A stretch of 64,000 nt of DNA from Antedon mediterranea (Eukaryota > Animalia > Echinodermata). This document shows, piece after piece, positions 1 to 64,000 of this stretch (position 1 is its first letter; each line of letters begins with the position of its first letter). The DNA is taken from the NCBI RefSeq assembly GCF_964355755.1, contig NC_092670.1, positions 32,910,388 to 32,974,387 of the forward strand. The letters are read 5' to 3'. The notes beneath the pieces were generated by a model. The model was not told where the DNA came from. It was given only the letters and a program-made list of their open reading frames with translations, and did not search any database. The position numbers were made by a program, and so were the translations under genes.

Positions 1-3000
1 TGTTTAAAGTGTTTACTCGATCGTTGAAAGTTGAAGTTGATTTAAATTAAAGCTTTGTTTTTGAGTTATTTTACAATTTTGTGAATTTTATGTCACAAGG
101 GAGTTCCTAAAGTATTTCAACCGCTCGAAAACATACGTAAAGGGAGTTAATGACCTAATTTGGTGGCAGCGGTGTTCGACCTAATTTGTTGGCAGCGGTT
201 ATTTCTATCTACTGTTCGATCGATTTAACTGTGGATTTATCTAAAGTTGTGATATTTTGTGGTAGCAGTGCTTTTTATCTACTGTATTGTGCCATAGATT
301 GGTGGCTGTTTTAGGATCAACTGTACAGTTATTGATATATTTTGTGGAAACGGTACTTACGATACTGTGATATTTTATGGAAGCCGAGGTGCTACGTTTT
401 GTTTAATCGTAAGTACACAAACATTGTCTTAAGAACAGTACATTATTATATTTGGAATAGTAGACTTGTGAACGTCTCGGTAACTACGATTAACTAGTAA
501 CAAGACCCCCATCCAGATTTAAAATATGGCTGATAAACAATCAACAACAAGATCCAGTAGAGAATACAGCGGCGGCGATGAATCTTATTCTGATGTAGAA
601 TCGGTCCAGGCATTACAACCTGAACAGCAGACACAAGAGTCTGGACCAACCAGTGGACATAACCCTACAGGGGCTGACTCATTTTCAAAATATGTTTTGT
701 TGTTGATGCAGAAGATGATGGAACACACCCGAGAACGTATTACGTCGGGAAGATATTGAGAAACAAGAACGTTTACGTCAAGAAGATAATGAAAGACGTT
801 GGGAAGATATTGAGAAACAAGAACGTTTACGTCAAGAAGATATGGTAAAACATAAAGAAGAAATGGAAAGACAAGAACCTTTACGTAGAGAAGATATGGA
901 GAAACAGCAAGCAGTACTAGTAATGGCGTTAATGGATAAGATTGCAAAACTTTCTGATAGTGATGATATTGAAAATTAATTATCTTACTACGTTTGAACG
1001 AATTTCTAGCACCTATGAGTGGCGAAAAAACACTGGGTAGTAAAACTGATACCACATTTGACAGGCAAAGCAAGAGCAGCCTATGCATAACTACCAGTGA
1101 CAGAAAGTAACCAGTACGACATAGCGAAGAAAGCAATATTACAAAGGTATGACTTAACTGAAGAGACATAAAGGTTTAGGTCAATTAAAAAGAAAAGTGA
1201 AGAAATTTATAGAGAAATGTTTGTTGGGTTGAAAGATTTATTTACAAAGTGGGCTAAGCCTGCTGATATAAGCAAAGATGATTTAGCAGAAATTATTATT
1301 TTAGAGCAATTGATAGATATTATGCCCACAGGGGTACAAATATGGGTTAAAGAACATAAACCAGATTCTGGATTAAATGCTGCGGAATTAGCAGATAATT
1401 ATTTTCAAGCTAGGAAAGGTATCGATTTTGAGGAAAAGTTTCAAAATAGAAAACACGAAAATAGAAACAACCAGGAGAAAACAGTGAAAGGCACTCCTGA
1501 AGTTGACAGTAAGGGTAATAATAATCCCCCGGATAACTTTCAGAAATTACAATCTGACGCTAGACAACCTCTCGTTTGTAGACGGTGCAAAAAAATAGGC
1601 CATATTGAACGATTTTGTCGAAGTAAGGATGGCTTTTTGTCGACAAAGACAGATACTGTTTCAAAACCATGTACACCTTACATTTGTAGAGGCATAGTTG
1701 AAGGATGTGATTGTGAAATTTTGATAGACTCTGGATGTGACATGACACTTGCTCATTTTGATTTAGTAGCGGCTAAGAAAATTAATCACGCGAAGCAAGC
1801 TAAAATTACATGCAGGTGCGTTCTTGACCATGTCCAAACTTATCCTACTGCATTCGTAAATATTAAGGTTAATAACGAAGACCATCATTTGTGGGTTGGC
1901 GTTTTCAGCTATTTACCAAGAGATGTAATTCTTGGTAGAAACTTGCCTAATTTCGGAGAGTTGCCTAATTTTGGAGACTTATTATGGAAGGTGAATAAGC
2001 ATCATGATAGGCATAATTTTGTTGCCACTAGAGTTCATGCCAGTAAAGAAAAATTAAGAGATGGAAACGAATTAAATTCGGAAAAAGCTTCTGGGGTTAT
2101 TCCACGTCAGTGATGTCAGATGATGTGGTTAATTTTCAAGAAGAATTTGGACATTTAGACGGCCAACTACTCAGTGACAACCCTCCCAAGAAAGAAGTTC
2201 ATAAAACCAGTGAAAAACGAAAAGTTAGGAAAGAGTTTGCAAAGCTAAATCTAGCCAAGATAGTGAATTAGACATTTTAGATATTGGCAGGGATAAAATT
2301 AAGGATTATCAGGTTAAGGATAGAACTTTAATTCAACTTCAAGAACAGATGTTATTACAGAAAGATGACGATTCTATAAAGATAGTCTGTAAGGATGGAA
2401 TTTTATTTAGGCAGGTTTTTACTAAACACCTGACAGAACGAATAGAGCAATTAGTAGTTCCATACCCTTGCCGTAATAGTGTTTTAAAAGTTGCACATGA
2501 TATTTCATTGACAGAGCATTGTAAAGCCTCAAAGTATAAAACTAAATTTAAGGACTTTATGATTCCTATGTCAGTAATTAGTGAACCATTCCGACAAATT
2601 TACATGAAAATTATTAGTTTTCATTAATAATTATGTTCTATGTTATTATGGCGTATCTAAGTTTTATAGAGTAGGAGTGGGTTAACTTTTGCCACGTCCG
2701 TCTATACTAGCCCCTCAAAACTCCAAGAAAGAGTTTTGAGCTCAAAAAGAGGGGGGAGTGTAATAAATTACCATTCCTAACAAATACACAGTAGCATATT
2801 GTTTACATGAACATTCTAGAATAAGAGTATGTTTAGATTTAAGAAACGATGTATAATTATTATAAGAACAATCAGGAACATACCAGAAGTGCTATTAATA
2901 GAAACTGTAATCCAATAGAGTAAGAAGTATAAGGAATGATCTAGAAGGTTATGAACATATTGTATATAAGGGAAGTATGACAACAATTGTAAGAAGTGAG

Positions 3001-3381
3001 AAGGATTTTTGATTGAAGCATTTATTTTGAAGAAGGTTGGATATTAGAAGTTGGATATTCGATTGTAAAAGTTAAAAAAAAGTTTTAAGTGCTTACTGGA
3101 TTGTTGAAAGTTGAAGTTGTTTGAAATTAAAGCTTTTTTTAAAATTTATTTTACAGCTTTGTAGATTTTTTGTGTATATTTTATGTCACAAGGGAGTTCC
3201 TAACGTATTTTCAACCGCTCGGAAACATACGTAAAGGGAGTTAATGACCTAATTTGGTGGCAGCGGTGTTCGACCTAATTTGTTGGCAGCGGTTATTTCG
3301 ATCTACTGTTCGACTTAACTGTGGATTTATATAAAGTTGTGATATTTTGTGGTAGCAGTGCTTTTGATCTATTGTATTGTG
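1..3381 (+). mobile_element. Degenerate, internally deleted Gmr1-like (SCAN-domain) Gypsy LTR retrotransposon
   Basis: Bases 1-290 recur at about 3085-3381. PBS TGGTGGCAGCGGTG at 161-174 is complementary to the tRNA-Leu 3' end. Polypurine tract AAAAAGAGGGGGGAG precedes TG at 2759, the start of the 3' LTR. Gag, protease and integrase remnants lie between; RT and RNaseH are missing. Confidence 0.85.
526..2627 (+). pseudogene. Broken gag-pol: SCAN domain, CCHC knuckle, aspartic protease, integrase N-terminus
   Basis: ORF 1217-2113 has SCAN-like LEQLIDIMPTGVQIWVKEHKPDSGLNAAELADNY, CRRCKKIGHIERFC and LIDSGC. ORF 2349-2627 has integrase-like EQLVVPYPCRNSVLKVAHD and ISEPF. Multiple stops and frameshifts. 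Confidence 0.85.
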
Positions 3382-3969
3382 ATAATATAATAAGATAAGT
3401 TATATAGGAAGCAAAGCATGATTACAGTTTTAAAAGGAATTTTAGTTGTACATTATACATGTATACTTAAATTTAATGTGTATACAAATATAACACCATA
3501 AGAATGTGTGTGTAAGTTAAGAAGAAAGTGTAAAAAATCTATATTCTCTGAATGTATGTATAAATGGAAAGAATAAAGGTGGGACACACCCACCAAAGAG
3601 ACAAAAAAGGGAGTAAATGCTCATCAAATTGTAAAGAAATAGTTTTTATCCAATGAAGGAGTTAAGTGATTGATACATGTACGGCCAACGGGTAGAACAA
3701 TTATCATTATTATAAATGAAATCAGCGAAAAATAACTCTGTTTCTACTTCTACAACCAGAACAGATAATAAATTCCACTGAAATAAGGTACAATGAAATT
3801 AATATGATCTCACTCACTTTTCGACGGCATATCCTTAACATGCGTATCAAAAAAACAGCTATATTGAGAAATGAACAACACCACCACCAACAACAACACT
3901 ATCTTAAAAACCAACAACTATAACACTAACAACAACATTTATATGTATTTAACATAATGTTATAGAATA

Positions 3970-4082
3970 AGAAGGCCATATATGGATGCAGTCGCGTGCT
4001 CAAGTTAGTGTTTACCGACCAACCGACCGACAAACCGACCGAGATAGTGAGCTGTAAAGTCACGTTGCATGCGACTAAAAAT
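3970..4082 (+). repeat. Short dispersed Helentron/HINE-like repeat (other copies at about 7765-7870, 49220-49750 minus, 59283-59385 minus)
   Basis: Shared AAGGCCATATA...GCAGTCGCGTGCTCA...GTGTTTACCGACC(GACC)n...GACTAAAAA structure in four places. The family assignment is inferred from the microsatellite core and T-rich insertion sites. Confidence 0.55.
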
Positions 4083-5738
4083 TGAACTATCCAGCTATGA
4101 AGAGAAATGAACAACGTGGACAACGACAACACCACCACCGACACCACCACAACCAACATCACCAACAATAGGGGCTTTTCGTTAAAAGACTGTTCATGGT
4201 CAGGGCTTTTTGTCGCCATAATGGGACGCAATGGTGTTGCATGATTCATTAATGTTAAGTAAAATATCGTATGGTGGCCAGTCCTTATATGGAAAGTCTA
4301 TATTGAGGACAATATCGCTCTCAACGGTCTATATCAAACCACTATTGGACATTTTTTTTTTGCAAATGGTCACGTAGCAGATGTATTGGTGACTCTGTAG
4401 CATGTAACTAAAACAATTACTCCTGATTATCAGTTCATTTGTACAATTAATTATTTTGCACACGTTTACATACATTAAAAGGTCGACTTTATTACGTGAT
4501 GAACAATTTTTATTTTAACAAACACCATTTTAATAATCTTTAAAATACTCACCTCAGCCATAAGCATAACTGGTTGAGAAAATTATATGTTCCTAAAACT
4601 GCAATATACAGAACTGATTTCAAATATGATTTCAAAAGATGGATCCTATTTTAAGTAAGTAAAACTTCTATTCTGTTGTTATTAGAGAAATAAAATAATG
4701 AAAGATTGCAACATACCTTTACGGTTTGTTTTTTTTTTTTTTAACTATAAACAGTAATATTGAACACTAGTTATAAGTAATACAGTTCTTGTGATTTTTC
4801 TAGTTTAACAACTTGTTTACCCTTTCAAAATAATTAAGGTTCTAATTAGATAATTAAAAAATGTATCGTTATTCTCCCGGCACCCCACGGGTGCTGGGGA
4901 ATTTAAATGTATGTTTATGTTGTGATTTCAACAGTTTTTCTTCATCAAAATGAGCTATTCGACAGGCAGTGGTACCATTCTGGATTTTCTGGATTAAAAC
5001 ACAAAAAAAAGATTATTATAAATGATTATTTGATATCAGAAACTCAGCAAACATAATTGCGATCATTACCGTCACAACGCACACTCTTTAGAAAAAATAC
5101 CCATCTAGTAATAAAACCCCCATTGTAATTTACAGCCATGTCAGCAACTATCACCATCCCTCATCATAAATACAATCGAACCGCAACAATCACAACCAGT
5201 CACCTGAGCCTCTTCAATCAACAACACATCCAGGACAACATTAGGTTTAAAATTCAGCGAGTTTGATACGACGAAAATACTTCCTAACCATCTTTGGACT
5301 AAAACAGCCTTTCTAAAATCTAGACTCATCCACCACTAACATCATCCCTTGGTATCTGCAATTAACATCCATTGATATCCCATCATCAATGCAATCAGCA
5401 TCCAACCAGCTTAAAGAGACGGGGATGGGTCCTCTAAAAACGTACCTGTTTTGAAGGCGTCGCAGCGTCTTTGATACGCGGATAAACGACGTCACATTGA
5501 TGCCACCAGATATCGATCTTTGACACTGGGAGTGTCTGCTTCTTAATGTTCTTCTTGCTGCTAATAATAAGATCAATGTTAAGAAGAAGCACGTTTAGAG
5601 ATTAACAACATATTTATATATCAATGTTGAATATTAAATCGGTAACAACAAGAAATGTAACTATTATCAGTCCGTGGATATCAAATCGTCAACTGAACTC
5701 TCAGTCTCTTGATTTATACTTGGTAGTAAATTACACAC

Positions 5739-8329
5739 CTTCAACCATAATCAAGAAATTGCAGCTTCCACTATTTCTAGATGGATCCTTAACATCGAAC
5801 ACAAACCGGTGACTTCCAATCTCAAGAACAGCGGGAAATACATCTACTGGATCTGGAGAGATTTTCAATGGATTGTCTGAGTTGTCAGTTGCAATTATAT
5901 CGGCTGAATAATCAACAGTGGCCGTGAGTTTACCGAAATCAGTGACTACAGTAACATTTTCATTCGGACATGTCAAACTTGGCCTTTCCATATCTATGAA
6001 AACAAAAGAAAAATAAACAAATGACTTGATTTTAATACGGTGTATATCCATCCTAACAAAAAATATATTAGGTAGTATTTTACTATACCTTGAACCAATA
6101 TTGTAAAATTGCAGCTCCTTCTGTTATTAGAAGCATCCGTAACACTGAATAAAAACAAATGACTTGCAATCTCAAGAACAGCGGGAAATACATATACTGG
6201 ATTTGGATAGATTTTCAATGATTCGTCTGAGTTGTCGGTTGCACTAATATCGGTTGAATAGTCAACGGTGGCCGTTGGTTTACCGAAATCAGTGACGACA
6301 GTCAAATTGTCAGCCGGGCATTTCAGAACAGGATCTTCCGTATCTATGAATGCAATTTATAATAAATGAAATTTAAACACATTATACGATGTATATATAA
6401 ATCCAGTCTAGCAACAACAATACTAGGTAGTGTTTCACTGTACCTTCAACCAATATTGTAAAATTACAGCTCTCGTTATTGTTACAAGCATTCTTAACGT
6501 CGAATACAAACAGGTGACGTCCAATCTCAAGAACAGCGGGAAATACATCTACTGGATTAAGAGAGATTTCCAATGGTTCGTCTGAGTTGTCAGTTGCAAC
6601 AATGTCGGTTGAATAGTCAACAGTGGCAGTTGGTTTACCGAAATCAGTGCCTACAGTCAAATTGTCAGCCGGGCAGGTCAAAACAGGCTTTTCGAAATCT
6701 AAACAAATTACAAATAATTCAGAGTTTGTCCGGTACGCCTATATGAAAGAAACACATTTTTTAAACGATTGACGTGGTAAAAATTAGCGGATTTGTTAGA
6801 CGACAAAATTAGTATGATAATTTTATGAATGGGTGTACTTACACTTTTCACATATAGCTATCCTATTATCGGAACATGATATATCATTCCAAGTACCATT
6901 TTTATTTTCCACTATAACAACACAATCTTCACCACCTGTTTTGTCGTTTGGTTCATAAGTAAGCCTATACCAATCTAAAGGATCGGATAGTGTTGAATAA
7001 TAACTAGAGGATTTTGCGCTCAAATGTTGACTTTTAGTCCCACATATAAACTTTTGATGTTGAAAGGAAACTTCGTAGTAAGTACTGTTTATTTTGTATC
7101 TTATATATCTTACTAGATGGATTAAAACGGCAAATAAAATATCTATATATAAGGATCTATAACTATAACGTTTGAAAATAATATTTTTGTTAAATATCTT
7201 ATTTGACTTTTCTGACGCAAAAAAAAATTATTTTACAAAATACATGCAACATACTTGTATAATTTAAACTGCTTCCTGACAACCATACAAATTCGCCTTC
7301 TGTTTTGATGTCATTGTAGCCAATCCAAGCAGCGTTTGGCGTAGAATTTTCAGCAGCTTCAAGTCGTGCAAGTATCCACGAGTTTTCGTTTTCATTTGCA
7401 ATTTCTACCAAATCACCATTGAAACTCTGGCATGTATTTCTCATTGAATCCATTGTACCAACTGTACATGTAATCAAATAGCATTTAGTGGTTTCATCGT
7501 AATAGCTCCATCCATTTTGACACCCTGAAAATGGAATTGTTCTAATAGTTCTACATGACCCTACTATTTACCTACGAACATTACTATAGACTAGTCAGTA
7601 TACATTCTTTTAAGAATTAGATAATACAGTAATACAAGTGACAACATGAGACTAAACCGTTTTTCGACCTAATAAAATACTATGTATCACAAACATATGC
7701 ATCCCTTAAAAAGATAATTTCTTGGCACATATGAAGTTTCATACATGTAATACTAAACAATTTATACAAGGCCATATACATGGCTGCAGTCGCGTGCTCA
7801 AATTTGAGTTAGTGTTTACCGACCGACCAACCAACCGACATAGTGAGCTGTAGAATCGCGGGACTAAAAATGAAGACTGGTTGAACAACACAGACAAAAA
7901 CAATAATTACAGACATGGTGCAGGTCTAGTGAAAATATGTATTATTTAAAATTTAGAAGTAGTAGAATAAAAACTTTAATTTTCCTGTTTTAGATTTATC
8001 TTGCTGATCGAAAAGCTTAGAAATTTGAAAATTAGTAGAGAATACATTTTTGTTTTATGCCTAAATTTTAGAAGCATTTTAAAAGTTTATAAAAAAGATA
8101 CAGAATGGATTTTGGTTCAAACTTCACAAAAAATGTAAGTGACATTGTTGACAAGGTCTCACCTTTAGTTACACTAAACTAGGATTATAAATGCAATAAG
8201 ACAAACGTTCGGAGGCATAGTGGGCTCCTAACATAACATTTAATAACCATTATTTCAAAACTCACCATCACAAATGACGTAATGTGTAACAAACAAAATT
8301 AGCAGTAATATACGTCCTCTTGGTCCCAT
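5739..8329 (-). CDS. Receptor paralog A, 5' exons: signal peptide, C-type lectin, 3 HYR domains (probable adhesion GPCR continuing leftwards)
   Basis: GT-AG exons with compatible phases: 8266-8329 (MGPRGRILLLILFVTHYVICD), 7255-7524 and 6843-6974 (CTL: CQNGW...AWIGYND...EPN...C...WNDISC), and 6444-6698, 6089-6343, 5739-5993 (255-nt HYR exons). Clearly paralogous to gene B. Downstream exons not resolved. Confidence 0.85.
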
Positions 8330-8689
8330 TTTTACAACTAAAATACTTCATAAATGTCAGATGAAGACAATATAACACCGCTATTGGATGGAAATAAAAT
8401 TATACTTAATAAAACGTAAATAACAATTAAAAATATTATACTATATTGTCATTAATTTTATTTATGAGAGATCTTCTTCTTCTAAAGTTACAATATCCAC
8501 GCCACATCAGCTCATATCATTCTATTAATCACATTAGTAAAAATATGATTGCAACAGAAGAATTGATAACACAATTACTACACCATTTAAATTTTACAAA
8601 ATTCATATTAGTGTATCTGTTCCATCAATAATTTAATAATAGTCCAGGAGACACACTCACCGGTAGAAATCTAATAGCAAGCATCTATA

Positions 8690-9657
8690 TATAAATCATG
8701 GTTAATTCTTACATGGGCGAGCGCAATGGAAAATCTTCCTATTTGATTACCTACCTTATATATCTCAGATGTACCGCGAAACGTAGATTTTATAACAATA
8801 GTTTCCACTATTACGATATTGTTCCATATTTCTATCTTAGGAATATATTATAAAGGGTTTTAACACTGAATTTCTTATTTCCTCGGTAGACTTTCAATTA
8901 AATTTCAATTGTGCGCGGTCCAAGTAATTTCCGGGTTTACGATGAGTTCACCGTTTACGGATCTTCATCTTGCCACTTCCTGGTTCAACTAAGTTGGCTG
9001 TTACTGGCTATAGCCATTTTAGTTTTTGTTTACTTTCGGATCGGACCGGGCGTGTGAAGATACAGTAGTTTAAAAATAAAAATTATAATGAAAATTAATA
9101 AAGATCAAATTAAATATACGCCATAAAGCATCGGAGTATATTGTGGGGAATAGTATTATAAAATTACATAGGGAGATCTAATGATAAGCGTCTTTCTTTG
9201 TGGGCCGAAACGGCCCACTCTGTCGCGGAAGTTAGTTACAAAAGATGTTTAAATTAGATAATGTATTAATTATTAGGATGGTATTTGAATAAACGCCCAA
9301 AACGTCCCCAATAAAAATATTACTTTGAATAATAACGCCCTCACCTCCAATCCAACTAAATAATAAACACTATATTTAAAATGTTATTATTCATCTAAGA
9401 CACTGTGAAACAGAGTAGGTTTAGTTTTACGAATCCTCCGCACTATAAAAGGGCCCTACCAAACAATAAACACTATACTTTAAAATGAATAGGTTTAGTT
9501 TTACGAATTTTAAGCATTTTCAATAATGGTAAACCGATAGAAAACGTACAAGGAGAACGTCCTACTAAAACCTTTTTACCCGAATCATTATCATTCCGAG
9601 AACCATCGTCTACACTTCCTAGAGAGGGGAGGGAGCGAAGTGATCTTACCCTCTAGT
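8690..9657 (+). repeat. Dispersed non-autonomous Helitron-like family (related copies at about 17300-17642 continuing 25168-25210, 29575-29770, 53090-53330 minus, 60445-61773)
   Basis: Shared AGACACTGTGAAACAGAGTAGG...GAGAACCATCGTCTACACTTCCTAGAG block ending in a GC-rich hairpin and CTAG|T, which resembles a Helitron 3' end. Confidence 0.55.
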
Positions 9658-10686
9658 GTATGTAATTATTGATAACCGTCGTTCAAATAAAAGGTGAGAC
9701 TGAACCTACACAAACGAGTTGTTCTGTTAAGTGTATTTCAATACTTCTCACTTATAGAAGCTTCGGAAGTTTAAAACATTAATGAGTAAGTAGTATTATT
9801 CTGAGTAAAACAATAGTTATGCCAACTGGTCTTTTAACTTTTCGAATGGATTCTGTCAACGCTAATTTGGCTGGAGTGTCCATCGGAAGCCTTAGCATGT
9901 CCGGTCCATTTGTATTTTCTTTTCCTTATTATGTTTGACCATTTCAGTTCTTCCCTAGGTTGGTTCTTTACATTTTTTTTGGTAAATGGTAGATAACAGT
10001 GCGATGAATTCTACTACAAATAGTACACGGCAGTTTCAAACGCGATATCCGAGACAAAAAGTGTTTACAACGCGCTTTTGATTGATACGCCTGGCGCGAG
10101 CCTTGAGCAGCTATTTATAGCCCACCAACATCGAGCGAAATGTTTACATTAGCTAGCTATAAACAGAGAGTGTATCATACGAAGTAAATACAGTCTTACA
10201 ATGACAAATTAATAAAGTTTTCCTCGAATCTTACAGTGTTTGCTTTATTATTGTATTTTGTATTAGGGAAAATTGTCTAGGATTAAAAAATATTATTAAA
10301 AAAGCGAAATTTTAACGATGTTTGCGATAGTTTCAAAAGCTGAAAATATACATAAATAGCGCCCTCACGGCGAAAGTTTATCGTCGCGGTAAGTTCAAGC
10401 TTTTGATCGTCTGATAGCAAATCTCTGCAATTTTTTCGAGCAACACCGTTAATTCCAAGTGAAAGCGGAGACTTTATTCTTTATTTAGCTCAAAATTCAG
10501 GCTGACGTCTACTTTCAAATTGATTTGAGCTAAATTTGAAATTGACTTATTTCTGTTCAAAATTCCAGTGATTTTATAGGTAAAAATAGGCCTAGGGCAA
10601 AGTTAATTATATATTTTTTAAAGAATTGTGTATTGGTTTTGCATTGACTGTATGTGGTATGTTACTGTTATTTATTGTCTTGTGAA

Positions 10687-13600
10687 ATGGAGTACCATAC
10701 ATATGCATTGAGTAATTTATGTCGTGTATGTGGTGTCAAGTTAACACGAAATCAGCGAAAATTTGACCTAACTAAAGTAAAAGATAGCGTCCTGACATTT
10801 TTAAATATCGATTTAACCCATGAAAACAAAGATGTACATCCACCATTCATTTGCAAGAACTGCCAATTTTCAAGCTATAACAAGGTTAGCACAACTCAAA
10901 GGTACATCTGGAGACAACACACACAACAATCATGTTTCACATGTTATTTATTATCAGAACAGTCAAAACCAGGTAAGAGACTAAAACAAGTAAAACTCAA
11001 CACATTATTTTCTGAAACAGAATGTGACGTTATTCCATCAAAATTTACAGTCAATGACAAAATCAATTCTGAACCTTTCATTTGCCAAATATGCAACTCG
11101 ATTTTGTCTTTCAACAGTCTTGAGTCAAACTGTTCACATCACTATTGTTCTAGTTGTATGTATAATTTGTTTAGTACCCTCCATGTTAACGTATGTTCAT
11201 GTCTTGTGTGCGCAAAGCCAATGCACATGCTGGAATTTAAACCCGCCTCCCAAATTGTAATAGAGTCTCTAAAATCACTAGAATTACAATGCTCGTGCAA
11301 TAAGTTCATAAAATACTCTCAACATCAGAGACATATTTGTGAACACCAGACAACTAAAGAAGTGGTTTATCATAATGTTTCAAAAGCTGTATCAGTGTTA
11401 GAGAAATCACTAGAAGATAGTCATGTCTCCCAAACAATACAAACGTTTGCAGAAAAAGTTGTTTACAATCAACTAAAGAAAAGTAAGGAAATGCTGATTG
11501 CAACAAATGGTCGGGTGAGTGCTTTAAAACAAATTCTGTAATTATCATATTGCATGTTATAAAAAGTAGATTAATATTATTATAACAGAATTGTTAGCAT
11601 AAAACATACAAATACAATTCCTATCTACAGCCAGCAAAGATTGCTATCATACCAAACACCAAAGTCTCAAGTGATAAGGCCAGTTCTCGAACTGTTTCAA
11701 GACGAGCAAATAGCATCAGCAGCATCATAAAATCAGTTGGCAATAGTGAGGCTGGTGATTTCCATCAAAAAGTGTACTCAGCCAAACATATGAGTCAAGC
11801 GGTCTTAAAAGCAGCCAACATAGCATCAACTTCGTCTATAGATACAGATAAGGCTCTGGCAATGGTGTCAGACTGCCATCTGGCATGGAACCAGCTACGA
11901 AAGCTAAGAAGGTAAACAAACAATTATGTGATTAAATAAAACCATGCATGAATACAGGCATTTTAGACACAGTCAAGTATGTCTAGTAATAAAGCGAGAC
12001 TACATTATTAATCCTTTTTATGTACTAGATATGTGGAGAAGGGGACAATACCATCAGAGAAAAGGATGCGGCAGCGGCAAAATGATCTCATTGGGGATTA
12101 TTTTGAATCCACAATGGAAATGCTATGTTTTAGGTCTGAGACGTCCCCAGACGGGATAGAATTAAGATCAACGCCTACTGTCAAACTGAAAAACATTAAA
12201 AAAGTTGTATTTTCATATCTTGATGAACACTCAAGGTACGCTGAAGTTAAATTTTAATATGTGCTTACAAAGTGTAGAACTTACTTTTTAGGACTTTACT
12301 TTTGTTCCTATGGATTTGCTATGGAAATAAAAGTTAAAAGAAATTAATTAAAAACTGAATTAATATTTACTAAATTTTTTTACAGACTGAACAACCTATC
12401 TCCCAATAATAACGAGATTTGGATAAAGTTTGGCGGGGATAAGGGAGGTGGAAGTACCAAATTTGAGGTACAGATATGTAGCCTCGCCAAACCAAATTCA
12501 ATTAACAACATCATCGTCGTACTAATATTTGATGCCCCTGACATGATGTTTAATATTAACCGGACTCTTCCGGAAGTGGCCCACCAAGTTGTTGCTTTGA
12601 ACGGGGAAAAATGGCGGTAAGAATACAACTAGTATATCAACTTAATTATGTGGATGCGTATACAAGTAATAAAATAAAAATATATGTATAATTTCTTTCA
12701 GCAATTACACACTGAGAGTTTTCTGTTTTGGGGACTATGAGTATCTAACAAAACTCTATGGATTAAATGGACCAAATGGTAAACTATTAAATTATTTTAT
12801 CATTATTTAATTTATACAAAATCTTTCTAAGCCAATTAAAAAAATGCTAAAATATGCAGTAATACAGTATAAATAAAATTTTTATTTATACTGTATTACT
12901 GCATATTTTAGCATTTTTAAACATTGTGAAAAAATTTGAATACTTTTAGCTCGATACTGCTGTCTCTTTTGTGAAAAACCAAAAGCAGAAATGCAATTAA
13001 AGGCACCACCCGCCAAACAGCGATCATTGGCTTCAATCAGAGCCAACTATAGAATGTTTATGGAAGATGGCGGAATTGAAAGCCGATCTAAGGATGTTTC
13101 CATGAGCGTTGTTAATAATCCCTTAGTATCAATTGAGGTAGATCATGTAAGTACATCAGTTTTGTTTTTAATTATCTTTATATTAGAGAAACAAATGTAC
13201 TTACTTCATTATATGGCACTGTTGGTATTAAAATTTATATCTTTTAGGTGTCTGTTCCTAGCCTGCACTTGTCATTGGGCATATTCAAGAAGCTCTTTGA
13301 TATGCTTGAGACGGAGGCGCACAGCATAGATTGCCTCATATATTCCCTAAGGAAAAATGGAGAACTTGATGACACTTCTGAATCAAAGTTTGATAAAATA
13401 ATTCAACATCAGATCCAAACACAAATTGATATCAAAGAAAAGATTGAAGAAAAGAAATTAAAGTTGACTGAGATGGAGGATGCAATGCCATTAATCTATC
13501 TTAAAGGAAGTGTTGATGGTAGCATCATTACCAATGTGGGAAAGATAGTCAAATTGAGAGAAGAGATTGAGTCACTGGTAAGTTACTCAAACAATAAATG

Positions 13601-14611
13601 ACATAGATGCGTCTTGCCAGACACATACTCTAAAGACAAAACTTGTATTATATTTTATTTTACAGACAAAATGCATGGAAAATGGGCTTCCATTTGGAAC
13701 GGGTCCAATTGTCACATCACTGGAGCGTGTGCTACAAAAAAATCGCATCCAACGGCAAGCCTATCATGGTAAATCATTTATTGGTAACCATGTTCATAAA
13801 TGTTGTCAGGTAAATTAACTATTCTTTTAATTGATATTGTTTCAACTGTTAATTATTAAAATTGTAGTTTTTAAAATGTATATTTGTTTTTAATAGGACC
13901 ATGTTAGGAATGAACTAGTGAATGCTCCACTACATGAAATGAAAATTCAAGAAGCTGAGATTCCTATCGGAAAAATTCAGCTAATTGACAAAAGAGTAAA
14001 AGAATTGGTCACCAAGTACGATGCACTCCTTTCAAAATTTTCTAGGGTTCACAACAACTTGAATCATTCAAAACCTGTCACAGATGTTGATATTCAAGGA
14101 AATGGTAATGTAATTATGCTTACCTTTCAAGGTATTCCTTAGACATGCCATTGTTTCTTTTCCTACAACACACTGCAACTGTTTCTTTTCTCTTCTACAA
14201 AAAAAATTCAGATGAAGCCATAAAAGACTTTATGGAGGAATATCGAAAAACCAACAAAAGTATATCTCCAAAATTACATATGCTCGAGGAACATGTCATT
14301 CCCCAATTAAAGGCTTGGAGATTTGGTCTGGGACTGGTTAGCGAGCAAGGTGGGGAGTCTATTCACGCCGCGCTTAATAAAAGGAAAAGAACAGTTGCTG
14401 GGATGCATGACAGACTTGGACAGTTAACATCCATGATGCGGTCACATGCAATTACCACTCAGCCATGCATAATAGAAGAAATAGTTGAACCCAAAAGAAG
14501 AAAAATTGGTAACAATTTACACTTTATTGATTACACTATTTGTGCTTTTTAGCTCCCTGCTCACCAAAAATTAAATAAACCTGTTTATATTTTTCAGAAA
14601 AAGAAGAATAA
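10687..14611 (+). CDS. Spliced RAG1-like/Chapaev DDE transposase, about 937 aa, 11 exons
   Basis: Exons 10687-11514, 11631-11911, 12029-12235, 12386-12616, 12702-12778, 12950-13146, 13248-13577, 13666-13809, 13897-14104, 14212-14508 and 14598-14611 are all GT-AG and join to a 2814-nt open frame. Motifs: H-x7-CRVCG...HPPFICKNC...WRQH..SCFTC, RING CQIC...CSHHYCSSC...CLVC, NGRP, GGDKGG, FGDYEYL, CLFC, PSLHLSLG, PKLHMLEEH, SEQGGESIH. The last tiny exon is the least certain. Confidence 0.9.
12840..12918. repeat. Perfect palindrome with 39-bp arms in transposase intron 5
   Basis: AAAAATGCTAAAATATGCAGTAATACAGTATAAATAAAA, a single T, then its exact reverse complement. Confidence 0.9.
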
Positions 14612-15904
14612 AGTACACGACAATGAATGCGAAATAAAAGAAAATATAGGCTTACTGATAAATCTGACGGAGTGCCATCTTCTTCTTTATTATGGATTCT
14701 CTTATGAACCACACTTGCATCAATAAAGTAGTCGTACTTGTTTGTGTTGGTGGTATTTTTGGAACCTGTAGTACAATTTTTGAATTATAAATATTTATCA
14801 TCATTATTTAAAAAAATGGTGGACTAGCGATTGAAATACATGATGAAATATTATATTATAATTAGGACTATACTGTCAAAATTAAAATCAAAATTTTATT
14901 TTTTATTCTACAAATGCAATGCTGTTGCTGCCATAGTTTAGTAATATTCAAGCCATAGGAAGATAGACTATGATATTTTCACATTTTCTACTGTAGAATA
15001 ACTTAGGCCCTCATGAAAGCTAGTTAGTAAGTATACCTATCCTCCTAGGCCTACCTATGTCTTGATGGTACCATATTAAAAAATTAGGCCTAGCCTAGCT
15101 AGATAGAGCTGTTACTAAAGCCTGGCCCTGCTGATTTCCCCTCTTAACGACATATACTTGGGCTAGGCCTACTAAGAGTATATTATTCTTATTCTAGGCC
15201 TAGGCCTATACAGTATTTATTTTTCGTGGCTTAAACCTAGTACTAGGTGACAAACCTTTGTTAGGCCTAGGCCTTTAGCAGCACACCCACGTGTGCAAAA
15301 CAGGCAAATGGGCCCCGACTTTCTGTGTATATAATTATTAAACTGGATTAGACGTCAGCGAGATTTTTTAAATATTGTTTATCAAGTTTTTGAATTTTCA
15401 CATCGACTAGGCGCCGATGTTTATGTAAATTGCAAAAAAAATATATAACCTCACCATTACCCTGTAATTAAACTGCTATTTTTTACTGTTTTTTGTCGCA
15501 AAATAGACGTAAGATTTCAATACTCATATCTCGTGAAGTCTTGAGAAACGGAGTGACCGCTGGCTTCGAATATCAATTACACGCCTTCTTCTTCGAATAT
15601 AACATGAATATTCATTAAATTTTCAATTATGACACTGTCTATTGGTCAGTTTATTCCCTCTCTTTTACCAGGGTATTAAAAATAGTCTTCCGGGTATTTA
15701 AACTAGCGCCCTCTATAACATAAAATAAGAAAAAGCGAGCATCGAAACTATAGAGGGCTCACCACTTTTTGTCTCGCTGGAAACTGCCGTGAGTATCATT
15801 GTGTTACTAAATAGGCCTATATAAGCCTATAATACAATATTGTGTGTATAAATGTTGCGTGGTTTCGGCGACGCGAGACACGTGTGTCAGATAGGCGATA
15901 GCGA

Positions 15905-17019
15905 TACCCTTTTTACACTATCGACTGAGAGAGGAACACGAGTTGAACTCGGAGGCAATTTCCATTTACACTAGCCAAAAAAACTGCGAGATGAACTCGA
16001 GTTGCGCCCATTTACACTACATCAATCACCCCGGTGCTGTCAATCAAATTACTATTGCAAGCGCACACGTGGAACTTAACTGACTATGGTTTAAACGTTT
16101 AAACACTGGAACATATCGACAAATCTCATATAAAAACATAATAATCCGAATTTACACACAATTTATTTAATTTTGAATATAGCACAGTGTTATATTTCTT
16201 TGTGGCTATTAAGATTATAATTTATTATTTTAAAAATTAGGGCCTAAAAATTATTTTTCTTTTTAAAATGACTGCATTTCCGCCTTGTAGACTGCACGTA
16301 CATTAAATAGGCCCTAAATTGTTAGGTTGCCGTAAAAATAGGTAAGTATTTAAAATAAAAAATGTATTTGTTAATTAGCATAACAATCAATGAAGGAAAA
16401 TTATTATATGGTACTTTTTCAGTTCCTAAAAAAGATATCATTTTCATCCATTGAGACGTCAGTATTATATATATTTTTCCCTTTTTCAATAATTAAGCCT
16501 ACATAGAATCGGCCACCAGGGTAGAGTTACACAATATTACATTATTTTAGGCTTTCTGGTAAGGTAGAATGCACACGAACATTTCAATATTTTCAGTAGA
16601 AAAGAAAAGTCATAAATTTTTTTGTGCCTTTAAAAGAAAATAACGAACAGCACAACATATCGTACAATTATTGTTTTAAGCAAAAAAGGTGTATTTTAAG
16701 CAAAAAAACCTATTTTGTTTGCATAATATATTGTATTTCTGTGACAACATGTTAAATTTTCACGTCAATGACCTTTAACAGCTCGGTGTTGAACCACAAA
16801 AACCGTTTACACTTCGTGTCTCCGATGTAGATTCGACTACACCGGAGAAGGTACACCGGAAAACATTCAGCTTCGTTTCACCCCGGGGAGAGCACACCGG
16901 GGTGGTTGGATTTCCCATTTACACCAGTCAATAAAAACCACAACACCGGAGTTTAACGGCCCGGTGTACTAACAACTGCGGGGTTACACCGCTGTTACGG
17001 TGATAGTGTAAAAGGGGTA
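15905..17019. mobile_element. PIF/Harbinger-type MITE
   Basis: TIRs TACCCTTTTTACACTATC and GATAGTGTAAAAGGGGTA (1 mismatch), 3-bp TSD CGA, repeated subterminal TTTACAC motifs, no ORF. Confidence 0.75.
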
Positions 17020-17916
17020 CGAGACGTGTGTTGTACTGTGTTAATGCTGATCCGATAGTCGTTAAGTTGTACTGATTTCGAGTACCTGGTGATCTGATCC
17101 CCCCAAAAAATACTTTTTTTAAATCAGTATTAATATTATTATTTTAGATAGATGCCTAGCTTTAAGAGATTTAATTTGACAAATTTAAGTGTTCTCATAC
17201 ATTACATAAGAAACTATCCACATAGACCTACAGTACCGGTATACATTTAACAACAGCCTTATTATAGAATATTACTCATTTGATAAGAAGAATATTTAAT
17301 TACCAAGCATTAGTTATTCTTTTTTACCACTTTTCGAATATATATTAGAGGATTTTATTTGATTATAAATGTTACACTATTATTAAAATTTAAAAAACAT
17401 ATTCCTTAAATAAGCACCTCCCTCAAATGAACTCCGCCTCCCCATCTCAGCCCGATAAGGGCCCTACCAAACAATACACACTACATGTCTACTTTAAAAT
17501 GTTAATAATCATCTCATCAGACACTGTGAAACAGAGTAGGTTTAGTTTTACGAATGTTAAGCATTTTCAATAATAGTAACCAACAGAAAACGTACAAGGA
17601 GAACGTCCTTACCCGAGTTATATCATTCCGAGAACCATCGTCCAGTGGCGGATCTAGCGCCCCCCCCCCCCCCACCTATCATTTCGACGGTAATCAATCA
17701 CCGATGGTTTGCACATTTTTATAGTGAAAATATTACGTTGTACATTGATAAAGCACATCGTCAGCTTGTTCGCATTCAACCAAGCTTGTACGTCGACATC
17801 CTTTGTGTACTATCAATCTCTAGTGTTAGGCTACCAACGATCAATCACAGTTAAGAAGTGTAAAAGTAGCAAGTTAATAAAAGACACGTGGTGAACTTGG
17901 TGGTGTTCTAGCAGGT

Positions 17917-20900
17917 TAGGCTAGTCAATCTAGCAAAAAAAACAGCCCAAAGTGAAACAAATTGCAAACAGAGATTTTTCTTTTTTAAATGGTCATATAT
18001 GATGAGGAGATCAAAATTTGAGCATCACACCTCTGTCACTCATCCCGATGATATGCAAATTAGCTTAAATATGCAAATTAGGGTGAAATTACAAGGTTAC
18101 CATATCTCAAAAACTACTAGTCCGAGAGAGTTGATTTTTTCACTGATCTATTCAAAATGTATATATTTATATTTACTCTAATGAAACATTTTACGAAAAA
18201 ATGACCGGAAGTACAACATTTGACCTTCGACCTCATTTCTCAATGTTTGCATATACAATGTGACTAAAATGTCTGTAGAGACTTTATTTTGCCCTCAAAT
18301 GACCCAGACATAGGTTCCTAATAGCCAGCATAGGATCACTTTGTAATTCCCAAAATCACACCTTTGTCACACACCTCGAAAGTATGCAAATTAGTAGTAC
18401 AATTTAAATAAAATATGCAAATAAGGAGAAAAAATTACAGTTGTCCTATATCTCGAAAACCACTAATGCTAGAGAGCTGATTTTTTCACAGCCGTATTCA
18501 AAATGTACATATTTCTATTTGCTCCAATGAAACATTTTACAAAAAATTGACCGGAAGTATGACATTTGACCCTCGACCCCATTTCTCAATAATGCATGAA
18601 ACTAAAATGTCTGTAGAGACTTTGTTTTGCCGTCAAATGACTCCGATACAGGTTTCTAATAGCCAACATAGGACTGTTTAGTAGATCTCAAAATCACACC
18701 TGTATCACTCACCTCCAAAGTATGCAAATTAGTACAAGTTACATGAAATATGCAAATTAGAAGGTGAAATTAAAGGTTCCTATATATCGAAAACCACTAA
18801 GGCTAGAGAGTTGATTTTTTTAATAACTTGTTCAGAATGTACATATTTATATTTACTCTAATGAAACATTTTATGAAAAAATGACCGGAAATACAACAAT
18901 TGACCCTCGACCCCATTTATTAATGTTTGCATACATAATGCGACTAAAATGTCTGTAGAGACTTTGTTTTGGACTCAAATAACTCGGATATATGTTTGCT
19001 ATAGTCAGCATAGGACCGCTTTGTAATTCCCAAAATCACGCCTTCGTTTTGGCATGGTTGGAATTCCCTTTTTTCGTATTAGTTTATGTACAGCGCTTAG
19101 AGGTTACACAACATTAGGCGCTATATAAATCCAGGATATTATTATTATTATTTCTCAATATTTACATATAATGCAACTAAAATGTATGTACAGACTTTGT
19201 TTTGGCCTCAAATGACTCGGATACAGGTTTTATATAGCCAGTATAAGTCAAGCACCTCGAAAGGATGCAAATTAGTAGTACAAGCTATATGAAATATGCA
19301 AGTTACAGTGAATTGCCTTATGTATCTCGAAAACGCTAATGACCGAGAGAGAGATATGGCAACTTTCTTGTACTACTGATTTGCATACTTTCAAGCGAAG
19401 TAACAGAGGTGTGATTTTGAGAATTACTAAACAGTTCTATGCTGGCTATAGAAAACCTGTATCTGGGTCATTATTGAAAAAAAAAATTATCAAAAGTATG
19501 ACATTTGACCCTCGAACCTATTTCTCAATATTTGCATATAATGCAACTAAAATGTATGTACATACTTTGTTTTGGTCTCAAATGACTTGGATACAGGTTT
19601 TATATAGCCAGTATAGGATCGTTTAGTAATTCCAAAAGTCAAGCAACTCGAAAGTATGCAAATTATTAGTACAAGTTATATGAAATATGCAAATTACAGC
19701 CTTATGTATCTCGAAAAACGCTAATGACCGATAGAGATATGGCAACTTTCACCTCTTGTACTACTAATTTGCATATTTTCTAGGGAAGTAACAAAGGTGT
19801 GATTTTGAGAATTACTACAGTTCTATGCTGGCTATAGAAAACCTGTATCTGAGTCATTTGAGGCCAAAACAGTCTGTACAGATATTTTAGTTGAATTATA
19901 TGAAAATATTGAGAAATAGGGTCAAGGGTCAAATGTCATAATTCAATCAAGACAATTTTTGCATAAAATGTTTCATTACAGCGAATATAAATATGTACAT
20001 TCTGAATCAACTCTGAATTCAAATCAACTCTCTAGCATTAATGGTTTTCGAGATATGGGAAGACTGTAATTTCACCCCTAATTTGCATATTTCATGTAAC
20101 TTGTACTAATAATTTGCATACTTTCAAGGTATGTGACAAAGATGTGATTTTGGGAATTACAAAGAGGTCCTATGCTGACAATAGGAAAACTGTATCCGAG
20201 TCATTTGAGTCCAAAAAAATTATCTACAGACATTTTAGTCGCATTATGTATGCAAACATTGATAAATAGGGTCAAGGGTCAATTGTTGTATTTCCGGTCA
20301 TTTTTTCGTAAAATGTTTCATTAGAGCAAATATAAATATGTACATTCTGAACAAGTTTTTGAAAAAATCAACTCTCTAGCGGTTTTCGATACATATAGGA
20401 ACCTGTAATTTCATCCCCTAATTTGCATATTTCATGTAACTTGTACTAATAATTTTCATACTTTGAAGGTGAGTGATACAGGTGTGATTTTGAGATTTAC
20501 TAAACATTCCTATGTTGGCTATTAGAAACCTGTATCCGAGTCATTTGAGGGCAAAACAAAGTCTCTACAGACATTTTAGTTTTCATTATATATGCAATAT
20601 TGAGAAATGGGGTCGAGGGTCAAATGTCATAGTTCCGGGAATTTTTTTGTAAAATGTCTCATTACAGCAAATATAAATATATACATTTTAAATATTTTGG
20701 TGAAAAAATCAACACTCTAGCATTAGCTGTTTTCGAGATATGGCAACACTGTAATTTCACTCCCTAATTTGCATATTTAATATTACTTGTACTACTAATT
20801 TGCATACTTTCGAGGTGCGTGACGAAGTTGTGATTTTAGGAATTATAATACAGTTCTATGGTGGGTATTGAAAAACAATATCCAAGTCATTGAGTCCAAA

Positions 20901-21260
20901 ATAAAGTCTCTACAGACATTTTAATCACATATTTATGTAAATATTGAGAAATGGGGTCAAGGGTCAAAATCTGGTACTCCCGGACATTTTTATGTAAAAT
21001 GTCTCATTAGAGCAAATATAAATATATATATTCTGAACCAGACTGTGCAAAAATGAACTCTCTACGATTAGTAGTTTTTAAGATATGGTAACCCTGTAAT
21101 TTCACCCTAATTTGCATATTTAAGCTAATTTGCATACCTTCGGGATGAGTGTCAGAGGTGTGATGCTCAAAAAATAATCACCTTATCATATGTAACCATT
21201 TAAAAAAAAAAATCTCTGTTTGCAATTTGTTTCACTCAAAATGCTAGATTGACTAGCCTA
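17917..21260. mobile_element. Non-autonomous Academ-like foldback element made of inverted arrays of roughly 300-360-bp units
   Basis: Termini TAGGCTAGTCAATCTAGCA and TGCTAGATTGACTAGCCTA, 3-bp TSD GGT, long inverted arms of repeated units. TAG...CTA ends with a 3-bp TSD fit Academ. Confidence 0.75.
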
Positions 21261-21326
21261 GGTCTGTATCTTTGTGATCGCACTCCCGTATTGTAGAGTA
21301 GCGGTACCTCCGACGATCAATCACAG

Positions 21327-23876
21327 TCTTCTTCTTCTTCTTTCCCTTTTCAGGGAATTTATTGGTTCAAAGTATATTGGCCTTTGGCCCTAATACAAAC
21401 AAATACAAATTAACTATAACTTAAGATAATGGTTTCTTCTTTCAAAAGCAAAGTAGACGTATTTTCCTAAATTATAAGTAAAATTTGTGTTGGAAAGTAA
21501 TAAACAAAGCTTATTAATAGAAGGAAAAACACGAATAAATCTTGGAATAAAACTTTTTTTTAAATCATTGTAAAATGTGCATTGCAAAATAAAATGATAT
21601 TCATCCTCAACAATGTTCTTTTTACATAATTTACACGTTCTCTTATATCTTTCTACACCCTCCCATCTGCCCTTTTCAATTTCTAGCTCTAATATCCCTA
21701 AACGTAACTTAGTTAATAATCTTCTTTGTTTAAAATTAATGATGTTGGTCAAGTGATAACTTAAACATATTTCTTTTTTATAAAGAGAAAAGAGCCTTAA
21801 CTTATTATGTGAACTAAATTTTTGAATGCATTTTTGTTTTTCAATATCACATAAGCGCAACTTAAATTCTCTCAAAAATAAACCTTTACTATTAACATAT
21901 TGTTGTAACCATATATAACCAAAACCAGTAGAAAAGAGTAAGTGTTTGACCTGTTGTGCCCAACAATTCTCATTACGGTTAACTTTTCTAAGTTGAAATT
22001 CATAACACTTAAAAATGAATCTGTCATGATCTAAAGTAATAATATGTAACCAAAATCTTATAACTGTAACTAAACAATCCACAGAAAGTGGTAATCTACC
22101 TAACTCAGAAGTAACAGCGGCATTTGGTGCATTTTTTCCAACTTGCAATAAATATCTACAAAATTTAGTATGTGTTTTTTCTATAATGTTTGTGCTATCT
22201 GACATTCCCCAGATTTCGCTTCCATACGTTAAAATAGGAAGTATTTTCACATCAAAAATATGGTTCCATGTATTAATTGGAAGAAAAGATAAGTTACGAT
22301 AAATGAATGATTTTAAGCAGAATAAACTTTGATTTGCTTTTTGTTGATTATGTTGCATTGAGTTGTTCCATGCACCATTTGAACTAAAAATAACACCAAG
22401 ATAATTATACGAATTAACAATTTTTAATTGAATATTTTTATACTTCCATTTTTCAATGTTCCTTAAATTGCGGCCATTTTTAAAAACCATAATTTTGGAT
22501 TTTGTAGTGTTTACAGTAAGTTTCCAAGTATCACAATAAAGTTCAAGTTTATTTATTAATTTTTGGAGACCTTTCACCGTATCACTAACAAGCACTAAGT
22601 CATCTGCATAAAGAAGATGATTCATATGACAATCTCCAATTTGAATGAAATCGTTTACCTGATTAAGTATACCACTCAAATCATTAATGTAAATATTAAA
22701 GAGTAAAGACGACAACGGAGAACCTTGTTGTACTCCAATCGAACAATTAAAAGATGGACTAAGTTTGTTGCCAATTTTAACATGAGCAGATAAGTTTTGG
22801 TATAAGGAATTTATTATGTGTAACATTCTGCCTGAAACACCGATACATTTCAACTTATGTAGTAAAAGTGTATGATTTATAGAGTCAAAGGCACGTTTAA
22901 GATCAACAAAACAAACAAAAATCCTACCCCGCTTTTTATCTAAGTATTTAGAGATGAGGGTATCTAAAATGAATATATTATCTGTCGTTCTATATCCCTT
23001 ACGAAAGCCTGCTTGTTCCTCATGAATTAACTTTTTACTATTTGTAAATTGTGTTAACCTAGAATTAAGAATATTTAAAAATATTTTTCCTAGGATTGGA
23101 ATTAAAGAAATACCTCTATAATTTTCAGGTTTGTTTTTATCTCCATTTTTAAAAATTGGAACGATTAAGCTTGTTGCCCATTGTTTGGGAAATTTTTCAA
23201 CTAGAAATATGGCGTTAAAAAGAATTTTTAAATAATCAAAAATAATGTTGGGGGCGTTTAGCAAAAATTCAAAATTCATTCCATCAATGCCGGGAGCTTT
23301 TCCACTATTTTGAGAATTAAATGCTTTTTTTATTTCATCCAACGTTATGTCGTGGTCTAAATTATCATCGTCTTCATTCTGTTGGCATTCTGTGATTTTT
23401 GGCAACTCAGCGCTACCAATAGACTCATCGTTTTTAAATAGGTTCTTAAAATGAATATAACATTGATTAATAGAAAGTTCGCAAGATAATTTCTGTTTTG
23501 TCTTCAACTTCATCCAAAACGTTTTGCTATCCTTTGTATTGAGTGAATCGATAATTTGTTTGCGTATTCTTTTATGAAAGTTATTTTTTTTGCATTTTAA
23601 TAGCGATTTATATTGCTTTTTTATCTGAATATAATTATTTAAAAAAGGTTGAGTGCGCATAATTCTAAATCTCTTTAATGATTGTTTAACCTGCATTTTA
23701 AGGTTCTTACAATCTTTATCAAACCATTCGTTTCGTTTTGTAGAAGTTGAAGATTTACTTGTTTGTGTATACTTAATTCCTTTACATACGTATTCAAAAA
23801 TTTTACATAAATGTGAAACTGCCTCACATTTATGTAAAATTTTTGAAAAGTGCATCATTAAAACTGCATTTGACAT
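21327..23876 (-). mobile_element. 5'-truncated LINE (RTEX/CR1-group-like) with uninterrupted RT ORF 21414-23876
   Basis: KAPGIDG, PENYRGISL, EEQAGFRKG, FVDLKRAFD, QQGSPLS, LYADD and C-terminal CKLC...EDEYHFILQC. (GAA)n tail at 21327-21340. No endonuclease domain visible. Confidence 0.9.
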
Positions 23877-26800
23877 ATTAAAAATAATTTAAAAAGAAAT
23901 AAATATTATACATTACATGGTTAAACCATTACATGGACGTATAATTACATCTCGTCTTCTTATAACGAACACTATAGGCCTACCAAGCAGCATGTTGCGA
24001 ACATGTGCATGGGGGAGGGCCATAAGAAAGCTTTACATTTCACACATGCATTGTATACGGTCAAACCTTCTCACCCGCCGCTGAAAAAGGGGCCGTTTTG
24101 ACCTGGTATTTCGTGTGCTAATCGAGTCGAATGCAGTTTTAATGATGCACTCTTGGCGTTCCATATCTGTTCGTTTGTTCGTGTCGACACATTCAGTATC
24201 AAATGTCAAATGGCGATATTTCTGTATTTTTTCAATCAATTGCTTGCTTGCGAGTATTAGGCCTATATAAGGTATGGTTTAATTAAAGATCTTTGGTTAT
24301 GTTCGGCTTCGGGATGTTATACCATACTTAGGCCTAGGCTAGGCTATTATAGGGGTCGTCGGTTTCGTGTTATGGGTCGTCCAATTCTAGGTCGTCCAAT
24401 TCGAGGTCGCCCGGGTCGTTGGGGTCGTCCAATTCGAGGTCGTCGCTTTCTACACACCCATCGAGACTGTTGAAATATGAAATAAGGTAGGCCTACATAA
24501 TACCACCACCGGCACACAACAGGATTCACACACAACAGACAGGGCTACACCACTACACAGAACAGGACATGGTCTGGGTGGGAATTAAATCAAATTATAT
24601 CCGCGTAATATTAAATCAGGGAGATGTAAATTACATCTCCCTGATTAAATGATCCATATAAAATCCTTTCTAGCCTTCAGAAACTTTCATCAATGTACCC
24701 AAGTACACATTGTTTAAACGTAACATAGCGCATGCGTACCATCTTATTTGTTGAGTCTTTGAAATTCTGAAATATGAATATTAAAACGGTGTACGAGTGA
24801 GTAGCCAATCGCATGCAGCTGAAACTAGTCAACCGGATAATCTATACACCAAGAATTCTTGGTGTCAAACCACTTGACTTTTGCGTGTTTTTCCCCAGAC
24901 GGAGTATCCAAACTCAAATAATACACGTATGAAACGCCATATGTGCAAAAATATTTATATTTTTACTAATATTAAGAAAAAACTCCGTCTGGAGCCCAGA
25001 CTATAATTAATACATCATTTAATCGACTTACAATGCGCTAGAACGCCAAAGTTTCCAGGGGCCGTCGGCCCCCACCCCCACCCCTTCGCGGCCCCCTGGT
25101 CCTTCAGCCAATGTTTGCTCGCTTCACTCGCGAAGGTACGCCCCCTATTCAAATATCCTAGATCCTGAATTCGTCTACACTTCAGCGAAGCGAGCTCACA
25201 CACCCTCTAGTTGTAAGTAATTAACAGTAAAATTCAACATTTATTTATTTATTTATTTATTTATTTGGAATTACACCTTTAGATCGGTGGCACACTTAGC
25301 ACAAAGGTGCATCCTTCACACAATAACAATATTATAAAATATAACAATTAACAGAAAAGTCAACCCCATCCTACCCCCCCCCCCCCATTTACATCGATAC
25401 GTACAGTAGATCATTACTTTACACAAATGAATACAAAACAAAATATAGTAAAAGTGTATTAAATAAAATCACCTGACTAAACACAGGTTATTACGTAAAC
25501 CCACCAACCCCCTCACCTACCCCTTTTCAATTTACTTAATGTAGCAATGTAGATAACAGCTACAGTTGGAATAGGATAGGATGACCTCTTGTAGAATCCA
25601 ATGCCATTGGCTGTTTAATAAATTTACAATACTGTACTGTCTGAGAAGGTGGAATTTGTATTTATAACAGTTGAGTTTGCCTTTCTATCAGCAACTTGTA
25701 TTTTTATCAGCTTCTGAACTCGGAATTTTACTATAATTCTGGTAAGTGCAGCTTTTCTTTATTAGTATTTATCGGATATCCATACATTAGCCGTTTTCAA
25801 GCAGGCCTACTAGTACTTGTTATTAAGACATAATATATTAGCAAGAAGGTCATGTTCGTCATTTTGTAAGTATTTCAACTCTGATTCAGCTTAAATTTCA
25901 AACTACTGTGAGTAGTAGTAAATCTGTGAGTTCTTTTTATTCTATTTAACTTTTCTTTTTAATAGCCTGTTTTATCATGTTTTTTTATATATTATATTCC
26001 TTCTACCAAATAGGGAAAATACCCGATTGTCTCTGTGACCATTCACAAACAGCGGGAGCTCACGCTGAATTCTCGCACCGTCATTTTGTTTAAAAAAAAT
26101 GGATAATTTGTTTGTCTTTACAACGGCATAACTCATGAAATACTAATCTGAAAATGTCCCCAGACTACATCAAAGTTCAAATAATATAGTGGTGGATGTT
26201 ATGATATATATTTTAACATAATCAGAGGAAAAAACCGTCACATTTTGCTTAAAAAAACTACTTGGTCAACCTATAAAAGCGTAGAGGCCACGTTTTTATG
26301 ATTTAAATTCATCCTTGGCGTCACTCAATAGATATAATTGATACATAAGACTGCCTCTCACTAAAGACTACATTGTTTCTGTACATGTCAAAATTATGAT
26401 TTGCTTAAAATTGACAATCCAATTATCGCGCGAACATTGTTATAGTTTGGAATTCACCATTACCGTGAATGACTGAATTGTGGTCGAAGAAATCATATTT
26501 GCTTGTTTACGAGTAACTGTTATAATAAAGAATAATTAAAATTAGTTCGAAATAAAATTACTGGTGCCATGTAAAAAAAATTCTTTGAACACTATAGTTT
26601 TGATAAATTTCATGTTGAAAACATTCTACCCATATTATAATGGACGATCCAAGGCAGATTCCAAATAATGCCTCATTTTACGAGGGATTGGCAAATTTAG
26701 GGCTATATATAGACTGTTTGTTTAAGGAGGTATTATTATTATTAGGTTGAAAATAAAAAGGGAAGAGATCCAAATAGAAGTATTTAATATTGTTTACGGT

Positions 26801-29242
26801 AATTGACATTACAATTTGTTTTATGTACCCAAAAATCCGGGCGATTTCCGCTAAACGGCACGAAATCACCGAAAAACAGCTATTTTTTTGAGTTTTTTTC
26901 AATGTAACTTTGTTATTAATTGACCGATTTTTATGGCTGTTTCGACATTGTAATGCCTAATTAAGTACCTACGATGTCATGTTATTTTTAATTTAAAAAA
27001 ACTTAAAACGTCGTCGGTATTGATTTTTAAAGTTAGTTGATTTGAAATTTGCCCTGTGTTAAAGAATAGGCTTGTTTTGCCAATTTGTTGAGATCTTTAC
27101 AAAAACGTTCATAACGTTTGACCTAGTTATCCAATGATATTGGCTGTTCTACCATGCAAAAGCTAATCAATCAAGCTTTCTAATGACCTAAAGTAAAATG
27201 TGATTGGTTCAGATACTTCGTCGGCACAGCCCCTTTTTTGAAGGAGTGTTTGGTTTGTCAGTGACCGGCTAGTGTTAAAGGATAGGCGAAAGTTCTGAGC
27301 AGTCAGAACGTAACGTTACAACTAAAATTACAGTTGCTAAAAAACAACTTATCCAAAACGCTTTATTTTTTCACGAAAGTTAAGAGTTATTATCCCTTAT
27401 TTGTAATATGTAAATGTATTTAAGATAAGGCAACAGAATTTGTTATATAAGTAGTTTTAAAACACTTGGTTTATTTGAAAACCACCAGTGTGCTTTTGCC
27501 GTATTGGCGAACTCGTCCATTTTACTAATAGGAAAACGATTGTAGCACAAAACGTTGGATTTGACCTATATGGTTTCCATTTCTGTTTTCTAATGTCAAA
27601 TTAATATTATATAATTAGTATCTCTATGTAATATATAATATATTCATATTGTACTAGTTAGCATTTACATACCGTTATACTGCACTTTAAATTTGTTTTG
27701 GTGATTTTTCAATGAATTGTATACACAGGGAGTTGGTATACCATTGGTTCTACTAAAATTATTATTACTTTTATTTGTTTGTGAAATATTTGAAGATTGC
27801 TACAAAAATAGAAATAATTTAAATATAATATATTAAACAGATTAAGTGTACGCACTATGCCTATGGAACAGATTACCTATCGGGCGTAGTTCAGTATGAT
27901 ATTCTATTATTATCTTCTGTATCAGCCTCCGCCCTTTTGGGCTTTTTTTTCTACACAATACTTATTGTTAATGTACCATAGTTATTTTAATGGGAGTACT
28001 CTCCTAATAAATAGTTCTTAGCACTCTAAAATTGTTCTTTTGTACCTATTGTATTGTTTTGTTTTCTTTTATTAAAAGCTTTTGTTAAAGTGGAACGACC
28101 CAACATGGTTAATTAAACACCACTGTGTTAGGGAGCAGATTGAGATCAACTGATAAGAGCCCGACGCACTAAAATTAAATAGGCCAAAAAAAAAAAAAAA
28201 AAATTGTAATGTTTATTATACTGGTTATTACAAATTTCATTATACATTTATTATGTTTAGTTGTTAATAATAATCACTAAATTGTTTCTAAATTACCACT
28301 TTCCTAGACGCAAGTCACGTCTTAATATAATTATTATATCTAAGTTAGATTAGACATGTCATGTACAGTGTTCTGCTGCTGGGGACGATTCTACGTGACG
28401 TGTATAATATTTTGCCTAGTAAAATGCTACTGCTGTAGAAATAATTGTAACCTTTGTCATGTTTTAGATATGTTTACTAATATGTTGCAGCTGGGTGCAG
28501 TGGGTGGCTATTGTTTACCAATGTACTGCTTGCATTACTGCTTTCCCAGAACATCCTGTATTTTATTCATCTTGTTAAGATTATGTTTTAATCTTTCCAT
28601 TTGTTTAAATAATTAATTGGGAAGTCCTAATTTGAAAATTGACCAATCGGTCTGTTTACCCCTCTCTCTTTTGCCTGTTAACAAGAATGGACCAATAGGG
28701 GTAAATCATTGCTTAGATAATTTGGCTATCATTTATTTTGTTTTGCCTTTTGCCATCGGACGTGCTGGTCACTCCAAATTTATATACGTTTATGTATGCT
28801 TTTTAAATTTTTAACACGTTAACGCTGATCTAGTTTTAGTATATTTCTAAGGATATTGACTCTCTATTTAAGGTGAGTGTTTAAATACTGATAGTATATT
28901 GTTTTTTAGTAGTCTAGATATACCTCTGTCTGTATTTCCTGAAGACAGCTGTGGAAGCACATCCGCAATCTAATTTTGTTTTTAACTCAAGCGAACTGCT
29001 AAACTGGCACATTTTAGGATTTTAAATTAAGTACCGATTTCTTTTTATATATATTTCTTTTTATATTTTAGTTTCTTTTTTTATTGTATCGAACAAGAGT
29101 GTTTCAGATTGCTGACCTTTCATTACAGCAACATTTAAAATTCCATCTTAAATTCTGTATGTATTTTTATTTTGCTTCCAAATTGAGGGAGGCTAAACCT
29201 GGGTTGCAATTGCATACCAAAACAATGTCACATATAGTATGT

Positions 29243-29500
29243 TGAGCTGTGGCTTGGTGGTTATGATGCTTGGCTACCAATCTAAGGGTTCTACTGTAGT
29301 TTCAAGTCCAGTCATATGTCAGGGGTTTTTTCTCATGACAATTTACAACTCCACTCCCAAAGACTTAATAATAAGTCTTGTTTATGTAGAGCATCTTGTT
29401 TGTTTGTCTTGTGAATGGGATTGCCGCCTTTGAGAAGGATAGTGAATGAATTCACTTGTGGTTATCCTTGGCAATTTACCTAAAATGAGAATAAAAAAAA
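29243..29500 (+). mobile_element. Degenerate tRNA-derived SINE
   Basis: A-box-like TGGCTTGGTGG, degraded B box GTTTCAAGTCC, A-rich tail at about 29490-29502. Confidence 0.45.
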
Positions 29501-31129
29501 AATTACTGTATGAGATTTATTTAGTTTGTTTATTTTGCAATCCTATGTATCTATATATAAATTAGGGTTTTTTTACCCTACCAAACAAAAAACACTATAC
29601 TTTAAAATGTTAATTATGATCTAAGACACTGTGAAACAGAGTAGGTTTAGTTGTACGAATGTTAAGCATTTGCAATAATGGTAACCAACAGAAAACGTAC
29701 AAGGAGAACGTCCTTCTAAAACCTTTTTACCCGAGTCATTATCATTCTGAGAACCATCGTCATCCTCTAGTTATTGTAATTTTTGCTATTCTATGTATTA
29801 GAATATTATAATTATATAACAGCATATCGAAATCTAAACTAAACAAAATTTATAAAAAGTATACATGAATGATTTGCATTTGTATAGGTCGCCTTTGTCT
29901 TACAATTCCGTCTACACCCTGAGTTGACGTGATTTCTTTGTTTAACATACCTAGGCATATTGTTCCATTGTGGCAGCACAGCAAACACATAACGGTTTTT
30001 TAACGTTACTGTTTGGTTAATGTTAGGTTCACTAATAACCGTTATTTTATTAGATTTCTATAACGTAAAAAGAAACATTCAGATAACGTTTTTAGGTTAG
30101 CATTTAAAAAATACATAACGCTATAAAAATTATTAGATCATTTCTATCATTTATTTGAATGATGATCTTCCTTTATTTTGTTAATACAGTACTGTACTGA
30201 CCTAATTATTTAGAGAGATTTGGATATACTAGGCGTTAGGCAGCTACGTCTACATTATTATATCATATGTATAGGCGCGCACTAAAACATTTGTATTGTT
30301 GTTGGAACTCGATCATGTTACAAGGCGGTAGGCCGGGAACCAGTCATTGGTCCAGATTTAGTTATGATTTGTTTTAAAGTAGTTTTATATTGTATTTTGA
30401 TTTTTTGTACGGTAGCTCACGCGTGCTGATTGCTCTTCTCTGATTATTTCAATCAATCAAAAGTGACAGTTCAAATTATTCGTCGCTTGTGATTGGTTAC
30501 ATTATTATTACGCGCAATTTGAATCACAATAATCAATTCAAATTGCGCAGAAGATTTCAAACTAAGCCTAAGTATTTTTACTTTACATTTCCTAAGCCTA
30601 CATAGATAAATAATGGAAGTTATTAGTAACAACTAACATAAATTTGTTGTGTGAACCAATGGTCATTCAGATATTTTTTTTATCAAGGTTAAAGTTATTT
30701 ACTTAATCTTCCGATTAAATTACCCAAAACTACTGATCATCGTGGTCATGAGGAATGGGTTGATTATTTTGTAAGGTAAATTTTACTTTTTTCTTCTTTT
30801 TATTTAGTTTTGCTTCAAACAAACAAAATGCACAGGAGTACAAAGAGTGGAAAAAATAATGCACAACAGGTTCGAAATTATTTAGATAACAAAGATAATG
30901 AACAGCAGACAAATATGCACCTTTCTAGATGTGAAGTACAGAAAAATAGTACCGCAGAGAAACCAACAATTGACCAAACAAGTCACGAGTCAGTTAATGC
31001 AGGTAATGAAAATATTGCAATATGTGTATACAGCCGGTACATGTACGGTAATGGCTAGCACTCTAATTGCCAAACTGATGTTGATTAATTTTCTGATCAT
31101 AATGATTTAAATGATTTTTTAGATAATAC

Positions 31130-31570
31130 TAGTAACTTGCATGGTGAACCACGAACATTTCAAGCTGATTTAGCCGCCTGGGCTGTGGATTTTAGTGTGC
31201 CACTTCCAGCACTTGGTGACTTATTACATATTATTAAAACCTGTACCAATAAGCATCCAGATCTACCAACTGATCCAAAAACATTGCTTCGAGCTGTACC
31301 TAAGTAAGGGATATGTGTGGAGGTTCGTATCATCATCTTGGACTACAATCTTCTTTTATTCTGTCAAGAAACATTAAAGCCACTAGGGCGAATTTTTTCA
31401 AGCGAATCAAAAGCGTCATTATTATACGTAGGGAGAGAATTAGAAGATGGTAACACGAACACGCATGCGTATAAGCTGGCGCTTTTGATTCGCGCAAACA
31501 AAATCGCCTAGTGAAAAGGTGACACTTTTACTGATTAATGTGGATGACTTGCTAGTATACAACAGTGAAA
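31130..31570 (+). pseudogene. EnSpm/CACTA-type transposase remnant
   Basis: Manual translation gives QADLAAWAVDFSVPLPALGDLLHII...HPDLPTDPKTLLR, then GGSYHHLGL, then LLINVDDLLVYNS, resembling the animal EnSpm N-terminal region. An EnSpm-like end CACAGCAAACACA occurs near 29977. Confidence 0.65.
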
Positions 31571-32447
31571 TTAATCATTCAATGTTGGCTGCATGACATT
31601 TGTTGGTTTACACAATAATAAACCATTTATAATTGCGTTGTTTTTGGTGCATAAAAAGCCAACATCGTTGAATAATGAGGCCTGGAAGGAGGGTATCATA
31701 TTTCCTAATAAGAAAACATGAAATAATAATCAATATGTAAAATGCTACATAGGCTATACAATATATTCCATTCATAAAAAAAACAACACATGTCACCCTA
31801 TAGACGTTGCGTAAACAGTTTAACCTTATAATGACCTTGAACATTAATTAATGAAGCTACTGTAATACACATAAATATTTATAAAGGCTGGTTTCCACAT
31901 CACAAGTTAATGTAATCGAGGAAAAATTTTATTTTCCTCTATTATGTAATCAAGCACAATAGACGAATCATCAAAGAAGTCAATTTTTGTGCATGCGATA
32001 CATGTAAATACTTTATAGCGTCCTGGTAAGAACCAAGCTGAAGCTGTTCAGTTTATGCCCCAGACAAGAAGTTTAATATTATATGTTATTTTAAAAGAAT
32101 GTTTTTAATGAAGTTTTTTCTTGTAGGTAGAAGGTGAAAATTGAATTTGACTGATTAGTATTTCCTGTAAACAGACTTAGACGAATTTTAGACTTAGAAA
32201 CTTAGACTTAGACACTTTATTGCAAAAGTTTATATTTAAACTAAACACTGGGCATGTTATTCCCGAAGCGACCCATTATTTATTAGACAACTAAAACCTA
32301 TATATTTCTCGAAGTTTAAACATGCAACTATCTCACGTCTTGTAAAGAATGTAACCGACTGTTTTAGCCAATAAACACATGGCTAACTTACATCATAGTT
32401 TTATTCCTCTAAAAATACACACAGTGTATCCCATTCACCTGTTTTAG

Positions 32448-34210
32448 TTATAATAATAATATTTATTCGGTCATGAATGTAAAAATAACCAGGAATGAGA
32501 ATAGGCTAAAGCCCAAACAGATTCTGCACTCACTCCATACAATACAATCAGTTAAAGATAAAACCATATACAAGAAAAATACAAATAAATTATACATAAC
32601 ATGAAATATAGTGTTTTGTTAGAGCAGCCTTAAATATTGAAATTGTTTGTGAATCTTTTATGTCATTTGGTATTTGCTCCCATAGTCTAGGAAAGGAAAC
32701 AAATACAGAATTATGAAAAGTATTGCCTTTCGAATTCCAACGTAAAAGCCTACCCCGACATCTTTTACTAGTTTTAATATACTCATTGAAAGAATGGGGA
32801 CAGTAACCTTTCAACACCTTAAATCCTAATGAAAGTCTATGTAATTTAAACAAGTCATCAATAGATAATAATTCAAGCAATTTCAACCTATGAAAATAAG
32901 ATGTGTCCCAGGAACCTTCCTTTCTAAACATTATTATCCTTGTTGCTTTCCTTTGTATACTTTCTATTCTATTAATATATGATTTCTCAAATGGTGCCCA
33001 CATTGAACAACAGTAGGTAACCACTGGAAGTAATAGAGCTTTGTATAAGTTCAACATAGCTAACCAGGACATATTTTTACTACATTTTGAAATGAAACCA
33101 AGCAATCTGCTTGCTTTACAACATATATAATTAACTTGTGTATGACAAGACAACGAACTATTTACATAAACACCTAGAAATTTGAATTCTGTAACTTTAG
33201 GAATATTGTCTGATTCTATGGTATAATCCCAGTTAACTATCTCTTTACATCTTGTAACATGCATTACGGCGCATTTGACAGGATTTAAGGGAAGTTTGTT
33301 TACATTTGCCCATTTAGCAATTAAATCTAAATCCTTTTGAAGCAATTTACAATCATTATTGTTATAAATAGGACGTGATAATGTGTGATCATCAGCAAAT
33401 TGAAAAAGTGAAGAAGAAATATTATTTACAATATCACTTACATAAATCAAAAATAAAAGAGGGCCCAAAACTGACCCTTGTGGTACCCCTGAAGTAACAT
33501 TTACCCACTCTGACTTTTCTCCTCTGTAAATAACCCTTTGGCGTCTATTTGAAAGACAATCTGTAATCCATGCATTAGTGTTTCCACCAATGCCACAGTT
33601 ATTAAGTTTCTTAATTAATCTTTTATGAGACACCTTATCAAATGCAGACGAAAAATCAAGAAAAATAATATCAATATTTTTACAACCTTTAAGTTCTAAG
33701 CTCTGTGCCCATGAATGAAAAACCTTTGAAAGTAAAAGTTCAGTACTATACATTTGTCTAAACCCAAACTGATTTTCTGAAAGGATATTATTATATTCTA
33801 GATATTCCCTTAAGCGATAACAAAAGCAATTTCTCAATAATCTTACAAATTATGGGAGTTAAGGACACTGGACGATAGCTTTTCATTTCGTCTTTGGGGT
33901 TTCCATTTCTTTTGAAAATAGGTACAACATTTGCATCCTTCCATTGTTTTGGTAAAATACCTTTTTGTAAAGTTAAATTAAAGAATGTACATAAAACATT
34001 AGACAATTGTGTGTTACATGACTTTAAGAATATTGGAAGCAAACAATCAGGTCCTGGTAATTTGGATACATTTAACTGTGAGAGGGCATAAAATACCTCA
34101 GGCATCACAAAGGGTTCACATTCAAAGTTGGTAAGACAATCTATTGTATCCAAATCACAATGCTGATCATTATCTATGCAAAAGTTGTTTACAAATTGTG
34201 TATTGATAAA
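32448..34210 (-). mobile_element. 5'-truncated CR1/L2-group LINE with a frameshift near 33810
   Basis: ORFs 33791-34153 and 32590-33837 join: PGPD, WKDANVVPIFK, YRPVSL, QFGFR, DFSSAFDKVSH, GVPQGSVLGP, FADD. (ATT)n tail near 32448-32465. Confidence 0.9.
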
Positions 34211-35971
34211 CTCTGCATAGCAATTAATCTTATACTATTTTACTTATATAATACTAATGATTTCATCCCTAAATGAAAAATTCAAATTCAAAGCCACTAA
34301 AACAAAAATGGAAACATAAATTAGATTTCATTTTATAACTTATCTTATAATAATGTGTTTGTTTTGTTTTTAAGTTGTTATGTGCTGCGTTGTATTATTA
34401 TAGAACAAAATAATATGTATGTATGTAATGAAAATGTACAGTGCAGTATTCATTTTTATTCTCTCTGTATTTTTGTTTAATGTTTAACACGAAGTTTATG
34501 ATCATGATACAAGGTAATCAAAGCAAGGCAATCTAACAACAGGACACTGAGCTCGACTTTCCTAGATAGGAACAGTCCTATGATCTTAAGTCTAGCTGCG
34601 ACAAATACCAACAGTACTGTACTATGTACTGTAAAGGGGCGTGAAACTGATCGCGTCTCAGCCATAAATAAACCATTTGATCTCCGGAGCTCAAAAACAT
34701 AACAAGTTTATACTTGAAAGTTGTTACAAGCAAATATTGTATAGAGCGCTATAACAGTACTTATATCATGCCAATTTCTTAGATAACCTACTATGATACC
34801 TTTTGATTATTATTTCAAAGTATTGTCTAGGTGCAAATCAAAATTGGATTGCTTAATTAATGAAATGCTTTGGATGAAAGAGTTTAAACCGTCTCTTAAC
34901 AAACAAAAATCAATCAAAGCCAAATGTAATGTCTTTGACTAAACTAATTGTTTAAGGTATTTCCTGTCACCATTTGATGCTTTGTATTTTGCGTAGTTGT
35001 ACATTTTACTCATTTGTTTTTGAGAATGGTTCAGAAACGTCGATCTTTTTGTCATTAAATTTTATTTTCAAATTCCAAATTTTATTTTCATAATTATTAG
35101 GAAGATTAACCTATTACACATTAGTTGTAATAGTTCTACTTGTACTGATTATTTTGCCATTAAACATAATAAAAACATTGACCGTAAATAGACCACATTG
35201 ACATTTTAAAAGTAGATTTACCAAATGTGTTGTAATGTTAACATTCTAACGAGTGAGATATGATGTCATTCGGTGCATTTTTTAGCAGAGTGCCAATATA
35301 AGTGCGTCAAGGTCAATTTACACCGACGAGCGGTAAAGGTAAACGGAAAACCGCGTAGCTTGTCACATTCACACAGCCCGCGGAATTCGCAATCAGTGTT
35401 GTGGAAAGTAGGTGTGCTTGTAGGCCTGGAGACTAGTGTATGGCACGCCAGGACGGACAAAACGATTTCAAATGCCAATCCCTAGCTGTTGAGTTTACAA
35501 ATCCCTACTAGTCGAGATCGACTAGACACATACCTATCGGTCGAGTTTACCACATAGCACTAGTAGTTAATGACAAACTATACACATCACTAATAGTCGA
35601 GATTTACACATCGCGCTACCGGTCGAGTTTTAAACACACATCGCTACCGGTCGAGTCGAGGTTGTTCATCACATGTTGAGAATTATTTTAGTAGACATGC
35701 GCAATAAGGGTTTGTAGAACGCCACCAACGTTCAGAAAAGTTAAATATATTTGTTGCGCCCAGACAAAACCCAAAGTAGGATCATTTTGGTGTTCGCAGC
35801 AAAATGACGGATCGTAATTTAAGTGAAATATTTGACCAATATGCACGCGAAAATTTAAGGGAACAAGAAATTGAAAGGTTGTTTAGGTAAGATAATGTTT
35901 TACCTCAATCTATATATGTAATATTAGGGCTATCCTAGAGTATTAACTATGTTGAGGCATTGTCTAATTAG

Positions 35972-36056
35972 AGTGAGTGAGTGGCCGAGCGGTTAAGACA
36001 ATGGAACCGTAATTACGTAGCCATAACATCGGCAGGGGTTCGAGGCTCACTCACTA
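35972..36056 (+). mobile_element. tRNA-derived SINE head
   Basis: A box TGGCCGAGCGG, B-box-like GGTTCGAGGC, terminal GAGTGAG/CTCACTC stem, non-canonical anticodon arm. Confidence 0.55.
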
Positions 36057-36315
36057 GGACTCGATGGACTCACGAAAAAAGTTGTTGATAGCTGACGATC
36101 ATTTCGTTAATTGGCCAAAGTCTACAATTACCGCACTGTATTTTCACAACATCGTTTCTATCCTGATCGGATTTCCTCTCAACCGCCCGTCCGCCTCCGC
36201 GTTCTGTGTAAATGGTCATAATAAATAAAATAGATTTTTATGCGTTTTCAGCCGCTTACCGTTAATGTTCGTTTGTGTAAATTGGCTCATAGAGATATCG
36301 GGGGCGTTGGCTAGG

Positions 36316-37786
36316 TACGGAAGCCCGTTCGAGCCACAAGTTAACTATATTTTAAAAGCTGTTATCTGGCGGCGCCACTTAATTATCTGGTGGCCGCAGA
36401 TAATTAAGTGGCGGCCGCCAGATAATTAAGTGACGCCGCCAGATAACCCGTCACGTGACATATACGTGCATTGGATCAGAGGCGATGTTGCATATGGAAC
36501 GCCATCGCTTCCTCCGGCAGCAAACTTTAATTCTATTCGGCTCTTTTAGCATTCGGCGCATTTCTATTCGGCCCATTTACCATTACGTTCGGCTCTTTCA
36601 GTATTCGGCGCATTTCTATTTGGCCCATTTACCATTACGATCGGCTCTTTCAGCATTCGGCTCTTTTTTATTCGGCCCATTTACCATAATACATTCGGCT
36701 CTTTCAGCATTCGGCTCTTTTTTATTAGGCCCATTTACCATTACGTTCGGCTCTTTTTGATTTGGCCCTTTTTTATACGGCGCAATTAAATTCTCACCTT
36801 TTACATGGGGGTCAATGGGAAGAATCAACGGCTGGAAATGAGTTTATGAAAAGTTTACAAAACATATAGATGCAGCATGGTAGAGTGTTTGGTTGGTTGA
36901 ATTAAATGAATTTGAAGGCTATTTCAATATGACTAATCATTTTATTGACATGATTAATGTGTTAGAGAACTTGCAATTGTCCCACCTTATTGACCATTTT
37001 GAGAAAGAAAAGGTTTGATTTATGGCCTAGGTTAGCTAGGCCTAGCCTAGTGTCAGCCTAACATAATAATAATAATTTACCCTTTCTCTCTCAAAGTTTG
37101 TTAAAAGATGAATTAATTTTAGGTTATTCAACACATCTTTAATCGGTTGGCTACTCATGGTTGGCGCCATGATGATAAAATGTTTGTAAACTTTTCATAG
37201 ACCCATTTCCAGTCGTTGATTTTCTTCCATTTGACCCCATGTCAAAGGTTAGATTTTAATTGCGCCATATAAAAAAATGCCAATTTTAAAAGAGCCCAAC
37301 GTAATGCAGAAAGATCCGAATAAAAAAGGGCCGAATCATAAAGAGCCAAACGTAATGGTAAATGGGCCGAATAAAAAAGAGCCGAATGCTGAAAGAGCCG
37401 AACGTAATGGTAAATGGGCCAAATAGAAATGCGCCGAATGCTGAAAGAGCCGAACATAATGGTAAATGGGCCGAATAGAAATGCGCCGAATGCTAAAAGA
37501 GCCGAACGTAATGGTAAAAGAGCCGAATAGAATTAAAGTTTGCTGCCGGAGGCAGCGATGGCGCTCCATATGCAACATCGCCCCGGACCCAATGCACGTA
37601 CATGTCACGTAACGGGACATGTACTAATAATTAAGTGGCGGCCGCCAGATAATTAAGTGGCGGCCGCCAGATAATTAAGTGGCGGCTGCCAGATAATTAA
37701 GTGGCGGCCGCCAGATAATTAAGTGGCGGCCGCCAGATAACAGCTTTTAAAATATAGTTAACTTGTGGCCCGAACGGGCTTCCATA
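36316..37786. mobile_element. Palindromic MITE with 5-bp TSD and internal inverted minisatellites
   Basis: TIRs TACGGAAGCCCGTTCG and CGAACGGGCTTCCATA, TSD CTAGG at 36311-36315 and 37787-37791. Arms contain 22-bp GATAATTAAGTGGCGGCCGCCA repeats and ATTCGGC-rich arrays. Confidence 0.85.
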
Positions 37787-37941
37787 CTAGGCTACAATAT
37801 ACATATTTCAGAGCGAATCTATAAACTACAATAAAATGTGTAGGTGAATAATTATTGTTATTTCAATCCAATTAAGCATATGGGACAGATTTTGCGAACA
37901 GTGCATTAGCATTGGAAAATTCAGCAAACGCTTTCAAGTTA

Positions 37942-40900
37942 TCAAGTAATTTGTGTTGTCACCGTTGACGTAGTAATTCGGTTCTTCTTAAACCTCTTCT
38001 TAAAACATTCGTTTGTCTATAAAACGACAAAACATACCAATATTATTATATATACAGGTTCAGTGCATGTTATCGTACATCGAATTAGGTTGTTATATTT
38101 GTTTGTCATGCGCCACCTATTTAGCCTGTTGTATGACAGTACGTTTTAATCTTACTGCAGGTCTAAACAGCAATAATGATGATAATACCTCGTTATCAAG
38201 TAGACAGTAGATGACGAATATAAATAAGCCTTGGCATCCGTTCAACACGTTGAATATGTAATCAACAAATGTTGTATCAGAACTGACAGCTAATGGTCCA
38301 ATGAGCCACGTGGTACCCATTAGAGGTAGAAGCATTGCAGTTCCTTTGGCTGCTTTCCTGTACATTTTAATAAGACTTGTAATTAATTGGATTTCTAACG
38401 TATATCTAACCAACAATATTCTAAAAAGTTGATAATTTAAAGGACATTGTAATTTCAAAATTATTTCTAACCTCAGCTGTTTAAATGTAGTTTTCTCTCC
38501 TGTTGATTTTCCTACCATGTTTCCAGATCTTTTGTAGATTGTCAAGACAACGTAGATCAAAATAGCTGTATTAATCTGAAAAAAAATTGTACAGTTGATT
38601 TTGAATATGAGGTTTGGATTTCATAATAAAAGCAACATTAGTGTATAGGCCTATTTGTTTTTGGTATTGACCACGAAATAATTACGCAGTAATGGTGCGG
38701 TGTTTGGTTTATTTCGCATGACCAAAGAAAACAGGTTAAAATCTTATTCGAAAGACGGTATGATCTCAACAAATTATGTTTTGTCTCCAGTGATCTTTCT
38801 CCCTCGCCATTTATGCATACATACATTTAACTGTCATGTTAATTGGTCTTACCAAAGCAATACATGCTGCGGGTGCTACAAACGTCCATATCATGCCTGT
38901 TTCTGGACTGAGCCAACATCTAGAAAAACAATTTAAAAAAGAACATTTAAAATAACACTACACTAAGAACTTCAGTGATGCATTGGTCATCACTACCTAA
39001 TTAAGTAAACATAAACCATTATATAAAACTAAAACTTACAGGTTATTGACATTAAACTTAGAAGCAAATGATCCAACAGAAATCGCAACGATCACGAAGG
39101 AAACTCCATAACAGAATATGAAATAATACCTAAGTAGGTAGAAGTTGGCGTTACTTGACATAGAAAGCTTAGACTGTAAGTACACTGCTTCTGCGCACAT
39201 CCAAGTGAATGTATTAAGTGATGTGAAATGAAGAAGAATACTTATGCATTTACAAACAATCTGAAAAACGATATTAAAATGAAACATGTTGGTTTAGTTT
39301 AAATGAAAAGTTTTATTTAAACATTCTTACAAGACACACCGCTTGACTCATTGACAGTTTTAATTATTGTTTTTCCTTCAATAAATTATGCTTTTATTGA
39401 TATTTCATTTAATTAATTAAGAAACACTGAATATTATCAATACTTTTTGTAAACATCTGAAATGCTCTATTTGGTTACGTCGTTAATTTATGTAATGTGC
39501 ATAGACGTTCATGGGGGCTGAAGTGCCTATTGTATTATTATCAGCAGATTTTTTCATAGACTCTCTTCTTCTAGATGTGCTTTTATGTGCACGCATACCC
39601 AGTCCGATTTCACAAATTACCATTTTTGAGGAATAAAAAGTAAAGTAATAATTTTGTATAATTTAAACGAATAAAGAAAAAAAGTTACCTCATTTTCTGT
39701 TTTGTCTATTCCAAACAAGAACAGAGATTGCATTATAATCATATTAATCACCAAGTTCTTATGAATTGAATTGCGCACAGATTTCCACAACTCTCTAAGA
39801 ATTAAATGTCAAATTATTATGTTCGTTTACGAATATACTACGTTGTTAAAATATGCCTTACACATTAAAAATATAATAAAATTGAAACTTACGAAAACGA
39901 GAAGTAAATGATGAGTGTTATCACCAAAGAAATAATTGATAGTGATACACACACTGTTGACATTAAGCTTAGCGTTTCATTGTTTTCATAAGAAACCTTT
40001 ATGGAAAAATATTTTATTATTAAGCTATTAAATTAAATTTGAATAAACTACAACATTGTAAGATTATTAGATACATTTTAAAGCAAACTTGTCGCGTATT
40101 ATTTTACTTTTTGCAAATATGTAATCTTTGCAATCGTATGGTTGTTAAAAATGTGTGATACACACTCATTGAGTTAAATATTATTTGGACGGAAGCACTC
40201 GAAAAATAAAAAATCGCCACAAACAGTTTCCATTATTTTGGTAGCTTACATTTTCTGTTGTAACTTTCATTAACACGCTAAAACTCGTTAGATGTTCAGA
40301 ATAGCACGAAACTTTGTCCTGAGAATACGACGTAGTGACCATACCGGCATCACTCCAAGTACTGTACAAGAACAATACCAGCATTGGTGAGTGACGAAAA
40401 AAAAAATGTTTAGGAAAAAAACATTTTATAAGCACTGAAGAATAGAACATTTTCATGTGTTTGATTCTAGAAAATAGAGATTAATTGAACACGCAGTAAG
40501 ACATTGTCAGGAACACAAAACTGTGTACGGAATTACACCAGAATATTGTGAAAATATACTGTAACAGTTAACTGCATATACACTGCATAAACTTACCTTC
40601 GTGTTTCATCGTAGAACACGCAAAACATCTCCCATTCTTCCTTATTAGTCACCGAGGAACTCTAAAAGAAGATATATAAGAAGATAATAACTTAGTACAT
40701 CTTTTGAGAACAGTAGGAGGTTACCCCGGTGTACTAGTACACATACAGCCACTGATCATAATTGGACCCTCTCTGGGAGACCAGTCTTTGACTGAATAGG
40801 TTGCCCAGTATAAAATTTAAGTAATCACTAATAGTATAATGTAAGAAATTCTAAGTTGTACTTACAACTTGCATGGTCATGGTGAATTCTATTTTTGCAT

Positions 40901-43900
40901 CCAAATGCATTTGGTCATTGAAATCGTAAACAATAGAGGAAAATACCATTCCGTTGAAATATCTAAATGCAATGTTTGCATTAGATCTGATGGAAAGTAA
41001 TGCAGAAAAGTAAGATATAGGATTTGTTTTAAAGAGTAAAGTAAAAAAGAAATATTCTCATTTCATCAAATGATGACTATTACTTTATTTGTCTTTTGAA
41101 TGTATATTACCTTACCATGCAATTCAGCAGATTTGCTGCCAATTGACTTGTTTTTAATAAAAAAAAAATAAAGAAAAGAATCATTTTATAAAATCCACAT
41201 ATTTAATAACACTTTATATAAAGAAATAACTTACAAATTAGAAATATCAACATTTTCATTAACAGATTCATTCTCGCCCATTGTGTTGTTACTGTAAGAT
41301 GCTATAATTAGCATATCACCTTGAAGAAAAATTAATTAAAATTACAAATAATATTTACCAAAATAAAATATCGAATCTATATTTAGTCATAAAAAGAACA
41401 TATAATATAAAATATAGAGAAAAGAAGAATGAATATGTTTTATCTTTTTCAGAATTTGGTCAAGAAGTGCTATAAGTCGTATGATTATTTATTACTACCA
41501 AAATACAAGAAGAATGAATGTATGAAGTGTCATTTGTAATATAAAGTAATAACAAATAACACATAGAAATAAATTTAATAGAGAAAAAAAAAATGAGTTT
41601 CATCTAATTAGCAACATCATTGCAATTGGCTTTTGGCTAAATTCAATTCGAATTACTATGCTATTCATAGTCCTATCATATTAAAATATTGTAATTGTAA
41701 GAATGGCACGATCTCCATATTTGGGAAAAATCTCCAATAAACATAAATAGATAGCAAGTGAAGGGTCTAATCAAACCTGTATTTTCAGCTATAATTTTCA
41801 GATCAAAATCCAGCTGATTATCGTCATGTTCCAGACTGCTATTAACGGATATCTTGCTCTCAATCACTACTAATCCAGCTACAAAAAAAACCATAAATAT
41901 ATCATCATGTCTTTTCTAACAACACTACAAGACACTTCCAAAAACCTGATTGAATATTTATTTAGTTTTGATTTGAATATATACTTTTTAGGAAGCTCAA
42001 ATTTGAATCTCAAATAAATAAGAACTTGCCATATGTTTCTTCCTCATAAACTGTCCGCTCCATTGCTTGTAAGTTTGATATTTCGGATAAAACTCCTTGT
42101 TCAAACTCATGGAATTCAGTTATGAATAATTCCATTGTCTAAAAAAAGAATTAAGTATGTTACACTTTACAACTAAAACTAAATCTACTAACGGAATTAT
42201 TCTTATTCTCTAACGATCATGCATAGATTGGAATTATTTGTTTTAATTGTTACCTATTGTGTTCATAAATACGAACTATTTACGAAAAGTACTCTAAATT
42301 TGTTAAAAGAGAAGGGAATGAAAATAAAATATCATTAAGTAAAAATAGTATGTTGTAAAAAAATAAACTGTAATCATCCTACCATTTCTGTTTCTGAAGA
42401 TTCCAAATCGAAGCAAAAAAAAAAAAACAATAATGATAAGCTTATTAAAATGAAAATAATTATATAAATCAGCATAGTTAGTTTATTAACACAGCTAAAA
42501 ATCTACCAGGCTGGGAGTAAACAAGGAAAATTCTAAAAACATAGGCTGAGAAAAGCATTTTTCAGATTGAAATGTGGCTTACAACAGTTAGTAGAACTTT
42601 TGTGGGTTTAGGCCTAAGTTTTTGGAATAGTTTTAAAGCTGTTAGATTTAGTAATGAATAACTTATTGTTAAGAATATGAGATTCATCGACGAATCATTG
42701 CATCATAACAGCTATGATTTAAGACTTCCTTCAGTTTTTTTTTGTAGACCATTACACTCAAGCAACACAAACATCTATATGGTAAGGTATGGATATACAG
42801 ATATACCAAAAAAAAAATTAAGGAAGAATAGGGGGTGGGAAAAATGTTTGGGGGGTGTTAAAGGTCATTGACCTCATTTTATAATACTAAAATTGTATCT
42901 TCGCAACAAAATATGGTATATGGTTGAGCTTGGTGTCGAAATGCACACACTTATGCCAGGAATTAAATAAAATTAAATTGGACCCATATGATCATATCTT
43001 GACCCTAAAAAATCAGGTCAAAGGTCAACATACCCATTTTTTGGGGTTAACACATACTTATAAATACACTATCAAGTCAAATATTACATTATAAAGTGCA
43101 TGTCATCTGATTTGTGTAGTTATGGGTATACAGATATACCAAAAAGAAAGTAAGGAAGGAAAATTCTTTTTTTTTGTGTTAAAGGTCATTGACCTAAAAA
43201 TCTTTGCAACAAAGTATGATATAAGGTTGATCTTGGTGTCAAAATGCACAGATTAGAAATGAACCACAAATATTGCTCCACTATGACTATATCTTCACTG
43301 TTACAAATGAGGTCAAAGGTTAATATACCCATTTTGTGTTTTCCACATAAATTAGGATAGTCTATCCTGTCCAGAATTGCATTATATTATATATAAAAAA
43401 AAAACACTCACTAAATTATTTATGACTTCAGGTCTGAGAGAAAACAAGTGGAAACATGTTTTTTTTTTATTAAAGGTCATCTAACAGATTGTGTTAAATG
43501 ATTGATACCTGTATATTTATAATACATACAATTTGCATAAATAATAAAAACATAATGATAATAATGATACACATGCTACTTATTGGTAATCAGTTCCTCT
43601 TCATCACTAGGTTCGTTTGCACTTGAACCATTCGAGCAGTGTCAACATCACACCCCATATGCAGAAACGCATGATAATCCTACCTTAATACAGCTGCATT
43701 TAAGTCATTGACTCTGCCTATCGCCTTCTTTGCAGTTGCAGCATATTCCTTTTAGAAGACCATCTGGTGTGATCTCCATGTAATCATTTTCCACCTTAGA
43801 TGTCCGTTACTATCCAGATCCTATTCTCTTCCAACAGGCTCAAGAACGGATTTGTTCAGAATACAACTTGTACATGAACCCGAAAAGAGTGCTGTGTAGC

Positions 43901-46900
43901 TGCATTTTCTGTTGGTGGTAGACGGTATGGGTCAATTTTACCCTTTAATTGCTGCTTGTTTTTGAAACTTTTCATAACGAGTCTTTTCAAGAAGTGTATG
44001 TTGGTTTCCATATGTAACCTGCCTTGCTATTAACCCTGCTCTTTGGGTGGCGTTATCAGTCGACCGCATATTCGTAAATGTAGTGTAGACAGTATTGGGA
44101 AACTTGCATTTATAGATTGCACATTAATTGGTGTGGCCATAAATGCAAGAAACCGTGTCTTTTACTGACCAACCATACTTAAACAGAAACTCTTCCTTCT
44201 CACCCATTTTAGATATATCATAGAGGTCAACAGCATCTCCGTCATCTTCTGCTTGATGCACACAGATATTGTAATATTTATTTTTTATTGTTATTTTCAA
44301 TATTTCTACATAACAAAAAAATATAAAGTATAACAGGGGAGTAGCGGAAAAGCAAAAGTAATAAAACTGTCATCTTGTGATGTGCTTGACCAGCCCCTGT
44401 CAACTAGGACGATACAATAAAACCGACATTAACAAATTTAGAAAAATACATAAAAAAATATGCAATAATAAAATGTTAACAAAAGTGTTATAAAATGCAA
44501 TTGCTATCTGAAAATAAAATAAAATGTAATTCATAAGCTCAGTAGTTATCATCTTGATTAGTGAAGATTTGTTCTTTTCATTTACTAGAAAGACCTCCCT
44601 GTCGCAAGAAATGATCAATTCTGGTGTTATTCGTAGTGTCTGTGAAACTTTTTTCCCTGTCATCCGACGTTTATGTTCGTGGTATTTTGTTGAAGGTTTA
44701 TTCCCATAGCCATCGAAGACTACTGTGATTTTTACACCCTAGTTGTCATAGTAGCACAATACACGGATAACTGTACTAGTATAGTGTTACTATGTTATCA
44801 TCGGCCTGGCAACTGTTTTAATCTATTTCTACAATCAGATGCTGATGGTCTCTTGATATATCTAAAAAAGATATCGGTGACAAAGAAGAGTTTCTGTTTA
44901 AGTATGGTTGGTCAGGAAACGACACAGTTTCTTGAATTTATGGCCACATCAAATGTGCAATATATAAATGCAAATGATCATAGGCATCTTGGTGTAATGC
45001 TTAATGCAAAACTCAAGTGGGATTCCCATATCCAATCTGTAATTAACAAAGCGTCTTTATCTTTAAATATGCTACGTCGTGTCAAACATATTCTACCTCG
45101 ACAGGCTCTCTGTCACATTTACATATCACACGTTAGACCATTAATGGAATATGCAGCTCCTGTTTGGTGTAATATTCCAGATAAATTATGTGATGAACTA
45201 GAAAATATCCAGATTTCTGCAGGTAGAATATGTACTGGTGCGTGGAAACATACAAGTCATAATGCATTAAGACAAGAATTAGGCTGGTTATCATTGGAAA
45301 AACGTAGACAATTTCTTAACCTAATACTGTTTTTTTTAAATTATTCATAAGTTAACACCAGTGTATCTTTACTCCTTATTTAATTTTTCTGACAATATTG
45401 AAGTTTATAACTTGCGTAACATCCGAAATATAATAATTCCATTTTGTAAGACCACATCATATCGTTTATCTTTTGTCCCATCTATTATAACACATTGGAA
45501 TGAGTTAAATAATGAAATAAAAAATTCCTCATTTCTTGTTGAGTTTAAAAAATTGCTACTGAAATCCAATTTGTTTGAAACAAAAAAAACGTTCTTATTA
45601 TGATACAGGTGATAAGAAGATTAACCAAATTCACACTAGAATCCGACTTGGTTTCAGCTGTCTCAATTCACATTTATTCTTACATGGACTTCGGGACAAT
45701 CCAAATTGTACTTGTGGCTTTAATGTTGAGAATCCGCTTCATTTCTTATGTTACTGCCCTAATTATAATACACAAAGAGATATTCTACTTGTAAGCGCTA
45801 ACTCAATTATTGAGGATATCTTAGCTAAGGATTTTTCTTTAACATTTAATTTTACATTTTTAAGTGAAATTTTTATTTTTGGTTCCGATCTTCTTTCGAA
45901 TTGTGAAAATGCTTTATTATTTTATTATGTACAACAATTTCTTGTTAATTCTGGAAGATTTAATTGATGTTTCTGTTAGTTGTTTTAAAATGTTGTATTT
46001 GTTAATCTGAGGCGCCTTGAAGTTAAGATGGTTCCATCTTGTAAGGCGCCTCTGTGTAATATACTGAATAAAAAAAAAAAAAAAAAAAAATGCAAGTTTT
46101 CCAATACTGTCTACACTTACATTTACGAATATGCGGTCGACTGATAACGCCATCAAAACAGCAGGGTTAATAGCAATGCTGGTTACATATGGAAGCGTAA
46201 ATACACTTCTTGAAAAGGCTCGTTATGAAAAGTTTAAAAAACAAGCAGCAAAGGATAAAATTGACCCAGACAGTCTACCACCAACAGAAAATGCAGCTAC
46301 GCAGCACTCTTTTCGGGTTCATCTACAAGTTGTGGTCTGGAAACATCTGAACACATCCATTCTTGAGCCTGTTGGAAGAGGATGGGATCTTGATAGTAAC
46401 GGAATTCTAAGGCCGAAAATGATTACATGTAGTATCACACCAGATGCTCTTCTAAAAGGAATATGCTGCAACTGCAAAGAAGGCGATGGGCAGTGTCAAT
46501 GACTTAAATGCAGCTGTATTAAGGTAGAATTGTCATGCGTTTCTGCATATGGGGTGTGATGTTGGCACTGCTCGAATGGTTCAAGTGCAAACGAACCTAG
46601 GGATGAAGAGGAACTGATTACCAATAAGTAGCATGTGTATCATTATTATCATTATGTTTTTATTATTTATGCAAATTGTATGTATTATAAATATACAGGT
46701 ATCAATCATTTAACACAATCTGTTAGATGACCTTAATAAAAAAAAACATGTTTCCACTTGCTTTCTCTCAGACCTGAAGTCATAAATAATTTAGTGAGTT
46801 TTTTTTTTATATATAATATAATGCAATTCTGGACAGGATAGACTATCCTAATTTATGTGGAAAACACAAAAATGGGTATAGTAACCTTTGACCTCATTTG

Positions 46901-49900
46901 TAACAGTGAAGATATAGTCATAGTGGATCAATGTTATATGTGGTTCATTTCTAGTATAGTTCTGTGCATTTTGACATCAACATCAACCTTATGTCTTACT
47001 TTGTTGTGAAGATACAATTTTTAGCATTTTTAAACAAGGTTAATGACCTTTAACACGAAAAAAAAAAAGAATTTCTTCACCCCCAATCCTTCCTTACTTG
47101 TTTTGGTATATCTGTATACCCATACCTACACAAATCAGTCGACATGTACTTTATAATGTAATATTTGACTTAACAGGTATAGGTATATTGACCTTTGAAC
47201 TGATTTTTGAGGGTCAAGATATGGTCATAACGGTTCAAATTATTATTTTTTAATTCCTGGCATAATTGTGTGCATTTTGACACCAAGCTCAACCATATAC
47301 CATATTTTGTTGCGAAGATACCATATTTTGCATTTTAAAATGAGGTCAATGACCTTTAACATCCCCAAAAAAATGTTCCCCACCCCCTATCCTTCCTTAC
47401 TTTTTTTTAATATATCTGTATACCCATACCTACACAAATCCATTTAAATCAGCTTCTTTGCAAGTTTTTTGCAGATATACCATTATTTTGATTATTATGG
47501 TTACTAGTTGAATAATGTTAGTATACACATTAATGCGACACTGCAAATTCAACGAGATTGTCTAAGGAACTAATTCGACCAAAACCACAATCAATCTTAT
47601 TTTTAGTTCGAAACCCGAGCTAATAGATGAATGTGGTGTGTATTGACTGTGCTTATTAGTGACCACTACATGGTATACGGTACCCAAAATTGGAAACTTA
47701 ATAAAAAAGAAAGCCGTTTTGTTGATTTTAGATATAGATTATGATTCGTTCCAATTAAAAACCCCATGGCAAAATGTTTTAAACTACCATAGGGTTGAGG
47801 AAGCATTGACTCTATGGCACTCCCTATTTATGGGTGTCAATAACAAACATGCACCTATAAAATCGAAACGCGTCCGAAGTACTTCCTTACCTTGGCTTGA
47901 TGTTGAAATAACCCGACTTATGCGTCTCATCAATAATTTCCCCTAGGCATTTACAATTCGTTTCTCTTACATTTACAGTATTGTTAATAGCAACATTAAA
48001 TTGTACATTGGAAATTTACTTTTTGGATCCAATGAGCATGGATTTACTCTTGTTTGAATTTATTGTAAGTTTGTTTCTAATGGCCCAACTGTTAACTGTG
48101 TCCGTGGTATGTTTAAATTATCTTCAATATCTTTAACGCTGGAGGAACTGTACGTGAGTCATCAGCATACATAAATAAATTACAATTTACAGGGATACAA
48201 TGTGGCAGATCACTGGTATAAATGCTAAATAACAGTGGTCCCAGAATGGATCCCTGTGGTACGCCAATGTTCAATGGCAGAGGTTTTGATATTTTACCAC
48301 CGATATTTATGGATTGACTTCGATCACTTAGGTACGATGTAAACCATTTATTTACAGAAGTTGACATTTGTACATTTTTAAGTTTATCTATTAGGATTGC
48401 GTGATCTACCGAGTCAAACGCTTTACTGAGATCAATGAAAACAGTGCCGGTCATTTCTCCCCGTTCCATAGCATGGAAACACGCATTAGTCAAATCATGC
48501 AATGTCGTTTCTGTTGAATGTAACGGCTTAAGTCCAGATTGGCAACGTGGAATTATACTATTTTCATTCAAAAACGAATAAATTACAAAGTGCACCCATC
48601 TTTCTAAAATCTTCGATATAATCGGTAGTATTGAAAAAGGCCTATAGTTGTTTCTATTGCATTTGTCTCAGCCCTTGTGAATGTGTGTGACCAATGCATG
48701 TTTCTAATCTGCGGGATATCGTTCACATTGTATTGAGAGGTTCAATACATGCGTTAACGATTGTATGATAGGTCCATTATACGGAGATGTTATTTTAAGC
48801 ATTTTCACACAAACTCCATCTGGACCTGTTGCTTTACTATGGCAAACATGGATATTATTTGCTTTCGAACAAAATCTTCCGTGATATTAGGCAGTATACA
48901 CGGTTGAGGTGGTTCGTAACGTGGTAAATTACGGACATTGTTGTCCATATCAGGTTCCGGTACTAAGTCGTCACTATTTGCCGGCCATGCGATGTCCAAT
49001 TGTTGAAAAATATTCATTGAACGTATCAGCAATGCCAACATGATCGTCAATGTTCTTTCCATCTTTGGAAAGGATTGAATTTGGGATAGATGTTTGTTTG
49101 TTCGGAAGAACCTCTTTTAGTTTCTTCCACAGCATTGAAGAATCACTTCTGTTAGCTTCAATGGCTGATGTGAAATATTCCCGTTTCTTTATACGGATGT
49201 TGTTGGTTACACTATTCCGTAGTTTTTATATAGTTCACTTTGTCGGTCGGTCGGTCAGTCTGTCGGTCTGTCTGTCGGTCCGGTGTCACTATGCGTTTTA
49301 TCGCTTTCTGACCTTATCTTGATATCAGTTTAATCTAGCTAAGTCAATTCAATCGGTGTGGTTATGTTTTCACGGTGTGCAATAAAAAATTACGCGGTCT
49401 ACGCACGATTTAACGAAATCACGTTTGTAATCATATCTTCACAACCATGAATCACAATTAAATAAAATGTAGTACTCATAAATTTCAGGGCATAAATCAT
49501 CATATGGCAATACAATTACATGCGTAGCGCATGTAACGCATGCGTACGCGCGCTTAAAATTTTCAAAATTTATTTTCGATGAAATACGTTTCAGACAATT
49601 TTAAGCGTTTACAAAATTGCCATGAGTGCGCAGTTGCGCGCGCACTGCGCGTTAAATGTTATTGCGCACTCTATTTTGGTAAGTTGGTAGGTTGGTCGGT
49701 CGGTAAACACTAATGAGCACGCGACTGCAGCCATCTATATGGCCTTGTTTTAATGCATTCCAATCTATTTCTAAATTAGATTGTTTTGCGATTGCATGTG
49801 CACGATCACGTTGACGTTAAGTTGGACGCCACATGTTGAACATGTTAAGAAAACAGTTTCATCTAAACTGGGTATGTTAAGCAGAGTACAGAGCTGTGTC

Positions 49901-51533
49901 TCCCAACGAAGTCAAAACACACTCTATGTAAGTTTAGTTAGGCCAACGTTGGACTGCTGCTGTACAGTATGTGGAGGTCGGTACATATCCCACAATACTT
50001 TGCTTAACAAGTGTATGAAAAGAGCAGCTAGAATAATATTAAAGTGTGATTTTCTTACCCCGTCATCTGATGATGACCATACTGGTTTTTAAATGTCTCA
50101 ACAATTTGGCACCCCCGGGCATGACAAACCTATTCACTCCATTACTTCAAACTCAAACGAGGCAGTCAACAACTATGAAGTTGAAGGTCCCTTTTGCGAA
50201 AAAGGAAAGTTACCTCACGGGTTTTTGTGTAGGCCTAAGTGGGACAAATATATGGAACAATTTGCATATCGACTTGAGAACCGAGACGTCTGTAAATGTT
50301 TTTAAATCTAATTTGTATGATATAATGCCTTAAGTACAATTAAGACCTTACTGTGTTCAAAATGAGAGGAGCTACGTTGCCCTCAAATTGTAATTGTATC
50401 CGAATTTATTGTTGTATTATTATTGATTTTTTTTCCATATTTTTATTGTAATACATTATTAACTGTGCAGGGTCCCAATAGAAACCAGTTTTTAACTGTT
50501 TTGGCCACCCTGGGAAAATAAATGTAAATAAATAAATAATAAGGGCCTATTCAGGAAAAGATTAGAAACCTTTATTTTGTTAATACAGCTAACTAACCTT
50601 CAACTTTTATTGTAAAACTGCAGCTCTCTCTGTTATCATAAGAGTCGGTTACATTGAACACAAACAGGTGCCTTCCAATCGCAAGAATAGCGGGAAATAC
50701 ATCTGTTGGATTCGGAAAGATTTCCAAAAGTGTTTTCGAGTTGTCAGTTGCAATAATATCGGCTGAATAGTCAACGGTGGCCGTGGGTTTATTGAAATGA
50801 GTTAGTATCAAATTGTCCGACGGACATGTCAAAACAGGCTTTTCGATATCTATGGAAAATTGATCAATCTGTTATGTTCTTGTAAACAAATGGAGACATC
50901 ATAATGATGTATCCGTACGTGACGATAGTGTTTCACTAAATATAGACAATTATTGTAAAACTCAAGCTCCCTTATTGACACAAACATATGTCTTACATAC
51001 TTACACATTTCACATATAGCTACAAAATGAATTTCACAGTTGCAATCATTCCAACTTTGTCCATTTCGAAGCAAAGCCACGCAATCTTCGTTATTGTCCC
51101 AATTGTTTGGTTCATTGAAATTCCAATCTAAATGATCAATAAAACTATAAAACAAACAAGCAACATCGTCATCGTCGCCGTCGTCAACGTCGTTGTCGTT
51201 ATCATCGTCGTCATCGTCATTACCATCATCATCATCAGGAACTTTTAGATTTTCACGTCGACTATGTCAACTGATACCCTATGACGTCATCAAAATATAA
51301 TTATGCGCATGCATACTGCCAAATTTAAGAACTTGTTCAATGGCATTTTTCCGTTCGCTCGTGAAGCGATTGAAGTATGACGTGATAACACTGAACAAGT
51401 TTATCAAACTCACCATCACCATCATCGTCATGTATCGCCGTGCTTAAAATAAAACGAGGCGCATTTGGGCTAGGAAGGTTGTGACAGTAACTCCATTACG
51501 GGGATATAATAATGTACACACACACACACACAC

Positions 51534-51623
<90 letters not shown>

Positions 51624-52632
51624 TGATTGTGAGGGCGTTTGTTGTATGAGAGAATGTATCTGGTGGGTGAAAATCTGTGATAATACCATACATGGCTCTG
51701 TGGTCTAGTGGTATGATACTCGCCCTGTAAGCGAGAGGTTGCAGGTTCGAATCCAGCCAGAGACATTTTTTCATACAACTACAAAATACGGAACTTTCGC
51801 CAATGAGCTATGCTCGACGCGATTATTAGATCATGTTCCGAATATGAGCACTGTTTCTATAATTTACAGTATGATTTATATATAATTTACACAGTGCTAC
51901 GCAACATCATTGATTTACATATACACAATATTATTTAAAAACCGTTGCGAATTAAAGTTGGAATTTATTCTGACTTGTTAAGCCTCCACTGATTGTGAGG
52001 GCGTTTGTTGTATGAGAGAATGTATCTGGTGGGTGAAAATCTGTGATAATACCATACATGGCTCTGTGGTCTAGTGGTATGATACTCGCCCTGTAAGCGA
52101 GAGGTTGCAGGTTCGAATCCAGCCAGAGACATTTTTTCATACAACTAAAAAATACGGAACTTTCGCCAATGAGCTATGCTCGACGCGATTATGAGATCAT
52201 GTTCCGAATATGAGCACTGTTTCTATGATTTATATATAATTTACACAGTGCTACGCAACATCATTGATTTACATATACACAATATTATTTAAAAACCGTT
52301 GCGAATTAAAGTTGGAATTTATTCTGACTTGTTAAGCCTCCACTGATTGTGTGGGCGTTTGTTGTATGAGAGAATGTATCTGGTGGGTGATAATCTGTGA
52401 TAATACCATACATGGCTCTGTGGTCTAGTGGTATGATACTCGCCCTGTAAGCGAGAGGTTGCAGGTTCGAATCCAGCCAGAGACATTTTTTCATACAACT
52501 AAAAAATACGGAACTTTCGCCAATGAGCTATGCTCGACGCGATTATGAGATCATGTTCCGAATATGGGCACTGTTTCTATAATTTACAGTATGATTTATA
52601 TATAATTTACACAGTGCTACGCAACATCATTG

Positions 52633-52682
<50 letters not shown>

Positions 52683-55600
52683 CCATAGGCCTACTTGTAT
52701 AGTTCGACTTGCTTCCTGACAACCACTCAAATGTTCCTTCTCTCTCTAAATCAGTGTATCCAATCCAAGCATCGGTTAGTGAATTCACGATAATCAACTG
52801 GTTATATATCCACAATTCTTCGCGTGCACTGGAAATTTCAACCAAATTCCCACTAAAATTATGGCATACATCTCTCCCGGAATTCCACGTACCAGGTTCA
52901 ACGGTGAGATGGTAGCATTTTAAAAACTGAGAGCTATAGTGCCATCCAGGTGGACACCCTACAAACAAAATGTATTCATACTATTGTGTATTGCGAACAA
53001 ATACATTTGCCTACAGTCTACTGTAGGCTTAATTCTATTCAATAAAAATGCGAATTATTAGGGCGAATTAAATAAGAATAAGATGTTACTAGAGGGTGAG
53101 CTCGCTTCGGTCGCTCATCCTCTAGTAAGTGTAGACGATGTATATCATAATTTCAATTAAAAACCTCACAGAAGGACGTTCTGGCCTATGTCAGTTTTTG
53201 CCATCTCCGGTGGTCGGTTGCCATATAATTATTGAAATACTTCTATTCGTAAAATAAAATTTATATCTCAGTTCCTTAGATTGAGATGATGAATATAACA
53301 TTTTAAAATGCCATGTTTATTATTAAGGGGAAGTAGCAGGGACCTATCTAATTTGTAAGTCCATTGTTGTTGTAGTAAAAATAATATGCATTCTCCCAGA
53401 TATAACCAAATACAGCATCGTAATTAATATAATCAAGAAGTGATAACACAGTAAACAATTGTATTAAAATGCTTGTTAAATTGTAGATATAGCAGTAAAT
53501 GAATTCTACTACAAATAGAATTGTGTCATAATTACAATATTGTGAGTAGAATATATGTGACGGGTCGATTATTCTGTATTAGAGGTGGAGGTTGAATATT
53601 TCAAATTATGTTTTATGGGGGAGGGGCGATTCAAATAAACGCGGTGGGCCAAATTGGTATTAGCAATACCTTATTTAGTTGTTTGTTTTATTTTCGATTT
53701 CTTACATATTAATCTTATATACTGATTTTACTATATACTCCGATGATTTTTGAATAGGCCTATATTTGATTTGAACGTTATTATCTTTGCAGTATAAATT
53801 TGTTTTGCAAATTTTACCCGTCGCCGTCAAAGGTGTAGATCTGTACAACAGTTTTTGCATTTTGTCTCCCTATTTTAGAATTAAGCATAATTTTATAGAT
53901 AAATTTATATATAGATGTACATTGATCAACTGTACTCTACTTTAAATGTGATACAATGCCTTAAAATGTCCCAGACTTCGTATCAGTTTCATTCCCTTTA
54001 AAATATAAAAATTCGCACCCAATTTTAATCCTACGTACAGCTGTGTAGACCTAACAGTTATTTCAACAACGAAATAGATGTTATCCATTTCTATATTAGA
54101 TGCCCGTGTATACTTAATAACCATAAACATTGTCACATATGTTCTGTTAATATGCTAATTATATTTGTTTGTTATTTGCAAATTATGCAAACTACGTTAC
54201 GCTCGGTGAAGTAATAAAAACAGTAGTTGAATTAAAAGAACCGTGTTGACGAGTCACACTTGTAATATGGTGTCAGAATAGTGGAAATTCACTCAAAATG
54301 GAATCGTTGAAATTTAAGCCGCCTCCACCCTTCGATTTTGATGGTCCTAGTGTGTCTGCTGCTTGGAAAAGGTGGAAACAGAGATTTACATTCTTTCTGA
54401 AAGCGACTGGCAGTGCACGTAAAAGTGGTGAAATAAAGGTAGCAATTTTAATTACTACACTGGAAGGGCGTGGCTTAGATATTTACAACAACTTTACGTT
54501 CACTGATCTTGTAGGCGAACCGGGTCAGGAAGATTATGTCCCAGTAGAGGACAATAATGATTTTGATACAGTAATGTCAAAGTATGATGAATACTGTAAT
54601 AAACGGGACCCGATAATGGCGTTACGAGCGCAATATTGGCAATATGAACGACCCGAAGGTCAGGGTTTGGATGAGTTTGTGAATGACTTAAGAACAATGG
54701 CGGTGAATTGTAAATTTGTGGATCAAGACGGTACGATTCGTGATAAGCTTTTCTTCAGTGTAACAAATCCAGTGATGAAAATGAAAGTTATGGGCGATGA
54801 TGGCAACGCTACACTTGATACTGTGATACACCGAATGAGAACTTTTGAGAGTTCTAGACGCGAGCTTGAAATGGCCGGTGTTGCAAGTGATTATAAGCCG
54901 AAGGTTCATGCATTGAGAAGAACCAAATCACATAAACAGACGCCAAGGGTTAGTGGTCAACAGAATCATCAGTTTACGGATGCAGCCAAAATTAAATGTA
55001 GCAGGTGCGGTTCTTCACATCTACCTCGTCAGTGTCCAGCTTATGGTAAAACATGCTACGGGTGTAAGGGTTTGAATCATTTTCAGTCTGTGTGCACCAA
55101 ACGTTTTTCCCGAGGACGCGGTCGTGGACGTGGAAGAGCTGTACATACAATGGATGAACAGTATATTATTGCCGAAGGTGTAAGTGATCCTAATGACTTA
55201 TACATTGACACTTTAACTGTTAAAGATAAAAATGAGTACTTTTATATTGACACTCTAAGAGATAATGATGACAAGAACGCTTGGTTCTATGATGTGTTTG
55301 TGGGAGGTAATGTGTTAAAGATGAAGCTTGACACAGGAGCAGGTGTTAACTGCATACCACTGGAAACATTTAGAAAGTTACCAGGACATAAGAACATTAA
55401 AGTATATCATTCTAAAACTAACCTATATAGTTATAGTGATGAAATTGTAAAACATATTGGTAAAGTTACTCTAAATGTAAAAGTTGATAACATCCAAAAT
55501 GATTATGACTTCTTTATTACTAATGTTGATGGTCCACCTATACTTGGATTGAAAGCCTGTAGGGAGCTTGGTCTGATCAAACGTGGTAACAATATGATGT

Positions 55601-58600
55601 GTAGTGATAATGTGATAAATAATAAATATGTACATGCACTAACTAAAGATTCTTTGATTCGAGAGAATCGTGATGTATTTACAGGTTTAGGTAAATATCA
55701 AAAGTAAATTAGACACGATATATCACATTCTCATAAATAAATAATATTACTTTTCCTTAAACATAAATTGTTTCTTAGATCACATTCATATGTTTCAAAT
55801 TGTTTCTTAGATCACATTCATATGTTTCAAATTGTTTCTTAGATCACATTCATATGTTTCATACATTATAGGATGGTTTGAAAATAAACATAAAATGAAG
55901 TTAATTATTGATACATTTATTTATAATCCAATCGATCCGGTGGACGACTAACACGATCGTGTAAATATCAAGATCCTTATGACATCAAGTTGAAAAGTGG
56001 TGTTTCTCCAGTAGTCCATCCACCCCGCAGGGTGCCACTTAGTCTGCATACCAAGCTGAAAGAAAAACTTGACGATATGGAGAAGAGGGGCGTGATTAAA
56101 CGGACCGACAAACCAACAGATTGGGTCAACAGCCTAGTGATAGTGGAGAAACGAGACGGATCCTTGAGGTTGTGTTTGGATCCACGTGATTTGAACAAAG
56201 CCATTAGACGTGAACATCATATGATACCGACCGGTAAGGACGTAGTGAGTCAGCTGTCAGGTAAAACACTTTTCACTGTCTTTGACCAGAAAGATGCGTA
56301 CTGGCAAGTTCCTCTTACTGACGCTAGCGCAGATATATGTACATTCAATACTCCTTTTGGACGATACAGTTTTCTAAGAATGCCATTTGGTATCTGCAGT
56401 GCTAGTGAGGTGCTACAGAAACGAAACCAGCAAATATTTGGTCATATACCTAACGTACACATAATATCTGATGATATGATTATAGCTACAGGTAGTGAAG
56501 CAGAGCATAATGCAACAGTACAGAGGGTGAACAATGCCAAATTCAATGGAAGCAAGCTTAAGTATAAACAGTCTGAATTGGTGTTCATGGGAAACGTGGT
56601 GAGTGCCGATGGACAGAAACCAGACGAAGAAAAGGTTAGAGTTATCAAAGAAATGCCTGACCCACAATGTAAATCTGACTTGCAACGTATAATGGGGATG
56701 CTTAATTATCTGTCACAATTCATACCTAATATGTCCAATGTGAGTGCACCTCTCCGGGAATTGCTCAAGAAAGATGTTGCGTGGTTTTGGGGTCCAGAAC
56801 AAGCAGAATCCCTGAGGCAGTTAAAGGCGTTGATTAGTAGCAAACCAGTCTTAAGTTTCTTTGATCCACAGAAGCCAACCATTATCCAATGTGATGCATC
56901 ATCCACAGGGCTCGGAAGCTGTTTGCTTCAAGAGGGTCATCCGGTTGCGTTTGCCTCTAGGTCGTTAACATCAGCTGAAGTTAATTACTCACAAATTGAG
57001 AAGGAGATGTTGGCGATCTGCTTTTCTATACACAAATACCACCAATATGTATATGGCCGAGCTGTTGAAGTTCACACTGACCATAAACCACTCGAAACAA
57101 TCACACGTAAACCACTCCATAAAGCTAGTCCTAGAATACAACAAATGCTGCTCAAATTGATAAAGTATGAGCTTGATGTTAAGTATGTTCCTGGAAAGTA
57201 CATGTACATAGCTGATGCTCTCAGCAGAGCATATCCTGATAAGGTTGATCGTGATGCCCAACCCCTTGAACAGTTGAAATATAGGGTGCATAGTCTAGAC
57301 GAAATATTGCCCATGAGTAAAGCAAAAATTGAAGAAGCAATACGAGCTACACATGCAGATGTGATACTCCAAACTCTAATTCTAACATGCAAAAGCGGGT
57401 GGCCTAAACATAGATGGGGTGCACCGGAGCAAGTTAGGCAGTATTGGCATCTTCGTGATGAGATACATGAAATTGATGGTCTTGTGTTTTTAGGTGAGAA
57501 GTTGATTGTTCCTAGCCAAATGAGAGCAGATATGCTGAATAAAATTCATGAAAGTCACCTTGGGATGGAGAAGTGTAAGGCGAGGGCCAGGTCTATTTTG
57601 TATTGGCCAGGTATGACCAACGATATAGAATCAGTAGTGTCAAGGTGCCCTGTTTGTGTAAAGTTCATGCGTAGAAATCAACGGGAGCCGATGATTCCAC
57701 ATAAGGTTCCTATGAGACCATGGGCTAAGCTGGGCGCGGATATATTTACATTCGCTGGCAGAGATCATCTTATTGTAGTTGACTATTTTTCCAAATACCC
57801 GGAAGTAGTGACACTCACTAGCAAAACGGCTGGAGAAATCATCAAAAAATTGAAATCTATATTCTCAAGACATGGCATCCCTGAAATATTAATGACGGAT
57901 AACATGCCGTTCGCCAGCTACGAGTTCAAACAGTTTGCTAACCAGTGGGGGTTCGATTTAGTGACGTCCAGTCCGACATATGCCAGAAGTAATGGGCAAG
58001 TTGAACGTTTCGTCCAAACCATTAAGCAACTCATGAGGAAGTCCGTTGATGAGGGAAGCGATTTTCATCTTGCTCTACTAGACTATCGTGATTCACCTAT
58101 TGCAGGGTTGAATTGTTCTCCTGCTCAGTTGTTGATGAGCAGAAAGTTAAGGTCAACACTTCCAGTCACACATACATTGCTGCAACCACAAGTTATTGTC
58201 GGAGCTAGAGATTTCCTTCAGTCACGTCAACAGTCTATGACAAAATATTATGATCGTGGTACACGTGTATTGACGAAACTAAGAAAAGGGGACAACGTGA
58301 GAATATTGAAAGGACGGCAATGGGAACCTGCTGTTGTGGCTAATGAACATGAGCTACCCCGTTCATATGTAGTGATGACCGAAGATGGAACGTCGTACAG
58401 ACGGAATCGACAACATTTATTAAACACTCAACAACCGGATACTTTGCAGAAGGGCGTACCAACTTTGCAGAAGGTACCGGAAGCACCACCCTTACGTAGA
58501 AGTGATCGTGTTAGTCGTCCACCGGATCGATTGGATTATAAATAAATGTATCAATAATTAACTTCATTTTATGTTTATTTTCAAACCATCCTATAATGTA

Positions 58601-61600
58601 TGAAACATATGAATGTGATCTAAGAAACAATTTGAAACATATGAATGTGATCTAAGAAACAATTTGAAACATATGAATGTGATCTAAGAAACAATTTATG
58701 TTTAAGGAAAAGTAATATTATTTATTTATGAGAATGTGATATATCGTGTCTAATTTACTTTTGATATTAATTTTTAAAAAAAAGATAAAAATTAAACTTT
58801 AGAAATTTATTTTGTTAGAAAAGGAAAGATGTCACATATGTTCTGTTAATATGCTAATTATATTTGTTTGTTATTTGCAAATTATGCAAACTACGTTACG
58901 CTCGGTGAAGTAATAAAAACAGTAGTTGAATTAAAAGAACCGTGTTGACGAGTCACACTTGTAATAAACATTGTATTGTATTTGTCCCAAAAGCTACAAA
59001 CGCGAGAAAGCTTAATAAGTAGTAGGTAGGCCTACCTAATAACTAGTAGATAGGCCTACCTAAACAGACATATTACATGTCGACATCAATCGTCATTGAA
59101 AAACACCGATACACACTGCCTTTCATTGTACTGACTGCCGCGGAGGCTGCTAGCCTCAGGTTTTAATCAATCTTCATTCAAAATTTGCATACATATTTAC
59201 ATGTGTAACTAATCACTACAATCATCATGCAAATGTAGGATATTTCGTGGTTAACCACCTTACATTTTCATACATTTTCTACCTTTTTAGTCGCGTGCAA
59301 ACGGCTCACTATGTCGGTCGGTTGGTCGGTCGGTAAACACTAGCTAAAATTTGAGCACGCGACTGTCCATGTATATGGCCTTGTTTTTTTCTTACGTAAT
59401 AGGCATTGGGAAAAATGGACTTACAAATTAGATAGGTCCCTGCTACTTCCCCTTAATAATAAACATGGCATTTTAAATTGGGAAATGTGACGGAGCTGAC
59501 CGTGACGGAGATGATGTATTTAGCATTGGACAGCCTAGGATCACATCGTAGGCATGTCTGACATTCAATAAAGGTACGCAGCTGTAATTTTTCTAAAACC
59601 TCGTTTTTTTTTAGCTTTTTTCCTCTTTTATTGAAAATGATGTGCGGCTAGTTTAATTTCAATATCTTCGTATGTTTACAACGCACAGTCAATTTTTTTC
59701 ACCGCCATTCATTAAACTGTAGACGGTACATTTAAATTATGTGACGGAAATGACACAAAACTGCGGGACAAGCTTTTTCCAAACAAAAACTTTAAAGTTT
59801 GAGATTTAATGTATGTAGAGATGTATTTCGAAGAATATAATCGCATGAAATCATGATTAACTAACTTTTTACAATATTTTCGATAACAAAAGTCCTGTTA
59901 TCAAATATATACGGCGATCATAAAATTAAAGATGTACGATCGGGACATAGGATTTTAGGGGGTTGCCTGAAACATTTTTATAAAAATTAACAATATCAAT
60001 GTAATTATCTTTGTTTTATGTAATTAATTATATTTACAATAATGTTGATTATGATTTAAGTCAAGAATTTTTATTTTTTAATGATGAATTTTCAGTCTCT
60101 ATCCTACCAAAGTATCGGGACACGATTTTAGACACTTACTGAAGAATGACCCGCCTACTGTATTCTGTTTTTGTATCCTCTTTAGTATTATTTTAACACA
60201 TAATTATTTCATACTTATATTAATACTAATAATACTTTCGATAGTATTTATGTTAAATCATATCTATTATATCTACCACATTCAAGCAATGCTAACAAAC
60301 AGACATGATTTTATATTTATAACATAAGTGTAACATTTAAGCGGTTTTATCTTAATGAATATATTTGTAGTGTTTAATTATATTATATATTATACAAACA
60401 TGTTCACCTTAGGAAAATATATCATTTTTAAAGAATACATAATCTATATATAAATTATGGTTAATTCTGACATAGGCGAGCACAATGCAAAAACTTCGGT
60501 ACAAATCTCCGCCTTGGATACCTACCTTATCTATCCGAGATGTACCGCGAAACGTAGATTTGATAACATTAGTGTGCACGCCGACGCTATTGTTCCATAT
60601 TTATATCTTAGGAAGATATTATAAAGAGTTTTTTAACAACATTTATGATTTCAACATTGGATTTTCCTCTCAATTTCAATTCTTCCCGGTCAAAGTAATT
60701 TCCGGGTTTAAGATAAGTTCACCTTAGTTTCAAATATTTTCTCTCTTTTATACACAAGGGAGCAGTTAAAATAATAGATTTGACCCTAAAGGTGACTGGA
60801 AACAGGCACTTTTCATCAATCAATACAGTGTCCCTTTGGAAGACGAAAAAAAAATTGGCCATTAATTATAGCCATTTCAGTTTTTTGTTTATTTTAAAAC
60901 ATACCACACGTGTGTGAATGTACAGTAGTTAAATAATAGGAATTATACTGCAAATTAATAAAGATCAAATTAAATATACGCCATAAAGAATCAGAATATA
61001 TTGTGGGGAATAGTATTATAAAATTACATAGGGAGATTTGATAAGACATTTTTCGAGTGAAATCCCGATAGCTGAGTTTTATTGAGTAAGCTTGCAGGAA
61101 TAACTGTAGGCTATCTTCCTGTGTCCCGTTAGGACCGAGATGTCTGCCCATGTTGCAAGCCGTAATGTCTTCTTTCTTGGGCCCACTCTGTCACGGCAGT
61201 TAGTTTCAAAAGATGATTAAATTAAATAATGTATTAATAATTATTAGGATGGTATTCATTTGAATAAACGCCTCTCCAATAAAACATCACTTTGAATAAT
61301 AACCCCCCCCCCCCCACCCCACACAACCCAACTATCTAATAAACGTCCATTCACATATTTATAATAACACAATTATACTATTTGTAGTAGAATTCACCGC
61401 ACTGTTATCTGCAATTTACCAAGCATTTGTTATTCTTTTTTACCACTTTTCATATCTATGAGAGGATTTCATTTGATTATAAATGTTACCATTATTATTA
61501 GAACTAAAAAATTTAACATATATCCCTCGAATAAGCACCTCCCTCAAATGACCTCCGCCTCCCCAAAGGGCCCTACCAAACAATAAAAACTATACTTTAA

Positions 61601-62085
61601 AATGTTATTAACCATCTAAAACACTGTGAAACAAAGTAGTTCAGTTTTACGAATGTCAAGCATTTTCAATAATGGTAACCGACAGAAAATGTATAAGGAG
61701 AACATTATCATTTCGAGAACCATCGTCTACACTTCCTAGAGGGGGAGCGAGCGAAGCGAGCTCACCCTCTAGTAATTTTAAATTTTCTTCGCCTCTTGTA
61801 ATTTACATTATCATGCAAATGTAAGATGTTTATTAGCCGTGGTTAACATGTTTTGAATCATAGAGCCATGGGTTCAGAATTTATCGACGACTAGTTAAGT
61901 TTGAGTAGGCCTATGTGGAATGTTGGATATGTGTACAACAACCCGATACTTCCGGGTAATAATTATGGTACAAAAAATACTGCTATACTAAAATAGAAAT
62001 AATTATTTTCAAACTCACCAGCATCACAAATGACGTAGTATGTACCAACCAAAATTAACAGTAAAATACGTTCTTTTGGTATCAT
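37942..62085 (-). CDS. Adhesion GPCR paralog B: signal peptide, C-type lectin, HYR, GAIN/GPS, secretin-class 7TM
   Basis: Exons: 62019-62085 (MIPKERILLLILVGTYYVICDA), 52695-52958 and 51005-51127 (CTL with EPN and WND), 50598-50849 (HYR), 42030-42138, about 41776-41878, about 41235-41318, about 40866-40987, about 40597-40661, 40250-40361 (GPS HL/TSFSVLM). 7TM exons at about 39893-39996, 39689-39795, 39040-39260, 38852-38918, 38472-38575 and 38189-38358 (LPLMGTTW, NGCQGLFIF). Last exon 37942-38016. Exons between 42140 and 50598 are unresolved. Confidence 0.85.
42780..47506. mobile_element. Academ-like foldback: two inverted copies of a dead transposase 3' end plus subterminal repeats
   Basis: 42780-44250 is the reverse complement of 44835-44973 joined to 46090-47440. 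ORF 46131-46502 has LPPTENAATQHSFRVHLQVVVWK...GW...ICCNCK followed by a broken CXC region. Right terminus ...GGTTACTA at 47506; left terminus not found. Confidence 0.75.
44974..46089 (+). mobile_element. 3' fragment of a CR1-group LINE inserted into the Academ-like arm
   Basis: HRHLGV...LKWDSHI...VRPLMEYAAPVW...ELGWLSLEKRR and CTCG...HFLCYCPNY. AATAAA plus poly(A). TSD AAATGCAA, with the empty site visible in the opposite arm near 44100. Confidence 0.88.
47570..50540. mobile_element. Rearranged L2/CR1-group LINE with inverted middle segment and nested HINE-like repeat
   Basis: Plus strand 47659-47946 (KHAPIKSKRVR...PWL). Minus strand about 48113-49210 (HSTET, DLSKAFD, GVPQGSILGP, YADD). Plus strand 49781-50333 (LSWTPHV...VRPTLD) with an A-rich tail near 50515-50540. 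Confidence 0.8.
51517..51620. repeat. (CA)n-(TA)n microsatellite
   Basis: Seen directly. A second (TA)n run lies at 52636-52681. Confidence 0.98.
51694..51765 (+). tRNA. tRNA-like sequence (tRNA-Pro-like body, TGT in anticodon position), copy 1; probably pseudo-tRNA or SINE head
   Basis: A box TGGTCTAGTGG, stem CTCGC/GCGAG with loop CCTGTAA, B box GGTTCGAATCC, T6 run directly downstream. One mismatch each in acceptor and T stems; C at position 33. Confidence 0.55.
52060..52131 (+). tRNA. tRNA-like sequence, copy 2
   Basis: Identical to 51694-51765. Confidence 0.55.
52414..52485 (+). tRNA. tRNA-like sequence, copy 3
   Basis: Identical to 51694-51765. Confidence 0.55.
54298..55707 (+). CDS. 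Gag-protease portion of the polyprotein, truncated by an insertion
   Basis: WKRWKQRF, double knuckle CSRCGSSH...CPAYGKTCYGCKGLNHFQSVC, protease LDTGA. Confidence 0.9.
   Translation: MESLKFKPPPPFDFDGPSVSAAWKRWKQRFTFFLKATGSARKSGEIKVAILITTLEGRGLDIYNNFTFTDLVGEPGQEDYVPVEDNNDFDTVMSKYDEYCNKRDPIMALRAQYWQYERPEGQGLDEFVNDLRTMAVNCKFVDQDGTIRDKLFFSVTNPVMKMKVMGDDGNATLDTVIHRMRTFESSRRELEMAGVASDYKPKVHALRRTKSHKQTPRVSGQQNHQFTDAAKIKCSRCGSSHLPRQCPAYGKTCYGCKGLNHFQSVCTKRFSRGRGRGRGRAVHTMDEQYIIAEGVSDPNDLYIDTLTVKDKNEYFYIDTLRDNDDKNAWFYDVFVGGNVLKMKLDTGAGVNCIPLETFRKLPGHKNIKVYHSKTNLYSYSDEIVKHIGKVTLNVKVDNIQNDYDFFITNVDGPPILGLKACRELGLIKRGNNMMCSDNVINNKYVHALTKDSLIRENRDVFTGLGKYQK
55961..58545 (+). CDS. RT-RNaseH-integrase portion of the polyprotein
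   Basis: LRLCLDPRDLN, RMPFG, ISDD, CDASSTGLG, YSQIEKE, TDHKPL, HESHLG...CPVC, VVDYFS, TDN, SNGQVER. Confidence 0.92.
59480..60152. mobile_element. Fragment of a non-autonomous DNA transposon
   Basis: Repeated GTGACGGA and CGGGACA motifs and a terminus-like ...GACACTTACTGAAGAATGACCC. No partner TIR found. Confidence 0.35.
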
Positions 62086-63510
62086 TTTGAAACCAAAATA
62101 CTAAAATCAGTGTAAATACAAGCAAAAATGTCACTGAACTTATTCCACTGATGGTAATTTTGATTTGCACTAAATAACTAATACGAGAATAAACTAACGA
62201 AATGCCAATGATAAAATTAGACGTGTTATGACGTCTGACATTGTTATATCAAATGTACTATAAAATAATATTATTTGTATCATGTTTCAAAAGGTACTTC
62301 ACATATTACTTCACATCGTTGTATTAATAAAACTATAATTAGCAGAAGAATACAACTGACACAGTATAATATATCGTTTACAGAATGAATGAAATGTATA
62401 CACAATGCAATTACAATACATAGCTGTCAAATATCTTTTCAAACTCACAATCGAGCTATGACTAGACAATAATACAACAATGAGACAGAAAACCTTCTTT
62501 CTTTTTATTTTTGGAGACATTTCTTCAAGTTTAGGCCTATTTGTAGTTCATATTACTAATATTAGCTTAAAGATGTATTGTCCCCAAAACATGAAATAAA
62601 GATTCATTTAAGATAACTTTAAATAGGCCATTTCACAGTTTTAATAATGTTAATAACTTCCGTAAAAAGGAAAAAAATTGCTTTCAATTATGAAAATACA
62701 CATTTTTTCCAGTTGATATGTCAGGCAAATATCTGTTTTCGATTCAAATTTAGATAGAGTGAATAGCTATTATGTGACATTAAAATGGCATATTCAACAA
62801 CAACAGTTTAAACAAATATTATTTCTTTAGGGGGACAAATAATTTCTTTAAGATTTTCACTCATGAAAACTATTTAAGATTGTAACCGTATTGATTTCAA
62901 CCCAGAAGAAATGTGCTTCAATGTTATTACTAATAAACAAATAAAAAAAAACACAAAAATTAACTTACATTCCTAATTTCATCATCATAATTAGTGATAC
63001 AATACATTGTCATTAAACTAATACACAGTAGATATGTAGGTTCTGCTTGTAAGAATTATGTTTCCAATATGCACAACAACATTATTCAATAAATACATTG
63101 ACCGAACAATTGATTGATATTTTAAAATTAGATTGAGCAAATCTCTTTCTGACACATATTATTCATACCATAACGTTTTTTCTTTAATATGTAGGTTTTA
63201 ACTAAATAAGTGTAGTGCTATTATATACATTTTAGTTTAATATTATGTAAATTATTTATAAAAAATGAATAAATACAATTTTACATTATAAGTGCATTTA
63301 TTTATACAAATATAATCTGATGTGTGACAAATGCAGAGTATGAAAAAAATATAATTCTAGAGCCACGAAATATCGAAAACGAAACTGAAATATCTTTTAG
63401 TATTGCATCAATGAACTACAATAACATGCGTATGTGAATATTATCATTTCAATCCACTTAAGCCTTGGTGACATAATGTTTGCATTAGCGTGAAGAAAAT
63501 AACTATAATT

Positions 63511-64000
63511 TCAAGTCATTTGCGTTGTCACAGTTGACGTAGTAATTCGGTTTTTCTTAAACCTCTTCTTAAAACATTCGTTTATCTACGAAACGATAAA
63601 ATACCAGTATTATTATAATTGAATTAAATAGCAATCGTACAATCATACAAATACATAATAAAGTCTAAAAGATATATTCTTCGTAAACTTTAATCGGAAC
63701 ATATAATGTGGTAATCTACTGTACAAAATAATTGTACGAGATGTGAGAAGGATGCCTGAGTAAAAACTGGTTTTGAGTTATCGTGTCTTTTGTTTTTACC
63801 AAAACTACATACTCCCAGAATATGAGCCTAAATATAATATAATTTGTCATGCGCCACCTGGTTTAGAATATTTTGGGACACTGGTTTTTGTTGTAATCTT
63901 ACTGTAGGCCTAATCAGCAATAACGGTAATAATACCTCGTTATCAAGTAGACCGTAGATGACGAATATAAATATGCCTTGGCATCCGTTCAACACGTTGA
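63511..64000 (-). CDS. Adhesion GPCR paralog C, last two exons
   Basis: 63936-64000 encodes NVLNGCQGIFIFVIYGLLDNE and 63511-63585 encodes INECFKKRFKKNRITTSTVTTQMT*, nearly identical to the gene B terminal exons. Confidence 0.88.

Follow-up and report, generated by a model that had tools for sequence, protein, structure and literature searches.

Positions 10026 to 15791 of the window (the whole 64-kb stretch of DNA that was analysed) hold a young and intact cut-and-paste Chapaev DNA transposon with one pair of sequence blocks repeated at both ends, closely spaced at one and widely spaced at the other. The arrangement is common to distant lineages, and we lean, with some caution, towards a single transposase that needs one end of each kind. 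Read from 10026, the left end consists of CACGGCA, 21 nt and ACAAAAAGT (10054-10062); the right end, reverse-complemented from 15791, consists of CACGGCA, 12 nt and again ACAAAAAGT (15764-15772). The 12-bp outer blocks are identical at the two ends, as are the 14-bp inner blocks, and the gap between outer and inner block is 12 nt on the left versus 3 nt on the right, leaving the left end 9 bp wider. Both blocks occur at two places only within the window, the two ends of the element, and null scans for the end pattern were flat. The left spacer aligns without gaps in X1 record 1 and X5 record 8, and the right spacer in X5 record 14 and X9 record 30. An earlier, sequence-only reading had described these spacings and the bipartite inverted repeats, and both held when the ends were read again.

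The element is flanked on both sides by a 4-bp target-site duplication, AGTA, and the flanking repeat also has empty sites, where run contigs carry the identical junction without the element. The available text of PMC4079192 gives CAC...GTG termini and the core motifs C(2)C, LH and H(4)H as features of Chapaev; an N-terminal Chapa zinc finger, joined in two subgroups by a RING, is described with its motifs in PMC1131882, and RING-bearing subgroups appear in PMC4411706 and PMC4079192. The element carries the termini, a duplication within the 3-4 bp of Chapaev, Chapa and RING, and the core motifs (C546-x2-C549, L613-H614, H857-x4-H862), bearing out the earlier Chapaev assignment. The core also matches PF06918, which we take to be linked to Chapaev, and the RING-bearing subgroups are reportedly those of Kapitonov and Jurka in 2007. 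At a related locus, L033, the duplication is 5 bp and falls outside the stated range.

The transposase gene is open throughout (Table 1) and apparently expressed; an NCBI protein (P0001) corresponds to residues 383-937 with one difference, and intron 9 is removed in X5 record 12. Its homologues are all annotated as "uncharacterized." PF12560 was found in 7 of 16 aligned members (best E 5.5e-10), and CRxCG and HPPFICKNC fit the Chapa motifs published in PMC1131882. The top PDB sequence match of the RING and zinc finger is RAG1 (E 6e-4). A GRP occurs at residues 275-277; in RAGL and RAG1 the nonamer-binding domain bears a GRPR/K motif. The DDE core, its catalytic triad assigned from alignment, is predicted to be RAG1-like in fold, and the protein arranges its domains in the same order as RAG1 (Chapa-RING-helical-core); the kinship proposed earlier is visible in the fold but distant, with 13-14% identity on structural alignment and no significant sequence match of the core to RAG1. 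The transposase C-terminus has no CCGHC tail. In place of the inverted duplication in intron 5, the X1, X5 and X7 copies have a joint of 12835-12880. No RAG2-like gene was found, the longest stop-to-stop frame in 14612-15791 being 57 aa, in agreement with the earlier description of the element as RAG2-less. A spliced, non-coding antisense RNA crosses the element on the minus strand, seen in run X5 only, with five joints at canonical minus-strand donors and acceptors; its longest ATG frame is 64 aa.

Table 1. Features of the element and its surroundings, in window positions. Bracketed positions are not mapped RNA ends.
Feature	Position	Strand	Basis or remark
Left target-site duplication, AGTA	10022..10025	.	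Sequence; empty sites
Left outer block, CACGGCAGTTTC: heptamer-like CACGGCA plus conserved GTTTC	10026..10037	+	Conserved over lineages
Left free spacer, 12 nt (heptamer-to-nonamer 21), long end	10038..10049	+	Block comparison
Left inner block, CGAGACAAAAAGTG, includes nonamer-like 10054-10062	10050..10063	+	Block comparison
Transposase gene, 11 exons, 937 aa	10687..14611	+	Open reading frames; NCBI protein; spliced contig
Exons 1-6	10687-11514, 11631-11911, 12029-12235, 12386-12616, 12702-12778, 12950-13146	+
Exons 7-11	13248-13577, 13666-13809, 13897-14104, 14212-14508, 14598-14611	+
Exon 1: Chapa zinc finger, CRVCG aa 12, HPPFICKNC aa 51	10687..11514	+	PF12560 E 0.049, under cut-off
Exon 1: RING and zinc finger, aa 131-225	10687..11514	+	PF00097 E 0.013, under cut-off
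Exon 2: helical segment, aa 277-369	11631..11911	+	Placed as RAG1 nonamer-binding and dimerisation domains
DDE core, D457 (GGD), D527 (FGD), E883 (EQGGE)	12386..14508	+	PF06918 E 8e-14; predicted RAG1-like fold
39-bp inverted duplication, intron 5	12840..12918	.	Missing from other copies compared
Antisense exons	~15455-(15791), 14656-14765, 14124-14194, 13205-13346, 12285-12318, 11903-(10026)	-
Right inner block, nonamer-like 15764-15772	15763..15776	-	Block comparison
Right free spacer, 3 nt (heptamer-to-nonamer 12), short end	15777..15779	-	Block comparison
Right outer block	15780..15791	-	Identical to left outer block
Right target-site duplication, AGTA	15792..15795	.	Sequence

Other copies of the element, in the run contigs and in other organisms, have the same spacings at their ends, and in four further lineages, with transposases about 30-50% identical, a related inner block lies at a spacer of 12 or 22-23. 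Wherever both ends of a lineage are known, they are asymmetric (three of three, none symmetric): 21/12 in the studied element, 22/12 in L033 and 12/23 in L036. The inner block stands after 12 or after 21-23 bases in a register common to five lineages. The long spacer is 21, 22 or 23, and the short spacer, noted earlier as exactly 12, is 12 in four lineages. Spacers of 12 +/- 1 and 23 +/- 1 are found in L033 and L036 but not in the element (12, 21). That the 9-bp offset is a private indel of one copy and the RSS likeness chance is barely credible and was rejected, since the asymmetry recurs in other copies and distant lineages and null scans were flat, even if the 7/9 left-end match is particular to the studied copy. 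Spacer sequences are 39% identical, compared with 66% for the inner block, while spacer length is kept; the first five spacer bases are conserved, unlike those of an RSS. In distant relatives, too, the short and the long end are about one helical turn apart in spacing, which probably makes the long/short arrangement known from antibody-gene assembly both older and more widespread than has been described.

The resemblance to the RSS nonamer, judged on sequence, was overstated in the sequence-only reading and is mostly particular to the studied family. Vertebrate RSSs have the heptamer CACAGTG and spacers of 12/23; CACGGCA matches that heptamer at four of seven positions. The 7/9 nonamer match is true of the studied copy, but at position 10057 all covering contigs of three of the four runs have C instead of A (X1, X5 and X7; X9 contigs do not reach it), and the usual left "nonamer" is therefore 6/9; in other lineages the match is 3-5/9. 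The published criterion for a 12/23 RSS is CAC at heptamer positions 1-3 and AA at nonamer positions 5-6 (PMC1131882). The family of the studied element has both, and other lineages have TT or TA at positions 5-6.

How such ends might be used can be sketched from the domain placement. A transposase dimer would grip and cut at the outer CAC block, and the exon 2 helical segment, placed like the nonamer-binding domain of RAG1, would dimerise and likely read the inner block, which is A/T-rich. Tilting could then let the dimer contact one near and one far inner block, about a helical turn apart; selection would therefore act on spacer length rather than sequence, and the long end could be 5' or 3'. 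With less support, this geometry may come from a common ancestor of Chapaev and Transib/RAG. We regard as tentative the stronger version, in which Chapaev transposases enforce short/long pairing without RAG2 through a domain homologous to the RAG1 NBD; if so, the 12/23 design would predate the split between Chapaev and Transib/RAG.

It is possible, if rather unlikely, that there is no pairing rule, and that the inner block is a true second site on one helix face, tolerated at either spacing at either end, with long/short inherited or mildly favoured. The long end does switch between 5' and 3' among lineages, one copy in run X7 has a 16-nt spacer, RAG1 on its own reportedly shows no such preference (PMC8355894), and Transib ends are mostly symmetric, only several families being 12/23-like (PMC1131882). 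Against this stand the consistently long/short lineages known at both ends and a clade in which all six 3' ends stay long. Somewhat less probable still is a functional asymmetry that Chapaev gained independently of RAG and Transib, the numbers reflecting helix geometry and the nonamer likeness chance A/T richness. The low nonamer match outside the family would fit, as would T rather than the A of the RSS at nonamer position 5 in 12 of 12 listed ends outside the window, the low core identity, the unrelated piggyBac with its asymmetric ends (PMC7351741) and the weak NBD homology, structural comparison giving only a faint suggestion of a nonamer-binding-like domain. Yet in four lineages the block lies exactly 12 bases past the heptamer and starts A-C/A-A as the nonamer does, the domain order is shared with RAG1, and for Transib subgroup I and RAGL it has been proposed that the ancestor already had asymmetric ends, with an offset of 9 bp in AanRAGL (PMC9435367).

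The origin of the 12/23 rule is disputed between asymmetric Transib ends (PMC8355894) and RAGL ends (10.1101/2023.08.20.553239), as is whether its enforcement needs RAG2. Spacers of 12 versus 21-23 in a third, more distant branch suggest an old design set by transposase dimer geometry, because there length is held, sequence drifts and the long end flips between 5' and 3'. An intact, apparently expressed single-protein element with natural 12/21, 12/22 and 12/23 relatives makes a direct test possible; should the pairing-rule reading be true, the element would be a ready enzyme for asking how the 12/23 rule first worked. Long/short bipartite ends also offer a practical signature for Chapaev annotation.

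Among known systems, published RING-bearing Chapaev elements resemble this one in CAC...GTG termini, 4-bp duplication, Chapa followed by RING, C(2)C/LH/H(4)H core and single gene; the literature searched, which did not cover Repbase reports, yielded no account of bipartite long/short Chapaev ends. Asymmetric ends are published for Transib and RAGL. The 12/23-like Transib families (Transib5, Transib2_AG, TransibN1-3_AG; PMC1131882) share a single DDE protein, CAC heptamer, A/T-rich second block and short and long spacers, but differ in their 5-bp duplication, A-run nonamer and a core much nearer RAG1, without Chapa or RING (PMC4411706); the studied element has a 4-bp duplication and a G-A(C/A)A-x-WW-AGT block. 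PflRAGL-A (offset 10 bp; 10.1101/2023.08.20.553239) and AanRAGL (13-bp and 10-bp blocks, 4/13 spacers; PMC9435367) are alike in heptamer, conserved adjoining stretch, asymmetric spacer and second block, the AanRAGL offset equalling that found here. RAGL elements differ in encoding RAG2L, in 5-bp duplications and in the CCGHC tail of invertebrate RAG1L, all absent here, and the core falls short of the roughly 30% identity to RAG1 expected of RAGL/ProtoRAG (13-14% on structural alignment). Vertebrate RAG1-RAG2 with its 12/23 RSS shares core fold, domain order and short spacer of 12, and its long spacer compares with 22-23 in related lineages and 21 here; the element departs from it in its conserved spacer start, a nonamer match of 6-7/9 (3-5/9 in relatives) and the lack of RAG2. 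piggyBac likewise has one transposase and asymmetric multipart ends, needed for transposition in cells, but belongs to another superfamily, with a TTAA target, a 17-bp insertion and a C-terminal cysteine-rich reader domain (PMC7351741); its asymmetry is a convergent case.

The first 12 bases of the window's Chapaev transposon (10026-15791), which form the outer block carrying the heptamer-like CACGGCA, are the same at both ends, and an identical 14-base inner block follows 12 bases past the outer block at the left end and 3 bases past it at the right. Counted as heptamer, spacer and nonamer, the spacers are 21 (left) and 12 (right); on re-reading, both end sequences were as the sequence-only reading had given them, and the paired blocks do not recur elsewhere within the 64-kb window. 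AGTA lies on each side of the element, and among duplication lengths of 2 to 8 only 4 fits. The insertion site is a high-copy repeat (window about 9890-10025 and 15796-15900), in empty copies of which the left flank runs directly into sequence like the right flank and the second AGTA is missing. The summed depth of this repeat is tens of times that of the element. The transposon is real, ordinary as an element and unusual in its ends.

A profile scan of metagenome contigs recovered 59 loci with a related transposase, in which the outer block (at most 1 mismatch) occurred 32 times. Thirteen occurrences were left out because they lie inside matched or expected coding sequence; the other 19 are outside the transposase match and point inward, most of them followed by an inner block with the consensus G-A-(C/A)-A-x-W-W-A-G-T (see table). 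L031 and L032 share one end in different flanks, as do L033 and L035, which shows these to be true termini. The 5' end lies about 1090 bases ahead of the Chapa domain (the N-terminal zinc finger) in L033 and 460 in L036. L033 is related and full-length; its target duplication is 5 bp long (AGTTG, 30-34 and 6201-6205, one copy, with an empty site looked for in vain), the length seen in Transib and RAG, whereas 3-4 bp is stated for Chapaev. L036 has no target duplication around its two ends, which may therefore stem from different copies. No outer-block terminus was found in the contigs of L001, L002 (the intronless protein P0016) and L023, whose related transposases match in one long stretch. 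A second apparently full-length Chapaev transposase from the same named species, P0012, has 951 aa and is 32% identical.

Spacing of ends at related transposase loci, and other long inverted-repeat structures in the window
Feature	Location	Inner-block offset	Spacer	Remark
Short end	3' ends of L031/L032/L042	19	12	
Short end	3' ends of L033/L035/L045	19	12	
Short end	3' end of L048	19	12	doubtful
Short end	5' end of L036	19	12	
Long end	5' end of L033	29	22	
Long end	3' end of L027	29	22	
Long end	3' ends of L016, L036, L046, L047, L020	30	23	
Long end	3' end of L026	30	23	from looser scan
Inverted repeat	window 36378-37740			
Inverted repeat	window 42889-47327			
Inverted repeat	window 55694-58768			
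Inverted repeat	window 17976-21212			

The plainest evidence is that spacer length and the two blocks are conserved while the sequence between them is not. Among six 3' ends from a single clade, all with spacer 23, the outer block is 82% identical and the inner block 66%, against 39% for the free part and 43% past the inner block; short ends from four lineages give 83% and 62% for the two blocks, 17% for the free part and 21% past the inner block. A matrix trained on short ends, with the same locus left out and the near-duplicates L032, L035 and L042 excluded, placed its best site at offset 28-30 in 7 of 12 other candidate ends (53 possible offsets), and the reverse, long-end matrix at offset 19 in 4 of 6. 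The nominal p, about 1e-6, understates the role of chance, since classes and offsets were named post hoc and related loci are not independent. When its gap was left free, a strict pattern gave the four observed gap lengths in 6/6 transposase-locus matches, against 9/51 in prokaryote genomes and 2/13 in viral contigs, a partly circular comparison because the pattern was derived from the transposase loci themselves.

A 40-row tree, built without the coiled-coil columns from 22 of the 59 loci, 17 proteins and the window (midpoint-rooted with no outgroup, deep nodes unsupported), divides the ends into five lineages, the window's included. Long/short orientation is constant inside each lineage and flips between lineages; the window's transposase core is 32-48% identical to those of loci with ends. 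Both ends are known in three lineages, every one of them asymmetric, at 21/12, 22/12 and 12/23 (the last from the L036 pair, possibly two copies), so the asymmetry is common to related lineages as well as to other copies of the element.

Those copies, whole or partial, occur in 11 sequencing runs (5 studies, 4 coded organisms), four of which (X1, X5, X7, X9) were compared in detail, with figures from the matches listed. X1 and X5 contigs starting at 10026 cross the left spacer without gaps, as X5 and X9 contigs do the right, the X9 contig running on into a different flank. Among the matches listed, the long pieces of X1 show at least about nine substitutions and a handful of gaps relative to the window, so the family is young. 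Position 10057 is C in all listed covering contigs of X1, X5 and X7, so the usual left block scores 6/9 against the RSS nonamer, and the 7/9 first read there is not the norm. In one contig of X7, 4 extra bases at 15775 lengthen the right spacer to 16 (depth 306, against about 1320 for the element), which counts against strict length control. Intron 5 contains a perfect 39-bp inverted duplication (12840-12918) that is missing from X1, X5 and X7 copies and is either private to the copy in the window or an assembly feature. The window's other long inverted repeats, with arms of up to 313 bp (one of 265 bp at 100%) and some made of 22-, 52- or 345-bp tandem units, are probably foldback or MITE-type elements.

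In run X5 alone, five joints across the transposase gene (element 10026-15791) fit minus-strand GT-AG introns of a spliced antisense RNA; their donors read GTAAG or GTGAG and their acceptors are rich in pyrimidines. Splice signals seem to be present on both strands of the element. Contig depth, a poor measure of RNA level in a run that is only guessed to be RNA, is 66-101 at these joints against 8-22 for most pieces outside the antisense exons. In the joined RNA no frame exceeds 64 aa; the transcript likely reflects host or self-silencing.

According to the portions available of the sources cited here, several Transib families have 12/23-like ends (PMC1131882), as do Transib subgroup I and, with a 9-bp offset, AanRAGL (both PMC9435367), and PflRAGL-A with a 10-bp offset (10.1101/2023.08.20.553239). 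Chapaev is described there as branching far off and bearing Chapa and RING (PMC4411706), with CAC...GTG ends and 3-4 bp duplications (PMC4079192), and is placed in the CMCT clade (PMC12730594); the part available of a 2026 preprint ties the Chapa domain to RAG1 and does not mention inverted repeats (10.64898/2026.01.24.700457). No description of asymmetric bipartite Chapaev ends was found in the literature searched, which did not extend to Repbase reports or Panchin and Moroz 2008; an earlier one may exist.

The likeness to the RSS is one of register and less so of sequence. The shared register is CAC, then a block whose start, A-C/A-A, lies exactly 12 or 21-23 bases past the heptamer. The RSS heptamer is matched at 4-5 of 7 positions, and the nonamer at 3-5 of 9 outside this element's family; of the features the sequence-only reading had proposed to check in relatives, the short/long spacing (12 with 21-23) and the drift of the spacer hold and the nonamer likeness does not. 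Relatives have TT or TA in the inner block where RSS and Transib keep AA (PMC1131882, in the part available). GTTTC, the opening five bases of the spacer, is conserved; in this the ends come closer to the heptamer-TR2-spacer-nonamer plan of PflRAGL-A than to a true RSS.

Follow-up and report, generated by a model that had tools for sequence, protein, structure and literature searches.

Does the split transposase gene at 10687..14611 of a 64,000-nucleotide stretch of Antedon mediterranea DNA (the window) belong to a working mobile element, and how far does its resemblance to RAG1 extend? The original prediction had proposed a potentially active transposase whose RAG1-like domain order includes a motif, NGRP, that could read the A-tract in the element's own ends. 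We put at about 0.75 the probability that the locus is an intact RING-bearing Chapaev cut-and-paste transposon, likely autonomous and recently mobile, with a RAG1-core-like transposase that would likely pair a short end with a long one.

Boundaries of the element

The gene lies within a RING-bearing Chapaev transposon of 5766 bp (10026-15791). The transposon has CAC ends and is flanked by a 4-bp duplication, AGTA at 10022..10025 on the left and the matching AGTA at 15792..15795 on the right. The length of the duplication agrees with the 3- to 4-bp target-site duplication of Chapaev elements, and CACGGCAG stands at both ends, as in the Chapaev definition given in the available text of PMC4079192. 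An empty paralogous site is present as well: a related repeat at 61362-61422 carries a single AGTA and no element. Contigs of three runs start at 10026, and those of two DNA-like runs break at the element's ends. The depth of element contigs in two DNA-like runs (199-238, compared with 9-26 for four listed flank contigs) suggests that the element is present as many near-identical copies, contig depth not being a copy number; blastn found no second copy within the window.

Two unlike ends built from the same blocks

The left, long end (10026..10063, plus strand) consists of a 12-bp outer block, CACGGCAGTTTC, a 12-bp linker and, inward of it, a 14-bp inner block, CGAGACAAAAAGTG. The right, short end (15763..15791, minus strand) carries the same two blocks with a 3-bp linker, so that the inner block stands 9 bp nearer the terminus here than on the left; ACAAAAAG is present at both ends. 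Read as RSSs, the left end comprises the heptamer CACGGCA, 21 bp and ACAAAAAGT, and the right end the heptamer CACGGCA, 12 bp and ACAAAAAGT. The likeness to a 12/23 RSS pair lies in this heptamer-spacer-nonamer look and in the 12-bp short spacer: the nonamer matches at 7 of 9 positions with A5/A6 kept, and the heptamer at 4 of 7 compared with CACAGTG, with CAC kept. The spacers are 12 and 21, however, against 12 and 23 (±1) for RSSs. Two-block Chapaev ends with such asymmetric, RSS-like 12/21 spacing are undescribed in the available text of the literature searched, a scope outside which the original 2007/2008 Repbase Reports and the N-RAG-TP paper lie.

The strongest alternative is that this likeness is incidental, the ends differing by a 9-bp linker indel, the A-tract being a binding site specific to the family and unlike ends being unneeded. 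We give it only slightly less than an even chance. A separation of 9 bp falls short of the 10-11 bp of RSS and PflRAGL-A ends (10.1101/2023.08.20.553239, available text), yet both blocks are identical between the two ends and the linker is not, and while an equally good nonamer match anywhere at spacers 5-30 has a P of 0.06, here the spacer is exactly 12 (post hoc P of 0.007 for 12 ± 1). The presumed right end of a distant relative, L120, is CACGGCAGT and has no A-tract block, which favours an incidental likeness. L120 is one locus from genome contigs; its contig is short, sits in a bacterial bin and is likely eukaryotic contamination; relatives with DNA were absent among viral contigs. The end pattern also occurred at 119 loci in metagenome contigs, which we took as chance because the spacer distribution was flat and neither tblastn nor blastn matched any of them to the element.

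An eleven-exon gene with an open frame

All ten introns are GT-AG (85-171 nt, 15-33% GC compared with 38% in exons), and splicing them out gives the stop-free 2814-nt frame that had been predicted, encoding 937 aa and ending, stop included, at 14611. On the plus strand, exon 1 (10687..11514, aa 1-276) ends in NGR, and exon 2 (11631..11911, aa 277-370) holds the putative NBD-like three-helix region and the start of the DDBD-like helices. Exon 3 (12029..12235) contains M383, exon 4 (12386..12616) the first catalytic residue, D457 (GGDKG), exon 5 (12702..12778) the second, D527 (FGDYE), exon 6 (12950..13146) the ZnC2-type C546/C549, exon 7 (13248..13577) the LH motif (L613-H614) and a long helical insertion, and exon 8 (13666..13809) a GNH motif. 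Exon 9 (13897..14104) is followed by exon 10 (14212..14508), with the ZnH2-type H857-x4-H862 and the catalytic E883 (the second E of SEQGGES), and by exon 11 (14598..14611), which contributes 14 nt with the stop. There is no sign of a second gene in the element, no frame downstream of the stop, as far as the right end, exceeding 82 aa.

Run X1, treated as RNA because it contains spliced joints, is spliced at the predicted places for six of the ten introns (3, 5, 6, 8, 9 and 10), with exons 9 and 10 joined in one contig; introns 1, 2, 4 and 7 appear only unspliced among the X1 contigs listed. The NCBI/UniRef protein P0001 (labelled Antedon mediterranea, isoform X2) matches residues 383-937 with one change, shares the gene's end and therefore uses introns 3-10. 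X1 and P0001 between them bear out the predicted junctions from intron 3 onwards; for introns 1 and 2 there is no transcript support, X1 contigs crossing both unspliced. Because other open-frame GT/AG pairs exist (22 for intron 1 and 8 for intron 2 among those listed), those two junctions are set by homology and not by the open frame: at intron 1, relative P0116 aligns to exon 1 through its residue 135 and to exon 2 from 136, and at intron 2 no gap appears in any of 45 relatives. We found no full-length annotated protein with exon 1, and exon 1 matched 0 of 655 longer candidate proteins, which is weak evidence; the only annotated protein found, P0001, begins at M383.

Of 11 coding differences in X1 (three of them from a single contig of depth 4.6), 8 are synonymous, where 21-27% would be expected (P at most 0.002); within exons 1-2 the figure is 5 of 7 (P 0.011). 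The open frame, together with conserved catalytic and zinc residues (below), supports the prediction of an intact and potentially active transposase, as judged from sequence.

Antisense RNA and the expression of the gene

A spliced antisense RNA lies within 10026..15791 on the minus strand, its CT..AC joints being present in X1 and absent from the DNA-like runs X2 and X4; the strand is assigned from intron ends alone. Its five GT-AG introns span 11904-12284, 12319-13204, 13347-14123, 14195-14655 and 14766-15454. If all five joints share one RNA, the longest ATG frame is 64 aa, and we rejected a RAG2-like or other coding role. Joint depth in X1 is 24-101 for antisense and 5-13 for sense joints. 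The available text of the literature searched describes no spliced antisense RNA on Chapaev elements; here it may damp the element, a role we think somewhat less probable than not.

Could the element be intact and yet mostly silenced, or expressed in two parts? Retention of intron 1 or 2 would stop the frame at once and yield a zinc-finger product of 284 or 370 aa without the catalytic core, and a shorter RNA would yield a 555-aa core without the NBD-like region, as the start of P0001 at M383 might suggest. The unspliced introns 1 and 2 in X1 and the deeper antisense joints fit this reading, but unspliced cover of intron 1 is equally expected from the last antisense exon, intron 2 lies inside an antisense intron, and contigs from a single RNA run lose rare forms and show neither level nor strand. 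Many relatives, moreover, are full-length single proteins, and we consider divided or silenced expression unlikely. The zinc-finger product of such an arrangement would be a possible repressor.

Domain order, conservation and family

Our preferred reading, an intact Chapaev element, draws further on the protein. Exon 1 encodes a Chapa/NZD-like zinc finger (about aa 4-86), a C3HC4 RING (aa 133-175) and a C2H2-type finger (aa 202-220). Downstream follow NGRP at 274 (across intron 1), SSRTVSRRAN at 294, ALAMVSDCHLAWNQLRKLRR at 351, D457-x69-D527, CLFC at C546/C549, H857-x4-H862 and SEQGGES at 878; every motif that had been named is therefore present, in RAG1-like order. The best PDB sequence match of exon 1 is the RING and zinc finger of RAG1 (E 6e-4), with Pfam matches to zf-C3HC4 (E 0.013) and RAG1_imp_bd (E 0.049), both under the cut-off, and a profile of the N-terminal family matched RAG1 100-401 at E 2.9e-16. 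The exon 2 region gave a weak colinear HMM match to RAG1 452-490. Exon 4 matches Pfam PF06918 (DUF1280; E 8e-14), and the core with DUF1280 has 2012 relatives at E 0.001.

D457 is kept in 45 of 45 relatives, D527 in 44, and C546 and C549 each in all 45; overall, the residues of the DDE triad and of the C(2)C, LH and H(4)H motifs are kept in 36-45 of 45. The Chapa and RING cysteines are both kept in 18 of the 45. In a core tree of 41 relatives (5 of 46 rows, each <300 aa, were omitted), the window protein falls among 11 RING-bearing rows (89/85, not starred).

A RAG1-like domain order is not in itself new, because the order Chapa-RING-C2H2-DDE core has been published for RING-bearing Chapaev transposases (PMC4411706, available text); compared by eye, the Cys/His pattern of our Chapa finger, followed by RING and C2H2, agrees with supplement 5 of that paper. 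As far as the available text of PMC4411706 and PMC4079192 goes, the element shares with RING-bearing Chapaev (Chapaev-1/2_BF, -1/2_NV and -4/6/7_HM) its CAC...GTG termini and 4-bp duplication, together with this domain order and the C(2)C, LH and H(4)H motifs. Relative to those elements, the one in Antedon adds ten introns, spliced RNA evidence and antisense RNA. Membership of Chapaev3, which has a 3-bp TWA duplication and no RING, was rejected given the 4-bp AGTA and the RING found here.

Predicted fold and the NBD-like region

Modelling predicts that the transposase folds like the RAG1 core. The model of P0001, covering window residues 383-937, has a pLDDT of 94.9, and its best Foldseek matches are all RAG1 (E 1.2e-13, TM 0.58), followed by BbRAG1L (9.4e-11) and HzTransib (5.5e-7), at 12-13% identity in the fold alignment. 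A model of relative P0008 matches RAG1 with Z 28.2 (rmsd 4.7, 462 aligned), BbRAG1L with Z 25.0 and HzTransib with Z 24.4, and the RAG1 RING domain with Z 11.0 (rmsd 1.9, 107 aligned). A RAG1 likeness appears in both the N-terminal profile and the predicted core. An Atlas search with P0001 returned DUF1280 and cnidarian clusters first and RAG1 clusters at 0.91-0.94; with the NBD/DDBD part of P0008 no score reached 0.9, and RAG1 clusters were absent.

The prediction of an NBD-like region at the exon 1/2 junction held in part. Three predicted helices that lie after the zinc fingers and ahead of the DDBD (356-373, 377-390 and 393-402) align to RAG1 392-459 in NBD-bearing chains, in the model of P0008 only, which is 29% identical to the window protein; 9 of 30 RAG1 rows in its structural alignment reach into the NBD, with an rmsd of 5-10 A in the alignments that include it. 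The part that failed is the register of NGRP, proposed as the counterpart of RAG1 GGRPR. If NGRP were a true GRPR hook, reading the A-tract of the element's own end where ACAAAAAG is present on both sides, one would expect it directly before helix 1; the window protein instead has GRPA, 6-9 residues out of register on the upstream side. The spacing looks favourable, R276 lying 76 residues ahead of the DDBD-like LAM helix and RAG1 R391 77 ahead of LAI, but 8 of 9 NBD-including structural alignments start in a register that places R391 at window 282-285; the in-register residues read NTKV in the window protein and KPRK in 10 of 45 relatives. NGRP recurs in the closest relative, P0116, yet among the 45 relatives the site is G-x-P (GQP in 17, GRP in 4, GRP followed by R/K in none), with Q at position 276 in 21 and R in 7. 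Basic residues of the family are also missing from the window protein at NBD positions N285, T286, S299 and I309. In the P0008 model the equivalent of NGRP sits in a beta-hairpin between two predicted strands, and the motif probably forms the turn of a hairpin shortly before the site equivalent to GRPR; that it is a RAG1-type hook we regard as quite improbable.

Comparison with RAG1, RAGL and Transib

The likeness to RAG1 itself comprises domain order, predicted core fold, the D/D/E and zinc ligands and, in the relative, modelled NBD-like helices. Against this, core identity is 12-17%, GRPR is not conserved in register, there is no RAG2 in the element, the duplication is 4 bp and the long spacer 21 bp, the NBD-like helices are preceded by an additional predicted beta-hairpin, and there is a long helical insertion. 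PflRAGL-A (10.1101/2023.08.20.553239, available text) offers a parallel in its conserved block adjoining the heptamer, A-rich nonamer-like block and unequal ends (10 bp), although PflRAG1L-A has a true GRPR/K that the Antedon protein lacks; RAG2L, the CCGHC tail and 5-bp duplications, described for ProtoRAG/BbeRAGL-B and PflRAGL-A, are all missing here. Transib (PMC1131882, available text) shares a single gene, the core fold and RSS-like ends, which in some families show 12/23 asymmetry, but has no Chapa or RING domains and typically 5-bp duplications. We accordingly rejected membership of RAGL/ProtoRAG (no convergent RAG2L gene, 5-bp duplication or CCGHC tail) and of Transib (core-only with a 5-bp duplication, against a long N-terminal zinc-finger region and 4 bp). 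That the locus nevertheless belongs to RAG1L/ProtoRAG or Transib and stands near the RAG1 ancestor, as RAG1's top rank in both fold searches and the N-terminal profile and the joint presence of RING, NBD-like helices and RSS-like ends might suggest, has a very small probability, given these absences, no core match to RAG1, RAG1L or Transib among PDB sequences at E 10, the low fold-alignment identity and the large DUF1280 family.

A model for end recognition

As a Chapaev transposon, the element would be mobilized by a transposase dimer that holds both ends without a RAG2 partner, cleaves beside CAC and joins the target with a 4-nt stagger, by analogy with the generally understood chemistry of RAG1 and Transib. 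The outer block would be read by the catalytic core and the inner A-tract block by the NBD-like helices, the latter being plausible by analogy. The CCGHC tail (CX2CX3GHX4C) is absent from the window protein and 151 fetched proteins, and the NBD-like region is therefore the best candidate reader of the inner 14-bp block, an assignment we hold at even odds.

More speculatively, asymmetric heptamer-spacer-nonamer logic may predate the split of Chapaev from Transib/RAG, with Chapaev keeping a working NBD-type reader and needing a short and a long end. We find this doubtful; if true, an intact element that lacks RAG2 but has the full RAG1-like N-terminus would provide a living model, in a single protein, of that ancestor. 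Whether the RAG1 N-terminus arrived with the core or later divides PMC4411706 from PMC1131882 and PMC8355894 in their available text, and what the Chapa domain does in Chapaev systems still awaits experimental validation according to the available text of a 2026 preprint (10.64898/2026.01.24.700457). An unbroken, transcribed Chapaev with defined ends is a direct substrate for transposition, binding and structure assays, and ends that resemble RAG1 cutting signals would make it a good test of that design's age. If the 12/21 pair is not required, the element is an ordinary member, though a useful one, of a superfamily that is still uncharacterised; if it is, the pairing of unlike ends is not confined to Transib and RAGL-A.

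Gene structure and expression of the element

The element, a 5766-bp Chapaev transposon at 10026-15791, starts with CACGG, ends with CCGTG and has AGTA on each flank. Its transposase gene (10687-14611) comprises 11 exons, and removal of ten GT-AG introns (AT-rich, 85-171 nt) from the window sequence leaves an open frame of 2814 nt encoding 937 aa, bearing out the original prediction; every motif named there is found in the spliced frame. In contigs from X1, a run with spliced joints that we treated as RNA, introns 3, 5, 6, 8, 9 and 10 (6 of 10) are spliced at the predicted coordinates and no splicing of introns 1 and 2 was seen; transcripts thus confirm the former junctions, and the backing for introns 1 and 2 comes from homology. 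P0001, an Antedon mediterranea protein labelled isoform X2, is identical to residues 383-937 of the window protein except for I450V and therefore uses introns 3-10, a support that is not fully independent, as P0001 may derive from the same assembly. The intron 1 junction, which creates the NGRP motif, is backed by the relative P0116: its residues 1-135 align with exon 1 right up to the final codon, and exon 2 is matched from residue 136 onward. The intron 2 junction shows no gap in the alignment against 45 relatives. Coding differences in X1 were synonymous in 8 of 11 instances (21-27% expected), including 5 of 7 within exons 1-2, which suggests that selection acts on the N-terminal frame too.

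A near-perfect palindrome of 79 bp lies in intron 5 (12840-12918). All three runs compared have a 44-bp deletion relative to the window at 12836-12879, so the inverted duplication is private to the window copy. No second gene was found in the element, with no frame longer than 82 aa after the transposase stop.

The insertion target is itself a repeat (9979-10025 with 15796-15809), with other copies in the window at 61362-61422 and 53473-53521. Compared with the joined flanks, the first of these agrees at 56 of 61 bases and serves as an empty site; its single AGTA fixes the target-site duplication at 4 bp. In two DNA-like runs from one sample, contigs break at the element's ends, and contig depth, which is not a copy number, was 199-238 over the element versus 9-26 for four listed flank contigs, suggesting many near-identical copies.

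Relationship of the transposase to RAG1

A scan of 1.84 billion representative proteins with P0001 (E 0.001) identified 2012 relatives; among the best 150, which were retrieved, many are 900-1100 aa long and about 30% identical. Among 45 long relatives, each of D457, D527, C546, C549, H614, H857, H862 and E883 is conserved in 36-45. Searched against the PDB, exon 1 hits RAG1 best, at its RING and zinc finger (E 6e-4), and the family profile gives weak colinear matches to the RAG1 DDBD (the domain after the nonamer-binding domain, or NBD), to the region of D708 and to that of E962; this last match suggests that the catalytic residue is the second E of SEQGGES. The predicted model of P0001 (pLDDT 94.9) has RAG1 as its top fold match, followed by BbRAG1L and HzTransib. 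The likeness to RAG1 that had been proposed is upheld by the family profile at the N-terminus (E 2.9e-16 against mouse RAG1 100-401) and by the full-length model (pLDDT 89.5) of P0008, a relative with 29% identity to the window protein; this model scores Z 28.2 against the RAG1 core and Z 11.0 against the RAG1 dimerisation domain.

Chapaev is characterized by termini of CAC/GTG, target duplications of 3-4 bp and the motifs C(2)C, LH and H(4)H (PMC4079192); these motifs unite it with Transib and RAG1 in one clade (PMC12730594). Two of its subgroups carry Chapa, RING and C2H2 domains ahead of the core, an arrangement similar to RAG1 (Kapitonov and Koonin, PMC4411706), and a 2026 preprint links the Chapa domain to the RAG1 N-terminal finger and remarks that experiments are lacking (10.64898/2026.01.24.700457). 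The domain order is therefore already published, and the element is an unusually clean addition to a known family. What stands of the original interpretation is an intact, potentially active element with a RAG1-like transposase; the domain order is not new, and the proposed role of the GRP motif fails on register.

The NBD-like region

NGRP had been read as the counterpart of GGRPR in the RAG1 NBD. At the NBD position, the P0008 model has three helices (356-402), and of 30 structural alignments to RAG1, 9 extend into the NBD, with an rmsd of 5-10 Å. Register was read from the first and last aligned pairs, the pairs given, with zebrafish RAG1 converted by an offset of 19 taken from the same alignment table. 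Eight of these nine alignments begin in one register (P0008 346/mouse 392, 350/395, 354/402 and similar), placing RAG1 R391 at window residues 282-285. NGRP (274-277) lies 6-9 residues upstream of that site, between two predicted strands, where the 45 relatives have a G-x-P turn (GQP in 17, GRP in 4, GRP followed by R/K in none). At the in-register positions 285-288, 10 of 45 relatives have KPRK and 17 have x-P-R; the window protein has NTKV. Together, the modelled helices, the register and the relatives' motifs argue that an NBD-equivalent region is probably present, that NGRP is a neighbouring motif, and that the protein's own hook is degenerate. The NBD-like fold expected of the exon 1/2 region thus finds support in a relative's model, with NGRP out of register; R276 may contact DNA. 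A GRP-type basic motif (e.g. KGGRPKK) directly follows the Chapa domain in 12 of 45 relatives, including P0006, P0014, P0041, P0044 and P0050, and is also visible in a published alignment. It is a candidate second A/T hook; the window protein has SKPGKR there.

The ends and their likeness to recombination signals

Each end consists of an outer block of 12 bp and an inner block of 14 bp, both identical between the ends; the linker between the blocks measures 12 bp at the left end and 3 bp at the right. Read as recombination signal sequences (RSSs), they are CACGGCA-21-ACAAAAAGT on the left and CACGGCA-12-ACAAAAAGT on the right. RAG1 and Transib transposases act by cut-and-paste chemistry, and the predicted fold makes a single-protein reaction of this type most likely: the core would bind and cut at CAC, integration would create the 4-bp duplication, and the NBD-like helices would recognise the inner block at either of its two distances, the CCGHC tail being absent from the window protein.

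At 7 of 9 positions, the essential A5/A6 among them, the nonamer agrees with the consensus cited in PMC1131882; it also includes ACAAAAAG, which PMC8355894 gives as the most frequent nonamer core of human Ig. Judged post hoc, a match this good has P 0.007 at a spacer of 12 +/- 1 and P 0.06 at any spacer of 5-30. Against the likeness, however, are the long spacer of 21, the spacer difference of 9 bp and a heptamer matching at 4 of 7 positions. The sole relative with DNA retrieved also counts against it: its presumed right end, CACGGCAGT (L120:2845-2884, with a Chapaev-like gene), has no A-tract. That 2.9-kb contig, from a bacterial bin, is likely eukaryotic contamination. Asymmetric RSS-like ends are reported for some Transibs (PMC1131882) and for PflRAGL-A (10.1101/2023.08.20.553239); no description for Chapaev was found in the literature searched, whose reach did not extend to the original Repbase Reports. 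The value of the element is that it is intact and transcribed, and that its 12/21 ends allow a direct test of how old asymmetric end recognition is.

Antisense RNA

X1 also contains five joints with CT..AC ends. Read on the minus strand, they are canonical GT-AG introns, and their donors are strong (GTAAG in four, GTGAG in one); these joints are absent from the DNA-like runs X2 and X4. Contig depth, which does not show RNA level, is 24-101 at these joints versus 5-13 at sense joints. No ATG frame longer than 64 aa results from combining the five. Sense exons 1, 2 and 7 are overlapped by the antisense RNA, so it may reasonably be supposed to act in silencing. Were intron 1 or 2 retained, the product would be 284 or 370 aa long and lack the catalytic core; in X1, such retention is indistinguishable from antisense cover.

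Other features in the window

An LTR retrotransposon-like unit (54131-58966) has identical 137-bp direct repeats and frames that we take to be gag-like (54250-55707) and pol-like (55927-58545), the latter between the arms of a perfect 265-bp inverted repeat (55694-55958/58504-58768). Two foldback-like arrays (17976-21212 and 36378-37740) consist, respectively, of units of about 340 bp in inverted arrangement and of 22-bp plus 52-bp tandem units in inverted arms. Long inverted arms at 42889-47327 (313 bp at 97%, and more) surround a presumably reverse-transcriptase-like fragment (44694-45350). An 824-aa open frame (21414-23888, minus strand), which we take to resemble LINE reverse transcriptase, has shorter counterparts at 32590-33849 and 48113-48667. 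Exon-like frames of a host gene (5731-7567, minus strand), about 2.5 kb away from the left end of the element, presumably encode an HYR-like unit repeated three times together with a C-type-lectin-like domain.
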